Shown here one piece after another: positions 1 to 64,000 of a stretch of 64,000 nucleotides of DNA (position 1 is the stretch's first letter; every line of letters starts with the position of its first letter). The notes under the pieces are model-generated. The model had not been told where the DNA came from and ran no database searches. It saw only the letters and a program-made list of their open reading frames with translations. Source of the stretch: Oceanispirochaeta sp. (GTDB lineage: Bacteria > Spirochaetota > Spirochaetia > DSM-2461); NCBI GenBank assembly GCA_963666275.2, contig CAXXOA010000002.1, positions 1,152,001-1,216,000 of the forward strand, given 5' to 3'. Position numbers and translations under genes: made by a program.

Positions 1-337
1 TTTTCAGCGGGATAATATAGAAAGGGAAGCTGCGGCTGATCTGTTTTTCAATCAGTGCCATCGTCTCATAGGGGACTTCCGGTGCCTGAAGCTGGCTCAT
101 CTCTTCCCGGCCCCTGGTAATCTCCAATAGGCAGCAGATGTAATAATTTCCGGAAAAATTCAGATACTTTCTGCAATGTTCGCTGAAAATTTCAGATATG
201 CCGAGACGGATCCCCTTGAGGATCTGAACAAAATTGATATCAAAATATCCTCTGGTGAAGTTATTATCCGGACCTTCCGGAACGCTCATGAAAAAGGGGG
301 GCTGTAATGTTTCGATCGATCCGGTCTCGTTTACCAT
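1..337 (-). CDS. Partial CDS (N-terminus) running off the left edge; function unknown
   Basis: Manual translation from ATG at 337 (MVNETGSIETLQPPFFMSV...) stays open to position 1; missing from the ORF track because it has no stop in the window. Confidence 0.55.
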   Translation of the reverse strand, partial: MVNETGSIETLQPPFFMSVPEGPDNNFTRGYFDINFVQILKGIRLGISEIFSEHCRKYLNFSGNYYICCLLEITRGREEMSQLQAPEVPYETMALIEKQISRSFPFYIIPLK

Positions 338-383
338 ATGAGAATACCCTGCATGTACTGAAGTATATACTCTCTGTTGACTT

Positions 384-2519
384 TTATGCACCCGACTGGT
401 CAAGAACCTCCCTGATCGCAGAGGCCAGTTCCGAAATGGAGAAGGGTTTGGACAGTATCTTTCTGATGCCGGATTTTTCTGCCCTGTTCCGGTTCAGAAT
501 GGAACTGTATCCGGACGAGATGATGATGGGAAAACCGGGTGATTCTTTCAGGATTCGCTTTGCCAGGTTCAGGCCGGTGAGTCCGGGCATGGTCTGGTCG
601 GTCAGCAGCAGATCAAAGTCTTCGGGGGTATCCATGAAAGCAGCAAGGGCTGCCGATGAATCTGTAAAGCAGCTGACCCTGTAACCCAGGGGTTCCAGGA
701 TCTTTTTTTCAAGATTTATAATGGAAGCTTCATCGTCCACCGCCAGGATATGCTCCCTGCCTCCGAGGGGCTGTTCTGACTGATTGTCCATTTTACTCGG
801 GAGCTCTGCTCTATTCTGATCTATTTCAGGCAGAAACACAGAAAAACAGGTGCCCTCATTGGCTTCTGTTGTAAACCGGATCATTCCTCCGTGTTTTTCA
901 ACAATCCCGTGAACTACCGAAAGGCCCAGTCCTGTCCCTTTCCCGCTCTCTTTGGTTGTAAAGAACGGGTCGAAGATAAATTCCCTGTTTTCCTCGGGAA
1001 TCCCTTTTCCGTTATCCTTTATGTGAAGCACCGCGTAGTTTCCGGGGCGCAGGTCCCTGTATCCCCCGTATTCAGTGGATTTCAGGGAGAGCTTTTCCAG
1101 AGTGATTCCTATGGTTCCCTGTTCCCCTTTCAGGGCATGAAAGGCGTTGGTGACAAGATTGATGATCACCTGGTGCAGCTGATTTCCGTCTCCCATGACT
1201 TTGATTCCCGGTATAACATCCTCATGATAAATTTCCACTGTTTTCGGAATGGTCTGAGTTATCAGCCCCAGAGCTTCATTTACCAGAGATGAAAGGTCTA
1301 TAGCACTCTTTTCGGGATTGGATTTCCGGCTGAAGAGGAGGATCTGCCTTACCATATTTCTGGCCCGTTCCACTGCCTTCAGAATTTCCAGGATGTATTC
1401 GCTATTTTCCGTATCATCAGGAAGCTTCCTTTTCAGCAGTTCCGCATAGCCCAGGATCGCTCCCAGGATATTATTGAAATCATGGGCAATCCCTCCGGCC
1501 AGGGTGCCCAGAGATTCCATTTTCTGGTTATGAGTCACCATCTTTTCCAGCCGTTTCTGCTCTTTCTGGCTTTCCCTGAGCTTCGTTATGTCCCGGATAA
1601 TTCCATGAATTCCCAGGGGAGACCCTTTCATGTCGTATTCCATCTCAGAATTGATTGCGGCCATGACTTCTGAATTGTTTCTGTGCTTCAGGACCACTTC
1701 CCTGTCTCTTACCATTCCCTGGTCTGCAATTTCCTTCAGGAAGGATTTTCCCTCTTCAGGATTCAGATAGAACTCCTGGATGTAACGGCCCAGAACTTCT
1801 TCCGGTTCGTATCCAAGGATAAACTGTACAGAGGGAGACACATCATGGATCTTTCCCTCTGTATCAATAAAATAGCTGATGTCGATCAGTTTTCTGTAGA
1901 GATTCTTATACCGTAACTCTGATTGCTGCAGCTTCACAGAGGTGGCAATCCTGTTATCCTCATGCTGCAGAAGAAAGCCTATAAACAGCATTCCCAGGTA
2001 GATGGCCGTTCCGTAGGGGAGGGCCATCCTTTTCATAAGCTGCCAACCATTGGCAAGATCCCCTACAAAGAGAAACCCCGGCAGGATGAAAATCAATGCT
2101 ATAAAACTGCCGACAATATGAAATGCCGCAGTCCTGCGGCCCTTCCATAAACGCAGGAGGTTCCCCGCAGTGAAAGAGAGTGTCAGCCCGATGATTCCGG
2201 CCTGCACACCGGCTCCTCCCAGATGGGCTCTCATTATGACACCTGTCAGATAGGTTATGAAGCCCGAAAGGGGGCCGCAGAAAAGGGTACTCAGCACAAC
2301 GATCGCATTGCGCTGATCAACAAGCACGCCCTCTGCGACGGGAATCCGCACCTGCATACAGACAAGAAGAGCCGCTGAGAACAAGGCTCCCATGATAACG
2401 GGTTTCATCCACTGAAAAGCAAAATCCACGGGTTTTATATAACTGTAGAATGAGACAAAAACGATAAAGACAGCCAGGTTATTGAACATGCCGATAAACA
2501 GGCCGGAACCTTCTATCAT
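384..2519 (-). CDS. Hybrid sensor histidine kinase/response regulator (5TM LytS/YhcK-type membrane domain, PAS, HisKA, HATPase, REC)
   Basis: H-box [13 protein letters not shown]-box [11 protein letters not shown] boxes DNGKG and GTGLGL, receiver VDDE..LLLTD..MPG..KP; start codon uncertain (2570, 2519 or later). Confidence 0.9.
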
Positions 2520-2805
2520 AAGAGACTCCTCTGTACTATAAATTATGATCCCGGCTTCCTGTTTTTGCAAAAGAGTCTGTTGTCTCTCCTTTTTTCAGAT
2601 TTAGAGATAAAAATATTTTTAAAATTGTTTATTTATTGTCTATTGATGAATGAAATAAGGGAGTTTTTATTGAATATATTGATATTTATCTTTTGATTGG
2701 ATTGGATAAATGGTTATATAGATTAAAAACAGTTAAAAATGAATTTTTACGGTCCTGTTTTATTGTAAAAAATACTTGTTGCGATTTCCAGAGGCAGCCT
2801 GTACT

Positions 2806-4161
2806 ATGGCGGATATGACAGAATTGAATAAAAAATACGGATTCTGGACAACCAGTGCCATGGTTGTGGGAATCGTTATCGGATCGGGTGTCTTCTTTAA
2901 AGCGGATGATGTCCTTACGGCTTCGGGAGGATCTCTTCCGACTGCCCTTCTTGCCTGGTTGACCGGGGGAGCCATTATGGTGGTGACGGCCTTCCTTTTT
3001 TCAAAGATTGCCGCGGAGATCGGGAAAGTCAACGGCCTTGTGGATTACTTTGAGGAGGCCTACGGGCAGACCGCAGGGTTCAATATCGCCTGGTTTATGA
3101 CAACAGTCTATTACCCCTGCCTTGTGAGTGTGCTTGCCTGGGTTTCCGCCAATTACACAGTGTCTCTCCTGGGACTGGAGAATCTTCTGTGGCCTCTGGC
3201 GGCTTTCTACCTGTTCCTCTTTTTCGGGATCAATCTTCTCTCTCCGGTGATAGCCGGAAGGCTTCAGGTCAGTACCACCGTTATAAAACTGACGCCTCTC
3301 GTTGCCGTAGCGTTGATCGGCACCATCTCCGGGCTTATCAGCGGGCAGACTGTGAAGAGTTTTACCACCGTGGCGTCTTCTGTCGCAGGCCAGGGAGGGG
3401 GACTCGGACTGGCCTGTCTCTCTACCGCTTTTGCCTATGAGGGTTGGATCATAGCCACCACTATCAATGCGGAGATTAAAAATGCCAGGAAGACCCTGCC
3501 CAGGGCCCTGGTCTTCGGAACAATCCTGATTGTCCTTGTCTATACCTTCTACTATGTGGGAATCGCCAGTGTAATCGACAATGAGAAGGTTCTAGAGTAC
3601 GGAGACAATACCTCCCTTGTGGTTATTTCCACACTCTTCGGCAGGTTTGCCGGGGTCCTTCTGAATGTTTTTGTGATCATCTCCTGCCTGGGAACCCTGA
3701 ACGGCCTTGTGATGGCTTCCTCCCGGGGAATGTACTCCATCGGAGTCAGGAATCTGGGACCGGCTCCCGGCTTTTTCAAAGGGGTCAACGGAAAAACCGA
3801 CAGCACAATCAATTCGGGAATCGCCGGATTCTGCCTCTCCTTTCTCTGGCTCATGGTCTGGTACGGGAATTTCCATGGATGGTTCGGTGGATTCATGGAT
3901 ACTTCCGAGCTTCCCATCGCCTTCCTCTACTTTGTCTATCTGGCCCTTTATGTCTGGTATATACGGAAGTTCGGCAGCAGGGGAATCTTTATCGGGTATA
4001 TCATTCCTCTCCTGGCGGGAGCCGGTTCGCTTTTCATTGTTATGGCGGCCACCCGGAAGGATATGTTCTGGCAGTTTACCCTGGTCCTGGCTCTGATCAT
4101 GATAGTAGGGAATCTGCTGAACCGCAAAAAGAGTCCTGCTCTGCAGAGCAGTCCCCGGTAA
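2806..4161 (+). CDS. APC-family amino acid permease
   Basis: GIVIGSGVF and FAYEGW motifs, about 12 hydrophobic segments. Confidence 0.9.
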   Translation: MADMTELNKKYGFWTTSAMVVGIVIGSGVFFKADDVLTASGGSLPTALLAWLTGGAIMVVTAFLFSKIAAEIGKVNGLVDYFEEAYGQTAGFNIAWFMTTVYYPCLVSVLAWVSANYTVSLLGLENLLWPLAAFYLFLFFGINLLSPVIAGRLQVSTTVIKLTPLVAVALIGTISGLISGQTVKSFTTVASSVAGQGGGLGLACLSTAFAYEGWIIATTINAEIKNARKTLPRALVFGTILIVLVYTFYYVGIASVIDNEKVLEYGDNTSLVVISTLFGRFAGVLLNVFVIISCLGTLNGLVMASSRGMYSIGVRNLGPAPGFFKGVNGKTDSTINSGIAGFCLSFLWLMVWYGNFHGWFGGFMDTSELPIAFLYFVYLALYVWYIRKFGSRGIFIGYIIPLLAGAGSLFIVMAATRKDMFWQFTLVLALIMIVGNLLNRKKSPALQSSPR

Positions 4162-4219
4162 TCTCACTGACAACGGAACCTGCCCCGGACACTCCGGAAC
4201 GGCAGGTCTCCGGAGCAGG

Positions 4220-4915
4220 TCAGGGGTTCCGAATATTTCTGACATTCCGGTTCATCAGTTTTCTGACCAGGGAACGATACAGCCAGCCTTTCAGGGGGCC
4301 CAGCTTCTGCCTGTGGTGCTGAAAAAACTGATCCGGGCTGTCGAACAGGCCAAAGTCTTTATTGATCCCCTCTTTCTGGATATAGGTATCACAGAGTTCC
4401 CAATCGACCTCCGGAGCGATCAGGTTGGTGGTGGCAATTCCAAAGCCGCAGAATTTCCGGACTCCCGGGTTGTTTTTCTGGATCTGTTCCAAATAGGGTC
4501 TGTCCAGGATGAATCCCTCCAGATTGAACCATCTCTCTTTATAGAAAACCTCCACCCAGCTGTGGACGATCGAGGGGGGACTGAGTCTGTACCAGATCCC
4601 TGTGATAGCCCCTTTCTGCAGGGCCTTGTCGATGGTAAATCCATGAAACCGGCAGGGGATCCCCGCCTTTCTAAGCAGGGACATCAGAAGGATCCCCTTG
4701 GTATTGCACTGGCCGTACCCGTCATCCAGAATCTCACTGGAAGGCATATCGTCCTTTCTGTTGTAGCCGAAGCGGATTTCATCTCTGACGAAATTGTAGA
4801 TCCCCCGGATCTTTTCCTCCTCCGGAAGATCCTCCCAGCCCCGTTCCTGAAAAAGTCTGTCAAACCGGGGATCCCTGAAATTCAGCAGCTTTGTTTCTAT
4901 CATATATTTTTTCAT
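4220..4915 (-). CDS. Transglutaminase-like superfamily protein
   Basis: GQCNTK (catalytic Cys), HSWVEV (His), LRKAGIPCR. Confidence 0.8.
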   Translation of the reverse strand: MKKYMIETKLLNFRDPRFDRLFQERGWEDLPEEEKIRGIYNFVRDEIRFGYNRKDDMPSSEILDDGYGQCNTKGILLMSLLRKAGIPCRFHGFTIDKALQKGAITGIWYRLSPPSIVHSWVEVFYKERWFNLEGFILDRPYLEQIQKNNPGVRKFCGFGIATTNLIAPEVDWELCDTYIQKEGINKDFGLFDSPDQFFQHHRQKLGPLKGWLYRSLVRKLMNRNVRNIRNP

Positions 4916-4945
4916 ATCAAACTCCTTGATAGGGAGATGATACAG

Positions 4946-5671
4946 CTATTCGGAATAATGGACTTGAACGGAAGCGCTGCGGGCAAAGATGTCCGAGGGT
5001 TTCTCTCCAAAGAGCTTTCGGAAGGTTCTGCTGAAATGGGCCAGATCGGAAAAACCGCAGTCCAGGGCTACCTCCTGGAGGCTCTCTGTGGACCGGAAAG
5101 AGTCGATGGCAAAAAGGGTTTTCTTCCACAGCACATAGTACTTGAAGGACACCCCGGTTTCCGCTTTGAAAAGATGGGTAATCCGGCTCCGGGAAAGGTC
5201 CAGTTCCTTTTCAAAGTAATCCAGACCGTGAAAGCAGTGTTCCTCCCGGGTAATGTGCTTGAGTATCCTCTGAACTCTGGTATCCAGAGGCTGTTGTTCG
5301 GCCCCCTGGAGAACGGCTTCGATGACAGATGGATAATCTCCATCTGCATAGGCATCTTTTATGGTTCCTGCCTGCTCCAGAGGGCTGAACCGGTTCATAG
5401 CAAACTGATACTTCATTTCATCCCCCGCAAAGGGTTCAAACAGAATGATGAGCATCTCTTTCTCTTCCGAGACAATCCTGTGGCGGATGTTCTGGTTTAT
5501 CAGAAAGGCTTTTCCCCGTACCACTTCCTCTTCGATTAAAAGCTCCAGGTGATCCTGCAGGGAGATGACAGCCTGAAGGCAGTGGTGGGCATGAAAGCTG
5601 TTGCCTTTCAAGCTGCCCTTATAAAAGGCAAAATTGTTGAATATTTTTATTTTATTCATCGTTTCGCTCAT
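4946..5671 (-). CDS. AraC-family transcriptional regulator
   Basis: LSRSRITHLFK and GFSDLAHFSRTFRKLFG double-HTH signature. Confidence 0.9.
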   Translation of the reverse strand: MSETMNKIKIFNNFAFYKGSLKGNSFHAHHCLQAVISLQDHLELLIEEEVVRGKAFLINQNIRHRIVSEEKEMLIILFEPFAGDEMKYQFAMNRFSPLEQAGTIKDAYADGDYPSVIEAVLQGAEQQPLDTRVQRILKHITREEHCFHGLDYFEKELDLSRSRITHLFKAETGVSFKYYVLWKKTLFAIDSFRSTESLQEVALDCGFSDLAHFSRTFRKLFGEKPSDIFARSASVQVHYSE

Positions 5672-6580
5672 TCAGGATTCCAGGGCTGTAATCGACAGCC
5701 GGCTGCAGAGACCCCGCAGTTTTTCCACAATCTCATCAATGAGTATCCTCCGGGGATGGGTCCGGCGGCAGAGCAGGGCTATGTCTCTGTGAAAGCCCTC
5801 ATCCGCCACGGGGATGTAGTGTATCCCCGGCTCGGCCTTCTCCGGCACTGCCAGGCGGGGAATCAGGGTTATACCGCTGCCCAGGCGGACCATCTGGCGC
5901 AGAGTCTCCAGGCTGTTGGCCCGGAATTTCTCCTTTTCTCCAGCCCCGTGTAGCCGGCACAGCTCCAGAGCCTGATCCCGGAAGCAGTGGCCGTCACTCA
6001 GCAGGAGCAGATTTTCCCCCCGGAAGTCCTCTGTCTGAACAAGCTCCTTCCGGCACCAGGAGTGCCCTTCGGGGACGGCCGCCACAAAGGCCTCCCTGAA
6101 AAGGGGGATGGTATCGAAGCCTTCGTGGCTTTCCGGCATAGCCAGTATGGCCGCATCGATCTGCCCGTTTTTCAGGCTCTCCAGGAGGGTCCGGCTCTGC
6201 TCCTCCAGTAAAAAGAACTGCATCTTTCTGTACTCCGGAAGGATGTTTTCCGTCAGCTGGGGAAAGAGCCAGGGCCCCAGAGTGGGGAATATGCCCAGCC
6301 GCAGACTCCCCTGATAGGGATCCTTACCTGCCTGAGCCAGCAGTTCCAGATCCTCCACCCGGCTGAGGATATCATTGACTATCTCCAGAGCCTCTTTCCC
6401 GAAGGATGTAAGGCTCACTTTGCGCGTATTCCGTTTGAACAGAGGGTGTTCCAGCTCCTCTTCCAGTTTTTTAATCTGACCGCTCAGGGTCGGCTGGCTG
6501 ACAAAGCACTTTTCCGAAGCCGCCCTGAACTGCCCCGTATCGGCTACGGCCTTGAAATATTCCAGATCTCTCAGATTCAT
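5672..6580 (-). CDS. oxyR: H2O2-sensing LysR-type regulator OxyR
   Basis: LysR HTH (VSQPTLSGQIKKLE), redox motif GHCFRDQALELC, divergent from ahpCF. Confidence 0.92.
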   Translation of the reverse strand: MNLRDLEYFKAVADTGQFRAASEKCFVSQPTLSGQIKKLEEELEHPLFKRNTRKVSLTSFGKEALEIVNDILSRVEDLELLAQAGKDPYQGSLRLGIFPTLGPWLFPQLTENILPEYRKMQFFLLEEQSRTLLESLKNGQIDAAILAMPESHEGFDTIPLFREAFVAAVPEGHSWCRKELVQTEDFRGENLLLLSDGHCFRDQALELCRLHGAGEKEKFRANSLETLRQMVRLGSGITLIPRLAVPEKAEPGIHYIPVADEGFHRDIALLCRRTHPRRILIDEIVEKLRGLCSRLSITALES

Positions 6581-6601
6581 AGGAACCTCAATTTCTAATA
6601 T

Positions 6602-6638
6602 ATAGGTAATACCTATAAATAATATAAGAATAAACGAT
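6602..6638. promoter_or_regulatory. OxyR binding site in the oxyR/ahpC intergenic region
   Basis: ATAG-N7-CTAT-N7-ATAA-N7-CGAT, matching the OxyR consensus ATAG-N7-CTAT-N7-ATAG-N7-CTAT. Confidence 0.85.
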
Positions 6639-6698
6639 TTTACACAAGGTTTTGATTTGTGGTAATAGTAATTAACAAATAATTCAAGGAGGCATCAC

Positions 6699-7265
6699 AT
6701 GGATGCAATAATCAATAGTTCACTGCCCGAATTCAAAGCACAGGCTTTTCACAACGGAGATTTTACAGAAGTCAGCCGCAAGGATCTGGAAGGAAAGTGG
6801 TCCATCTTTTTCTTCTATCCCGCAGATTTTACCTTTGTCTGTCCTACTGAGCTGGGAGACATGGCTGATGTTTATGAGGAATTTCAGGATATGGGCGTTG
6901 AGGTGTATTCGGTCAGTACGGATACACACTTTGTTCACAAAGCCTGGCACGATGCTTCGGATACTATCAAGAAAATCAAATATCCCATGCTGGGGGATCC
7001 CACCGGTGCCCTTTCAAAGGCTTTCGGTGTGTATGTAGAAGCGTCAGGGCTTGCCAACAGAGGCACCTTCCTTATCAATCCGGAAGGCCAGGTGGTTCTG
7101 GCTGAAATGAATGTGGACGGTATCGGCAGAAACTCGGAAGAGCTGCTGCGCAAAACCAAAGCGGCCCAGTTCATTGCCGCCCATCCCAATGAAGTCTGTC
7201 CTTCCAAATGGACCCCCGGTGCCGAAACCCTGGAGCCCGGTCTGGAACTGGTAGGAAAGATCTGA
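6699..7265 (+). CDS. ahpC: Alkyl hydroperoxide reductase subunit C (2-Cys peroxiredoxin)
   Basis: FYPADFTFVCPTE and EVCPSKW motifs; RBS AAGGAGG. Confidence 0.97.
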   Translation: MDAIINSSLPEFKAQAFHNGDFTEVSRKDLEGKWSIFFFYPADFTFVCPTELGDMADVYEEFQDMGVEVYSVSTDTHFVHKAWHDASDTIKKIKYPMLGDPTGALSKAFGVYVEASGLANRGTFLINPEGQVVLAEMNVDGIGRNSEELLRKTKAAQFIAAHPNEVCPSKWTPGAETLEPGLELVGKI

Positions 7266-7323
7266 TTTAAAGGATGCCCCGCCTCCGGGCCCGGGAGGCA
7301 AAATCAAACAAAGGGACAGCGAG

Positions 7324-8868
7324 ATGTTAAAACCCGGAATATTGGAACAACTGAAAGAGCACTTCAGGACTCTGGAAAAGGATCTGGTGCTGGTCTATGA
7401 CGCCAGTGATCATGAAAAACAGAAGGAACTGGTTGAGATGCTGAGCGATGTGGCATCCACCTCAGACAGGATCTCCGTCAGGGAGAGTCAGACCAGGTCC
7501 GGAGTTCCGGGATTTTATCTGGAACGGCAGGGAGACGCCCTGGGGATCCGTTTTAAAGGCATTCCCGGGGGGCATGAGTTCTCCAGCCTTATTCTGGCGA
7601 TCCTCCATGCTGATGGAAAAGGCCAGTGGCCCGATCAGGGACTTCAGCAGCAGCTGAAGAGGCTGATCGGGCCTGTAGAACTGAGAACCTATATCTCCCT
7701 GTCCTGTACAAACTGCCCTGATGTGGTGCAGGCCCTCAATCAGATGAGTCTGATTCATCCTGATTTTACTCACACCATGATCGACGGGGATTATGCCCAG
7801 GAGGAGATCAGCGCGCTGGGTATCCAGGGGGTCCCTGCGGTCTTCTCGGGAGACACTCTTGTCCATTCGGGCAAGGCCTCTCTGGGAGAATTGCTGGCCT
7901 CTCTGGAAAAAGCGCTGGGAGTGGACGAGGGTGACGGGGAACCGGTTGAGCACGAACCCTTTGATGTGGCTGTGCTGGGCGGAGGCCCCGCAGGCTGTTC
8001 CGCCGCTATCTACAGCGCCCGGAAGGGGCTGAAAACGGCAGTGATTGCAGGAAGGGTCGGGGGGCAGGTCAATGACACCGCTTCGATCTCCAACCTGATA
8101 TCGGTGCCTCTGACCACAGGGAAAGAGCTGAGCGCCAATCTCAGAAAGCACAGCCAGGACTATGATATGTCCCTTTTCGAGAACAGGACTGTAGCCCGAC
8201 TGGTTCCGGGAGAGCTCCACAGGATCGAAACTGATAAAGGCGAAGTTTTTCCTGCCAGGCAGATCATTGTGGCCACAGGAGCTTCCTGGCGCAAGCTTGG
8301 AATTCCCGGTGAGGACGAGTATATCGGCCGGGGAGTTGCCTTCTGTCCCCACTGCGACGGCCCCTTCTTTGCGGGAAAAGACGTGGCAGTGGTCGGGGGA
8401 GGGAACTCGGGAGTGGAAGCCGCCATAGATCTGGCGGGCATCTGCCGCAGCGTGACTCTGCTGGAGTTTCTGGACGAACTCAAGGCCGACCGGGTATTGA
8501 TCGATCAGCTGGAGAAACTGGTCAATGCCAGGATCCTGAAGGGAGTGAAAACCACCGCTGTTCAGGGGGACGGAGCAAAGGTCACCGCTCTGGACTATGA
8601 AGAAAGAGACAGCGGCCGGAAAGAAAGCCTTAAGCTGGACGGGGTTTTTGTCCAGATCGGCCTGATGCCCAACAGCGCTTTTGCGCAGGGAGTGGTAAAA
8701 ACCAACCGTTTCGGCGAGATCGAAACCGATGGGAAAGGCCGTACCGACCGGAAAGGCATCTACGCCGCCGGGGATGTGACCACTGTTCCCTTTAAGCAGA
8801 TTGTTGTCGCCATGGGCGAAGGGGCCAAGGCATCCCTGGCAGCCTTTGAAGACAGGCTGCGCAGCTGA
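7324..8868 (+). CDS. ahpF: Alkyl hydroperoxide reductase subunit F
   Basis: GIPGGHEFSSL, CTNC, GGGPAG, CPHCDG, GGGNSG; follows ahpC. Confidence 0.97.
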   Translation: MLKPGILEQLKEHFRTLEKDLVLVYDASDHEKQKELVEMLSDVASTSDRISVRESQTRSGVPGFYLERQGDALGIRFKGIPGGHEFSSLILAILHADGKGQWPDQGLQQQLKRLIGPVELRTYISLSCTNCPDVVQALNQMSLIHPDFTHTMIDGDYAQEEISALGIQGVPAVFSGDTLVHSGKASLGELLASLEKALGVDEGDGEPVEHEPFDVAVLGGGPAGCSAAIYSARKGLKTAVIAGRVGGQVNDTASISNLISVPLTTGKELSANLRKHSQDYDMSLFENRTVARLVPGELHRIETDKGEVFPARQIIVATGASWRKLGIPGEDEYIGRGVAFCPHCDGPFFAGKDVAVVGGGNSGVEAAIDLAGICRSVTLLEFLDELKADRVLIDQLEKLVNARILKGVKTTAVQGDGAKVTALDYEERDSGRKESLKLDGVFVQIGLMPNSAFAQGVVKTNRFGEIETDGKGRTDRKGIYAAGDVTTVPFKQIVVAMGEGAKASLAAFEDRLRS

Positions 8869-8892
8869 TCCTGTTTTGAGACTCTGATGTGT

Positions 8893-8929
8893 AAACGCAA
8901 GCCCTGAGTTCCGGGGCTTCCGTTTGTTT
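8893..8929 (+). terminator. Probable intrinsic terminator after ahpF
   Basis: AAACG-c-AAGCCC...GGGCTT-c-CGTTT hairpin followed by a T-rich tail. Confidence 0.55.
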
Positions 8930-9076
8930 AGAATCGATCTTTTCCGGTCCATCCGCATTAGCTCCCTTCTGTTCTGATCCCTCCTATCCTTTACTGCTCT
9001 TTCCAGCCAAAGATCCTGCTTATTGTTATTCCTATGAAAGTCTGATAGGTTTTTAAAAAGAACAGATGATGACTAT

Positions 9077-10378
9077 ATGATCATCCGTTTGTTTTTTTCT
9101 CTCTGCATTTTGCATCTCAGGCCATTGGAGTTGAACATGAGCATAAATAGAATCGTTTTTATTTTAATAGTATTGATGTTGCCATCAGTTTCCTATTCCC
9201 TTGATTTCAGCGGAGACAATTATCTCATGGTGAATACCGACAGGCTGCGTCTGCGGTCAGAACCAACCCTCGGTTCCAGGATCGTCTCTGTTCTGGATCA
9301 GGAAGATAAAGTGGTCCTTCTGGAGAGAGGAGAAATGGACAGCATCGATTCTCTTGAGGCACCATGGATTAAAGTGTTTACCGATGACTCCCGCCTGTTG
9401 GGCTGGGTGTTTTCAGGATATATCAGTGATACTGAGGAGCCTGTCGATTATGGTGATGAAGGGCCCTTTAACAGGCGGGGCAATATTCAGTCCGGGCTGG
9501 AGTATAACAGATCGTCCGACAATACCTATCTGGATGAATTTTCTCTGCCTCTTCTGTTCGCAAAAAGGGCAACCCGCTGCCTTCTTCAAAAAGATGATGT
9601 GACCATTGATTCCGTCCAGTTCAAACCCAGTCCGTATCTGAAGAGCACCTGTTTCAACATCGATCTGTCTGACTATCCGGAAGGGAATCACATTTTTACA
9701 GTCTCTGCCTATGATGCAAACACATTACTGGCAACCCGCGAATTTGAGATTGATAAATATGAAAGAGAGCAGAATCTGATCGACGGATATCATGAAGATC
9801 TTTTTGAATACAGGAAAAAAGACTCTGTCATAGAGATCCTGGAACTCTATGATGTCTATTTTGATCAGGACAGCCCCGAGATGCCCGCCTATCGGCCTGA
9901 TCTGAATACCTATGTAATGGATTTAGACGGGGAATATCAGATGCGGATTTCGATTCAACCGGATGAATCCGAGTACAGAATCAAGGAACTGCCGCTCCAT
10001 ATTGAAATTTTGAGAGGGGAATCCGTTGCTGCCGATTATGAGCTGGGTATCTGGGAATTCATTGCCGATCATGAGTGTTACGGGGTAGGCCCTGAATTCC
10101 ATCTCTTTGATGGGGGTTTTGTGATTACCTGTAACTGGCCCTTTGAATCTCCCAGGGACATGCTTGTTTTCAGCAAAACCTCCCATAGTCTTCAATCGGT
10201 TTTTGATTATTTTAAAGAGAATAAAATGGAGAGATATAACTATTATTTTGATGTAACCCTGGAAGATGGTATGGTCATTGCCCGGAATCTGAAAAGCAGA
10301 TACGACAATTATACTCCCAGGACCTACTACTTCAGCCTTGAAAATGGAAAGTTCATTAAAGCTGAGAAGATTCCTTGA
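9077..10378 (+). CDS. Secreted protein with N-terminal SH3b-like domain
   Basis: VNTDRLRLRSEP...WIKV...GWVFSGY bacterial SH3 pattern; signal peptide after a likely start at MSINRIV (about 9137). Confidence 0.75.
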   Translation: MIIRLFFSLCILHLRPLELNMSINRIVFILIVLMLPSVSYSLDFSGDNYLMVNTDRLRLRSEPTLGSRIVSVLDQEDKVVLLERGEMDSIDSLEAPWIKVFTDDSRLLGWVFSGYISDTEEPVDYGDEGPFNRRGNIQSGLEYNRSSDNTYLDEFSLPLLFAKRATRCLLQKDDVTIDSVQFKPSPYLKSTCFNIDLSDYPEGNHIFTVSAYDANTLLATREFEIDKYEREQNLIDGYHEDLFEYRKKDSVIEILELYDVYFDQDSPEMPAYRPDLNTYVMDLDGEYQMRISIQPDESEYRIKELPLHIEILRGESVAADYELGIWEFIADHECYGVGPEFHLFDGGFVITCNWPFESPRDMLVFSKTSHSLQSVFDYFKENKMERYNYYFDVTLEDGMVIARNLKSRYDNYTPRTYYFSLENGKFIKAEKIP

Positions 10379-10383
10379 ATCTG

Positions 10384-10447
10384 GCTAAGATCCAAATAGG
10401 CTGCGCAGCGGCCCGGCCAGGGGCTGATTGGGCCTTGCAGGTTCTAC
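10384..10447 (-). repeat. Degenerate attC-like site
   Basis: ctaagatccaaataggctgcgcagcggcccggc resembles ataacatcaaaatatgctgcgcagcggcctggc at 21751; TAG stop of the upstream gene is followed by AAC. Confidence 0.5.
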
Positions 10448-13023
10448 TGAATCTTAATCCTGTATAGGCCCGATGGTGTGCCGAAAATAACACCATCGCT
10501 GACAGGAACTAATTCAAAATCCGCCTTTTCCAGGTACTCCCGAACCCTGGGGTCTTCGATCATGGCATACAGGTTCCAGTCCTTCCAGGTTTTGCCTCCG
10601 TCATGACTCAGATGCAGGAGCACCGTATTGTTATGTATATTATGTATGGTGGGATTATACTCCCAGATCGCCATATTGTTACCGGACACGGCAAATGTGG
10701 GATGATCCATGAACACCCTGACAGGAACGCCTATGGATTCCCAGGGATTAGTCTCACCATAGGCCATTGTATTCCTTCTGTAGGGATAGAAGAGGAATCC
10801 GTTGGAACTTCTCTGTGAGTATATGGCGTATACATAATCACCTGTAGAGGCAAACCTGCTGGAGTGGGGAGTGAAAGACAGTTCCGCTTCATTTTTGCGG
10901 TTATTATCTTCCCTGATATATTCCCAGTTCTTAACGGTGCTGTCAGCGGCGTAGTAGGAGCGGTAATCTTTATTAATCATTATCGTGTCTCTGAAAAACT
11001 GCAGATTCCCGACCTGCATGGCTGAAAAGGGCAGGTTGTCCACTTCAGAAAAGGTACGGCCCAAATCCTCACTCAGATAGATTTTATCATTGACTCTCAG
11101 GACGATACGGTCGCCCCGAATATCAATGTTATGATCGGGTATAAACCGGCGGTTAAACTGAACAAACAGCCGGTTCAGCAGATCCAGGTATTTCCCGGCT
11201 TCTCCGTCATCCTGAAAATTGCCGTCCGAATTGTGTGCCGCAAAGATCAGATCCTCTATAACAGGGATGTCCCCCGGTTCAAGCCCTGTCTGTGAACTGG
11301 TGCCGTTCATAAAATGGAACGGAGCTTCCTGCCAGGTTTTTCCCCTGTCTGTGGATATTTCCAGGTGGCGGCGATTGTCCGACTCTATATCCAGACCGGT
11401 CCACTCTTCATCGTAGCGCTGCCAGGTATTCCCTCCGTCCAGGCTCCTTTCCCAGGGATAGTTCCTGTCCAGGGGAGCCGGCCGGTACAGGATTGTTCTG
11501 TCATGCCTGTCCTGTATCTCCCGTTCCACTGGCATGTAGGCTATCAGCTGGGTCCGGCCGTCGGGATCAGAGCTTTTCATATGTTTGAAATAATCAAGAT
11601 CATTTTCAACATTATATGTTTTGTGCTCCCATGTGTCTCCACCGTCATGGCTGACGCTGATATATGCCAGTCTCTCTCTGTACTCTTCTATATCGTGAAC
11701 GCCCCAAATATTTCCCAGAGCCGGCCGGGACCTTTGCAATTTCAGAACAATCTCATCTCCAGCCAGGCGGCTTACCTCCCAGGGATGCCATCCTGCGGGA
11801 AAATCGGTCCCGTTATCGATAGCTCTGAATGTTTCACCCCTGTCCCGGGACAGAAATAAACCTGCTGTTCCGCCCACAATAAGGGTGTCCCTATTTCTAA
11901 CGGCAACCCGGATGTCGCCCTTGAGGCCATGGGTCCCCTGGCTGATAATCTGCCACTCTTCGTTACCGGGATTATAGAGAGCGGCAGACGTATAATCGTC
12001 TGCAAAAAAGGAGATATAGTCTCCTGAATAGTACTGGTATCTGCCTTTGACGGGGGGAGTGATAAGGGCGGGAGCTTCTCTACCGGAAGGATTCCAGATG
12101 GCTGCCCTTTCTTTTCCATCAAATAGTATTTTGCCTTCAAATAAAGCCTTGGCTCTGAATTCTCCGTCCATTCCGAATGGGATTTTCCCAAAGGCCGTAT
12201 TCTCATCCCTGGTATGAAACAGCCATGTTTTTCCCCGGTCCGAACTATAGGCGTCGATGGCTCCGGTAATGAGGATCTGTTCGCCTTCAATATAGATATG
12301 ATCTGTCACCATCATGGCGTACTGGTCAAAGCGGTAGGAGCCGTCGGGGCGTTTCGTGTTCGGCAGCAGGGTATGAGTCCAGGTTTTTCCCCGGTCCCGG
12401 GAGAGTGCTATATACTGATCAAAGGTTGTTATCAGCAGGTCTCCGTCAGAGCCGTAACCCATAAAGTTCGGCTGGCTGTCCATTTTATACAGAACCGGCA
12501 GGGGTCGGGCATCTACTTCAAATATCTTTTCAAAAAGCCACTCTTGTTTGGGCTCCGGTTCCTTTTCGGGGAGACTTCTCAGCCCCGCCTCCACCAGATT
12601 TACAGCAAATCCGCACTCCCTGCCGAAGTGACCGTCTGCGGTTTCATAGAGCGCCCCGCCGGAGAACATATTATTCCTATCGGTCCTGTAGCTTCCCTGC
12701 AGTTTCACCCAGCCCTTCAGGACGCCGTCCATATTCAGATAGACTTCTTTTTCGCCGGCTTTGTAATTCAGGCTGTTGTTGCTGTTCAGGTCCTGTTCGG
12801 GGATATACATTTTTGCTCCGGGGTATCTTTCAGATCCCAGAACAATCCAGGTCTGCCGTTTGCCCCCCACCGACGTCTTTTCAATTTCCATGGTATTAAA
12901 AGTTATGCGGGAAGGGATTTCCTCTCGGGAGCGGATTCTTGTACCAGATGACTTTGTACCATTGGAGGTACAGGAAAGGAACAAGAGAATAAGAGTAAGA
13001 ATCAGATATCTGGTACGTTTCAT
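10444..13023 (-). CDS. BNR/Asp-box repeat (sialidase-like beta-propeller) lipoprotein
   Basis: Eight S-x-D-x-G-x-T-W/F boxes; MKRTRYLILTLILLFLSC lipoprotein signal with GGAG RBS. Confidence 0.8.
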   Translation of the reverse strand: MKRTRYLILTLILLFLSCTSNGTKSSGTRIRSREEIPSRITFNTMEIEKTSVGGKRQTWIVLGSERYPGAKMYIPEQDLNSNNSLNYKAGEKEVYLNMDGVLKGWVKLQGSYRTDRNNMFSGGALYETADGHFGRECGFAVNLVEAGLRSLPEKEPEPKQEWLFEKIFEVDARPLPVLYKMDSQPNFMGYGSDGDLLITTFDQYIALSRDRGKTWTHTLLPNTKRPDGSYRFDQYAMMVTDHIYIEGEQILITGAIDAYSSDRGKTWLFHTRDENTAFGKIPFGMDGEFRAKALFEGKILFDGKERAAIWNPSGREAPALITPPVKGRYQYYSGDYISFFADDYTSAALYNPGNEEWQIISQGTHGLKGDIRVAVRNRDTLIVGGTAGLFLSRDRGETFRAIDNGTDFPAGWHPWEVSRLAGDEIVLKLQRSRPALGNIWGVHDIEEYRERLAYISVSHDGGDTWEHKTYNVENDLDYFKHMKSSDPDGRTQLIAYMPVEREIQDRHDRTILYRPAPLDRNYPWERSLDGGNTWQRYDEEWTGLDIESDNRRHLEISTDRGKTWQEAPFHFMNGTSSQTGLEPGDIPVIEDLIFAAHNSDGNFQDDGEAGKYLDLLNRLFVQFNRRFIPDHNIDIRGDRIVLRVNDKIYLSEDLGRTFSEVDNLPFSAMQVGNLQFFRDTIMINKDYRSYYAADSTVKNWEYIREDNNRKNEAELSFTPHSSRFASTGDYVYAIYSQRSSNGFLFYPYRRNTMAYGETNPWESIGVPVRVFMDHPTFAVSGNNMAIWEYNPTIHNIHNNTVLLHLSHDGGKTWKDWNLYAMIEDPRVREYLEKADFELVPVSDGVIFGTPSGLYRIKIQ

Positions 13024-13074
13024 ACTATCTCCATTTGAATAAGGGGATTCCACATAACGGATTATTTTTCTAGC

Positions 13075-13104
13075 CTGGAGGTTAAAAGCCTCCGGCTACC
13101 CGAT
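13075..13104 (+). mobile_element. 30-bp 3' remnant (domain VI) of the group II intron
   Basis: ctggaggttaaaagcctccggctacccgat, identical to 26011-26040. Confidence 0.85.
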
Positions 13105-14193
13105 AAAAATGGAATTCTTTAGCGTTTCCAATAATTCTACATTGATATATATTTTTTCTCTTCCAATTTTGTATTCACTTAAAATACCAATATCTTGTAA
13201 TTGACTTAAATACCTTGAAGCTGCCTTTCTTTCTACTCCAAGAACTTTTGTTAAAAACTCTATTTTACAATATGGGTGTACAAATAATTCTTCGATCAGT
13301 TCTTTTGAATAAATCTTGGGTAATTCATTTCTGACTCTTTCGATTGTTTTATCTAATAATTCTTTTATCTTAAGAACTTTATTTATAGTTTCTTTAGCGA
13401 CTATTTCTATACCTTTCAGAATATAGATTATCCATTCTTCCCAATTTTCATTACTTGTAACACTGCGAAGTAATCTGTAATATTCTGCTTTATTCTTTAT
13501 GATATATGAGCTTAGATATAAAATTGGTATATCAAGATAATTTTTTAGTATCAGATATAAGATATTAATAATTCTACCCGTTCTTCCATTTCCGTCATAA
13601 AATGGATGAATTGATTCAAATTGATAATGAATTATCGCCATTTTTGCTAATGAATCATCAGCATCATTTAAATACTCAACGGTGTTACTAAATAGCTTAT
13701 TTATGACACCTTCACTTTGGGGAGGAGTATATACAACTTCTCCCGTTTTATCATTTACCAATGAATTTCCTGGTGTTTTTCTGATTCCGGCATCATTTTT
13801 TTGTAATTCGATCTGTATTTCAATAATATCATTAACAGAAAGAAATCCTTTTTCAACTATTTTATTAAAGCCCGAATATAGTGCTTCTCTATAATATATT
13901 ACTTCTTTAGTAGCAGAATCATATTTTTTCTGGTTTCCACTTATCGCTTTATATAGATCATCTTGTGTTGTTATTATATTTTCAATTTCCGAGCTATCTT
14001 TTGCTTCCTGGAGAATTATTGCATTAATTAAAATTGATTGATTGGGGATTATATTAGCAATACCTTTTAATTCTGCTATTGCTGACCGTGCTTTATTTTC
14101 TTGTTTTAATATTTTTATCGTTTCTATTTTGTTTGTGTCAGGCGGAAGTAGAGGGAGGTCATTATATGGCTTCGTTGGTATGAAATTTCTCAT
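13096..14193 (-). CDS. Fic/DOC-family AMPylase (class II-like, N-terminal inhibitory motif)
   Basis: HPFYDGNGRTGR catalytic motif; SSEIEN inhibitory motif; PYNDLPLLPP N-terminus; start probably 14193 or 14202. Confidence 0.9.
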   Translation of the reverse strand: MRNFIPTKPYNDLPLLPPDTNKIETIKILKQENKARSAIAELKGIANIIPNQSILINAIILQEAKDSSEIENIITTQDDLYKAISGNQKKYDSATKEVIYYREALYSGFNKIVEKGFLSVNDIIEIQIELQKNDAGIRKTPGNSLVNDKTGEVVYTPPQSEGVINKLFSNTVEYLNDADDSLAKMAIIHYQFESIHPFYDGNGRTGRIINILYLILKNYLDIPILYLSSYIIKNKAEYYRLLRSVTSNENWEEWIIYILKGIEIVAKETINKVLKIKELLDKTIERVRNELPKIYSKELIEELFVHPYCKIEFLTKVLGVERKAASRYLSQLQDIGILSEYKIGREKIYINVELLETLKNSIFIG

Positions 14194-14313
14194 ATGTCCC
14201 ATTATCGCATTATTTGGTACGCAATTCAATATTGTGTACCATTTATTTAATTTTTGGTACACATCTAAACTATATGTCCTTATTTTTAAGAAAATATCCC
14301 ATTTCCATTTTCC

Positions 14314-14478
14314 ATTTAACACCAAAATATGCTGCGCAGCGGCCTGGCTTGCCAGGTATAGGCGCTTTTCTTGCCCCTTTATTCTAAACAACTATTTCTT
14401 ATTTGGGAATTATTTATGGTTAACAGAAGATTTTCTGGTATGAAATATGACAATGGGAAAGACTGATGCATTAGCTTG
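14314..14478 (-). repeat. Long attC site (interrupted; its R'' end lies at 14912-14917)
   Basis: R' GTTAAAT at 14320-14314; internal blocks ggcctggc, caggtat, ttcttgcc, atgacaat and tgcat colinear with the attC at 17806-17979; ends in ...tgcattagcttg like the intron 5' exon ...tgcaaatccttg. Confidence 0.7.
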
Positions 14479-14640
14479 ATACTTATTAAGGGCTCCCCGG
14501 AGAATGATAAAATATAAGAGTCATTTACCATCAAGGAGGTGTCCTATGACATTCTATACTAAGCAGCATAAGTATTACTGCGGAATAGATCTCCATACCA
14601 AAGTGATGTATCTCTGTATTATGGACCAAACAGGTGAAAT
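14479..14640 (+). pseudogene. IS110/IS1111-family element left end and transposase 5' fragment
   Basis: RBS AGGAGGT, ATG 14546: MTFYTKQHKYYCGIDLHTKVMYLCIMDQTGEIL, matching the N-terminal GID motif of DEDD transposases; truncated. Confidence 0.75.
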
Positions 14641-14911
14641 ACTGGGAATTCCGAAAGATTTTGCCATTATCACCGGTGCCAGTTGTAAATCCTATTGGCA
14701 TCTCTCCAAGTCTTACGCTACCAATGCAGCTATGTCCAATAAATGGCTGGAAGAGCAGGGATTGGTCAATATCAAATATCTGTGGTGTAAAGCCCAGGGA
14801 TATATCTGATCAAATCAGGATTTCGTTTGCTCCATGGAGTGAACCGCCCCGTGCGGACCCGCATGCGGGGTGGTGTGGGGGCTGGAGGTTTAAAGCCTCC
14901 GGCTACCCGAT
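14641..14911 (+). mobile_element. 271-bp 3' fragment of the group II intron (maturase C-terminus plus domains V-VI)
   Basis: Matches 25770-26040 with two visible substitutions. Confidence 0.93.
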
Positions 14912-14918
14912 TTATGTT

Positions 14919-16016
14919 TCATTCATTATCCAGCAAAGCATTCAATAATGAGAAGTTAAGTTGCACTGCTTTTGAATCAATGCTTAAATAATTATTTATA
15001 TTGGCCCAAACGTTATCTAAATTGTTCAAATCTGTATCCGTAAATGTGATGTAATTTATGTTATATTTTGACCAATACTTTTTATGTTTAATCATTTCCT
15101 TTTCATATTGTAGGTAAGCATCTTTTTCAAGTTCTGTTAAATTCTTATTTTTTCCTTTTAGTTTCATATGTGTTGATGATGGTGAGATTTCAAAACCAAT
15201 TTTATCCATACTCCATGGATTAATTATAAGAAAATCTAATCTATATTTATGCTTTTTCTTAAATGGATCATATCTTAGTTCGGGAATTAACACTGGAATT
15301 GATTCTGGAGTACCATGATTTTTTACATAATCTATATATTTTGAGTAAATTGATATTTGATATTTTGATCCAGTTCTTCTTACAAGATCATACAGAAATT
15401 GCAAAAGGTCGACCAATGTAGAAAATGTTCTCTGATCATTTTGATTCATATAACAAAATCCTGTTTCCAATGCATGACCAAGAGTCCAGTATGGTTGCTT
15501 GAAATGTCTTATTTCGGATTTATCATTTTCCCAAGAATCATCTACAAATCGAGGAGAAATCAAAAAGCCAAACTCATCAGAATTATTTCCAAACCAATAT
15601 TCGCTTTCTTTTATAGTTGGTTTTACTTTATAATGTTCATCATAATGTTTAAGAAATGAACACTCCAAGAAATTCGATAAGTATTTCTTGAAATAGGGAA
15701 ACTTTTCACCAGAAATGATATCATAGAGGACTTTATGGGGAAAAATTAAGTCTGAATCTAGTGTATTTAGTTTTTCAGTGAGGCCTTCTATCCATAAGTT
15801 CATATATTCTGTAGGTGACTTTATAACTTCATGTTTTTGGTCAATGTATACACCAGCTTTAGAACCAATGTATGCATTCAAGGATTTCTCATTATCCATA
15901 TATGAAAACAATTTATTGGTCTCTATAAGAACAAAAGGTAGTAAATCTCTTCTTTGCTCTTTTAATTTTTTGATTCTTTTATTTCTTGCTGTTTTATTTG
16001 GATCTCTTTTTCCCAT
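14919..16016 (-). CDS. Hypothetical protein with C-terminal Vsr/DUF559-like (PD-(D/E)xK) nuclease motif
   Basis: IPELRY...YRLDFLII...GFEISPSSTH...YITFTD pattern; cassette gene ending just before R''. Confidence 0.55.
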   Translation of the reverse strand: MGKRDPNKTARNKRIKKLKEQRRDLLPFVLIETNKLFSYMDNEKSLNAYIGSKAGVYIDQKHEVIKSPTEYMNLWIEGLTEKLNTLDSDLIFPHKVLYDIISGEKFPYFKKYLSNFLECSFLKHYDEHYKVKPTIKESEYWFGNNSDEFGFLISPRFVDDSWENDKSEIRHFKQPYWTLGHALETGFCYMNQNDQRTFSTLVDLLQFLYDLVRRTGSKYQISIYSKYIDYVKNHGTPESIPVLIPELRYDPFKKKHKYRLDFLIINPWSMDKIGFEISPSSTHMKLKGKNKNLTELEKDAYLQYEKEMIKHKKYWSKYNINYITFTDTDLNNLDNVWANINNYLSIDSKAVQLNFSLLNALLDNE

Positions 16017-16048
16017 TTAGTTAGCTTCCTATATATATAATATACTTT

Positions 16049-17788
16049 TTAGTTATCAATGATTTCTGATATATACTTAATGATCGGTACTTCAAGAATT
16101 TCCTTTCCTTCAAGATTTGGTTGTAGAATTGTTTTCCAGTAGATGTTTGCATTATATGGCTTACCATGACTGGTTGATTCTGAAAATCTCAATTCTTCAC
16201 TAATATTTTCACTCATATGGGCAGGTTCAAATGTAGTATCATGAATTCTAAACAATCCTGCATTTGGAACATCTTTTGTCTTATCTAATTCAAATTGTTT
16301 GGAAATTGAACCTTGGATATTAGTATTGAAGGTCGGGTTCATTCTATCATCAAAATCAATAATTGATGTTCCATCTGTATCACAAATGACGTTATATTTT
16401 ATTGAGAATTGTGAAAATATTTTTTGATAAAAAGGTATATTTGTTACTGATCCACAGTTTAAGACAAATAAATCCTTTGCAGGATTCTTTTCTTGTAAAA
16501 AAGCTCTGATTATTATTTCTTCTGTAGGACCTTCAATGAGTATAACTTCATCAGCATAAAATGATTCGCATATATGTGGATTGAATCTTAGGATTTCATA
16601 CATTTCTTGTTTTAGCTCATAATCAGTTTTTATATCCTTAGCTTTTTTGAGAAATTTGTCATTAATCTGATAAACTTTCGTATTCTCATTTTCTTTAGAT
16701 AGACGAATGATAGATGATTTGGGTTGTGAAATATCAATCATTTGTGGAGAATGTGATGCACATAGAACTTGATATGGTAATTCATCTTTACTAACTTGAT
16801 AAATTAGATCTCTAAGTTCTTTTAGAATCCTTGGATAAAGAAACAATTCAGGTTCTTCGAATAAAACCATGTAGTCTTTTCTTCCAGGACTTCTTACAAA
16901 TTCCTCAGCAATGTCTCTCATCAGTAGTAGTGTAAAAATAGCAGCTCTTATAGTTCCATGGCCAATGGAAGAGATTGAAGTTGGCACATTAACATCAATT
17001 TCACCAGAATCACTTATTCTATTAAACTCTATATCAAATTCTTTACCTAACTTATTCTCAGTCCACATTACTCTAGATTTCTTATCAATTATGGAGAGAC
17101 TAGTTTCTGGAAAAAGCTTTTTGAAGTAACTGTTTATTGATTCTTGATAAGTATTAATCGTTTCAGGTTTGTACATTTTATCCTGTAGTTCAGCAATTTT
17201 TTCTCTAGCTGCTTTTAATTCAGCTAATTCAGACAACTTAAGTTTACTTTCCGCAATTGATTTCAAAATTTCATTTAATATACTTTTTACTTCTTCTTCA
17301 TTTGGCATTGCCTTTATAAAGATAGGTTTGGGCATACATGATTGAAATACCCTATGTAATCCTATCGAAGCATAACCAATATCAGCCCAATCATTTGCTG
17401 CGGGTTCCCAAGTAATAGCTTTTTTTGTAATTTTTTTATCTTTTTGAAATATTGATTTAATACGTAAGGAGTTTCCATTGATAAGATACTTTTTAAAACT
17501 CTCTTTCTGCTTCGGTGCCGCTTCTTGAATTTTTGCAATATCAATATCTTCTAATAAAACCTCAATTTCAAACTGCATTATGAGGTTATCATTCCTTTTG
17601 AAATAATCATCTTTATTTGGCGTACAGTCATTGTAAAAAAATTGATACGCTTGGAGAAATGTTGATTTGCCAGCATTATTCTGACCAAATATAAATAAAG
17701 TGTTTGTATCTTCAAAAATAATTCTATTGTTTTCTAAACCACCAGAAATTCCTCTAAAATTATCTATTGCAAAATAACTAATCTTCAT
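16049..17788 (-). CDS. OLD-family ATP-dependent nuclease (ABC ATPase plus TOPRIM)
   Basis: MKISYFAIDNFRGI, Walker A GQNNAGKST, Walker B LFEEPELFLYP, SHSP, TOPRIM ILIEGPTE and DTD; RBS AAAGGAG before ATG 17788. Confidence 0.88.
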   Translation of the reverse strand: MKISYFAIDNFRGISGGLENNRIIFEDTNTLFIFGQNNAGKSTFLQAYQFFYNDCTPNKDDYFKRNDNLIMQFEIEVLLEDIDIAKIQEAAPKQKESFKKYLINGNSLRIKSIFQKDKKITKKAITWEPAANDWADIGYASIGLHRVFQSCMPKPIFIKAMPNEEEVKSILNEILKSIAESKLKLSELAELKAAREKIAELQDKMYKPETINTYQESINSYFKKLFPETSLSIIDKKSRVMWTENKLGKEFDIEFNRISDSGEIDVNVPTSISSIGHGTIRAAIFTLLLMRDIAEEFVRSPGRKDYMVLFEEPELFLYPRILKELRDLIYQVSKDELPYQVLCASHSPQMIDISQPKSSIIRLSKENENTKVYQINDKFLKKAKDIKTDYELKQEMYEILRFNPHICESFYADEVILIEGPTEEIIIRAFLQEKNPAKDLFVLNCGSVTNIPFYQKIFSQFSIKYNVICDTDGTSIIDFDDRMNPTFNTNIQGSISKQFELDKTKDVPNAGLFRIHDTTFEPAHMSENISEELRFSESTSHGKPYNANIYWKTILQPNLEGKEILEVPIIKYISEIIDN

Positions 17789-17805
17789 TATTTCTCCTTT
17801 TGTAA

Positions 17806-17979
17806 ACATAACTATCTGATCACCTGCACCCCGGCCTGGCCGCAGGACAGGTATTGGCGTTCTTCTTGCCAACATGGTAAAACATCTCTACTATATTGAG
17901 AAGCGATTATTTACTATTGGGTTGGAATATCTGCAAGAAGCATGACAATAGGGGAGACAGGTGCATCAGCATGTTATGT
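17806..17979 (-). repeat. Intact long attC site (174 bp)
   Basis: Minus strand ACATAAC-atg-CTGATGCACCTG ... CAGGTGATCAG-ata-GTTATGT; arms complementary with one extra base on the R'' side. Confidence 0.85.
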
Positions 17980-18075
17980 GAGCGTCCTTGCAGCAGTTTT
18001 GCCCCGAGCGACGTATCACTTTCTAATGTTAATAATCAGATTTCTCTCAGCAATTGCTATAAGTTGGGTATAAGT

Positions 18076-18525
18076 TTGAAGATTAAAAATATCATCACAA
18101 TTGTTACGGTATTAATATTACTCTCGATTTTTGGATATAAAGAAATTCAGAAGAAAATTGCTCTAAAGTATATACAGACAAGATCTTTCCAAGTAAGCAC
18201 AATTAGTGATCTATCTGGGAATTTTAAAAGAATAGATAATGATTACTTTTCGGATTGGATAAATTTTATACTGAAGGAATCAGAAATAAGTGAAGATGCT
18301 CCTGAGAAAGGAGAATTGCATCCTTTTGTAATAGTTCATTTCACCACGAATGATAAATACTCTGTTTTTGTAAAAGTCGATACTAAACGAGATAAAGTTT
18401 ACTCACACATTTATAAATCCAGAGGTGCACCTGTCTTGAATCTAGTATATTCGGAACAAAACGAGGAACATACATATGAAATGTGGAGTCAAATGATTAA
18501 TGAGATTCGAAATTTTGATAATTAA
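18076..18525 (+). CDS. Hypothetical membrane-anchored protein, antisense to the array
   Basis: Open frame with an N-terminal TM segment after a likely TTG start at 18076; the track start (17896) overlaps the attC. Confidence 0.55.
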   Translation: MKIKNIITIVTVLILLSIFGYKEIQKKIALKYIQTRSFQVSTISDLSGNFKRIDNDYFSDWINFILKESEISEDAPEKGELHPFVIVHFTTNDKYSVFVKVDTKRDKVYSHIYKSRGAPVLNLVYSEQNEEHTYEMWSQMINEIRNFDN

Positions 18526-18792
18526 ATTATGCTGCCAATAATGTCCGTTCTGTCTATTCATAGATTCTATGATGAGCTACTGTTAACTTAACTTTTTCAG
18601 CCAAGGGGTTATTCAATGGTGACAGAATATGACATTTCTAATATTCTACCTAGACTCACAGGGGCATTAAAAAAGATTTATGATAAAGTAAATCAAGCAT
18701 TAATAGCTGCCAAGTTCTCATAATATCTATTCTTTTTAGTGGAGATAAAGTAACCGTCAATTTCTTATGCCCTACGATGTAATCTGAATTCC

Positions 18793-19131
18793 ATGCACAA
18801 TTTCTACAAGGAGATTTACTGCATGGAAAAAAAAGACATTTGGAAACGAAAAATCAATGAATGGGAGAAGAGCAGTTTAAACCGAACAGAGTTCTGCCTG
18901 AAGAATAGCATCCCCGTTTCAACCTTCGACTATTGGAGAATGAAAATCCGCAAGGAATCAGCAGTAGAGAAGGAAAAAGGGCTTGTGAGGATTCCAGTAG
19001 TTTTGAAGGCGTCTACAGGAAGCCCATTTTCAATCGAATACCCCTCCGGGCATAAGATCAATATTCCATCAGATTACGATTCTCATTCGCTGATTCGTCT
19101 TGTCGCCGATTTAAAAGAGATCCTAAAATGA
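18793..19131 (+). CDS. tnpA: IS66 accessory protein TnpA
   Basis: W..SSL...EFC....I..STFDYWR HTH pattern; first ORF of the IS66. Confidence 0.85.
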   Translation: MHNFYKEIYCMEKKDIWKRKINEWEKSSLNRTEFCLKNSIPVSTFDYWRMKIRKESAVEKEKGLVRIPVVLKASTGSPFSIEYPSGHKINIPSDYDSHSLIRLVADLKEILK

Positions 19132-19475
19132 TTCCGGATTTTACCAGCATTCAAATCTACGTCAGACCTGGTATCACCGATATGCGGAAACAGGTCAATG
19201 GTTTATCCATTATCACCCAGGAGGAAATGGAACTTAACCCTGGTTCCGGTTGCCTTTTCCTCTTTTGCAGCCGGGACCGCAAGCTGATAAAGTGCATTTA
19301 CTGGGATCGCAACGGATTCTGTCTCTGGCAGAAGCGCCTGGAAAAAGGAAAATACCCCTGGCCGGATTCAGAAGAGCAAGCCAGGCAGATATCCCAGGAA
19401 CAGTTGAAAATGCTCCTGGAAGGTATTGACTTCTGGCATACTCATCAAACTCTCAGTTATGAAGAGATTGTCTAA
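19128..19475 (+). CDS. tnpB: IS66 accessory protein TnpB
   Basis: TDMRKQVNGL, LFLFC, WDRNGFCLWQKRLEKG. Confidence 0.92.
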   Translation: MIPDFTSIQIYVRPGITDMRKQVNGLSIITQEEMELNPGSGCLFLFCSRDRKLIKCIYWDRNGFCLWQKRLEKGKYPWPDSEEQARQISQEQLKMLLEGIDFWHTHQTLSYEEIV

Positions 19476-19516
19476 ACCATCTTCCCAATGGAATTCAAAC
19501 ATGTTAGAATTTTCTC

Positions 19517-21058
19517 ATGGACTTGGCGGAGATACAAAAATCACCAGAGAAAGCACTTGAACTCATCCAGAGTATGTCTGGTCAGATTGAGCAATTAACA
19601 GAAGAACTCCGCCTGGCTCTTCATCGCAAGTTTGGACGTTCCAGCGAGAAAATCGATCCTAACCAGAAGGAACTGTTTGAAGAAGAGGCTCCTTCTGAGG
19701 AAGAATTCGCAGCAGATGATCAGATAACAGTTCCCGCACATAGCCGAACAAAGGCAGGACGAAAGCCTTTGGACAGCAACATCCCCCGGGAGGACATCAT
19801 CCATGACATTCCCGAAGAGGAAAAGATCTGCGGCTGCGGGCATCAACTGGATAAGATTGATGAGATTGTCAGTGAAAGGCTTCAGCATATCCCCGAGCAG
19901 ATATACGTGGAGCGTCATATCCGTTACAAGTATGCCTGCCGGAACTGTGAGGGTTCCGGTGATGAAGACAAACCGGTTTTCAGAGTAGCCCCGGCGGCTC
20001 CTTCCATCCTTCCCGGTAGTATCGTTACTTCGGGGCTTTTAGCCTTTATCTTGGTGAATAAGTTCTGTGATCATCTGCCGTTTTACAGGCAGGAGAAGCG
20101 CTTTGAGCGTATCGGCGCTCATATCAGCCGCCAAGACATGTCCAATTGGACAAATAAATCAGCAGAAAGGCTCCAATTCCTTATGGATATGTTTAGGAAG
20201 AAGATCAAAGAAGGCCCTGTTATCCAGATGGATGAAACCACAGTGCAGGTTCTGGGAGAAGAAAACCGTCCGGACACCTCAAAATCCTACATGTGGCTTG
20301 CCCGGGGAGGGCCTCCGGACTCACCCCTTGTGATCTACGACTACCATGAAACAAGAAGTTCTCAGCATGCCAAGGCGTTTTTGGAGGGATATTCGGGATA
20401 TCTCCAGACTGACGGCTATCAGGCTTATGAAACGGCACTGGACGGCAACGAAGATATCATTCATGTCGGTTGTCTGGCACATGCCCGTCGGAAATTTGTA
20501 GATGCCGCGAAGGCTTCAAAGAAAGCCGGAAGCGCTCAAATTGCTGTAAAGAAAATCAGAGATATTTACCGGATTGAAAGTAATCTCCGGGATGAGCATT
20601 TGGATGATATGAAGTTCTTGAACAGGAGAAAAGAGCTGGTTCAGCCGCTTCTGGATGACCTCAAATCCTGGCTGGATGACAAGGCTGAAAAGGTTAGGCC
20701 GTCTACGGCGACGGGAAAAGCGATAGCCTATATCTTGGGCCAGTGGGAGAAAATCGTCCGTTTTATTGAGTCTCCCTACCTGACGCCGGATAACAATGCC
20801 GCTGAACGGGCGATTAAACCTTTTGTGGTTGGTCGGAAAAACTGGCTGTTCTCCGGATCTCCGAGGGGTGCTAAATCCAGTAGTCTCTTTTACTCTTTGA
20901 TTGAGACGGCGAAAGTGAATGATCTGAATCCCTATGGATATCTATGGTGGATATTCGATCAGGTCGCAGTCATGGAAGATGATTTTGACAAAGAAAAACT
21001 GCTTCCCTGGAACTGTGACCGGGAAGCTATTCAGAAAAGGGCTTTCAAGGGCCTGTAG
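19517..21058 (+). CDS. tnpC: IS66 DDE transposase TnpC
   Basis: FGRSSEK, zinc finger, HLPFYRQ, MDET, LQTDGY, CLAHARRKF, DNNAAERAIK. Confidence 0.95.
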   Translation: MDLAEIQKSPEKALELIQSMSGQIEQLTEELRLALHRKFGRSSEKIDPNQKELFEEEAPSEEEFAADDQITVPAHSRTKAGRKPLDSNIPREDIIHDIPEEEKICGCGHQLDKIDEIVSERLQHIPEQIYVERHIRYKYACRNCEGSGDEDKPVFRVAPAAPSILPGSIVTSGLLAFILVNKFCDHLPFYRQEKRFERIGAHISRQDMSNWTNKSAERLQFLMDMFRKKIKEGPVIQMDETTVQVLGEENRPDTSKSYMWLARGGPPDSPLVIYDYHETRSSQHAKAFLEGYSGYLQTDGYQAYETALDGNEDIIHVGCLAHARRKFVDAAKASKKAGSAQIAVKKIRDIYRIESNLRDEHLDDMKFLNRRKELVQPLLDDLKSWLDDKAEKVRPSTATGKAIAYILGQWEKIVRFIESPYLTPDNNAAERAIKPFVVGRKNWLFSGSPRGAKSSSLFYSLIETAKVNDLNPYGYLWWIFDQVAVMEDDFDKEKLLPWNCDREAIQKRAFKGL

Positions 21059-21081
21059 TTTTGACGGTTACGAGATAAATT

Positions 21082-21615
21082 ATGAAAAAAACTTTCTATT
21101 CTATTTTTTTCATTTTCATCATATTGATTCAATGTTTTAGCCAGGACTCTTCTGTAATTGATACACTAAAATCAGAATGGAGCAAGTATAATTATGAAGA
21201 AGAGGCTACTATTTGTAATCTTGAAATGAAGAGTATTGGGCAATATATATTCAGTGAAGGTTCTTTTAATATTAATCTGACAGTACAAGCTAATAAAAAA
21301 ATCTATTTCGAACTTAACAGATCTTGGGATCAAGAATTTTTAGAGGAATTTCCAGATGTACCAGTTCCTTACCTTTCTTTTTATGAGTTAAAGGAACCGT
21401 TTGAATCTGTACCGCCGTATATCTTAAATCAATATATTAAGGTTCGTCATAAGAATGTTAATTTTGAAAGTCCTGAGTATTTTGAGTTACAAAAGGATTT
21501 TCTTGATTACGTGACTCATTACTCAGGAACAGTCTTAAGAAAAAGTGAAATAGACTCATCCTTGTATATATATTATCCTCCCATTGATGAATTTATTCTG
21601 ATATGGGCTCCATAA
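21082..21615 (+). CDS. Hypothetical secreted protein, antisense to the array
   Basis: Signal peptide MKKTFYSIFFIFIILIQCFS; AT-rich. Confidence 0.65.
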   Translation: MKKTFYSIFFIFIILIQCFSQDSSVIDTLKSEWSKYNYEEEATICNLEMKSIGQYIFSEGSFNINLTVQANKKIYFELNRSWDQEFLEEFPDVPVPYLSFYELKEPFESVPPYILNQYIKVRHKNVNFESPEYFELQKDFLDYVTHYSGTVLRKSEIDSSLYIYYPPIDEFILIWAP

Positions 21616-21748
21616 ATGATGTCGATTTTGTCGGAAATATAATTACTTAACACAGCAGCGAAATTACACTGCCGATAATCGCCTATTCTATCACTTTAGA
21701 AATTTTTATTAACAGAATTATACTGAAAATTACGTATATTTTGAGTCC

Positions 21749-21807
21749 ACATAACATCAAAATATGCTGCGCAGCGGCCTGGCTTGCCAGGTATAGGCGC
21801 TTTGCTT
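21749..21807 (-). repeat. Truncated attC half-site
   Basis: R' GTTATGT at 21755-21749; about 50 bp near-identical to 14318-14368. Confidence 0.8.
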
Positions 21808-21876
21808 CCGACCCGTGCGGACCCGCATGCTCATTTGGTGTGGGGGCTGGAGGTTTAAAGCCTCCGGCTACCCGAT
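21808..21876 (+). mobile_element. About 69-bp 3' remnant (domains V-VI) of the group II intron
   Basis: cccgtgcggacccgcatgc..tggtgtgggggctggaggtttaaagcctccggctacccgat followed by ttatgt. Confidence 0.9.
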
Positions 21877-22761
21877 TTATGTGGATTTTTCAGGAATATA
21901 TTTCAACAATAATCCAAAATTTAACAGTCCAATTATTATTTGTAATATCACAATACCTCTTATTACCGAATTATTAGGTATTATATCTCCATATCCCGTT
22001 GTTGTACTTGTAACAAAACTAAAATACTGAAAATCAATAAAATTTAAATGATTTGATCTCTGGGAATGGATTTCTATCCATAATTCTGGAAACCGAGCTC
22101 GTAGATTTCGAAAATCCTTTTCTTTAGAATCAAAAATCTGCCGATGATTATTTACTTCTTTTTCTAACGCATTAATTTCTGATAATAATTCTGGGTCACC
22201 AAAAGAGGATAAATTTTTCAAAGCAAAATCAAAAATATTAATTCTTTCATTTGCTAATTCTAGTTTTAGTTCGGCAACTGCAACATCATGTTTGGCTATA
22301 TCTAGTACATTCTCTAAATTTAGCTTTTCATTTTGCAATATATTTATGTTACCTTCTATTTCAGATGTTCTTAATGTAACAAAAGAATCAATACCATCAT
22401 TTACTGTTTGGTTGTACCTAGTGCTTAATTCTTTCAACTCATTCTCGCTTTCAACTATTAATGCATCTAATTCTTCAATTTCGATAATTAACTTATTAAT
22501 TTCATCAATATATAGATTTATTTCGGATGAATATTCTAATAAATCTTTTTCTGAGATTTCCTTAGTTGAAAAATTATTCTCATAGGAATCTCGAATCATA
22601 TTTAAAGGATTCAGATTTATCTCATAATTATATAAAAAATTACACGGGTCATATTTGAAACAAGCAAAATATATTATTCCAAAAATGAACTGCATAATTA
22701 CAAAAGCCAATAAAAAGTTAATCCACTTATTCTGTTTATAAAATTCAGACATAGTTCTCAT
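21877..22761 (-). CDS. Potassium-channel-family (2TM pore) protein with a long coiled-coil insert
   Basis: YFSFVTSTTTGYGDIIP selectivity filter; TM helices at both ends separated by about 200 aa of heptad-rich sequence. Confidence 0.8.
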   Translation of the reverse strand: MRTMSEFYKQNKWINFLLAFVIMQFIFGIIYFACFKYDPCNFLYNYEINLNPLNMIRDSYENNFSTKEISEKDLLEYSSEINLYIDEINKLIIEIEELDALIVESENELKELSTRYNQTVNDGIDSFVTLRTSEIEGNINILQNEKLNLENVLDIAKHDVAVAELKLELANERINIFDFALKNLSSFGDPELLSEINALEKEVNNHRQIFDSKEKDFRNLRARFPELWIEIHSQRSNHLNFIDFQYFSFVTSTTTGYGDIIPNNSVIRGIVILQIIIGLLNFGLLLKYIPEKST

Positions 22762-22775
22762 ATTTTATCCTTCTA

Positions 22776-23951
22776 CTATTCACTAACATTAAAAAAAGAG
22801 GAAATAAGAATAACGTCCTCATCACTTAGAATATCGTTATGCTCTAAAAACACAGCCTCATCCAAAATATGAAAAACGGAAATGAATGCTTCATCATATT
22901 TTTGATTCATTGGAGCATCCGATTTTTGAAAATCATCAAAGTCACAGCTTTGCCATGACGTTATTGTTCTCTTAGTCGTTCTATTAGTAAAATACATCCT
23001 TAACCCGTTAATGGTATAGAATTTTGTAATCTTACTACATGTTTGAATAGATTTTATTGCACTACATTCTTTCTTATTAAGAAGATGTTCTTGTCTAAGA
23101 ATTTCATTTATTTTTGTTGTATCAATATATTGATTTTTTATTACGTAATTTATTGCTTCTGATTGTTTTTCAAAATCCATAAAATAGACATAATGTTGAA
23201 TATACAGCTCTGTATTTTTGTAATTCTTGATATGTTCTTCACCAATATATTTTGAAATAAAATTATCTGAATAAGCAGATGTTACTGTATCTCCAGTTCT
23301 ATAATATATCTCTTCATCATTAAGTAGTATTGGAAAAGGATCGATTGATAATCTCATAATTGCAACTGTTCCAATACAATCCTTTAAATACGATTCAAAC
23401 TTATTTGTAAATATATCATTATCTAGATAATTATGGTTAATAGAGTGATTTCTACTCGAATAAAATTTATCAAATCCTTGTTTATGGACGAACTTATTTA
23501 TTTTTTTCTTGGTATTGTCTATATGATCGAAAAAGAGTTGTAATTTCTCTTTTATATCTTTAAATACAGTTTCATTCGCTTCTAAGTATTTTTGCATTTG
23601 CTGATACATAGGAAAATGTTCTTCTGATTTCCATTTCTCAAGTTCATTGTTACTTTTTTGATCTTGATTTTCAATTATATACATCATAGTCATAGAGACT
23701 TCAATTGATTGTCTAAGTGAATAGTAGGCACAATCAAAATAACCTAATTCAAACAATGTAATAGCATTTTTTATCAGGTTACATGCTTCAACTATGAATG
23801 TATTTGCAATCCATGCATCTACTCGACCAGTATGACTTTGTTCAATATTTGCTATATCAATTATATAGTCTTTCTTAGACGCGAGTTCAATAGGTATTAA
23901 ATGTCCACTTTCTCTAAATTTCGTATAATCCATTCCATACCTTTTTTCCAC
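22776..23951 (-). CDS. Hypothetical protein, possibly HEPN-like
   Basis: 391-aa frame; AYYSLRQSIE...INKFVH helical pattern. Confidence 0.6.
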   Translation of the reverse strand: MEKRYGMDYTKFRESGHLIPIELASKKDYIIDIANIEQSHTGRVDAWIANTFIVEACNLIKNAITLFELGYFDCAYYSLRQSIEVSMTMMYIIENQDQKSNNELEKWKSEEHFPMYQQMQKYLEANETVFKDIKEKLQLFFDHIDNTKKKINKFVHKQGFDKFYSSRNHSINHNYLDNDIFTNKFESYLKDCIGTVAIMRLSIDPFPILLNDEEIYYRTGDTVTSAYSDNFISKYIGEEHIKNYKNTELYIQHYVYFMDFEKQSEAINYVIKNQYIDTTKINEILRQEHLLNKKECSAIKSIQTCSKITKFYTINGLRMYFTNRTTKRTITSWQSCDFDDFQKSDAPMNQKYDEAFISVFHILDEAVFLEHNDILSDEDVILISSFFNVSE

Positions 23952-24051
23952 ATAACGTCGATTTCACCTGTTCGTCGTAAATGGCGTAATTACTGCAAGC
24001 GAAGCTGAATAGCAGTAATTATGACATAGACGAATCTGGTGCAAATCCTTG
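23950..24051 (-). repeat. attC site split by the intron (R'' remainder at 26041-26046)
   Basis: Rejoined minus strand: ATATAAC-aag-GATTTGCACC ... GGTGAAATC-gac-GTTATGT with a central hairpin (taattactgc/gcagtaatta). Confidence 0.9.
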
Positions 24052-26040
24052 GTACGCCCGACATGGCAATAAACTTATGAGGTGAAAGTCCTCTACAGCT
24101 ACCCACGTATAGTAAACATGCTATACCAACTGTTAGCCGACGGCAAGGGCAATTCCGTGAGGAATTGTCTGGAGGAAGCCTGAGTGCAAAACCGGGAGCC
24201 CATGCACAAGAATGTGATAGAAGGCCCAGTTCCGGAGGCGAGTCAGCCAATGATGACGATGCCCCGTGGGTGAGGGATAGGGTAAATCACAGGGTTGTCC
24301 GGGGAATGTTTCTTGTCTTATTCGGGGAGATCTGTCTGCAAGGCGGTAACGTCGGTTTGACCGTGAGAATCCGGAGGATACCGGAGCAACAAGTCCAGGC
24401 CTATCAGGGGGTGACACTCTGATAAGGAGCCGTTTATACGGAACACAAAGAAGTCGTCACAGCGCTTCAAACCGGATGATACAGCGTCAGCAGGAGTAAT
24501 TCTACTGATAAGCGGACAGAAGTCAGCAGAAGGCATAGTAGCTAACGCCCGGAGTAATGTCCGGTTCATGGTGAAGGCCTGAACATTTCACAAGGAGGAG
24601 CCTTATGGTTCTCAAAGGAACAATTTCAGCTTATGCCGGAATCACTTTTGGCGGATCTTGGAGAAACCAGCCTTGAACGAATCTATGATGGCTTTGATTC
24701 TGTCGCAAGATAACATGCGTGATGCCTGGAAACGGGTCAAACGCAACGGTGGAAGTCCGGGGATTGATGATATATCAATCTCTCAATTTCCTGATTACCT
24801 CAAAAATCGGTGGCCAAGAATCAAACGAGCTTTGCTCAATGGGTACTATGTACCTTCTCCGGTGCTGAGGGTGGAAATCCCGAAGAAATCCGGAGGAAAA
24901 CGGATGCTGGGAATCCCGACAGTTCTAGACAGGGTTATCCAGCAAGCTATTTCACAGGTTCTGAACCCTATATTTGATCCGGATTTTTCGGAGTATAGCT
25001 ATGGTTTCAGACCGGGAAGATCGGCTCACGGAGCAGTGAAACAGGTAAACCAATATGTCAAATCCGGGTATAGATACGCCGTGGATCTGGACTTGGAAAA
25101 GTTCTTTGATACAGTGAATCATGATATACTGATGCATTTTGTGGCTGTAAAAGTCCGGGACAAATTTGTTCTCAGACTCATCGGCCGTTACCTGAGAGCC
25201 GGTATTCAGTTGGACAATGGAAAAGTGATTCCTACAGCAATCGGCACACCCCAAGGCGGGCCTTTATCACCTTTGCTTTCCAATATCCTCCTTGATCGGT
25301 TGGATATGGAACTGGAAAGAAGAAATGTACGGTTTGCACGGTATGCAGATGACACTATCCTTTTAACGAAGAGATTGTGTGATGCTAGGAAGATCCTAAA
25401 GGAAGTTTCAATATTTCTGGTAAGGAAATTGAAATTGGTAGTGAATCAGGGAAAAACGAAAGTTGCAAAGATAACGGAATGCAGCTTCCTGGGGTTCACA
25501 TTCAAGGGTAAGAAGATTCGCTGGACTGAGTCGTCTTTTGAGGATTTTCGGTATCAACTGAAATATCTGACAAGGCGTTCCTGGGGTGTTTCCATGGAAT
25601 ACAGAATCGGGAAACTCAATGAGTATATCCGGGGCTGGATGAACTACTATGGGATCTCCCAATATTACAGCCCTCTACAGAACCTTGATGACTGGCTCCG
25701 TAGGAGGATTCGCATGTGCTACTGGAAACAGTGGCGATATCCCAGAACGAAAGTCAGGAAACTGATGGAACTGGGAATTCCGAAAGATTTTGCCATTATC
25801 ACCGGTGCCAGTAGTAAATCCTATTGGCATCTCTCCAAGTCTTACGCTACCAATGCAGCTATGTCCAATAAATGGCTGGAAGAGCAGGGATTGGTCAATA
25901 TCAAATATCTGTGGTGTAAAGCCCAGGGATATATCTGATCAAATCAGGATTTCGTTTGCTCCATGGAGTGAACCGCCCCGTGCGGACCCGCATGCGGGGT
26001 GGTGTGGGGGCTGGAGGTTAAAAGCCTCCGGCTACCCGAT
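24052..26040 (+). mobile_element. Full-length group II intron, class C attC-targeting type (1989 bp)
   Basis: 5' GTACGCCCGACATGG; 3' domain V GAACCGCCCCGTGCGGACCCGCATGCGGGGTGGTGT and domain VI ending CTACCCGAT; inserted TTG/TTA in the attC bottom strand. Confidence 0.93.
24658..25938 (+). CDS. ltrA: Group II intron reverse transcriptase/maturase without endonuclease domain
   Basis: SPGID, RMLGIPTVLDR, SYGFRPGRS, DLEKFFD, GTPQGGPLSP, RYADD, FLGF, GWMNYY. Confidence 0.95.
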   Translation: MEKPALNESMMALILSQDNMRDAWKRVKRNGGSPGIDDISISQFPDYLKNRWPRIKRALLNGYYVPSPVLRVEIPKKSGGKRMLGIPTVLDRVIQQAISQVLNPIFDPDFSEYSYGFRPGRSAHGAVKQVNQYVKSGYRYAVDLDLEKFFDTVNHDILMHFVAVKVRDKFVLRLIGRYLRAGIQLDNGKVIPTAIGTPQGGPLSPLLSNILLDRLDMELERRNVRFARYADDTILLTKRLCDARKILKEVSIFLVRKLKLVVNQGKTKVAKITECSFLGFTFKGKKIRWTESSFEDFRYQLKYLTRRSWGVSMEYRIGKLNEYIRGWMNYYGISQYYSPLQNLDDWLRRRIRMCYWKQWRYPRTKVRKLMELGIPKDFAIITGASSKSYWHLSKSYATNAAMSNKWLEEQGLVNIKYLWCKAQGYI

Positions 26041-26550
26041 TTATATTTTATTTCTTTTATACCTATATCTAATCGATGAAGGAGTAAATCCCATTTTTTC
26101 ATAAAATCTAATCGCATCACTGTTGTTGGCAAATACAGATAAACGTATGTCATCTACACCTTTTTCATTGATCCAATCTAAGCCAAACTCGAATAATCTT
26201 TTTCCTATACCTCGATTTCTGAAATTTTTGGTGATAATAATATTTTCAATTGATGCATATTTTATTGGTATAAGATTTGTTATATTTGGTGTATCTAAAA
26301 TTTTAATTATAATTAATCCGAGGATTTCGCAATCTTTTTTGGCTATGAAATATGCATAATTAGACAGGTTGATATCTTTCTCAAGAGTTTCATCAGTTCG
26401 GCTATTATTTATTCCTGAGAAAATATCAGGATGAAGTAGATGGTGATAATAATCTCCTTCATCCAGCAGTTTCTTTATACCTTGTAAATCTTTTAATGAA
26501 GCGTTGTTTATTACTATTTCTTTGTTCTCTTCTACAATTGAACTCATCAA
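26041..26550 (-). CDS. GNAT-family N-acetyltransferase
   Basis: FRNRGIGKRL acetyl-CoA motif, N..AIRFYEKMGF. Confidence 0.9.
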   Translation of the reverse strand: MMSSIVEENKEIVINNASLKDLQGIKKLLDEGDYYHHLLHPDIFSGINNSRTDETLEKDINLSNYAYFIAKKDCEILGLIIIKILDTPNITNLIPIKYASIENIIITKNFRNRGIGKRLFEFGLDWINEKGVDDIRLSVFANNSDAIRFYEKMGFTPSSIRYRYKRNKI

Positions 26551-26583
26551 TATTTCCTTTAATAATGATTGTATTGAAAATGC

Positions 26584-26934
26584 CTATACGTAATTTTCCA
26601 ATTCTTCATTTAGGAGAAAATCTCCTTTATCATTCTTATTGAATGGATAATTTGCTATAACTGAATCAGTATTCAATTCACCATAAATGTGTGGGTATGT
26701 TCTCCCATAATTACCATCATCTTCCCATTTTATTTCGGCTTCTACCTTCTCTGTATCAATGCATAGCAAAACTAACTTTTCTTTAATGTGTAAAAAATGT
26801 GGTGCTACTCTCCAGAAATTCTCGATAGAAGAACAATGGATGAATCCGTTATTATCAATTAATTCCTTTCCATAATAGCTATTCCCTTTAACTTTGATCC
26901 ATTGATCTTCTGCTATACAATGAAGAATAATCAT
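26584..26934 (-). CDS. DUF952-domain protein
   Basis: ILH, GFIHCS, YPHIYGELN motifs. Confidence 0.88.
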   Translation of the reverse strand: MIILHCIAEDQWIKVKGNSYYGKELIDNNGFIHCSSIENFWRVAPHFLHIKEKLVLLCIDTEKVEAEIKWEDDGNYGRTYPHIYGELNTDSVIANYPFNKNDKGDFLLNEELENYV

Positions 26935-26969
26935 ACTATTCCAATCTTTATAAATTTTTTTCTGTGTAA

Positions 26970-27078
26970 ATATAACGCCAAAATCACCTGCAGACCGTTA
27001 AGCTGGCGCAAATACTGCCGCGAAGCGAAAAGCAGTATTTGTGACAGTAGGGCTGTCAGGTGCATTTTCTGGTTCTAT
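26970..27078 (-). repeat. Intact attC site (109 bp)
   Basis: Minus strand ATAGAAC-cag-AAAATGCACCTG ... CAGGTGATTTT-ggc-GTTATAT; central aaatactg/cagtattt stem. Confidence 0.9.
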
Positions 27079-27117
27079 AGATGATTACAGAACGACTGAT
27101 CCGAATTTAAATAATTA

Positions 27118-27378
27118 TTAATTAATAATATCCCAATCAGGATTACTTCTTTCCGGAACAGAATCCATTATAGCATCAAATTTCTTAAGAATATCTCTTT
27201 TGCTGCTCTTTAGTTCATTTCTGAAAAACTGATTTGATTCAAGCTCTGCCAATTCTTTTGTAAATGAGTACAACGCAAACTGATTAATTGAAACTCCTTG
27301 GAGAAGTGCAAATTTTTCAATTCTGCTCTTTAATTCTTCGGGTACACGTATTGTCATTACATTACTATTCTTCTTCAT
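27118..27378 (-). CDS. Ribbon-helix-helix (HicB-like) antitoxin
   Basis: MTIRVPEELK...GVSINQF RHH pattern; overlaps the PIN gene end. Confidence 0.8.
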   Translation of the reverse strand: MKKNSNVMTIRVPEELKSRIEKFALLQGVSINQFALYSFTKELAELESNQFFRNELKSSKRDILKKFDAIMDSVPERSNPDWDIIN

Positions 27379-27808
27379 TTTCTTTCCTCCACATCTTTAG
27401 AAAGTCGCTTGGAGTAATTACTGTATATGAATCTAGCGATAAATCATTTCCGATCGTAAAATCATTAATATTCTTTGTTATCAAATATTTACTTCCACTA
27501 TTAAAAGCCAACTCAGCGAATATATTGTCTTTTTCATCCCGTAAATTTGGTCTCCATAAATAATTCATGACAAATGGTTCTGCCACAAGAGCAATGAATT
27601 CCAAAACGGTATCAATGTCTTCTTCTGTCTTTTGTATAAAATCCAATGTTCTTTTTCGTTTCAGAACATCCTGATATTCCTGGAATACTGGAATGGAGAT
27701 AGTCATGGTAATTTCTCCATTTCGTACTAGTTTAAGAATTTGATGAGATGCACCAGTACTACTGTATAAGGCCTGAAATAAAATATTTGTATCAATTGTG
27801 ACTCTCAT
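27365..27808 (-). CDS. PIN-domain toxin
   Basis: MRVTIDTNIL, EY, RDEKDN, LITKNINDF acidic PIN residues. Confidence 0.88.
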   Translation of the reverse strand: MRVTIDTNILFQALYSSTGASHQILKLVRNGEITMTISIPVFQEYQDVLKRKRTLDFIQKTEEDIDTVLEFIALVAEPFVMNYLWRPNLRDEKDNIFAELAFNSGSKYLITKNINDFTIGNDLSLDSYTVITPSDFLKMWRKENEEE

Positions 27809-27843
27809 GTGATAATGATAGCATATATGACTTCACATTTCAA
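27809..27843 (-). promoter_or_regulatory. Sigma70-type promoter of the toxin-antitoxin cassette (probably leaderless)
   Basis: TTGAAA-17 bp-TATCAT with extended TG, 6 nt before the ATG, no RBS. Confidence 0.7.
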
Positions 27844-27970
27844 TGTTTATAATATTTGATTTATTCTGAGGAAGTTTATCTGATTTTTAACAGATAAATT
27901 CATTAGGTTGATAATGTTAAGATTTAGTTTATAAATGAATTATTAATAATTTATTTATAAACCTGATTCT

Positions 27971-28104
27971 ATAGAACATTACTTATTATACTGTTCAGTA
28001 TAATTCAGCCCTTACTGCAGTGATAACTTCAAAATCCACAGTTATCTAGACATTTCTGCAGTATAACTACTCATATAATCCAGTTATACAGAACAGTATA
28101 ATAA
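27971..28104 (-). other. Candidate attI-like array entry site with nested inverted and direct repeats
   Basis: Core GTTCTAT (27977-27971) complements R'' ATAGAAC of cassette 1; no attC arms; TTATTATACTGTTC inverted repeat at 27983 and 28104. Confidence 0.55.
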
Positions 28105-28568
28105 ACCCATACCACCTTTTTATCCTTTGCTTTTTTAAAAAACCTTCCCAATAGGGATAGTAAGGGAGCCGCAGGCTGTGTTCGTAAGAACACCGGAGCC
28201 CTGCATAGCCCGGCCCCCGGCAGGGGGATTTGCCATCTATCGGAACAATGGATTCATGACTCACCCGGAGGTATCATATTTTCCGGAAATTATCACTCGA
28301 CACAGCAGAAAAACAGATTGGATCACCCCTGCCGCTCGAAACAGAACCGTTACAGCTTTTGAAATGCACCAATCTTCATAAGGGTACCCCGAACCACCGG
28401 ACTTTCCTATACTAACTTTAGTTAGCATGTAAACTATATAAATGATTAAAATATATGAAGATAGGAATTTTCCCCGATTTCCTGACCGGGAAAAACCGCC
28501 CGGAAATATATACAGCCGCAAGAACCGGGCATACAATATTTCAAGTAATCCAACCCAAGGAGATATCC

Positions 28569-29135
28569 ATGATATTACCCCAGACAAAACAATCAGAACT
28601 GCCGAAAGAAGCTGCCTTTACAGACAGGATGTGGAACGACCTGGTAGACCGGACCGCCGGACTGTTCCATTTCGATGACCCCCGGAAGGAGAAGATGGCA
28701 AACCATCAGGTTATGAAGCTGGTGGGGGCGCTGCCTTTTCTGGCGGGCTGCCGCAACCCTTACAGGATCGCCCTGAGTCATCTGGCTACCTATGTGATGG
28801 CCGCCTCGGAAGGAGGGAAGGACCTGTTTCTCCACAGCTTTGCCGACAACAGCGATCTGTTTTCCCGGCTGGAGAGGATCAGTCATTTTGACGGAGGAGA
28901 TCCCGCGGTGATTCAGCGGGGGATGAATCTGCTGGCCCTGGCCATGCTGGAGGACCACCGCAAAGACAGCCTGGAGGACAGGCAGAACAGGAAATACAAC
29001 CCCCTGAACGCCGGCGCCTGGGACTATGAAAAAATGGCAGGGGAACTGAAAAAAGCGATAGCCAGTGTCGACTGTCCCGGCATGGAGCAGATCCTCTCTT
29101 CGGGCCCCGGGCCGGACGGGTACTGGGACGTTTGA
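28569..29135 (+). CDS. Hypothetical protein with isoprenoid-synthase-like acidic motif
   Basis: RBS AAGGAG before ATG 28569; DHRKDSLEDRQNRKYNPL; C-terminus DGYWDV. Confidence 0.7.
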   Translation: MILPQTKQSELPKEAAFTDRMWNDLVDRTAGLFHFDDPRKEKMANHQVMKLVGALPFLAGCRNPYRIALSHLATYVMAASEGGKDLFLHSFADNSDLFSRLERISHFDGGDPAVIQRGMNLLALAMLEDHRKDSLEDRQNRKYNPLNAGAWDYEKMAGELKKAIASVDCPGMEQILSSGPGPDGYWDV

Positions 29136-29166
29136 TTCGTACGCCCAAATCGATTACAACTAGGGA

Positions 29167-30051
29167 ATGATTAAAAATGAAATATTACGAATCCAATACA
29201 GAATAGCTCTATTAGTCTCTACCGTAGGAATTACGGTTACCTTTCTGAATATCATTCTCCTTATATCCGCCCGGGGAAGGACACTTCTCCAGGCGGTTGT
29301 TCATCCCTCGGTGCTTCTTGTCTTCCTCTTTTCCCTGCTGCTTTTCCTGACCAGGAAAAACCGGGGCACCTATGTGCGGTATCTGCAGGTCTTTATCTTT
29401 CTGGCCAACGCCGCGGTGGCCCTGCTGGACCAGTACGACTCCTTTGCGGGCATGGGGTTTGCCATCCTTTCGCTGATCCTGGCCTACAGGTACGGGCTTC
29501 TGAAAAAACGGACCAAACTGAAGCTCCTGCTTCTCGCCGGTTTTTTTCTTTTCATACTGGAGTTTTCCATAGTCCGGAAAGGGGGAGACCACATAGGATC
29601 CAGCATTAATATTCTGATGTACCTGGGCTTTTTCCTCACCATAACCTACCTGATCTATTCCAGCGAAATCAACAGGATCCTGAACATCGAGATGCAGTAT
29701 AAAAAGAGCCTGAGCGATATGGAGGAGGAAAAGCAGCAGCTGGCCCGGGACATCCAGGCCCACCACAGGGATATCCGGGACAAACAGAGCCGGATCAGCG
29801 AACTGGAAGACCGGATCCAGCGGCTCACCCCGCCGGATAAAACCCTGGATTTTTCGGAATTCCGCATTACCCCCAAAGAGGAGGAAGTGATCCGGGAATT
29901 CTGCCTGAATACCCACCTGACCAATAAGGAGATCGCCCATAACCTGGGCCTGACCACGGGGACGGTGAAACAGCACTTCAACCGGATCTTCCGCAAAATG
30001 GGAATCCGCTCCCGGCAGGAACTGCTAGACAAATGCCGTTGGAATTTCTGA
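29167..30051 (+). CDS. Membrane-bound LuxR-type transcriptional regulator (multi-TM, coiled coil, HTH)
   Basis: 5-6 hydrophobic segments; ITPKEEEV...TNKEIAHNLGLTTGTVKQHFNRIFRKMG. Confidence 0.85.
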   Translation: MIKNEILRIQYRIALLVSTVGITVTFLNIILLISARGRTLLQAVVHPSVLLVFLFSLLLFLTRKNRGTYVRYLQVFIFLANAAVALLDQYDSFAGMGFAILSLILAYRYGLLKKRTKLKLLLLAGFFLFILEFSIVRKGGDHIGSSINILMYLGFFLTITYLIYSSEINRILNIEMQYKKSLSDMEEEKQQLARDIQAHHRDIRDKQSRISELEDRIQRLTPPDKTLDFSEFRITPKEEEVIREFCLNTHLTNKEIAHNLGLTTGTVKQHFNRIFRKMGIRSRQELLDKCRWNF

Positions 30052-31257
30052 CAGCTCTTCTCTGAAGACAGACTTTTTTTCGCTCCCGTATATCCGGGCA
30101 TCCTGATCTATCCTGTAGATCATTACCTTCATCCGGCATCCGATCAGATTTTCCGGTTTGCCCTCCATCGTGTCCTTGAGTTCGGTAAAGGGAATCAACA
30201 CCTCGAACCTGTTATTCAGCTTTCCCAGAAGAAAGGTTTCGAATCTTTCCAGCACCTCTACAGAAACCAGGGTATATACCTCGGGAAATCCCCGCATACT
30301 CCGGGGATCCTGAGACTCATCCCGGCGGCTCAGGATCAGCCGGCCCCGTTTCAGGTCGATCTCCTTTAAAAGCAGACTGTACTCCCGGCCTTCCTCAAAT
30401 TCCGGGGGAGGGTCCATCAGATTCCAGCTGAAGTCCTCCCTGTACATCACACCCTTCAGGCCCCTGAAGTCCAGGATCACCGCCTCGGAAAACTGTCTGA
30501 CCACCCGGCAGAGCAGGAGCTCTCCCGCTTCCAGCTCAAGCCTCCTCATGTTCAGCTCAAAATCGATCCGTTTTTCCGAAGAAACCGCAGAGGACAGGCG
30601 CCTGACCGATTCGGTCCGGTTCGGGCTGTCGATAAGATAGAACCGGTCGCAGCAGATCCAGCTCTCTTCGCTGGGCTCTTCCCCGTTTTTATGATAGATC
30701 CCGATCCGGATATGGGGAGACAGGTAGAACCTCCGGGAGGGATCCGTCAGGAAGTGGATCAGTCCTGTTACCTCTTCGGTCAGGTCCACGCTGCACAGGG
30801 GGAGTTCCTTCAGCTCCGGGAGCAGGATATTCATCATCAGGCCCCTGTCATCCAGATCGGTAAGCTGGCTGTATAAATGCAGGATATCCGCTTTTCCCCG
30901 GATCGGGGCAAGATACTCTTTTTCGAAGATCCCGGTTCCTTTTTGTCCCATGGAAAGGGCCAATCCTCTTAACAGGGCCAGTTCCAGAGCTTTATTCAGA
31001 ACCGTCGAAATCTGTCTGAAACTCCTTTTATAGCTGCGATACAGAAAATGCGAAAAAGCCCGGAGAACCATGGGCGGCTCATCTTCCGCGTTATTGAGTA
31101 CGGGGATAATGAGTTTTTCCCGGTTGATCCTGTAGGATTCAAGATTTTCGGGGCTGATCCATTTGATTCTGAAAAGAGAGTTCCTGTTTTTCAGATAGTT
31201 TATGAGGCTGTTGTGATAGGCGGCATTCAGACGAAATCGTTTGTATCCTGATAACAT
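30025..31257 (-). CDS. Protein with C-terminal S1 RNA-binding domains
   Basis: ILDFRGLKGVMYREDFSW...EIDLKRGRLILSRR S1-like pattern, plus a second degenerate repeat. Confidence 0.65.
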   Translation of the reverse strand: MLSGYKRFRLNAAYHNSLINYLKNRNSLFRIKWISPENLESYRINREKLIIPVLNNAEDEPPMVLRAFSHFLYRSYKRSFRQISTVLNKALELALLRGLALSMGQKGTGIFEKEYLAPIRGKADILHLYSQLTDLDDRGLMMNILLPELKELPLCSVDLTEEVTGLIHFLTDPSRRFYLSPHIRIGIYHKNGEEPSEESWICCDRFYLIDSPNRTESVRRLSSAVSSEKRIDFELNMRRLELEAGELLLCRVVRQFSEAVILDFRGLKGVMYREDFSWNLMDPPPEFEEGREYSLLLKEIDLKRGRLILSRRDESQDPRSMRGFPEVYTLVSVEVLERFETFLLGKLNNRFEVLIPFTELKDTMEGKPENLIGCRMKVMIYRIDQDARIYGSEKKSVFREELSEIPTAFV

Positions 31258-31258
31258 G

Positions 31259-31552
31259 CTAAAACGAACCCTTCAGGGATTCCCGGCAGACCGTACTGCG
31301 GCAGCAGAAATGGTACCGGCCGTCCAGGATGGCAAGGTATCCGACCTCATCTTCTCTCAGGGCTTTGCCGCAGCAGAGGCAGTGCCCGGTCCCTTCCGGA
31401 AGGAGCGCCTTTAAGTCACTGCCGAGAATCCCGGGCAGATCATAAACACTCCCCTGAGGGGGATTTTTTATATATCTGCTGACGGCGAAGTCCAGCAGCT
31501 CTTTGAATCTTTTAAGGGGACGCTCTGTGGTGTTTTTTCTGATATGTTTCAT
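31259..31552 (-). CDS. Small Cys-rich hypothetical protein
   Basis: CLCCG...FCCRSTVC putative metal-binding motif; adjacent to the S1 gene. Confidence 0.55.
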   Translation of the reverse strand: MKHIRKNTTERPLKRFKELLDFAVSRYIKNPPQGSVYDLPGILGSDLKALLPEGTGHCLCCGKALREDEVGYLAILDGRYHFCCRSTVCRESLKGSF

Positions 31553-31810
31553 GATTCCCGAACTCTTTTTTTCTATATGACTTATTTAATCTTAATACCG
31601 GAACCGGGGAAGAAACAGACTAACTTTAGTTACAGACCGTCCGGAAGGGGGCCTGAAACCGTCCGGAGCCTGCTGGAAATGCCATGACCCGGGGGAAAAT
31701 GCCCATTCACAGGCAAATGGTCTGGAATGACCCGGTCTCTATATAGATTATCTTTCGCTAATAGAGTACTGTTCTCTGACTCCCTGAAGGGGAGGGAAAG
31801 GAAGACATTA

Positions 31811-33640
31811 ATGCCACATAACAACTCATATAATAAAGATTTGCGGAATATAGCCATAATCGCTCACGTAGACCACGGGAAAACCACACTGGTAGACTCC
31901 ATGTTCAGCCAGAGCGGGGTATTTCGGGAAGGTCAGGAAGCGGCAGAGCGCCTGATGGACAATATGGACCTGGAGCGGGAGCGGGGAATTACCATTGCCG
32001 CCAAAAACTGTTCGATCATGTGGAAAGGGGTGAAAGTCAATATACTGGACACCCCCGGGCATGCCGACTTCGGCGGGGAAGTGGAACGGGCTCTGTCCAT
32101 GGTGGACGGGGTAGTGCTGCTTGTGGACGCCTCTGAAGGCCCCCTGCCTCAGACTCGGTTTGTACTGACAAAAGCCCTGCAGGCCGGACTGGCTGTTGTG
32201 GTGGTTATCAATAAAATAGACCGGGCCGATGCGAGGCCCGAGCAGGTTCTGAGCGAAGTTTACGACCTGCTGATCGATCTGGATGCCCATGAGGATCAGC
32301 TGGAATGCCCGGTTCTGTTTGCCGACGGAAGAGCGGGAATCGCCAAGAAAGATCTGGCTGACGAGGTGGATAACCTGCATGTTCTGCTGGATACCATTGT
32401 TGATGAGGTTCCGCCTCCCTCCTATAACGACGCCGAGCCCTTTCAGATGCTTGTAACAGACCTGTCCTATTCGGACTATCTGGGACGTCTGGCGATCGGT
32501 AAGGTAGTCCACGGGACAGTCAAATCCCGGGATGCCCTGGTCTGTCTGAAGGAAGAGGGAAAGCAGATTCCCCTGAATGTATCGAAGCTTCAGGTTTACG
32601 AAGGACCCGCTCTGGGAGAGACCGAAACAGCCGCTCCCGGTGAGATCGTTGTTCTGGCGGGTATAGAGAATGTCCATATCGGCGACACCATCTGTACCAA
32701 AAGCTCTCCCAAGGCACTGCCCCGGATTACAGTGGACGAGCCTACTGTTGCCATGCGGTTTTCTCCCAACTCCTCACCCACTCTGGGACAGGAGGGAAAG
32801 TTTGTTCAGTCCAGCAAAATCCGGGAACGCCTTGAAAAGGAAACCATGCTGAACGTGTCCATCAAGGTGGAGCAGATGACCGACAAGGAAGGGTTTATCG
32901 TCAAGGGCCGGGGAGAATTTCAGATGGTTATTCTGATTGAAACCATGCGGAGGGAAGGATTCGAACTCTGTGTGGGTCGGCCCGAAGTGATTTTTCACTA
33001 CAAAGACGGAAAGAAACTGGAGCCCATTGAACACCTCTATGTGGACTGTGAAGAGACCTTTACAGGAATCGTGACAGAGAAACTTTCCAAACGGAAAGGC
33101 CGGATGCTGAGCTATGTGAACCACGAGCACGGACGGGTGCGCCTGGAGTTTTCGGTTCCCTCACGGGCTCTGATCGGATACAGGGACGAGTTCCTCACCG
33201 ATACGAGAGGAACAGGAATTATGAACTCCTATATTTCGGACTACGAAGAGTACCGGGGAGACTTTCCCGACCGGTTTACAGGATCCCTTGTGGCCGACCG
33301 GTCCGGCGAGGCCGTACCCTACGCCCTTTACAACCTGGAACCCCGGGGGCAGCTCTTTATTACTCCCGGCGACATTGTGTATGAGGGCATGATCGTGGGT
33401 GAACACAACCGGGATAACGACCTGAATGTGAACCCCTGTAAAACCAAAAAGCTCTCCAATGTGCGGGCCTCCGGAAAAGACGACGCTGTTGTCCTGACCC
33501 CTGTCCTGCCCATGACTCTGGAACGGGCCATCCAGTTTATCCGGGATGACGAACTGATGGAGGTAACTCCCAAGTCCATCCGTCTGCGGAAAGCTGTTCT
33601 GGCCGCTACTGAAAGAAAGGTTCTGGATAAGCGGAACTGA
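31811..33640 (+). CDS. typA: Translational GTPase TypA/BipA
   Basis: [50 protein letters not shown]. Confidence 0.97.
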
Positions 33641-33746
33641 CAGGATCTGCCCGGGGAGAGGGCATAACAGCTCCTCCCCGGGCGGTCTGCCGGACTGCCG
33701 CTCTTTTCCAATTGATATTAATCTTATTTAAACTATAATATTAACC

Positions 33747-34187
33747 GTGTTTAAACTGAATGACTGTGTAACCTATATCGCCTCGAACGCCCTGAAGGAT
33801 ATCACCGAGAAATTCAATGATCTCCTGGTGGAGAAGGGCTCTACACGATCCCAGTGGATCGCCCTGTACTTCATTGCCAATCACAAGGGCATCAATCAGA
33901 CCGAACTGGCCGACAAGATGAATATAAAAACACCCACTCTGGTCAGGCTGATTGATAAACTGGAACAGGACGGGTTTATCTTCCGGCAGCAGGATCAGAC
34001 CAACCGGCGGATTATCCGTCTGGAGTGTACGCAACGGGGCTATGAGAAGAACCTCTCTCTGCTTCCCGTGGGGGAGACCTTCTCTCAGGACATAACCCGG
34101 GGGATTCCCGATGAAGAACTGGATGCCTTTGTGGCTGTTCTTTCCAAGCTCCTGGGGAATCTGAAAGAAATTGATAAAAAATTATAG
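33747..34187 (+). CDS. MarR-family regulator
   Basis: QTELADKM...LVRLIDKLEQDGFI.R..D..NRR wHTH. Confidence 0.9.
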   Translation: MFKLNDCVTYIASNALKDITEKFNDLLVEKGSTRSQWIALYFIANHKGINQTELADKMNIKTPTLVRLIDKLEQDGFIFRQQDQTNRRIIRLECTQRGYEKNLSLLPVGETFSQDITRGIPDEELDAFVAVLSKLLGNLKEIDKKL

Positions 34188-34194
34188 TTTCCCG

Positions 34195-34250
34195 TTGACA
34201 GCTCTTTTTTTTGACTCCATAATTAGCATGCTAATAATAAGCAAGCTAAC
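34195..34250 (+). promoter_or_regulatory. Promoter and palindromic operator upstream of the CMD gene
   Basis: TTGACA-17 bp-CATAAT; perfect palindrome ATTAGCATGCTAAT at 34222-34235 plus an imperfect second copy. Confidence 0.7.
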
Positions 34251-34276
34251 ATAAACCGTGAAGATGGAGGAAGAAA

Positions 34277-34627
34277 ATGTCAAAACCCAGGGATCTGCTC
34301 AATGCTTTTATGGGAGGGCTGGAAGATCTTGGAAAAACCAATGAACCCAACCTGAATGCCTTTATGGGGCTCCTCGGCGCATCCTATGAGCCGGGAAAGA
34401 TGGATCTGAAAACAAAAGAGCTGATCAGCGTGGCCATAGGTGTCTACAACCGCTGCGAATACTGTATTGTGTTTCATGTGTATAAGGCTCTGGAGGCCGG
34501 TGCCAGCAGAGAAGAGATTATGGAAGCCGCCATGGTTTCCGTTGCCTTCGGCGGGGGCCCCACCATTGCCTATTCTGTGACCCTTATGAAAGATTCTATC
34601 GACGAATTTGAAAAAGACTTTTCCTAG
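34277..34627 (+). CDS. Carboxymuconolactone decarboxylase/AhpD-family protein
   Basis: KTKELI..AI....RCEYCI..H...ALEAGAS.EEI.EA. Confidence 0.9.
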   Translation: MSKPRDLLNAFMGGLEDLGKTNEPNLNAFMGLLGASYEPGKMDLKTKELISVAIGVYNRCEYCIVFHVYKALEAGASREEIMEAAMVSVAFGGGPTIAYSVTLMKDSIDEFEKDFS

Positions 34628-34642
34628 GATTTTTCCTGTCAT

Positions 34643-34672
34643 AGACACCGGCCCGGCCGGTGTCTTTTTTTT
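34643..34672 (+). terminator. Intrinsic terminator
   Basis: AGACACCGG-cccgg-CCGGTGTCT plus T-run. Confidence 0.8.
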
Positions 34673-34742
34673 GGGGCAGACAGGAATTCAATTCTGAATA
34701 CCCATCACTCATCAGATCATGATTTTCAAACAGGAGCGGAAC

Positions 34743-36452
34743 ATGCAGATAGAGATCATCCTCCATAAACTGAGCGGCCATGCCAAAGAGGGCACTGTGG
34801 GGGAAGTTGTAAAAAATCCGGGAGACCCCGTCACAGCGGGCGAAACCCTTATTCTAATAGAAACGGGCAAGGGGGTCGTCGAAGTCCCTGCGGAGGGAAC
34901 CGGTACGGTAGAAAGCATCCGGGTTAAAGCCGGAGAGAAGGTGAAGATCGGCCAGATTCTGGGAACCCTTTCGGGAGAGAAGGCTGCGTCGGCGGGCGCA
35001 CCGAAGAAGGAGGGATTCTCCTATTCCATAGGGCCGGCCAAACCGGTGGACCGGGAGCTGGAGTGCGATATCACCGTGATCGGAGGGGGCCCCGGGGGCT
35101 ATGTGGCGGCCATTCAGGCGGCAAAAATGGGGGCGAAAGTCATCCTTGTGGAAAAGGAGAGCCTGGGGGGAACCTGCCTCAACTGGGGCTGTATCCCCAC
35201 AAAAGCGCTGATCCGCTCGGCCGAGGTGTATCAGAATATCAAAAACGCCGAAAAGTTCGGTCTGGGGGCGGGCCACTTCCCCGCGGATATCCGGAAGATC
35301 GTCCACAGAAAGGATGAGGTTGTGAAACAGCTGGTGCAGGGGGTGGGATACCTGCTGGAACAGGACGGTGTGACCCTGCTCAAAGGTTTCGGAACCCTGG
35401 AGGACGGGAATACAGTCAAGGTGGCGGAGAGGCAGTACAACACCACTATAAAAACGGGAAAAACCATCCTGGCCACCGGGTCCTCCTCCTGTCTGCTGCC
35501 CATTCCGGGCATGGATTCGCTGAATGTGCTGACCAGCACCGAAGCCCTCTCTCTGGAGGAGCTTCCCCGGAAGATGGCCATCATCGGCGGCGGGATCATA
35601 GGCATGGAGTTTGCCTTCCTTTTCAGTAATCTGGGGGTGGAAGTGACGGTTTTCGAGTACTTCGATACGATCCTTACTGTCTTTGACGAGGACATTATTC
35701 AGACCGTGACAGCCTCGGCTTCGGAGCACGGGATCAACCTGATTACAGGGGCCAAGGTCAATCAGATTCTGGAAAATGAGAGCGGCGGCTGCATCCTCCA
35801 GTATGAGCTTCACAAAAAGGAGAAGTACGATCTTTTTGAAAAGGTCCTTGTGGCAGTGGGACGGCAGCCCTGCTATGACGGCCTGGATCTGGAGAAGAAC
35901 GGCATAGAACTGACCCCGGATAAAAAGGGAATCCAGGTGGATGAGACCCTGAAAACCTCCTGTGACAGCGTCTACGCTATCGGCGATATCACCAATAAGA
36001 TTCAGCTGGCCCATGTGGCCTCCCATCAGGGGGTGGTGGCGGCCCGGAATATCATGGGAGAGTCCTGCGCCATGGACTATCGCGTGGTACCCAGTGCGGT
36101 TTTTACCTTTCCCGAGTTTGCCACGGTGGGGATCTCCGAAAAGGATGCGGAAAAGCAGGGGCTCTCTGTCAGAACAGGGACCTTTCCCTTTGCGGCCAAC
36201 GGCAAGGCCCTGACCCTGGGAGAAAGCGAGGGTTTTGTAAAGCTCATCGAAGAGGAGGGGACCGGAGTGATCCTGGGCGGCGCCATTGTGGGCCCCCATG
36301 CGACCGACCTGATCGGGGAGATCACCCTGGCAGTGAAAAAAAGGCTGAAGAGCGAAGACATTGCCGAAACCATCCATCCCCATCCCACCTGCGGGGAGAG
36401 TATACACGAAGCTTCCCTGGCTCTGGGGCTCGGGTCGATCCATTTTGTCTGA
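34743..36452 (+). CDS. lpdA: Dihydrolipoamide dehydrogenase with N-terminal lipoyl domain
   Basis: Lipoyl motif ETGKG; GGGPGGY; GGTCLNWGCIP; HPHPT..E. Confidence 0.92.
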   Translation: MQIEIILHKLSGHAKEGTVGEVVKNPGDPVTAGETLILIETGKGVVEVPAEGTGTVESIRVKAGEKVKIGQILGTLSGEKAASAGAPKKEGFSYSIGPAKPVDRELECDITVIGGGPGGYVAAIQAAKMGAKVILVEKESLGGTCLNWGCIPTKALIRSAEVYQNIKNAEKFGLGAGHFPADIRKIVHRKDEVVKQLVQGVGYLLEQDGVTLLKGFGTLEDGNTVKVAERQYNTTIKTGKTILATGSSSCLLPIPGMDSLNVLTSTEALSLEELPRKMAIIGGGIIGMEFAFLFSNLGVEVTVFEYFDTILTVFDEDIIQTVTASASEHGINLITGAKVNQILENESGGCILQYELHKKEKYDLFEKVLVAVGRQPCYDGLDLEKNGIELTPDKKGIQVDETLKTSCDSVYAIGDITNKIQLAHVASHQGVVAARNIMGESCAMDYRVVPSAVFTFPEFATVGISEKDAEKQGLSVRTGTFPFAANGKALTLGESEGFVKLIEEEGTGVILGGAIVGPHATDLIGEITLAVKKRLKSEDIAETIHPHPTCGESIHEASLALGLGSIHFV

Positions 36453-36533
36453 CACGCCCCTTTTCAGGCCCACGGTCCGCCTCTTTTCCTGTGCTGTATA
36501 ATAGGGGAAAGATATTTTCCGGGGAGGGCGTAT

Positions 36534-37403
36534 ATGAAACAGGCAGAACTGGTTCTTGACTGCAGGAATCAGCTGGGTGAGGGGATCCTCTGGCACGAGG
36601 GGGAAGAGCGTCTCTACTGGACCGATATACAGGAACGCCTCTTGTACCGGTGGGATCCGGAAACCCCCGGGGCCGAAACCTTTCCCATGCCCGAGAGGCT
36701 CTGCTCCCTTGCCTTCCGGAAGGACGGGGGACTCCTGCTGGCTCTGGAAAGGGGAATCGCCCTGTACGATCCGGCTTCGGGAAAACTGGAGCCCCTTGTC
36801 TCTGTCCGCACATCCGGTGATCCCGTAAGACTCAACGACGGCCGCTGCGACCGGCAGGGGCGGTTTCTGGTGGGTGAGTTCGACAGGGAGGGGAAAAGCC
36901 GGGGAAAGGCCTACCGTATTGATCCGGAGGGAAGCTGTACTGAACTCTTCGGCGGTTTGAGCAGCGCCAACAGTACCTGCTTCAGCCCCCGGGGGGACCG
37001 TCTCTACTACTCCTGTGCCGAGCAGAGGCAGATCTGGTCCTTTGATTATGACAGGGAAAGAGGGATCCCCTCAAAGAGGCAGCTGTTTCATGATTTTTCC
37101 GATCAGCCCGGCCTGCCCGACGGTTCTGTTACTGATTCGCAAGGGTTCCTCTGGAATGCCCAGTGGGGAGGCGGAAGGATCGTCCGGTTCTCCCCGGACG
37201 GCCTGGTGGATCAGGTGGTGGAGCTCCCTGTGAAAAACGTCACCAGCCTCTGCTTCGGAGGGAAAGATCTGAAAACCCTTTTTATCACAACCGCCAGGGA
37301 GGGACTCGGCTCCCGGGAGCTGTCCGGAGCCCCCCATTCAGGAAGCCTGTTCAGGGTCCGCACAGAGACCGCCGGTCTCAGGGAGTCCCGTTTTGCAGGA
37401 TAG
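36534..37403 (+). CDS. SMP-30/gluconolactonase/LRE-family protein
   Basis: LGEG..W, RLNDGRCD, PDG..TDSQG.LW, FGGKDL..LFITTA. Confidence 0.92.
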   Translation: MKQAELVLDCRNQLGEGILWHEGEERLYWTDIQERLLYRWDPETPGAETFPMPERLCSLAFRKDGGLLLALERGIALYDPASGKLEPLVSVRTSGDPVRLNDGRCDRQGRFLVGEFDREGKSRGKAYRIDPEGSCTELFGGLSSANSTCFSPRGDRLYYSCAEQRQIWSFDYDRERGIPSKRQLFHDFSDQPGLPDGSVTDSQGFLWNAQWGGGRIVRFSPDGLVDQVVELPVKNVTSLCFGGKDLKTLFITTAREGLGSRELSGAPHSGSLFRVRTETAGLRESRFAG

Positions 37404-37533
37404 GCCTTCTGCTGCGGATCTCTGTTTCTTCGGTTTTTCCGCCGGGAAAACAGGTTTAATGGGGAAGGCTGAAAAAAAGAATTGCTTTTTTTTTCCGTAT
37501 CCTCAATGCTAAAGGTTTGAGGGTCCTTTATTT

Positions 37534-40302
37534 ATGAGTAAAATTTCAAGGAAAATGTATCTCCTCCTGGTCCTTTCCATAGGGCTGTCGGTAACCATCT
37601 CCTCATGGTTCATAACAGCCTATCTGCTGATCCAGTCAGAAAAGGACCAGAACCAGATCAATGAGATTCACCTTGAAGGGCTTGTGGACAGTATCGAGCA
37701 GTTTTTTATGCATGCTGTGACGCTGAACCACATGCTTGCCATCAATCCCACCCTGGCGGATACGGTGGTGAACTCTCCCGGCTGGGAGGAACGCAGCCGG
37801 ATCTATGGGGACAGGTACAATGTCCGGGAGGGTGTGGCTCCGGATTCGGGATTTCCTCTTCTGGCGGAAACCCATCTGGACTACAGCTTTATCGAACTCC
37901 TTTTTCTGCAGGATGCCCGGGGAGATCAGACCGCCCGGAGCTTCGGCCCTCTGGGGCGGCGGGAAGAGCGCTGGTGGTTTAAAAAGATCGCCGGTGAAAA
38001 GGACTACAGGCCTTTTATTTCCCACTCCTACTACTCTCTCACTGGGAAAAAGCCTGTGGCATCCATTTTCCATCCTGTTTTTCAGGGCCAGGACTTTGCG
38101 GGGATTATGGGAATGGATATCAATTTCAACCATCTTCAGAAGCTCACGGCATCCTATCTGAATTCCGATGAAATGTACGCCATCGTGGTGGATATGAACG
38201 GTGTGATCATTGCCCATCCTCAGGAGGAAAAGATCCTGGAGATCTATAATCTGGTGAAGATGACCCGCTCGATCCTGCCCGAAGATCACAGGGGAGAACT
38301 GAATGCGGAAGGGTATCTGGACCTGGAGGAGTTCCCCCTGGACTGGCCCGGAAATGTGGCAGACGCTGTGAGCGCCGCCATTGCGGGCTCGAAGGGTATG
38401 ATCCGGGATACGGAGCTCGAAGGGGAGCTGTGCAATATCTTCTATGCCCCGGTGATCCTGGAAACGGAGGGCAACAGGGATCAGAACTATGCGGTCCTGC
38501 TGGTGCGCAACAAAGGCGGTATGATCAGAACCAGAAATATCATACTGGTCTGGGTCTCCCTCTTTGCCATGCTGATCATCCTGATCCTGATTTTCATATT
38601 CAGCCGGGAGTACAACAGGAATATCCTGATTCCCCTGAACCGTCTGATCCGTTCCATGAGCGAAGAGTCGGAGGGCTCCGGTTTCAAAGAGATTGTTATG
38701 GACACGGGGGATGAGTTCTACATGCTGGCCGGGGCCTACAACGATCTGAGGAAGAAGCTGGACAGAGCGAATCTGAGCCTCCAGGAGAAACTCTCCATTC
38801 TGGAACAGAGTGAAGAGGGCTATAAGGCCTTTGCCCAGATAGGCCTCTCCCTGTCTACGGAGAAGGATATAGAGAAGCTGATGGAACTGATCCTGGTGAA
38901 TGCCCGGAGCCTGACCAACGCCGACGGGGGAACCCTCTATCTCTACAACCGGCAAGATCAGTGCCTGGACTTTTCCATCCTCTATACAGAGAGCATGGAC
39001 TTCCATATGGGAGGAACCAGCGGCAATCCTGTGACCCTCCCGCCTGTACCCCTTTATGATCACCAGGGAAAACCCAATTACGGGAATGTCTCCTCCTGTG
39101 CGGCTCTGAAGGGGGAGATTATCAATATCCCCGATGTCTATTCGGCTGAGAACTTCGATTTCCAGGGGACCCGGGTCTACGATGAAAAGAACGGCTACCG
39201 TTCCCGGTCCATGCTTGTGGTTCCCATGAAAAATATGGAGGACGATCTGATCGGGGTGATCCAGCTCATAAACGCCCGGTCGGTGGACAAGGCTCAGGTT
39301 CTCCCTTTTAACGACATAGACGAAAGCCTTCTGATCTCTCTGGCCTCCCAGGCGGCGGTGGCCCTGACAAATACGGAGCTTCATAAAAATCTGGTTCAGC
39401 TGTTCAATGCCTTTATCAAGAGCATCGCCTCGGCGATCGATCAGAAGTCGGCCTTTACGGGCGGCCATATCCGCCGGGTGGTAACTCTGACCATGATGAT
39501 TGCCGATGAGATCAACAGGGCCGACTCCGGGGATTTCGGGGATATCAGGTTTTCCGATGATGAGATGGAGGAGATCCGGATCTCCGCCTGGATGCACGAT
39601 ATAGGAAAGATCACCACCAGCGAATACGTCATGGACAAACAGACCAAGCTGCAGGGCTTTCTGGACGGGATCGATGTGATTGATACCCGCTACCGGACCC
39701 TGATGGGATCTTCCGGAGAAAACCTATCTATCCCGCCGGAAGAACTGGAAGAGGAACTGGACTTCCTGCATCGATGCAATATCCCCAGGGAGTATCTGAA
39801 TGATGAAGACCTGGAACGTCTGAAAGAGATCCGCCGGAGGAGCGAGACCCGGGAGGATGCAATTTCCCCGGGAATCACAGAAGAGGAATTTGCGGGTCTT
39901 TCCATCCGTAAAGGGTCTTTGACTCCCCAGGAGAGGGGCCATATGGAGGAGCATGCGGAAATGACAAGACGGCTCCTGCAGGAACTGCCCTTTCCGGAGC
40001 ATCTGAAAAACGTGCCCGACTTTGCCTCCATGCATCATGAAAAACTGAACGGTACGGGTTATCCCGACGGCCTGACAGAAGAGGAAATTCCCCTGCAGGC
40101 CCGGATCATCGCCGTGGCCGATATTTTCGAGGCCCTTACAGCCAGGGACAGACCCTACAGAACCCCCATCAGCTTTGACAGGGCTCTGGGGATTATGAAG
40201 AGCATGGTTGAATCCGGTCATATCGACGGAAAGATCCTGAACCTGATGATAGAAAGCGAACTTATTTACAGATACGCCGAGAAAGAATTGTCAGAGGATT
40301 GA
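37534..40302 (+). CDS. Membrane-bound Cache-HAMP-GAF-HD-GYP cyclic-dinucleotide phosphodiesterase
   Basis: Two TM segments around a Cache-like domain; GAF (ADGGTLY, NIPDVY, GVIQLIN); HDIGK, HHEKLNGTGYP, RDRPY. Confidence 0.9.
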   Translation: MSKISRKMYLLLVLSIGLSVTISSWFITAYLLIQSEKDQNQINEIHLEGLVDSIEQFFMHAVTLNHMLAINPTLADTVVNSPGWEERSRIYGDRYNVREGVAPDSGFPLLAETHLDYSFIELLFLQDARGDQTARSFGPLGRREERWWFKKIAGEKDYRPFISHSYYSLTGKKPVASIFHPVFQGQDFAGIMGMDINFNHLQKLTASYLNSDEMYAIVVDMNGVIIAHPQEEKILEIYNLVKMTRSILPEDHRGELNAEGYLDLEEFPLDWPGNVADAVSAAIAGSKGMIRDTELEGELCNIFYAPVILETEGNRDQNYAVLLVRNKGGMIRTRNIILVWVSLFAMLIILILIFIFSREYNRNILIPLNRLIRSMSEESEGSGFKEIVMDTGDEFYMLAGAYNDLRKKLDRANLSLQEKLSILEQSEEGYKAFAQIGLSLSTEKDIEKLMELILVNARSLTNADGGTLYLYNRQDQCLDFSILYTESMDFHMGGTSGNPVTLPPVPLYDHQGKPNYGNVSSCAALKGEIINIPDVYSAENFDFQGTRVYDEKNGYRSRSMLVVPMKNMEDDLIGVIQLINARSVDKAQVLPFNDIDESLLISLASQAAVALTNTELHKNLVQLFNAFIKSIASAIDQKSAFTGGHIRRVVTLTMMIADEINRADSGDFGDIRFSDDEMEEIRISAWMHDIGKITTSEYVMDKQTKLQGFLDGIDVIDTRYRTLMGSSGENLSIPPEELEEELDFLHRCNIPREYLNDEDLERLKEIRRRSETREDAISPGITEEEFAGLSIRKGSLTPQERGHMEEHAEMTRRLLQELPFPEHLKNVPDFASMHHEKLNGTGYPDGLTEEEIPLQARIIAVADIFEALTARDRPYRTPISFDRALGIMKSMVESGHIDGKILNLMIESELIYRYAEKELSED

Positions 40303-40365
40303 ACCGCAATACATTTTTCTCTGGTATAATCGGAAAATCCAAAACAAAATTTCTAGGAGACCGCT

Positions 40366-40998
40366 ATGAAAGTGCTGCTTGTGAATGGAAGTCCTCACGA
40401 TAAAGGATCCACCTATACCGCCCTGGAGGAGATATCCCGCACTCTGGGAGAGGAAGGAGTGGACAGTGAAATATTCCAGCTGGGGCTGGATCCCCTTTCG
40501 GGATGCATCGACTGCAAAAAATGCGCCACCCTGGGTAACTGTGTCTTCAACGACAAGGTCAATGAGTTTCTGGAGATGGCTCCCTTTGCAGAGGGTTTTA
40601 TCTTCGGATCCCCTGTCCACTACGGATCCTGCTCGGGATCCATGACCTCCTTCATGGACAGAGTCTTTTTTTCGGATTTCATTTCGGGAACCAATCAGTT
40701 TATCCATAAACCCACTGCCGCCGTTGTCGCCGCCAGAAGGGCCGGAACCACCGCCGCCTTTGATCAGCTGAACAAATATTTTCACCTGGCCCAGATGCCC
40801 GTTGTCACCTCCCAGTACTGGAATATGGTCCACGGTGCCTCATCGCAAGAGGTTGCTGATGATCAGGAAGGCCTTCAGACCATGCGCGTCCTGGCCCGCA
40901 ATATGGCCTGGCTGCTCAAGTGCATCGAAGCGGGAAAACAGAGCGGTGTGGCCAAACCGGCCAGAGAAGAGCGGATCTTTACGAATTTTGTGAGGTGA
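40366..40998 (+). CDS. Iron-sulfur flavoprotein / NADPH-dependent FMN reductase family
   Basis: NGSPH..GST, Cx2Cx2Cx5C, GSPVHY. Confidence 0.88.
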   Translation: MKVLLVNGSPHDKGSTYTALEEISRTLGEEGVDSEIFQLGLDPLSGCIDCKKCATLGNCVFNDKVNEFLEMAPFAEGFIFGSPVHYGSCSGSMTSFMDRVFFSDFISGTNQFIHKPTAAVVAARRAGTTAAFDQLNKYFHLAQMPVVTSQYWNMVHGASSQEVADDQEGLQTMRVLARNMAWLLKCIEAGKQSGVAKPAREERIFTNFVR

Positions 40999-41591
40999 AC
41001 CCTCTTCCCCGGCCCCTCTCCCAGAGGGCGAGGGGGGTGTGGTTTTTATCGGGATCCCCCAGAACTCCTCTCCCTCTGGGAGAGGGGAATCAAAGGGGTG
41101 AGGGTTGGAATGGGCTGGCAGGTTAACGTGCAGGACCCACTCAGCTCCTGTTCAAATACTGCTTGATTGTGTTCGAGCTTCCTGGTTATAAACCCTCTCC
41201 CCCGGCCCCTCTCCCAGGGGGCGAGGGGTGTGTGGTTTTTATCGGGATCCCCCAGAACTCCTCTCCTTTTGGGCTGGTCGGAAGCAAGCTTCCTGCTCGC
41301 CTATGCAGCCGTAGGAGAGGGGAATCAAAGGGGTGAGGGTTGGAATGGGCTGGCAGGTTAACGTGCAGGACCCACTCAGCTCCTGTTCAAATACAGCATG
41401 ATTGTGTTCGAGCTTCCTGGTTATAAACCCTCTCCCCCGGCCCCTCTCCCAGGGGGCGAGGGGTGTGTGGTTTTTATCGGGATCCCCCAGAACTCCTCTC
41501 CTTTTGGGCTGGTCGGAAGCAAGCTTCCTGCTCGCCTATGCAGCCATAGGCGAGGGGAATCAAAGGGGTGAGGGTTGGAATGGGCTGGCAG
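40998..41591. repeat. Tandem array of palindromic CCCTCTCCC/GGGAGAGGG repeat units (starts 40998, 41191, 41426)
   Basis: Units of 193 and 235 bp plus a truncated third, near-identical in sequence. Confidence 0.92.
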
Positions 41592-41605
41592 ATGAATGTG
41601 TATAG

Positions 41606-42007
41606 TCATAACTCTGTGAGCATATTGATCTGTTGTAAGATCGTTTCCGGGTTGTAGAGAGCTACTTTGTTCGGGTATCTCAGAATTTTAAAACCTTCTG
41701 CTTTCAGAATGTCGTCTCTGACTCGATCCTTGCTCTTTTGTTCTTTAGTCGCATGGTATTCTCCATCAAGTTCTATGATCAGCTGTAATTTATGGCAGTA
41801 AAAATCAACTATATAAGGACCTATTTGGTGTTGTCTTCTGAACTTCAGACTCTTTTGTTTTCCAGCGCGCAGAAATTTCCATATATATTCTTCTGCCTCT
41901 GTTTGTTTGCTTCGTAAGTTCCGTGATGTATCCCGTAAGCCTGAATACTTTAATCCGCCTCGATAATGAAGGGAATTTCTCCCATCCGTATGGTCTTTCA
42001 TATCCAA
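41606..42007 (-). CDS. DUF559 (Vsr-like) endonuclease
   Basis: LR..QTEAE..IW..LR, KFRRQHQIGPYIVDFYC, IELDGEYH, D..RD..L...GFKILR. Confidence 0.92.
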   Translation of the reverse strand: MDMKDHTDGRNSLHYRGGLKYSGLRDTSRNLRSKQTEAEEYIWKFLRAGKQKSLKFRRQHQIGPYIVDFYCHKLQLIIELDGEYHATKEQKSKDRVRDDILKAEGFKILRYPNKVALYNPETILQQINMLTEL

Positions 42008-42069
42008 ATAAACGTTTGAAAATTAACCTTTGATTCAAAATCTTAAACATTTCTCAAGTCTTTTTATTT

Positions 42070-42324
42070 ACCCTCTCCCCCGGCCCCTCTCCCAGAGGGA
42101 GAGGGGAATCAAAGGGGTGAGGGTTGGAATGGGCTGGCAGGTTAATCGGGGGGGGCTTTTCACTTTGTGATTAGAGAATCAGGATATTTTCAGCGTTATA
42201 TATGCTGGTTATAAACCCTCTCCCCCGGCTCCTATACCTGGGGGCGAGGGGTGTGTGGTTCTCGTAGGGATATCCCGGACTCCTCTCCCTCTGGGAGAGG
42301 GGAATCAAAGGGGTGAGGGTTGGA
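42070..42324. repeat. Two further partial copies of the same palindromic repeat
   Basis: ccctctcccccggc...gggagaggggaatcaaaggggtgagggttgga at about 42070-42145 and 42214-42324. Confidence 0.9.
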
Positions 42325-42387
42325 TTCCCCTGCGAACACCCCCGAAATCCCTTATACTTATACCTGTTCTAATTCTAAGGAGGAATC

Positions 42388-43293
42388 ATGGTTTACAGAA
42401 CTCTGGGAAAAACAGGTCTGGAGGTTTCGGTGATCGGGCTGGGGACCTGGCAGTTCGGCGGTGAGTGGGGGGTGGATTTTACCCAGCCCCAGGTGGATGC
42501 TGTTTTTGATGCCGCCAGGGAAACAGGGATAAACCTGATCGATACGGCCGAATGCTACGGGGATCATCTTTCGGAGAAATTTGTCGGTCAGGCTGTAAAA
42601 AAGGACAGGGACAATTGGATAATCGCCACCAAATTCGGCCATCACTTTGCGGGGCATCTGAAGCGGGAGCAGCTCTGGACGGTCCGGGATGTACAGGCCC
42701 AGCTGGAAGGCTCCCTGAAGAGCCTGGGGGTGGAACAGATCGATATTTATCAGTTCCATTCGGGAAAAAATGAATATTTTGAGAATGATGAGCTGTGGAC
42801 CTGGCTGGATAAGCAGAAGCAGGCGGGCAAAATAGCCCATATCGGAATTTCCATCTCCAACAGCCACGAAGGGGTCATGGAGCCTCAGTCGGCCCGAGCT
42901 GTGGAAGTAGGGGCGGAAATGCTGCAGCTCTACTACAACCGGCTGGACCGCCGGCCCGAAGAGAAGGTTTTTCCCGTCTGCCGGGAGCAGAACCTGGGGG
43001 TTTTTGCCCGGGTACCCCTGGCCAGCGGTTTCCTGAGCGGAAAATATCACAAAGGGGATACCTTCCCGTCCAATGATGTGCGGGGCGCCCAGTCTCAGGA
43101 GGAGATCAATGCTGTTCTGGAACAGGTGGAAGAGATTCGGAAAACCGAAGTTCCCCCCGGTGTTCCCATGGCTGCCTGGGCCCTGGCCTGGTGTCTGAAA
43201 GATCCTGTGGTGACGGCGGTCATTCCGGGCAGCAAGAATCCTGAACAGGTTCGGAAAAATGCAGCCGCAGCGGAACTTGCGGGATCCCTATAG
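42388..43293 (+). CDS. Aldo/keto reductase
   Basis: LGKTGLEVS.IGLGTW, DTAECYG, IATKFG, PLASGFL, VIPG. Confidence 0.93.
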   Translation: MVYRTLGKTGLEVSVIGLGTWQFGGEWGVDFTQPQVDAVFDAARETGINLIDTAECYGDHLSEKFVGQAVKKDRDNWIIATKFGHHFAGHLKREQLWTVRDVQAQLEGSLKSLGVEQIDIYQFHSGKNEYFENDELWTWLDKQKQAGKIAHIGISISNSHEGVMEPQSARAVEVGAEMLQLYYNRLDRRPEEKVFPVCREQNLGVFARVPLASGFLSGKYHKGDTFPSNDVRGAQSQEEINAVLEQVEEIRKTEVPPGVPMAAWALAWCLKDPVVTAVIPGSKNPEQVRKNAAAAELAGSL

Positions 43294-44640
43294 AACTTTC
43301 CGTCCCTGAATATAGACCGAACGGATATGCTCGGGATCCGCTCCGAAAAGGACTTTCTGAAAAAGGATATCCCTGTCCATCTCAGGAAGGATCAGAAAAG
43401 GCGGATTTCCCGCTGTCATATCCACAACCTGGGCGTCGAAAGCGTATCCCGGAGCCAGTTTCCCTACGGGAAGACTCAGAGCTTCTCCTCCGCCGGCTGT
43501 GGCCAGATAGAATGCCTCTTTCAGGGTTATCCGGGAATCCCGGCGGCCCCTGTCTTCCGGGGAGCGGGAGGGATCGGTACCGTCTTCCAGCATCCGGGAG
43601 GAGGTCACCGCCTGCCGGATGTTCTGCAGGATCCCCGGTGAGTAGCCGGCGGATATATCCGTCCCCAGTCCCACTTCCAGACCTTCCGACATATACTCTT
43701 TAATGGGAGCCACGCAGTTGGCAAAGTAGGCATTCGACAGGGGGCAGTGAGCCACGGCGGTTCCTGTCTTTTTAAAGAGCGCTCTGTCATCCCTGTCGAG
43801 CAGAACACTATGGGCCATCACAGACTTTTCCCTGAGAAGGCCGAAATCGTTCAGCGCCGCCGCGTCGTTTTTACCGAATCTCTTTCTGACGAAGTTGTGT
43901 TCCCAGTCACCCTCGCTGCAGTGGGACTGGACATGGACATTGTACTTTGCCGCCAGTCTTCCCAGGCCGGCCAGTGCTTCATCGCTGCAGCTGGGAATGA
44001 ACCGGGGGGTGACCACAGGATAGACTCCCTGGGGAACGGTTTTTCCCAGTTCCTGTACCTGCTGAATAAACTCTTCCGTATCCGCCAGAGCCTCCTCGGG
44101 GGAGGCGTCCCTGTAGAAGTCGGGGTTTTCCTCCTGATGGTCCATCACAACCTTTCCCACCAGTCCTCTCTGTCCCTTTTCGGCGCAGATCTCTGCCAGC
44201 AGATAACTGCTCTCTTTGTGGATCGTGGCAAAGTAGAGGGCTGTGGTTGTGCCGTTGGCAATCAGGGTGTCCACCAGATGGGTGTAGACCTGCCGGGCAT
44301 ATTCGGTATCCTCATACCGGGCTTCCAGGGGAAAGGTGCAGCTGTTGAGCCACTCGTTCAGAGGCAGATCCAGGGCGGTTCCGATCTGGGGCCACTGGGG
44401 CGCATGGATGTGGAGGTCCACAAAGCCGGGAAGGAAGTACTGATGGGGTTTCAGTTCTACAAGCCGGTTCTCCCGGGCGGCCTGACTGAGAAGAGGGCTG
44501 TACTCTTTCTCTCCGGGCTGCAGAATCTTTGCGATCATACCCTTCCCGTCAACACAGAAAAGGGAATCCTTCAGTATCTCTATGGCATCGGGGCTTATGC
44601 TTGTAAAGCCGGTGCCTTTAAATATGGTTTGCCAGTTCAT
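43288..44640 (-). CDS. guaD: Guanine deaminase
   Basis: PGFVDLHIHAPQ, TPRFIPSCS, QSHCSE, HCPLSN, GLGTD. Confidence 0.9.
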   Translation of the reverse strand: MNWQTIFKGTGFTSISPDAIEILKDSLFCVDGKGMIAKILQPGEKEYSPLLSQAARENRLVELKPHQYFLPGFVDLHIHAPQWPQIGTALDLPLNEWLNSCTFPLEARYEDTEYARQVYTHLVDTLIANGTTTALYFATIHKESSYLLAEICAEKGQRGLVGKVVMDHQEENPDFYRDASPEEALADTEEFIQQVQELGKTVPQGVYPVVTPRFIPSCSDEALAGLGRLAAKYNVHVQSHCSEGDWEHNFVRKRFGKNDAAALNDFGLLREKSVMAHSVLLDRDDRALFKKTGTAVAHCPLSNAYFANCVAPIKEYMSEGLEVGLGTDISAGYSPGILQNIRQAVTSSRMLEDGTDPSRSPEDRGRRDSRITLKEAFYLATAGGGEALSLPVGKLAPGYAFDAQVVDMTAGNPPFLILPEMDRDILFQKVLFGADPEHIRSVYIQGRKVL

Positions 44641-44658
44641 CGTGGGCCGCTCCGGGGT

Positions 44659-45111
44659 TCAGGATTTTTCCAGTGATGTCAGATGATCCAGGAGTTTGTT
44701 CAGAGTCTCCTTCAGCTGGAGTACCTCCGGCTCGGAAAGATCCTCTGTTTTCAGATTTTCCACCAGTTGGAAAGGGACACTGGCGGCTTTTTCTCTCAGC
44801 TGCCTTCCCTCTCCGGTGAGAGTTACGACCACCTTCCGCTCATCCGATCTGTCTCTGACCCTTTCCAGCAGTCCGTTCTGTTCCATCCGTTTCAGAAGGG
44901 GAGTGATGGTATTGGTATTCAGCACCAGCTTCTCTCTGATCGCATTGACGGTGATCCCGTCGTTTTCCCAGAGGACCATCAGGACAAGGTACTGGGGGTA
45001 GGTCAGCCCCAGCTCTTCCAGCAGGGGCTGATAGGTTCTGGTAATCAGCCGGGAGACCGCATAGAGGGGGAAACAAATCTGATTTTCCAGTTTTAACTGT
45101 TCGTAACTCAT
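44659..45111 (-). CDS. OhrR-type MarR regulator
   Basis: LENQICFPLY with sensing Cys, LGLTYPQYLV; likely start MSYEQLKL. Confidence 0.88.
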   Translation of the reverse strand: MSYEQLKLENQICFPLYAVSRLITRTYQPLLEELGLTYPQYLVLMVLWENDGITVNAIREKLVLNTNTITPLLKRMEQNGLLERVRDRSDERKVVVTLTGEGRQLREKAASVPFQLVENLKTEDLSEPEVLQLKETLNKLLDHLTSLEKS

Positions 45112-45162
45112 ATATCTAAAAATATCCTGTTTACCCGGGGGCATCAAGTTCATCCGGAATAC

Positions 45163-45645
45163 TTATTTCCCCAGAAGTTTTTCAATATCCCCGGCGATTT
45201 TGGAGGGATCCGTCATGGGGGAGAAGCGTTTCACGGGTTTTCCCTCTTTATCGATTAAGAATTTGGTGAAGTTCCATTTGATGCTGTTTCCGATGACACC
45301 GGGTTTTTCGCTTCTCAGATAGGAATACAGGGGATGGGCATTCTCTCCGTTGACCTCCACTTTGCTGAAAAGGGGAAAGGTCACTCCGAAATTCCTGCTG
45401 CAGAACTGCTGGATCTCTTCGTCTCCCCCCGGTTCCTGATGGGCAAACTGGTCACAGGGAAATCCGAGGATTTCCAGGCCTTTCCCCTTGTAGTTCTCAT
45501 AGAGCTTCTGCAGCTCCTTGTACTGGGGGGTAAAGCCGCAATTGCTGGCTGTGTTCACCACCAGAACCACCTTGCCGTTATATTTGCTCATGCTCTCTTC
45601 GCTGCCTGTTATGGTTTTTGCTTTAAAATTGTAAAAACTGCTCAT
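45163..45645 (-). CDS. Glutathione peroxidase family (Cys-type)
   Basis: VNTASNCGFTPQY, LGFPCDQF, IKWNFTKFL; likely start MSSFYNFK. Confidence 0.93.
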   Translation of the reverse strand: MSSFYNFKAKTITGSEESMSKYNGKVVLVVNTASNCGFTPQYKELQKLYENYKGKGLEILGFPCDQFAHQEPGGDEEIQQFCSRNFGVTFPLFSKVEVNGENAHPLYSYLRSEKPGVIGNSIKWNFTKFLIDKEGKPVKRFSPMTDPSKIAGDIEKLLGK

Positions 45646-45670
45646 TCTGTTCTCCTGAAATATAAGATAT

Positions 45671-45704
45671 GTGCGATTATATCGCACGCGATATAAAATG
45701 TCAA
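45671..45704 (-). promoter_or_regulatory. Consensus promoter overlapped by an OhrR-type operator
   Basis: TTGACA (45704-45699)-17 bp-TATAAT (45681-45676); palindrome GTGCGAT-tat-ATCGCAC at 45671-45687. Confidence 0.8.
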
Positions 45705-45815
45705 GGAGAAACTTCCACCACAGGCAACAACCAAAGCCCTTGTGCTTAAGGAGCCCTCCCACTATGATGGCTCTGTAAAAAAAAGAACGAATGAAATACT
45801 GATCAAGGAAGAATC

Positions 45816-46355
45816 ATGAAAAAGTTACTGCCCCTTCTGTTTCTGTTTTCTGCGGGTCTGCTCTTTTCCCAGGACTTTGAACTGCTGGGACGCTGGCTCT
45901 GTAAAACCGAAGATATCCGGCTTGTCACCCTGGCGCTTCCCACTATACCGGGGCCTGATGATTATGCTGCTATGGATCCGGAACTGCTGGAAGATCTGGA
46001 TGAGACCTACTGGTTTCAGCATTTCCAGCAGGAAGGCTCTGTGGAATATGATTTTGACACGGCTTCGGGAGATCAGAAAAATGTGATTTTCGAGTTTTCG
46101 GAAGATGGAACCGGCAGCTTTGATCATATGCCCCTGGAATATTATCCTGACGGGAACTATAACGAGTATGTGATCACCGGCGATGAGTTTGATTCCACTG
46201 AGGACAGGAGGGTTGAAAGGACTATCCTTCAGTACCACATGGAGGAGCATCCTGTGATCTATCTCTATCACCATTCCCTGCGGAATTACCGCTCCGAGAT
46301 GGAGATCACCCTATTGAAATTCCGGGTGATCAAACCCCTTCGAGAGGAGCCCTGA
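45816..46355 (+). CDS. Hypothetical secreted acidic protein
   Basis: Signal peptide MKKLLPLLFLFSAGLLFS; RBS AAGGAAG. Confidence 0.7.
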   Translation: MKKLLPLLFLFSAGLLFSQDFELLGRWLCKTEDIRLVTLALPTIPGPDDYAAMDPELLEDLDETYWFQHFQQEGSVEYDFDTASGDQKNVIFEFSEDGTGSFDHMPLEYYPDGNYNEYVITGDEFDSTEDRRVERTILQYHMEEHPVIYLYHHSLRNYRSEMEITLLKFRVIKPLREEP

Positions 46356-46375
46356 GGGCTCTCCCGGGCGGATTG

Positions 46376-47086
46376 TCAGAGACTCCTTTCAAGCAGAAGG
46401 GTTTTCATCTGTTCCAGATAAGAGTCTGTCAGGATCAGAGTGTCCAGGGTCTCCAGGGGAATCCCCGCAATCCGGGAGAGGGCGGTGGAAAATCCGTGTA
46501 TTATCCGGGAGATCTTTTCTTCCGCCCCGGGCTGCTCCGGATCTGCCATCACTGCATTGATCTGGCGGCTCATCCCGAGATCCAGGTAGTGGATATAGAC
46601 CGCCAGAATCTCTGGATCTCCTTCGAAGTCACAGAGTCCTTCGGTCCGGCCCTGGGCAAAGAGCCGGGAAAAAACCTCCCTGTAGAGCTTTTCACTGTAG
46701 GAACCCATTATCTGCTCCATAAGGAGGTTACCCCGCTCAGGGCGGGGGGGATCTGCTTTCTTTTCAAACTCCGCTGATGCGGTATTCATTCCCGAGGCTC
46801 TTGCCAGCTGCATCACAGCCAGAAGTTTGTCATGCATATCCGGACCTGTTTCCTCCACAATAGGCAGGAAGAGCTGCTTCATCTGAAGGTAGTAGCTGCG
46901 GCAGATCTCCTCCAGTACCTCTTCCTTCGAAGCAAAATGGTTGTACAGGGCTCCTTTGGAGAGTCCGCAGCTGTCGGCTATTTTCTGTATTGTCGTATTC
47001 TCGTATCCGATCTTCCGGAAGAGCTCTTCTGTCCGGGCGAGTATTTCCCTGTAGGTTTTCTCTTTCTGCTGTTCCCTCTTATTCAT
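46376..47086 (-). CDS. TetR-family regulator
   Basis: GYENTTIQKIA...GLSKGALYNHFASKE. Confidence 0.92.
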   Translation of the reverse strand: MNKREQQKEKTYREILARTEELFRKIGYENTTIQKIADSCGLSKGALYNHFASKEEVLEEICRSYYLQMKQLFLPIVEETGPDMHDKLLAVMQLARASGMNTASAEFEKKADPPRPERGNLLMEQIMGSYSEKLYREVFSRLFAQGRTEGLCDFEGDPEILAVYIHYLDLGMSRQINAVMADPEQPGAEEKISRIIHGFSTALSRIAGIPLETLDTLILTDSYLEQMKTLLLERSL

Positions 47087-47174
47087 CAGAACTCCGTATC
47101 CTTTTTGAATCCATGCTCCACCATATTAGCCGCTTTTCCTGTTCCTGCAAAGTTTTCAGGCCTTTCCGCAGTGA

Positions 47175-47924
47175 TTACTGAAGAGTCAGCCACTGGAGAA
47201 GAGACTCCTCTCTCTCTTTTCCGCTGGTTCCGGGATGGGCATTCCTGTAGGATCCTGTGATCTCCCCGTCTTTCATGTACAGGACTGTTTCGGCCTGAGC
47301 CGCCACCCTGGCATCATGTGTGACAAGAAGTATGGTGACACCTGTGCTGTTGAGTTCCCTGAACAGGCGGATTATCTCATCGGTGGAACGGGAGTCCAGG
47401 GCGCCAGTGGGTTCATCTCCGAAGAGGATCCGGGGCTCATTGATCAGAGCCCGGCAGAGGGAGGCTCTCTGAAGCTGCCCCCCGGAGGCCTGACTGACAT
47501 GCCTGCGGCCCAGTTCGGAAATTCCTGTCTGATCCATAAGCTGTTCCGCCGAGCGATGAATCTCTTTCCGGGGTTTTCTCCCCGCCAGGAAGGCCGAAGC
47601 CATGATGTTGTCTTTGATATTCAGGTTTTTTATCAGATGGTTCTGCTGAAAAACAAAACCCATTTTATGAAGCCGCAGGCCCGCAAGCTCATTTTCGGAA
47701 AGGTCCTCCAGCTTCTGTCCCTCAAACTCCACACTGCCCAGGGTCATCCTGTCCAGACCGCTTATGTTGTAGAGAAGGGTGGATTTGCCCGATCCCGAAG
47801 GGCCCATGACGGCAATATAATCCCCTTGGTTGACTGTCAGATCGACCCCGCTGAGAGCGGTTTTTCCTGAATTTTCCTCTGCAAATACTTTTGTCACCTT
47901 TTCGGCTTTTAAAATAGTCTTCAT
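47175..47924 (-). CDS. ABC transporter ATP-binding protein (LolD/MacB type)
   Basis: GPSGSGKST, SGGQLQR, DEPTGALD, VTHD. Confidence 0.93.
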   Translation of the reverse strand: MKTILKAEKVTKVFAEENSGKTALSGVDLTVNQGDYIAVMGPSGSGKSTLLYNISGLDRMTLGSVEFEGQKLEDLSENELAGLRLHKMGFVFQQNHLIKNLNIKDNIMASAFLAGRKPRKEIHRSAEQLMDQTGISELGRRHVSQASGGQLQRASLCRALINEPRILFGDEPTGALDSRSTDEIIRLFRELNSTGVTILLVTHDARVAAQAETVLYMKDGEITGSYRNAHPGTSGKEREESLLQWLTLQ

Positions 47925-47947
47925 CTTTTGACTCCTCTGTCTTTTTC

Positions 47948-50284
47948 CTATTCCGCATTCATGGCGGAAATATTCTTCTGCGATATGTTCCTGGTGGATA
48001 TCACCAGAGCACCCGTTACCGTGAGGATCATCATCAGGGGGAAGAAGAGATAGGATCCCAGGGTGTTTATTTCAAAACTGATGGATGAGGCTCCCAGAAA
48101 AGACCAGATGAATCCGACAAGCTTCTCACCGGCTGTGTTGGCAGCCGCCGTACCCAGGACAAACCCTGTTAGAATCAGAATCATCATTCCGGTGAAGTAC
48201 TGCTTCCGGATCTGGCCGGAGGAAAACCCCAGGCAGCGCATAATCGCGATCCGTCCGGAATCCTTGAGGATCATGAGCCTCAGGAAAAGGGAGGTTATAA
48301 ACGCTGTGATCAGAATGGCAGAGAATGCGGCGGTGAGACTCATCCTTTTCAGCTGGGTCACAACGCTGCCCAGAGTCTGGGACAGGTACTCTTCCAGAAG
48401 GCTCACTCTGGCCGGTCTGAACAGTGCACTGTACTCTCTGACTTTGGCGGGCCCTGTCAGTTCCGGATTCCTCAGGCTTATGTTGATCACATACCAGAGG
48501 GTGTTTTCCGTCCCGGGGGGATCCACGGCCTTGGCTGTGAGGCCGCCATTGGTGATATCCTGATAGATGCCGCTTATCCTCATGGTCCGGGTTCCTGTTT
48601 CGGAATAGAGGGTGAGTTCTTCTCCCACACGGGCATTCAGGTTGCGGGCGTTCAGCTGTGAAAGGGCGATCTCTCCGCTTTCATCCGGGGCTGATCCAGA
48701 CTGGTACTCCAGGGGGAAGGCGGAAAAATCTCCGGTCTCCACATTCAGGTTCTCCTTCTCTCCATGGGACGTTTCAATCCGGTAGCGCCCTGTTTTCATA
48801 GGGGCATAGTGTAAAACCTCCGGGTCATTCTCAAGAATCTTCTGAATCTCCTCAAAGCGCCGATCCCTGTCTTCGCTGTAGGACAGATCTATCCGGATAT
48901 CGCATTCCCCTATGCCCATATAGCGGATAAAAGAGGGGGAATCCAGGGTGTTTACAAGGTTCAGCGGTACCAGGATCACGAAGGCTGAGGCAAAAAATAT
49001 TGTTCCGATGACCCAGTAGAGCCGGAACCGGTGGAGCAGATCCCGGGCTCCCAGGAGGATATTGATATCCCCGATGCGGGAGGAGCCCAGAGATATGGTT
49101 GCGGTTCTGCCAGTTGTTCCGGTTTCTCCCCTGAGTCCGGTTAGGGCGGACACGTTCCTGAACCTTCGGAGAAGGAGGAGGCAGAAGACAAGAACCACCG
49201 CAAAAGTACTTATCGGACCTGTCAGGGGCAGGAGCTTTTCTCCCGGCGACAGAGGGGCTTCGCCCAGGTAGAGGCGTATCTTTTCCGATAGCAGGGGATA
49301 CAGGAGGAATGAAAGGGCGTATCCTCCCAGAGAGGCTATACCCGCCAGGAGGGAGTACTTTCCCAGGTAGAGATGCGAAACAAAGCGGCGGGGAAATCCC
49401 AGAGCCTTCATCACACTGATCTCCCGGCTGTCTTCCTCCAGGGCGGCCAGAATCGAAAACCTCAGGCAGAGCAGGGCAATCAGGGTGAACAGCAGAGTCA
49501 CAAGGATCAGAAGAGCCACAGTGATTCCCGAAGTCAGAGCATTGAGGAGTGTGAAGAGATCTCTCGTCACTGCCGGTCCGTTTGCGGGCAGGCCTGCTTT
49601 TTCGTACTGGTCCGCCAGATCTTCGCTTGTTTCCGGGTCCTTCAGGAGATACTCCATCAGGTATTCGTCTATGCCTTCCCGGCTCCGGAGTTCCTGGAAA
49701 TCTCCGGGACTGAGAACAAATCGTTTGGAGTGAACCAGGGCGGGATTCATCTGGGCATCCCTGACAAAAGCGGCAATCCGGAACAGCTTTCTGTAATCCT
49801 CAGTTTCGATCAGAAGGGTATCATTGAGGGTGAGGTTTCGGGTCTCCATAAAAAACAGGGGAACTCCGATCTCGCCGTCTGAAAGCTGAACCGGCCTGTT
49901 CTCCAGATCCAGGAGCCGGTCGAATCTTTCATTCCCTGTCACCAGGCTCAGATCCATAACACTCCCGGCCAGGGATTCCTTTTCTTCTCCCGGGAGTATT
50001 TCCGATCCGTCCAGATTGATCATTTCCACAATCTGGAAATCTCTGACAAGAGGGTTCTCCCGGGACCACTCTTCCACCTCTTCCCGGTTCACAGGGCCTG
50101 CGTGCATCTGCACATAGTCCGGGATTTCCGCCCTGAGAAAGAGGGCATCCACAGATCTGACTGTCTGCTGGATGAGGGATACGGCTGTTCCGGCCATCAT
50201 GGCCGGAAGCAGGATGAAAAGGACCAGAAGCAGGTTCATCATCCTGTTCTTTTTCAGATCATTGCTTAGAATCTTAAAGGTCAT
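47948..50284 (-). CDS. FtsX-like ABC transporter permease
   Basis: Duplicated REI.VMKALGF / RIAIMRCLGF FtsX motifs with large extracytoplasmic domains. Confidence 0.9.
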   Translation of the reverse strand: MTFKILSNDLKKNRMMNLLLVLFILLPAMMAGTAVSLIQQTVRSVDALFLRAEIPDYVQMHAGPVNREEVEEWSRENPLVRDFQIVEMINLDGSEILPGEEKESLAGSVMDLSLVTGNERFDRLLDLENRPVQLSDGEIGVPLFFMETRNLTLNDTLLIETEDYRKLFRIAAFVRDAQMNPALVHSKRFVLSPGDFQELRSREGIDEYLMEYLLKDPETSEDLADQYEKAGLPANGPAVTRDLFTLLNALTSGITVALLILVTLLFTLIALLCLRFSILAALEEDSREISVMKALGFPRRFVSHLYLGKYSLLAGIASLGGYALSFLLYPLLSEKIRLYLGEAPLSPGEKLLPLTGPISTFAVVLVFCLLLLRRFRNVSALTGLRGETGTTGRTATISLGSSRIGDINILLGARDLLHRFRLYWVIGTIFFASAFVILVPLNLVNTLDSPSFIRYMGIGECDIRIDLSYSEDRDRRFEEIQKILENDPEVLHYAPMKTGRYRIETSHGEKENLNVETGDFSAFPLEYQSGSAPDESGEIALSQLNARNLNARVGEELTLYSETGTRTMRISGIYQDITNGGLTAKAVDPPGTENTLWYVINISLRNPELTGPAKVREYSALFRPARVSLLEEYLSQTLGSVVTQLKRMSLTAAFSAILITAFITSLFLRLMILKDSGRIAIMRCLGFSSGQIRKQYFTGMMILILTGFVLGTAAANTAGEKLVGFIWSFLGASSISFEINTLGSYLFFPLMMILTVTGALVISTRNISQKNISAMNAE

Positions 50285-51590
50285 ATAAAACTCCTTCTTG
50301 TCCGAAACTCTCTGTGAGTTCCAGTTTCTTTATGGAAGATGAGCGGTATACCCGCAGAGCCAGGAGGCAGACCCCTGCCCCGGAAAGGCTGAAAAGGGCG
50401 GCTATACCCCGTCCCGGTCCGGTTCCGAATATTTTTCCCAGAGAGGGAGCCAGGGAGCCGCCGGGCATCAGCAGAGGAATAAACACTCTGTCAGAAAGAA
50501 AACCCGCAGATCCGAAGGCCAGCAGAGTTCCCGTGAATGTCAGGAAGCCCACAAAGGCCCAGACCCGCCCCTGGGCAGAGGATTCCGTATTATTCCGGAT
50601 CAGAACTTCCGCGGCTGTGTTGATCGAGGGAAGGGCCAGGAAGAAAAAGAACCCCGGAACAAGTACCATAACAGCTGTTTCCTGAAGCCCCATGAGACTG
50701 TAGGCCAGGCCCGCCAGAACCAGAGCCCCTGTGAGCTGACAGCGCAGGCTCAGGTGCCCTCCTATCCAGCCGGAAAGGACTGCACCCAGAAGAATCCCCG
50801 TGGCACAGAGAGACTGGATCACTCCCAGCTGCTCCACCGATGTAAAGGAGAGGACCATAGGCCCCAGCAGAGCCTGAATCAGGCCTGTAAAAAAGAGGAT
50901 CCCGCTGATTAGAATCACAAGAGTTCCGATCCCATCCTTTTTTCTTATCTCATTCAATCCTTCTGACAGTTCCCGGGAGATAGGCTTCCTTTCCGGGGAT
51001 CGGGCTGGGGTCGATACTCCGGCTTGCGCCAGGACGCTGATACCGGACGCGGCAATCAGAAAAGAGATGATATCCGTTATCAGTATTGTCTTTATGGACC
51101 AGTGGGCCATCATAAAACCGGCGGCAAAGGGAGACAGAAGAAGGGGGGCTCCCGATACCATCTGGTTCATCCCGGCCGCCCGGGAATACAGGGAGGGCGG
51201 GACCAGATCCGACACGGAGGCTTTATAGGCGGGATTCATCACTCCCCCCAGGAGGGAGATCCCGGCCAGAGCCGAGTAACTCGTTATGTCTGTTCCCAGA
51301 GTCCCACCGGACGGGATCAGCAGAAGGGCCATCACCGCAGCAGATGCTGCATTTCCGAAAATCATGATGTTCAGGCGGTTGAATCTGTCTGCCAGAACTC
51401 CCGCAAAGGGACGAATCAGAAAGGAGGGGAGGAAAGACACCAGCAGGATCGTGCTGGAGCTGCCGGCCCTGCCGGTGTTTGTAAAGACATAGGCTGTCAG
51501 AGCAAACACTGTCAGCCCCGAACCGATGGAGGAGAGCATCTCCAGGGTCCAGAGGGTCAGAAAACGGCTCATATCAGATCTGTTATTCAT
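50274..51590 (-). CDS. MFS transporter (macrolide-efflux-like)
   Basis: AGVLADRFNR motif A; about 12 TM segments. Confidence 0.9.
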   Translation of the reverse strand: MNNRSDMSRFLTLWTLEMLSSIGSGLTVFALTAYVFTNTGRAGSSSTILLVSFLPSFLIRPFAGVLADRFNRLNIMIFGNAASAAVMALLLIPSGGTLGTDITSYSALAGISLLGGVMNPAYKASVSDLVPPSLYSRAAGMNQMVSGAPLLLSPFAAGFMMAHWSIKTILITDIISFLIAASGISVLAQAGVSTPARSPERKPISRELSEGLNEIRKKDGIGTLVILISGILFFTGLIQALLGPMVLSFTSVEQLGVIQSLCATGILLGAVLSGWIGGHLSLRCQLTGALVLAGLAYSLMGLQETAVMVLVPGFFFFLALPSINTAAEVLIRNNTESSAQGRVWAFVGFLTFTGTLLAFGSAGFLSDRVFIPLLMPGGSLAPSLGKIFGTGPGRGIAALFSLSGAGVCLLALRVYRSSSIKKLELTESFGQEGVLYDL

Positions 51591-51606
51591 AACGTCTCAT
51601 TCCTGA

Positions 51607-52527
51607 CTAAAAGGCATAGGCCAACTGAAGGCTGGCATAAAAGCCATCTCCCAGATCCTGCTCCGAACCGTCGGGGGCATACTCTGTACCCTCCAGTAGA
51701 TATCCCCCTGTCAATTCAAGGAGGGATAGGTCCAGGGTACCGTAAAGAGCTTTCCAGGCTACACTATGCTGCCTGTCTTTTTCTCCCGATATAACCGCTT
51801 CGTAGTCATCTGCCAGGATTCCCACGCCCACTCCTGCAAAATCGCCCATAGGGTGGGACTCATCGAAGAATCTGTACTCTCCGGAGATGTCGTATTTCAG
51901 TCCCCGCCCGGGGAGCTCCGATGCATCTGTCAGCAGAAAAGAGCTGTTCAGACGGACTCTGCTTCGGGGGGCAAAGATGATATCCAGCATGGGGGAGGTT
52001 GTAAAATCCAGAGCGACATCAACATAGGGAGAGGTGTAATCGTAGTGGAGGAAAGGAAGAGGCATCAGAGGGATTTCATTTCCCCAGTCGCCGATAGCCA
52101 GAGAGGCTCCGGCCCAGAAGGTATGATTCCCCCGGGAGACCAGCTTGTATCCGTAACCGTTTACAAACGTCAGTGTTTCAAGTCCTCCTATTACAGGGCT
52201 GTCAGAATAGCTTTTGAACAGAGAAAAGAATTTGTGCTTTGTCGTATCCCGCTGAAGAAGCATGTCCAGGTTTCCGTATCTTTCCGGGTTGTTCCCGGAC
52301 GAGGGTTCGGAGAGACTGTTTCCCGAAGAGAGGGCGACTATCTGGAGTGAGTCTCCTTTCTGGAAAATCAGTCCGGCTCCTCCCTTCCATGTGTTGAAAT
52401 CCTCCCAGTTATAGCTGTCCCCATAGGCCAGGGGATAGTATTCCGGACTCTCTTCCCGGGGGACTTCATCGGCAAAGGCCGCGGTGCAGAGTGTTATGAT
52501 CAGTGTCTGTAAAATCCATTTTTTCAT
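51607..52527 (-). CDS. Hypothetical exported protein, possibly an outer-membrane beta-barrel
   Basis: Signal peptide; alternating beta pattern; C-terminal YASLQLAYAF. Confidence 0.65.
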   Translation of the reverse strand: MKKWILQTLIITLCTAAFADEVPREESPEYYPLAYGDSYNWEDFNTWKGGAGLIFQKGDSLQIVALSSGNSLSEPSSGNNPERYGNLDMLLQRDTTKHKFFSLFKSYSDSPVIGGLETLTFVNGYGYKLVSRGNHTFWAGASLAIGDWGNEIPLMPLPFLHYDYTSPYVDVALDFTTSPMLDIIFAPRSRVRLNSSFLLTDASELPGRGLKYDISGEYRFFDESHPMGDFAGVGVGILADDYEAVISGEKDRQHSVAWKALYGTLDLSLLELTGGYLLEGTEYAPDGSEQDLGDGFYASLQLAYAF

Positions 52528-52553
52528 AGTGAACTCCTTGTTTTCTACTGATA

Positions 52554-52580
52554 TGACTTTTGGTCAGTGACCGTTGGTCA
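52554..52580. promoter_or_regulatory. Tandem TetR-type operator
   Basis: TGAC-N5-GTCA twice in tandem directly upstream of the operon that ends in the TetR gene. Confidence 0.65.
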
Positions 52581-52673
52581 TTCAAATAGTTAAACAGAGG
52601 GAGATCTTTTTTGTGTTACTTTTTTTCCAAAAAAAATCCTGACGGAAGGGCAGGATCTCCATGAGGCCTGTAA

Positions 52674-53261
52674 TCAGCGAATAATTATTTTAAAAGGACT
52701 CAGAAGGGAGAGCGCCTCGGGGGCAGTGAAGACAGCTTTTTCCACCTTGTTATTCAGAGGATCTATACTGTAGCCCGAAGCCTGATTAAAAGCGGCTTTC
52801 CGCAGATCCGTATTATGAAAAAGAGTCTCTCTGAACTGGGTTCCTGTAAAGTCCGCTCCCATCAGAAAGGTCCCCTGAAAGGAGCATCCTATGATTTCGC
52901 ACTTGGTGAACTCTGCATTTTTCAGGGAGAGGTCGGTGAAATTGCAGCTCTCTATCCTGCACTCCCGGCAGGTCATTTCAAAGGAGAAGTCATTGCATTT
53001 GTAAAAGTCCATTCCCAGAAGCCGGCAGCTGCTGAATTCGTTATCCATAAACCTGGCCTGTTCAATCCGGGGATTTCTGAAATCGCAGCCCTGAAAGGAA
53101 CAGCCCTCGAAGGTTGTCTCAATCAGGATGGTTCCTGAAAATCGGCACTCGGGGAAACGGCAGTTGTAAAACTCTTTTCCCGACAGATCCAGGGAGGAAA
53201 AATCCACGCTTCGGAACTCTTCATCTTCAAAACGGTCTTCAGTTTCAATGCGGCTGTTCAA
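52674..53261 (-). CDS. Pentapeptide repeat protein
   Basis: Repeating F/L-x-x-C/A-x pentamers along the whole length. Confidence 0.9.
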   Translation of the reverse strand: MNSRIETEDRFEDEEFRSVDFSSLDLSGKEFYNCRFPECRFSGTILIETTFEGCSFQGCDFRNPRIEQARFMDNEFSSCRLLGMDFYKCNDFSFEMTCRECRIESCNFTDLSLKNAEFTKCEIIGCSFQGTFLMGADFTGTQFRETLFHNTDLRKAAFNQASGYSIDPLNNKVEKAVFTAPEALSLLSPFKIIIR

Positions 53262-53728
53262 TCAAATATCCCCTTTATCCCCAGTTCTTTTCTCAGTTTC
53301 CTGTTCATCCTATTCAATTCTTCAATAAGGGAGAAGTACTCTTTTTTTTCTTCCTCTGAAATGGCAGAAAGGCTCCTGTGGATATAATCTCCATGCTCCC
53401 TTTTAAACTCTTTCACAAGGGCTTTCCCCCGGGGGGTCAGGGAGAGTTCGAAAATCCGTTTGTCCTTTTCGTTTCGGCTCTTCACCACGTACCCCATATC
53501 CACAAGACGTTTGGCTACGGGAGTAAATGAACCCTTTTCAAGCTGAAGGATCTGACTGATCCTTGTCATGGAACTGGAGCCCATGAACTCAAGGTAGATC
53601 AGGGTCTGCATCAGGGTGGGGTTCATTCCCTCCTGAAACTCATGGTTATGGAAAAATGCCTTGAAATAGATCTCGCTTATGTCTCTTTTCAGACGGAAAA
53701 TAGGCAGAAGATCTTCCTGTTCTGTCAT
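53258..53728 (-). CDS. MarR-family regulator
   Basis: LEKGSFT...KRLVDMGYV......DKR...LSLTPRG. Confidence 0.88.
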   Translation of the reverse strand: MTEQEDLLPIFRLKRDISEIYFKAFFHNHEFQEGMNPTLMQTLIYLEFMGSSSMTRISQILQLEKGSFTPVAKRLVDMGYVVKSRNEKDKRIFELSLTPRGKALVKEFKREHGDYIHRSLSAISEEEKKEYFSLIEELNRMNRKLRKELGIKGIFD

Positions 53729-53734
53729 GGAGTC

Positions 53735-55114
53735 CTACCCTCTCTCCGGTGTTTCCACTTTTGACAGTGACAGATGAAAGTGGTGCCTTTTTCTGTAATC
53801 CAGTATCAGGGCCAGGGCTGTAATCAGGATTGCGATTCCGTCTGCACCGGGAACTGCCGCCCAGACTCCCTCCAGTCCGTAAAGGGGGGGGAGAATTGTC
53901 AGCAGGGGGATCAGGCAGAGAAACTGCCTCAGCATACTTAGAATCAGAGCCTTATGACCCTGGGCTGTGGCCTGAAAAAAGGATACACCCAGAATATTGA
54001 CTCCCACAAAGGGGAGCATAAGGAAAAAGATATTCATCCCCTGAACTGCCATCCCCATGGTCAGCGACTCCGGGGCGATGAACATCCCCAGGAGGACCCG
54101 GGGGAAGAGTCTCAGACAGATAAATACAAAGGTGGAAAAGGCTGTTGCCCAGAACATGGCCAGCTTCATGGTCCTGTTGACCCGGTCATGCTGTTCGGCC
54201 CCGTGGTTGAATCCCACGATAGGCTGCATTCCCTGCTGCAGACCCATAAGGGGCATAAAAAACAGGGTAAACAGGCTGTTGATGGCGCCCATGGAGGTGA
54301 TGGCCTGGGTTCCCCCGTAGGAGGTCAGCCGGTAGTTGAGGAATCCCAGAGCGATGCTGTTTCCCACGGTGGAGGCAAAGGTGGCCGCGCCTGTTACAAG
54401 GATATCTTTAACAAGAAGCCACTTCAGTCTGAAATCCTCCAGATGCATTCTGATGCTGCTTTTTCCTCTGAGATAGAAGGAGAGGAGAAGGCCGAAGCCC
54501 AGAAACTGGCCAATGATGGTGGCTATGGCGGCCCCCTGAACACCCCATCCGAAAACAATGACAAACAGGGCATCCAGCACAATATTGGTCAGGGCAGAGA
54601 GGATCATGGCGATCATGGGCAGATGGGCCTGTCCCTCTGTTCGGACTGTAAAGTTGAAGACAAAGGCCATCATGTGAAAGGTAAATCCGCTCAGAATGAT
54701 CCTGAGATAGGACCTGGCCAGAGCCATGGTAGTGGGATCGGCTCCGAAAATATTCAGAACCGCATCCATCTTCCACTGAAGCAGCACAAGGACCGCCAGG
54801 TTGAGGATGATCCCCAGGCTGATGGCGTTGCCGAAGTACTGACCCGCTTTTCTGATATCCCGTCTGCCCAGCTGGATCGACATGAGAGCCGAACCACCGC
54901 TGGCTATCAGTGTGGCCATGGCAAAGAGTATCATCATCACAGGGAAGGCTACGGTCAGACCGGCCAGGGCCTCCTCTCCTGCAAAGCGGCCGATGAACAT
55001 CCGGTCCACAACGTTGTATATAGCATTCACCACCATCGCAATGATCGAGGGGAGTGAAAAGGTCCATAGGAGCCTGCCTATGGGCATTTCCCTCAAATTT
55101 TTCTGTTTATCCAT
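53735..55114 (-). CDS. MATE-family efflux transporter (MepA-like)
   Basis: YNVVDRMFIG, NIVLDALF...GWGVQGAAIAT, QPIVGFNHGA. Confidence 0.92.
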   Translation of the reverse strand: MDKQKNLREMPIGRLLWTFSLPSIIAMVVNAIYNVVDRMFIGRFAGEEALAGLTVAFPVMMILFAMATLIASGGSALMSIQLGRRDIRKAGQYFGNAISLGIILNLAVLVLLQWKMDAVLNIFGADPTTMALARSYLRIILSGFTFHMMAFVFNFTVRTEGQAHLPMIAMILSALTNIVLDALFVIVFGWGVQGAAIATIIGQFLGFGLLLSFYLRGKSSIRMHLEDFRLKWLLVKDILVTGAATFASTVGNSIALGFLNYRLTSYGGTQAITSMGAINSLFTLFFMPLMGLQQGMQPIVGFNHGAEQHDRVNRTMKLAMFWATAFSTFVFICLRLFPRVLLGMFIAPESLTMGMAVQGMNIFFLMLPFVGVNILGVSFFQATAQGHKALILSMLRQFLCLIPLLTILPPLYGLEGVWAAVPGADGIAILITALALILDYRKRHHFHLSLSKVETPERG

Positions 55115-55283
55115 TCTATATTATATCCTCTGTATGGTTAGATTTCTAACAATAAGGGGAGAAGATACGGCTTTTTAAAGAAAGAGTCAAGAAGGTTTGA
55201 TTTCTAACTAATTGATAATTTTTTACTGATCAAAGAAAAACGGAATAGATCCAGGAGGGGACAGGGCCCCCGGCATTTTTTAT

Positions 55284-55329
55284 TTGACAGTTTCAGAAAA
55301 CAGGTTTATTATAACTTAAACGTTTTAGT
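55284..55329 (+). promoter_or_regulatory. Promoter with LacI-type operator
   Basis: TTGACA-17 bp-TATTAT; near-palindrome ACTTAAACGTTTTAGT at 55314-55329. Confidence 0.5.
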
Positions 55330-55647
55330 AACATATGTGAGTAGTTTTAGAGCACACGTGATATTTGTGGAAAAAATCTCTTTTCTCCCTATTTAATTCG
55401 ATGCTTCAAAGGCACAGAAAGATACCATCTCTCTGCCCTGTCTCTGCTGAAGTTCTGTCATTTTGTAAGCGAATAGTATGGATATCAGAGTGTCCTGATT
55501 TCAATAAATAACAAACGATCAGTATTAAAGGCTTCCTTTTTAAATAAATATTACGGAAATGCCGGCGTCAGCATGGGGTGACGCGTTTTTACGAACACTG
55601 TTCTTGAGGAAAAGCAGGTTCCCGGGACAGTGAAAAAGGAGTTCTCA

Positions 55648-57078
55648 ATGAGAAAATATTTACTATTAGTTATGGCCTTTGCTCTGACTGCAACGGTTTT
55701 CCCTTCCGGCCATAAGGATGATGTGGCTGCCCGGCCTGAAACAGGTCAGAGCAGTGAAGCCCTCTTTCTCGGTTCCAAGGTACCCTATCCGGATCAGGGA
55801 ATTCTTGAATACACTGCCCCTCCCGCCGGGTATGAAGCGGACTTCATCTACTGGCTGAACAGACATGGATCCCGAAACCTTTCAGGATTTAAATATGATA
55901 AATCCTGGCTGGATATGATTGCTCTGGCAGAGTCGGAAGATCAGTTAACCGAAATGGGTAAAACTGTTAAACAGGATATTCTGAAGATTGCCAATTACGA
56001 AAAAGGAAAATACGGACTTCTGACCCTTCTGGGAAAGAATGAACTGTACATGCTGGGACAGAGAGCTGGTGTGGTTTATCAGGATCTTTTCAGCACAGGT
56101 AGACCCCTGCTGGCAGATGCCACCCGCAAGGAAAGGACCAGAGAGTCCCGGGACAGCTATCTCACAGGTCTTCTGACCACAGGGTACGAAGGCGAAATCA
56201 CGGCAACCTATTTCAAGAAAAATGAGGACCCCTATCTGAGGGCCCTGGATATTGCTCCCCGTTACGAAGAGTACAAAGAGAATGGCGACTGGTACGAAAA
56301 TGTAATTGCCTTTACAGAAACAGATGAGGCCCGGGTCATGACTGAACGGGTGGTTTCCCAGTTCTTCAAACCCGAGTTTGTCCAGCGTCTGGACGATGGT
56401 GAATTTGAGTTCTACAGCGAAGATGACGATGTGATCATCAACAGCCTGGCTACAGCGACCAACGCCCTCTGGGAAATGTATATTATCCTTCCCGCTCTGA
56501 AAGACGACGGCTTTTCCAATGTGAATATGCGGAAATATTTCAATATTGATGAGCTTGAGATGTTTGAGAAAGTCCAGAATGCCAAATCCTTCTATACCAA
56601 AGGTCCCGGTGAACCCGATGAAGAGCCCATAGCTCTTGAAATCATGGCTCCTCTGGCAAAAAGGATGATCAACGAAGTGGATACCCGTCTATCCGGCGAA
56701 ACCGATGCTCTGGGTGTATTCAGCTTCGCCCATGCCGAGACTGTTGTTCCTCTGGTAGGATTTCTGGAGATCGAAGAGTCTGCTGTTCCCAATGATGATA
56801 TAGCCGAAGCCATTACCTACTGGGACGTGGCCTATTACGGACCCATGGCAGCCAACCTGGAATGGATCGTCTATACCGCAGAAGGGAAAGAACCTCTGGT
56901 GAAGATGCTCCTCAACGAGAAAGAGACAGCCTTTGCCTCCTCTCTCAAACCGGTTTCCGGGCCCTACTACAAATGGTCCGATGTGAAATCCTATTACGGG
57001 AAAAAAGTGGCTGATCTGGGATTTGGTCTGGATACCTCTCTGGAGGATAATATCCAGACCCTGGAGGAACAGTACTGA
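55648..57078 (+). CDS. Exported histidine acid phosphatase / phytase (MINPP-like)
   Basis: RHGSR and HAE catalytic motifs, PMAAN; signal peptide MRKYLLL after RBS AGGAG. Confidence 0.85.
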   Translation: MRKYLLLVMAFALTATVFPSGHKDDVAARPETGQSSEALFLGSKVPYPDQGILEYTAPPAGYEADFIYWLNRHGSRNLSGFKYDKSWLDMIALAESEDQLTEMGKTVKQDILKIANYEKGKYGLLTLLGKNELYMLGQRAGVVYQDLFSTGRPLLADATRKERTRESRDSYLTGLLTTGYEGEITATYFKKNEDPYLRALDIAPRYEEYKENGDWYENVIAFTETDEARVMTERVVSQFFKPEFVQRLDDGEFEFYSEDDDVIINSLATATNALWEMYIILPALKDDGFSNVNMRKYFNIDELEMFEKVQNAKSFYTKGPGEPDEEPIALEIMAPLAKRMINEVDTRLSGETDALGVFSFAHAETVVPLVGFLEIEESAVPNDDIAEAITYWDVAYYGPMAANLEWIVYTAEGKEPLVKMLLNEKETAFASSLKPVSGPYYKWSDVKSYYGKKVADLGFGLDTSLEDNIQTLEEQY

Positions 57079-57155
57079 TCAAGACGATGATCTGATAAAA
57101 AGGGAGTCTCAGTCTCTCTTTCTCCGGAACAGGGGCTGAAAAAAAGGAATAGATC

Positions 57156-57188
57156 AGGGAGGTTCCCCATGGGAGCCTCCCTTTTTTT
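57156..57188 (+). terminator. Intrinsic terminator
   Basis: AGGGAGGTTCCC-cat-GGGAGCCTCCCT plus T-run. Confidence 0.75.
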
Positions 57189-57308
57189 ACTTACCAGAGT
57201 CCGGCAATTATGATCTTTTTTCAAAGAATTTCCTTTTTGTGAGGGAAACTTTTGCTGTTTTGCATTAAATTCTTATAAGTAAAGGAATATCCCTTTCAGT
57301 TAAAAGGA

Positions 57309-58472
57309 GTGAATATGAAGAAAATATTCTATTTAGCTGTGTTGCTGGCTCTTCTGATCCCGGCAATTGTATCAGCACAGGTGAAAATTACAGCCCCGAC
57401 GGTAAGTGTTAATACAGGTAATACAGCTGCCGATATCGCAATTCAAACACTTATCAATAGCAACTTGAATAGTGCTGCCCTGGAGCTGGAAAACCAGGCT
57501 AATACGGAAATCGAGCCCTATCTGGATCAGGACGATCTGGCTCTGGGATTTGCCAATGCAGGTGCTTCAGCGGCCCACATCGGTACACAGAGAGCCTACA
57601 GCGACTACAAGAGGTTTGCTCTTACCGTGGGAAGCGGCTTTGCCCTTGCGGCTCCGGCCACAACGGCGGAGGAGCTGGAAGACGCGGTCGCTAAGATCGA
57701 AGAGGATGGCGATATCTACTTCGGAGCAGCCACCCAGCCCATCACCGCCTCTCTGGGAATCAATATGGGATGGCTGGTGGAGAATATGTATACTACTGTG
57801 AAATTCGGCTATGCCAATATCAGCGATGGCAGTCTGACCGAAGACTTCTCTTTTAAAACCCTCACCATCGGTGCCCTGGTGGACTATCAGTTGATGAAGT
57901 CCCGGAAACTCCCTCTGGGTTTTGTGAAGTGGCGGGGCCTTTCCGTGGGAAGCGGTGTGCTCTATCAAAGCAACGAATCTGTTTTCAAAGCGGATTTTCC
58001 CTTTGATCCGGTAACTCAAACTGTTCCCATTTCAAGTGAAACGGGAGGGGTTTATGATGACATTGATGTACAACTTGATATTGCCCCGACCCTGACTCTG
58101 GGCGTTTCCTCTCACTCTGTTTCCATTCCCCTGGAAGTTACCACGGGAATCAGGCTCCTCTGGCTGATTGACATGAATGTGGGAGCCGGTGTGGACGTGG
58201 CTTTCGGATCTTCCGACATTGAGGCCGAACTCTCCAGTCCTATCGAGGTTTCTGATACATCAAACCTGGGTTACTACTCTTACAATGATGGATCTGTTTC
58301 TCTGGATGCCAGTACTGATGGTACCGGTCCCCAGATTATCCGTCCCCGCCTGACCGCCGGTCTGGGGCTGAATTTGGGCCCAGTAAAACTGGATGTTCCC
58401 CTGATGTACTACTTTGATATCGGCAAGGGAAACAGCGCCATGGTCGGCGTGAACGTTGGGATTGTCTGGTAG
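57309..58472 (+). CDS. Hypothetical exported, probable outer-membrane protein
   Basis: Signal peptide; Gly/aromatic-rich beta strands; C-terminal VGVNVGIVW. Confidence 0.7.
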   Translation: MNMKKIFYLAVLLALLIPAIVSAQVKITAPTVSVNTGNTAADIAIQTLINSNLNSAALELENQANTEIEPYLDQDDLALGFANAGASAAHIGTQRAYSDYKRFALTVGSGFALAAPATTAEELEDAVAKIEEDGDIYFGAATQPITASLGINMGWLVENMYTTVKFGYANISDGSLTEDFSFKTLTIGALVDYQLMKSRKLPLGFVKWRGLSVGSGVLYQSNESVFKADFPFDPVTQTVPISSETGGVYDDIDVQLDIAPTLTLGVSSHSVSIPLEVTTGIRLLWLIDMNVGAGVDVAFGSSDIEAELSSPIEVSDTSNLGYYSYNDGSVSLDASTDGTGPQIIRPRLTAGLGLNLGPVKLDVPLMYYFDIGKGNSAMVGVNVGIVW

Positions 58473-58514
58473 AAAATACTGGAGAAAAGTGAGGATCTCT
58501 CACTTTTAATATAG

Positions 58515-58557
58515 AAAACAGCTCTGAAGGACTGGTTCCGGAGGGGCTGTTTTTTTT
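58515..58557 (+). terminator. Intrinsic terminator
   Basis: AAAACAGC...GCTGTTTTTTTT stem with T-run. Confidence 0.65.
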
Positions 58558-58675
58558 GTAATTTCCAGGAGAGAAGAGTCTCTTCCCCTTTTTTCAAATA
58601 AAATGCTCCACAGGCATTTGATCTCATAAAAAACAAGTATTGGGCATAATCCTCGTTCTGCTGTATCCTTTTCCC

Positions 58676-59149
58676 ATGAAACGGATATATGTACTCTTAT
58701 TCCCTGTTGCGGGGAATCCTGTGAAAAAGAGGCTTTTACTGGCCCTGGTCATTAGTGCTGGCTTTGCCTCACATCTTCCGGCTCAGACTCCCCAGGAGGG
58801 GGTGGGAATCACCATCACAGTGAACGGGGTGGAACTTCAGGGATCTCTCAACCGGAGCACAACCTCTGCCGCTTTTCTTGAAAAACTCCCTCTGACACTG
58901 CCCATGCTGAACCGCTACTCCCGGGAACTGGTATACAGGTTTGCCGATCCTTTTCCGGCAGAGGATGTTGAATATACAGGATACGAGGTGGGTGAGATCA
59001 TATACTGGCCTCCCCGGCACAGCTTTGTGATCATGTATGCTCAGAACGGGGAACGTTTCTCCATGCAGAAGATGGGGACAGTCCTTTCAGACCTGGATTT
59101 TCTGAAGGACCTGGTGGATCCGGAAGTGACAATCCGTTTGTCAGAGTAA
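58676..59149 (+). CDS. Cyclophilin-like fold protein
   Basis: AFLEKLPLTL.M...E....GEIIYWPP....VIMY; start uncertain. Confidence 0.75.
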   Translation: MKRIYVLLFPVAGNPVKKRLLLALVISAGFASHLPAQTPQEGVGITITVNGVELQGSLNRSTTSAAFLEKLPLTLPMLNRYSRELVYRFADPFPAEDVEYTGYEVGEIIYWPPRHSFVIMYAQNGERFSMQKMGTVLSDLDFLKDLVDPEVTIRLSE

Positions 59150-59187
59150 AAAAAATACATTAAGAATTTAAAAAGGTAAGCATTTTT

Positions 59188-59586
59188 ATGAATTGCGATG
59201 AACTGTGTGAGCGTTACAATCTGACGAAAGAGACCATAGAGGAGCTGGAGAAACAGGGCTTTCTTACAAGTATGAGCTGCCATAACGGAGAGGTCTCGTT
59301 CTCCGAGGAGGATCTGGGCTGTCTGAACAGAATCTTCACGTTGAAGAACGCCGGGATCGATCTGGAAAAGATCAAGGAGATTCTGAAAATGGAACAGGAT
59401 GGTTCCCGTTCTATAACCCGCAGACTGAGAGTCCTGAAAGAACAGAGGGACCGGCAGATGCGGGAACTTCACAGGGCCCAGAAAACCATAGACAGGCTGG
59501 ATTTTCTGATTCATGAACTGAGAAGCAGCGAAGAGAGTACCGGGAGGGAAAATGACAAAATCCTTAAAAGTAAAGATAGCCGTTGA
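59188..59586 (+). CDS. MerR-family regulator
   Basis: N-terminal HTH, FSEEDL..L..I..LKNAGIDLEKIK, coiled coil. Confidence 0.8.
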   Translation: MNCDELCERYNLTKETIEELEKQGFLTSMSCHNGEVSFSEEDLGCLNRIFTLKNAGIDLEKIKEILKMEQDGSRSITRRLRVLKEQRDRQMRELHRAQKTIDRLDFLIHELRSSEESTGRENDKILKSKDSR

Positions 59587-60259
59587 CCTGGCTATGACCC
59601 TGGTTCTTCTGGTGCAGATGGGGTATATGCTGACAGGGGATCTCTCCCATGAAATAACAGGGACCGTGATGATCGCTCTATGGATCGCCCATAATCTTCT
59701 GAACCGGAAGTGGTACTCCTCCCTTATGAAAGGGCGTTATCCTCTGAAAAGGATCATTAATTCAGTCCTGAATCTTCTGCTGCTTCTGGCTGTGGCGGGA
59801 CAGATTGTCAGTGCCGTGATCATGTCGTCCTATGTCTTCCGTTTTCTGGGAATCCAGATAGGCATGGGATTCGCCAGGCTTGTGCATATGGTCTGTGCCT
59901 ACTGGCTCCTGGTTCTTTCTTCCCTGCATCTGGGGCTTCACTGGAGCCGAATCATCAAAATTCTCAAAACGAAAACAGCCTATCAGCCTTCTCTGCCGGG
60001 GAAGATCCTTATGAATACCCTGGCGGTCGGAGTCTCCTGTTTCGGCCTTTACGCTTTTATTAAAAATCAGATTCCCATCTATATGTTTATGAGAACTCAG
60101 TTTGTCTTTTTTGATTTCAGCCAGTCGGCTGTGCTCTTTTTCCTGGAATACATAAGTATTCTGGTTCTCTTCGCATCCCTTTCCTATTATGGATCCGCGG
60201 TTCTGGCGGGAAAACAACTCTCAAGGAGATCTTCATGTTCTGTATCAGAGGAAAGCTGA
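59552..60259 (+). CDS. DUF4405-type membrane protein
   Basis: HEITG...AHNLLN.KW, H...AYW....SSLHLGLHW His-rich TM pattern. Confidence 0.75.
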   Translation: MTKSLKVKIAVDLAMTLVLLVQMGYMLTGDLSHEITGTVMIALWIAHNLLNRKWYSSLMKGRYPLKRIINSVLNLLLLLAVAGQIVSAVIMSSYVFRFLGIQIGMGFARLVHMVCAYWLLVLSSLHLGLHWSRIIKILKTKTAYQPSLPGKILMNTLAVGVSCFGLYAFIKNQIPIYMFMRTQFVFFDFSQSAVLFFLEYISILVLFASLSYYGSAVLAGKQLSRRSSCSVSEES

Positions 60260-60909
60260 CTCTTTCCCTTCTCATTTTTGTTCTCATAGTTTCTGCCGCA
60301 GGGGCTCAAAGCCGTTCGGACATCCTTATAGCCTATTACACCTGGGCGGAGAATACGGTGGTCCTGGATCGGGAACGGGCCGTGCGGGAAGCCAACGGCC
60401 ATGTCTTCAGTATGGAAAACAGGTCCGGAGTGGATACAGTCACAACGGCCAGCGTCCTCCCTCCGGGCAATACCTCCCGGATGGCATCCTGGATTCAGGA
60501 GAAAACAGGGGGAGATCTCTACTCCATTCAGGTGGTGGATAAATACTCCTGCTACTGGGATGAATGCCTGGACCGGGCGGCCAATGAAAAAGCCCGGAGA
60601 GCTAGACCCGCACTGACCGGGACGGTGGAGAATATGGATCAGTACGACGTTGTATTTCTGGGTTTCCCCACCTGGTGGTATACCATTCCCATGGCCATTG
60701 CGAACTTTGTTGAGATTCATGACCTCTCGGATAAGACGGTCATTCCCTTTGTAGCCCACGGAACCAGCGGCATTGCCAGGACTATCCGGGATCTTGAAAA
60801 GCTCCTGCCATCTTCGGTTTCCCTGGAAAAGGAGATCGGTATCTACCGCTCCGAAGTCAGCGGGTCCAGAGGGAATGTGGAGTCCTGGCTGAAGGGACTG
60901 GGATATTGA
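60235..60909 (+). CDS. Flavodoxin-like exported protein
   Basis: LIAYY, GNT..MA..IQ, YDVVFLGFPTWW, PFVAHGTSG. Confidence 0.85.
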   Translation: MFCIRGKLTLSLLIFVLIVSAAGAQSRSDILIAYYTWAENTVVLDRERAVREANGHVFSMENRSGVDTVTTASVLPPGNTSRMASWIQEKTGGDLYSIQVVDKYSCYWDECLDRAANEKARRARPALTGTVENMDQYDVVFLGFPTWWYTIPMAIANFVEIHDLSDKTVIPFVAHGTSGIARTIRDLEKLLPSSVSLEKEIGIYRSEVSGSRGNVESWLKGLGY

Positions 60910-60964
60910 TGAAAAGTAATATTTAGAAAACGGAAATGATTCTGACAGGAATCATTCTCTGCTG

Positions 60965-61627
60965 ATTGTAAGGTATGCCGATACATTCTCATATTGTGAG
61001 AAACACGTCGATCGGCCGGACATGATCTGGGTGTGGCAACTGATTTTCTTGAGAATATATTGCTGCTGGCTGTCAACAGAGAAAAGACTCACGTTACACA
61101 TAGTTCTCGTGGTGTTAAATTCCTGGGAGTCGAAATCTTCAATATTTATACGGCAGTGCAACAGGAGAAAGTCACAGCTTTTAAAAAGAAAGTTAAGAGC
61201 TTTACGAAGATGAATCAGGGAATGAATCTGGAAAAGGCGATTCGCAGGCTGAATCCTTTGCTTAGGGTATTTGCCAATTATTTTCGAGTTACCAACTGTA
61301 GGAAAGTTTTTGTACTTTGATGGAATGGATCAGGAGGTGTATAAGGGCCATCCAATTAAAACTCTGGAAAAACCCTCGTCGGCTTAGACAGTTGGGAATT
61401 TCTGTCTTTTTAAGAAGAAGATGGATCGCTGGTGTCACTCTTCCAGCCAGTTGGCTAGCTTGTCTTTGTTGAATAAGTGGTTTGATGAACCTGGGATATT
61501 CAAAATGTGCAAAGTTGAAATAGGTCTCTGTATAGGGGAATTTTGAACAGGAGCCGATACAAGGTTCGCACGTACGGTTCTGTAAGAGGGATATTGCGGA
61601 ATTTATTTCCGCAATACCCTACTTTAT
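60965..61627 (+). pseudogene. Decayed, 5'-truncated group II intron of a second lineage
   Basis: Frameshifted RYAD at about 60971, VNREKT, FLG, LNPLLR.FANYF, stops and frameshifts; domain V-like GAGCCG...CGTACGGTTC and domain VI hairpin ending CTACTTTAT. Confidence 0.85.
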
Positions 61628-61829
61628 TTGCCTCTAATGAATTATTTCAATGCTTTTGAAGCATGGTATCGGGGTGGTAAAGAAGTATTGGGCATAATTC
61701 AGTGTTTTCTGTATATTAAATATAAATCATAGAATCTGACAGGAGAGACTCTCTTCTGAATCAGTTCTCCGGGAACAGGGCTTCCTGTAGGCTTCTTCAG
61801 ATTTTTTCGGGAAATAAAGAAACTGTGAC

Positions 61830-61860
61830 TTGACCTAGAGTCATCTCTAGTTATTAAGGT
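61830..61860 (+). promoter_or_regulatory. MerR-type promoter
   Basis: TTGACC-19 bp-TAAGGT with dyad CTAGAG-tcat-CTCTAG in the spacer. Confidence 0.75.
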
Positions 61861-61878
61861 CTTAAAGAGGAATAAAAA

Positions 61879-62751
61879 ATGGATAGAAAAAAAATTGAAC
61901 AGGAAATATTTCAGGAAGAACGCGCCCTTTTCCAGGGAGAGGATCTTTATATATCAGACACGATTTTTGAATCAGGTGAATCTCCTCTGAAGGAGAGCCA
62001 TCGGATTGAGATGGAACACAGCTCCTTTAAATGGAAATATCCTGTGTGGTACAGTTCTGATATTATCATCCGGAACAGCTCCTGGTTTGAAATGGCCCGG
62101 GCCGGTGTCTGGTATACCAACACAATCACGGTTGAAGACAGCATCATCGAGGCTCCCAAAAACTTCAGACGCTGCGACGGCATTACCCTGAAGAATGTGT
62201 CCCTTACCAATGCGGCGGAAACACTGTGGAGCTGCCGCAATATCGTGATGGATAATGTGAACGCCAAAGGCGACTATTTTGCCATGAACAGTGAAAATAT
62301 GAAGATCAATTCTCTAACCCTTGTGGGAGGATACTCCTTTGACGGTGTGAAGAATGTGGAGATTCACAACGCAAAGATTATGACCAAAGACGCCTTCTGG
62401 AACAGTGAAAATGTCACAGTCTATGATTCTCATATCTCCAGTGAATACCTGGGATGGAATGCAAAAAATCTGACACTCATAAACTGTACCATCGAGAGCC
62501 TTCAGGGTATGTGCTATATTGAGAATCTTGTGATGAAAAACTGTACTCTCCTCAACACGAATCTTGCCTTCGAGTACTCCACTGTGGATGTTCATATCAA
62601 TGGAAAAATCGACAGCATCAAAAATCCCGCCGGCGGGGTCATCCAGGCCGACAGCATCGGCGAGATCATTATGGACGACAGCAAAATCGACCCTGACAAA
62701 ACCAGGATCATCTGTACAGGCGAAGAAGAATCGATGAAAGAAGCCATCTGA
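61879..62751 (+). CDS. DUF3737-family beta-helix protein
   Basis: ERALF, GESPLKES, KWKYPVW, KDAFWN, EYLGW, TNLAFEYS. Confidence 0.85.
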   Translation: MDRKKIEQEIFQEERALFQGEDLYISDTIFESGESPLKESHRIEMEHSSFKWKYPVWYSSDIIIRNSSWFEMARAGVWYTNTITVEDSIIEAPKNFRRCDGITLKNVSLTNAAETLWSCRNIVMDNVNAKGDYFAMNSENMKINSLTLVGGYSFDGVKNVEIHNAKIMTKDAFWNSENVTVYDSHISSEYLGWNAKNLTLINCTIESLQGMCYIENLVMKNCTLLNTNLAFEYSTVDVHINGKIDSIKNPAGGVIQADSIGEIIMDDSKIDPDKTRIICTGEEESMKEAI

Positions 62752-62772
62752 AGGGTTTCCGGAAACAGGATT

Positions 62773-63969
62773 ATGAAATACGATTTTGATACACCCGTAA
62801 ACCGCAGGGACACAGACAGCTCCAAATGGAGTGTTCCCGAAAGCGAACTGCCCATGTGGGTGGCGGATATGGACTTTAAAACGGCTCCCCAGGTCATCGA
62901 GACCCTGGAGAAACGGGCCTCCCATGGTGTTTTCGGTTATACCGAAGTACCCGAGAGCTGGTATGATGCCTATGCCCTCTGGTGGAAAGAGCGCCACTCC
63001 TTTGAGATTTCCAGGGAGTGGATGATTTTTGCCACAGGGATTGTTCCCGCTATCTCCAGTGCGGTCAGAAAACTGACAACGGTGGGAGAAAAGGTCCTGA
63101 TTCAGAGTCCGGTGTACAATATCTTCTATAACTCCATTGTCAATAACGGCCGGAATGTACTGGAGAGTCCCCTGGTTTATGACAGGGGAGAGTACTCCAT
63201 TGACTTTCAGGATCTTGAAGAGAAACTGAAGGATCCCCAGACCACAATGATGATTCTCTGCAATCCCCATAACCCGGTGGGAAAAATCTGGGACCGGGAT
63301 ACTCTTGGGAGGATAGGGACTCTGTGCCGGGAAAACCATGTGGTTGTCCTGTCCGATGAGATCCACTGCGATCTGATCGACCCGGGTAAAGAGTACGTCC
63401 CTTTTGCCTCGGTTTCCGAAGACTGCCGGATGAACAGCGTTACCTGCATCTCTCCCACCAAAGCCTTCAATCTGGCGGGGCTGCAGACAGCGGCGGTGGT
63501 GGTTCCCCATGAAGGCTTGAGGAACAGGATGAACCGGTCCCTGAATACGGATGAAATTGCGGAACCCAATGTTTTTGCCGCAATCGCCGCGGTGGCGGCC
63601 TTTACCCGGGGAGGGGAGTGGCTGGAAGAGCTCCGTGAATATCTTTTTCAGAATAAATCTTATGTAAGAGCCTTTGTAGCAGAAAAAGGCCTTCCTGTCA
63701 GAATCGTCCCTTCGGAGGCTACCTATCTTCTCTGGCTCGACTGCAGGGACATCACTGGGGACAGTCAGAAACTCTACCGTTTTCTACGGGAAAAGGCGGG
63801 TCTCTATCTTACAGACGGAGCCCACTACGGCAGCGGTGGAGAGGGCTTTCTGCGCATGAATACAGCCTGTTCCCGCCGTGTTCTGGAAGAGGGGCTGGCA
63901 CGGTTTGAAAAGGGTATAAAGGATTATCTTCAGTCCGAAAAGATAACAAATGGAGGAGTCTTAAATTGA
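62773..63969 (+). CDS. MalY/PatB-family PLP-dependent C-S lyase
   Basis: PMWVADMDF, LCNPHNPVG, SDEIHCD, SPTKAFNLAGL, ATYLLW. Confidence 0.93.
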   Translation: MKYDFDTPVNRRDTDSSKWSVPESELPMWVADMDFKTAPQVIETLEKRASHGVFGYTEVPESWYDAYALWWKERHSFEISREWMIFATGIVPAISSAVRKLTTVGEKVLIQSPVYNIFYNSIVNNGRNVLESPLVYDRGEYSIDFQDLEEKLKDPQTTMMILCNPHNPVGKIWDRDTLGRIGTLCRENHVVVLSDEIHCDLIDPGKEYVPFASVSEDCRMNSVTCISPTKAFNLAGLQTAAVVVPHEGLRNRMNRSLNTDEIAEPNVFAAIAAVAAFTRGGEWLEELREYLFQNKSYVRAFVAEKGLPVRIVPSEATYLLWLDCRDITGDSQKLYRFLREKAGLYLTDGAHYGSGGEGFLRMNTACSRRVLEEGLARFEKGIKDYLQSEKITNGGVLN

Positions 63970-64000
63970 AAAAGTTTTTACTTGTCCTGTTTCTGGGATC

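What the first reader, a model, noticed from the sequence alone, without database searches (positions are those of the whole stretch)
13052..26046. One group II intron has hit four attC sites, leaving a full copy and three 5'-truncated scars with a shared 3' junction
Seen: the intron end ...cctccggctacccgat occurs four times (ending 13104, 14911, 21876, 26040). Each is directly followed by the R'' remainder of a cassette (aaaaat, ttatgt, ttatgt, ttatat). Copy lengths are 30, 271, about 69 and 1989 bp; in the two shortest the adjacent attC arm is also lost. Established: IIC-attC introns reverse-splice into the attC bottom strand, and cDNA synthesis starts at the intron 3' end. Inference: the short copies are abortive retrohoming products (or later deletions) that destroy attC hairpins and so lock cassettes in place. 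The retained domain VI hairpin sits at the cassette stop codons and might serve as a terminator. This would be a retroelement-driven route to fixing or remodelling an integron array.
Basis: partly seen in the sequence, partly recalled or inferred. Interest (0 to 1): 0.85.

Follow-up and report, generated by a model that had tools for sequence, protein, structure and literature searches.

The report
Decayed integron-targeting group II intron copies
A known kind of self-splicing mobile intron that inserts into the recombination sites of gene-cassette arrays has one whole copy and three worn-down tails here; the tails look like ordinary decay after insertion, helped by other mobile DNA, rather than a new way of locking genes in place.

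Summary
The four intron ends are real, at the stated coordinates: one full group IIC-attC intron (24052-26040) and 3' relics of 271, 69 and 30 bp, in a cassette array with no integrase gene. They are one family, not one event: the genome holds 11 two-ended copies and 7 5'-truncated ones.

Each window relic shows change at the DNA level. 14641 is fused to the first 165 bp of an IS110/IS1111 element sitting at the same attC position. 21808 descends from a copy whose catalytic domain V was already split by a ~42-bp palindromic repeat. At 13104 the R'' remainder is mutated, and the Fic gene's stop codon now lies inside the relic. Post-insertion deletion is therefore more likely than abortive retrohoming. 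No terminator was found.

Loss is 5'-polar here and in one congener (13 to 0), but not in all hosts (9 to 7 in one complete genome). Truncated introns in integrase-less arrays, and the incomplete-reverse-transcription idea, are already published, and this scan has noted similar relics on other DNA. New details: a spirochaete sublineage inserting at TTG/TT with a matching EBS1, and the intron-invading repeat.

The parts
13052..13074 (+). R' box (ACATAAC) and 16 nt of residual left arm of a destroyed attC (bottom strand)
   Evidence: sequence; pairs with the relic and its flank as a quasi-palindrome
13075..13104 (+). 30-bp intron relic (upper domain VI and 3' end); its antisense supplies the stop codon of the Fic gene
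13096..14181 (-). SoFic-like Fic cassette gene; native stop inferred lost, reads three extra codons into the relic
   Evidence: Pfam, PADLOC, homologue ends
14314..14478 (+). long-type attC, complete up to the G of R'' (ends TTG)
   Evidence: profile search
14479..14643 (+). first 165 bp of an IS110/IS1111-type element inserted at TTG|; last 3 nt (ACT) shared with the relic
   Evidence: 98% identical to the full element at G000:C1:1295356(-); Pfam PF01548 and PF02371; joint
14641..14911 (+). 271-bp intron relic (end of IEP gene, domains V and VI)
   Evidence: 2-3 differences from each of 9 full copies compared
14919..17875 (-). two-gene cassette: OLD-family ATPase/TOPRIM nuclease and an unknown 365-aa protein (the listed OLD start overlaps the attC and is probably too far upstream)
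17806..17979 (+). intact 174-bp attC
18750..21071 (+). IS66 element with 8-bp target duplication, interrupting a cassette gene; the same IS splits intron copy G000:C3:190780
21749..21803 (+). left 55 nt of a long-type attC (rest lost)
21803..21876 (+). tail of the ~42-bp palindromic repeat (21803-21811) and 69-bp intron relic with disrupted domain V and intact domain VI
23950..24051 (+). attC 5' exon (R' to TTG) of the full-length insertion
24052..26040 (+). full-length group IIC-attC intron, GTACG...CCGAT, EBS1 loop CAAT, 32-nt domain V with CGC triad
   Evidence: Rfam RF02001 and RF01998
24658..25938 (+). intron-encoded RT/maturase, 426 aa, YADD, no endonuclease domain found; TTG start where most copies have ATG
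   Evidence: Pfam; TIGR04416 above cut-off
26970..27078 (+). intact 109-bp attC
27975..28070 (.). attI-like array head, shared with the head of the intI-linked array and three other arrays; no intI here
   Evidence: the only intI above cut-off is at G000:C1:1063760

Best explanation
An endonuclease-less group IIC-attC intron family, actively spreading in this genome, reverse-spliced in full length into the R'' box (TTG/TT) of attC bottom strands exposed on the lagging-strand template (target and register shown; the chemistry is established for the class). The inserted copies then decayed as DNA: insertion sequences (IS110/IS1111, IS3, IS66) and a ~42-bp palindromic repeat landed in them, and deletions removed the 5' part together with part of the dead attC hairpin (elements at the joints shown; order of events inferred). 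The 3' tail tends to survive because it abuts the cassette gene's stop codon, while the 5' side borders 100-170 nt of dispensable, hairpin-forming DNA (inferred). The scars are permanently dead attC sites; no function of the scars is indicated.
For: Genome census: 11 two-ended copies, 7 5'-truncated, 0 5'-only; G003: 8, 6 and 0. Of these 13 breakpoints, 3 are at IS sequence (window 14641; C1:1049615 at an IS3 end; G003 at an IS66 end) and 4 at tails of the repeat (window 21808, C1:1034446, two in G003). At 14641 the right end of the intact IS reads AAT|TT, not the TTG|TT this intron's EBS1 can pair with, so the intron cannot simply have homed behind the IS. At 21808 the catalytic helix of domain V no longer folds. 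Two-ended copies with internal deletions, which simple abortive cDNA synthesis does not give, occur here (C1:1038005), in G001, G043 and G059, and as 36 of 169 elements in ten other genomes. The three shortest-type relics at 13104, C1:1032512 and C3:182668 lie at the far, oldest ends of their arrays. Stop codons lie a median 8.5 nt from the 18 3' ends. Introns occupy 18 of 27 junctions in arrays whose bottom strand runs with the leading strand and 0 of 6 in the one inverted array (Fisher p 0.0045, sites not independent).
Against: 13 to 0 polarity is also what abortive cDNA synthesis predicts, and linear-intron retrohoming is known to give 5' truncation, 5'-exon deletion and microhomology joints (PMC3280974, in fly embryos). 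Six of 13 breakpoints, including window 13075, have no element at the joint. The 30- and 271-bp relics are 99-100% identical to live copies, so they are not old. The same derived domain V stands at three different attC sites, which needs gene conversion between copies or mobility of a damaged RNA. No orthologous locus with a full-length copy was found to show the before-state. Papers on RmInt1 describe the opposite polarity, loss of the 3' end (PMC4496777, PMC4181065). The stop-codon argument was not tested against selection.
Confidence: 0.7

Rival explanations
1. Abortive retrohoming: the intron RNA attaches by its 3' end at R'', reverse transcription stops early, and repair joins the short cDNA to upstream DNA with loss of the attC arm. 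Could apply to some relics, most plausibly the 30-bp one.
For: Exact 3' junctions; 13 3'-only against 0 5'-only in G000 and G003; 79 against 24 in ten other genomes; such joints are seen experimentally for linear introns in eukaryotic cells; proposed for two relics in a Halorhodospira array (PMC7923331).
Against: No relic has a whole 5' exon joined to it; IS or repeat at 7 of 13 joints; domain V dead before truncation at 21808. 5'-only relics exist in G001 and G018. In the genome from which the query came (G317) the count is 9 to 7. The 79:24 count is biased: genomes were picked by a 3' end, and domains V-VI are probably easier to detect in divergent copies.
Confidence: 0.17
2. Selected scars: the retained domain VI tail is kept because it works as a terminator or 3' end for the cassette gene and fixes useful (defence) cassettes such as SoFic and OLD.
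For: At 13104 the relic supplies the Fic stop codon and the flanks form an extended palindrome; SoFic and OLD match defence-system models.
Against: No terminator-like match at any of the four junctions; no U-tract after the hairpin; cassette-strand hairpin z only -1.0 to -2.3; relic lengths vary from 24 to 704 bp with no common breakpoint; the full intron already unpairs the R box.
Confidence: 0.08
3. The 69-bp type is a short non-autonomous unit copied between attC sites, by gene conversion or by the intron protein acting in trans.
For: The same derived sequence ends at three attC sites in two arrays and a similar one in G004; multi-copy ORF-less mini-introns exist in other genomes.
Against: The three copies have different 5' breakpoints and differ at several bases; domain I, which recognises the target, is absent.
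Confidence: 0.05

Closest known systems
Group IIC-attC introns of class 1 integrons (S.ma.I2 type; examined here: the ltrA introns behind dfrA14, arr-2 and blaIMP-4 in plasmid loci L005, L006, L254)
   Same: Antisense to cassettes, in R'' of the attC bottom strand; ends GTACGCCC...CGGCTACCCGAT; endonuclease-less IEP; groups with them against five other class C proteins (SH-aLRT 98).
   Different: Only 48-51% protein identity; a separate spirochaete sublineage. Inserts at TTG/TT with EBS1 CAAT, not TTGT/T with ACAA; a second intron of this genome uses GTTA/T with TAAC. Chromosomal arrays, 18 ends in one genome.
5'-truncated introns in integrase-less arrays: UHB.F1 (IIC-attC), H.ha.F1 and H.ha.F2 (class E) (Sonbol and Siam 2021, PMC7923331)
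   Same: 3' relics with domains V-VI in attC arrays; incomplete reverse transcription proposed as the origin.
   Different: Here many copies of one family allow breakpoints to be compared, and they point mostly to later deletion; relics go down to 24-30 bp.
[quoted passage not shown]
   Same: Fragmentation at either end, ascribed to incomplete reverse transcription or IS-driven rearrangement.
   Different: RmInt1 relics keep the 5' part; these keep the 3' part.
attC-targeting IS1111 group (name recalled: ISPa21/ISPst6; only a search listing seen)
   Same: IS110-family transposase, long non-coding region at the right end, inserted in attC.
   Different: Here it uses the same G|TT position of R'' as the intron; I did not compare this with the published position.

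Membership tests
group II intron, class C | ribozyme domain I motifs, short domain V with CGC triad, domain VI with bulged A, GUGYG-like 5' and AY 3' ends | tested here: met
   Rfam RF02001 113 bits and RF01998 58 bits; domains V-VI fold, z -5.0; ends GTACG and AT
group II intron, class C | RT/maturase with YADD and no endonuclease domain | tested here: met
   RVT_1 and GIIM only; TIGR04416 400 bits, cut-off 300; YADD
group IIC-attC | inserted in R'' of the attC bottom strand, antisense to cassettes | tested here: met
   11 of 11 5' ends follow an attC arm; the empty site folds as attC
group IIC-attC | consensus junction TTGT/T (the majority form per PMC7923331) | tested here: not met
   10 of 11 copies TTG/TT and 1 GTTA/T, with matching EBS1 change; a TTA flank in 7 of 83 3' ends from other genomes
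group IIC-attC | IEP in the IIC-attC clade | tested here: inconclusive
   one side of a 98-supported branch with 9 other attC-type proteins in an 18-row tree; with two distant outgroup rows the root fell among the spirochaete rows; no AU test run
group IIC-attC | splicing and mobility into attC; outward promoter Pout | not testable with these tools
   promoter scan at chance level, 65 sites against 63.8 expected
CALIN (attC cluster lacking integrase) | several attC sites, no neighbouring intI | tested here: met
   6 junctions in the window, 2 intact; the only intI above cut-off is on another contig; but an attI-like head is kept
abortive target-primed retrotransposition product | truncated copy of an active element joined to an intact or resected 5' exon of the same target | tested here: inconclusive
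   not met at 14641 (IS between) and 21808 (dead domain V); cannot be excluded at 13075
intrinsic terminator | GC hairpin followed by a U-tract on the transcribed strand | tested here: not met
IS110/IS1111 family (fragment 14479-14643) | DEDD transposase | tested here: met
   the full copy has PF01548 and PF02371 above cut-off; the fragment is 98% identical to it

The most novel reading that the evidence does not exclude
A ~42-bp GNA-loop palindromic repeat of these spirochaetes repeatedly invades attC-homing introns (four independent positions in this genome, always in the intron's sense orientation, including the catalytic domain V), disables them and seeds the deletions that turn attC sites into permanent scars: a parasite of a parasite that sets the decay of integron arrays. 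I found no description of this repeat in one literature search.
Probability: 0.2. Interest if true: 0.55.

Novelty: new member of a known kind. Interest (0 to 1): 0.27.

Why it matters
As it most likely stands, it is a clear, dense example of how attC-homing introns, insertion sequences and small repeats jointly erode chromosomal cassette arrays: 18 of 33 attC junctions of this genome carry intron sequence. It adds a spirochaete sublineage and three insertion registers within R'' that track the EBS1 sequence, which is useful for retargeting class C introns. If one-step truncation were shown, it would be evidence for LINE-like 5'-truncated insertion in bacteria; the data here do not show that.

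Tried and rejected
Assembly artefact: rejected for 13075-13104; not directly testable for the other two joints with contigs.

Integrase-made deletion through a secondary site in the intron: it would join R' directly (AAC) to intron sequence, but the joints keep 16 to 48 more bases of arm.

Relics as new attC sites: neither 13052-13115 nor 21749-21883 folds with an AAC/GTT R box plus an L box.

Universal 3' bias: not upheld.

An orthologous cassette with the before-state: the two closest Fic homologues (88% and 83%) carry no intron.

A heuristic attC scan was noisy and was replaced by a profile search.

Expression: no RNA holder listed. Literature searches for the combination attC, intron, excision, fixation and spirochaete found nothing; the search for the palindromic repeat gave only general MITE/REP papers, seen as a listing.
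Full report
OBSERVATION. A BLAST of window 24052-26040 against the whole genome (G000, 5.27 Mb, 3 contigs; the window is C2:1152001-1216000) finds the four ends at 13104, 14911, 21876 and 26040, with lengths 30, 271, 69 and 1989 bp. The full copy is a group II intron: Rfam RF02001 and RF01998, an RT/maturase of 426 aa with YADD and no endonuclease domain found, and a 32-nt domain V with a CGC triad followed by domain VI. It lies antisense to the cassette genes. Its two flanks, joined, fold as a canonical attC bottom strand, and with the intron in place the R box is unpaired. Contigs from three runs of one sample span the 30-bp relic without differences and give about tenfold depth over the intron.

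THE ARRAY. The window holds six cassette junctions: two intact attC sites (17806-17979, 26970-27078), one with the full intron and three scarred. Cassettes encode SoFic, an OLD-family nuclease with a partner, an ion-channel-like protein, DUF5677, a GNAT, DUF952 and a PIN-type pair. There is no integrase gene here; the only match above the TIGR02249 cut-off is at C1:1063760. A motif at 27975-28070 is shared with the head of that integron and three other arrays; I infer that it is attI-like.

THE FAMILY IN THE GENOME. There are 18 3' ends and 11 5' ends, and every 5' end belongs to a two-ended copy. So 7 copies lack the 5' end and none lacks only the 3' end. One two-ended copy has an internal deletion and one is split by IS66. 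Introns or relics occupy 18 of 27 junctions in the four arrays whose bottom strand is the G-rich (leading) strand, and 0 of 6 in the one inverted array. This fits priming at the replication fork by an endonuclease-less intron (PMC4424553, passages), but it rests on one contrasting array.

CLASS AND REGISTER. The best plasmid matches after one Methylocalor copy are the introns of class 1 integrons, with the same ends. In an 18-row tree the protein groups with attC-type introns against five other class C proteins (SH-aLRT 98) and forms a sublineage with a Spirochaetaceae MAG protein at 81% identity. With two distant outgroup rows the root fell among the spirochaete rows, so monophyly is not settled. 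A spirochaete host is my inference from this neighbour. The junction is TTG/TT in 10 of 11 copies and GTTA/T in one divergent copy, against TTGT/T in the plasmid references. The EBS1 loop changes in step: CAAT, TAAC, ACAA, and CAAG in a Colwellia copy with a CTTG exon. PMC7923331 (full text parts 1-4 of 7 read; supplements not read) calls TTGT/T the majority site. Quiroga and Centron 2009, on target-site diversity, and Leon and Roy 2009 were seen only as reference entries, so this register may already be recorded there.

THE THREE RELICS. (a) 14641-14911. The attC arm is complete up to TTG (14478). Then come 165 bp that are 98% identical to the left end of a full IS110-family element at C1:1295356, itself inserted at TTG| of another attC. 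The joint has a 3-nt overlap, ACT. The intact IS ends AAT|TT, which EBS1 CAAT cannot pair with. The simplest history is a deletion from inside an IS to inside an intron, possibly across lost cassettes. (b) 21808-21876. Only 55 nt of attC remain. The relic begins in the tail of a ~42-bp palindromic repeat inserted in domain V; the whole insert survives in relic C1:1032295-1032512, and similar inserts occur in G004 and G021. The lower domain V helix no longer folds. I infer that such an RNA could not reverse-splice, so truncation came after damage in the DNA. (c) 13075-13104. R' and 16 nt of arm remain. The closest homologues end the Fic gene at this point; G007 reads ATT TAA C. The window reads ATT TTT and continues to a TAG inside the relic. 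The change lengthens a palindrome formed with the left arm, as template-switch mutation would (my knowledge). This relic could be either kind of product.

RELATIVES. Of 61 genomes searched, 14 match the 3' end and 11 the 5' end. In G003 (4 contigs) there are 14 3' ends and 8 5' ends: 6 truncated, none 5'-only; two breakpoints are at tails of the repeat and one at an IS66 end. Over G000 and G003, 7 of 13 breakpoints are at an IS or the repeat, 6 are unexplained, and none has a whole attC arm joined directly. Against a fixed polarity, 5'-only relics occur in G001 (two) and G018, and two-ended internal deletions in G001, G043 and G059. In ten more distant genomes chosen because they hold a 3' end, 145 3' and 90 5' matches pair into 26 full, 4 long, 36 mini, 79 3'-only and 24 5'-only elements; in G317, the source of one query, it is 9 to 7. 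Relics of this kind are therefore common, and the 3' bias is variable and partly a matter of detection.

MECHANISM. Shown: target, register, precise 3' junctions, the elements at the joints, strand bias. Established for the class: reverse splicing into the folded bottom strand. Inferred: full-length insertion first, then interruption and deletion. Also inferred: the 3' tail survives because stop codons lie a median 8.5 nt from it (18 ends, range -9 to 107; some ORF calls may be spurious), while the 5' side borders a dead hairpin. I put this at 0.7. Abortive retrohoming (0.17) remains possible for some relics, because linear introns give such joints in fly embryos (PMC3280974, passages). A terminator role is unsupported.

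WHAT IS KNOWN. Truncated introns in integrase-less arrays and the incomplete-reverse-transcription idea are in PMC7923331. Fragmentation by incomplete reverse transcription or IS action is described as general in PMC2504315 (passages). RmInt1 relics lose the 3' end (PMC4496777 and PMC4181065, passages). PMC3522654 (passages) counts many fragments and gave nothing on polarity in the passages seen. S.ma.I2 separates a gene from its attC and blocks transcription from Pc (PMC3001079, part 1 of 6 and passages; PMC8876359, passages). Earlier unchecked notes of this scan describe similar relics in other genomes, including 5' pieces; a look-up by sequence and one in this genome found nothing.

THE REPEAT. 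A profile finds 35 copies at E<0.01 in the genome; 12 lie in intron copies, which make up 0.5% of the DNA. These represent four independent positions (two in domain I, one in frame in the IEP gene, one in domain V), spread by copying of the intron. All inserts seen in introns have the intron's sense orientation. This is the least explained part of the locus; one literature search gave no match.

VERDICT. A real, dense but ordinary case: a new member of the IIC-attC kind with decay products. Interest 0.27.

Noticed in passing
window 41272-41312 and 41507-41545; G000:C1:1032411, 1038216, 1038324; G003, G004, G012, G021: A ~42-bp repeat (CTGGTC, GNA-loop hairpin, TGCTCG...ATGC), 35 copies in the genome, inserts into other hairpin repeats and into introns, in frame in the IEP gene of 5 of 11 copies, with an imperfect 6-7 nt duplication; its enzyme is unknown.
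   Followed up: partly
window 27975-28070; G000:C1:1063335, C1:1288085, C3:205209, C3:279770: Five arrays share an attI-like head while only one has intI, suggesting satellite arrays served in trans by one integrase.
   Followed up: partly
G000:C1:1293900-1295356 (L250): Full IS110/IS1111-type element inserted at the same G|TT of R'' that the intron uses, with about 330 nt of non-coding DNA at its right end (a candidate guide RNA).
   Followed up: partly
G000:C1:1046145-1048118: A second, divergent intron (71% protein identity) with EBS1 TAAC inserts at GTTA/T, a third register in R''.
   Followed up: partly
L135, L153, L154, L165, L130 (genomes G317, G318, G323): Multi-copy ORF-less mini-introns of 600-730 bp with both ends and shared deletion joints (15 of 35 elements in G317, 5 of 7 in G318), probably moved in trans.
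   Followed up: no
G000:C3:187455, 269704, 273680: Three intron copies share a further 101-bp insert with a 9-bp duplication near the end of domain I; the copies are mosaics of two sequence types, suggesting recombination among them.
   Followed up: no
window 24658: The window's copy starts its IEP gene with TTG where most copies have ATG.
   Followed up: no
window 10386-10419: A short attC-like piece lies behind the BNR-repeat gene 10444-13053, which may be a domesticated last cassette (weak match, E 0.13).
   Followed up: no
L043 (G003:C2:97525) and L037 (G003:C2:1656889): In G003 the same intron family also sits after a terminator-like hairpin and inside an IS66, that is at non-attC sites.
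   Followed up: no
G000:C3:182600-182668: The 24-bp relic is preceded by a piece resembling an inverted attC fragment, a sign of fold-back rearrangement.
   Followed up: no
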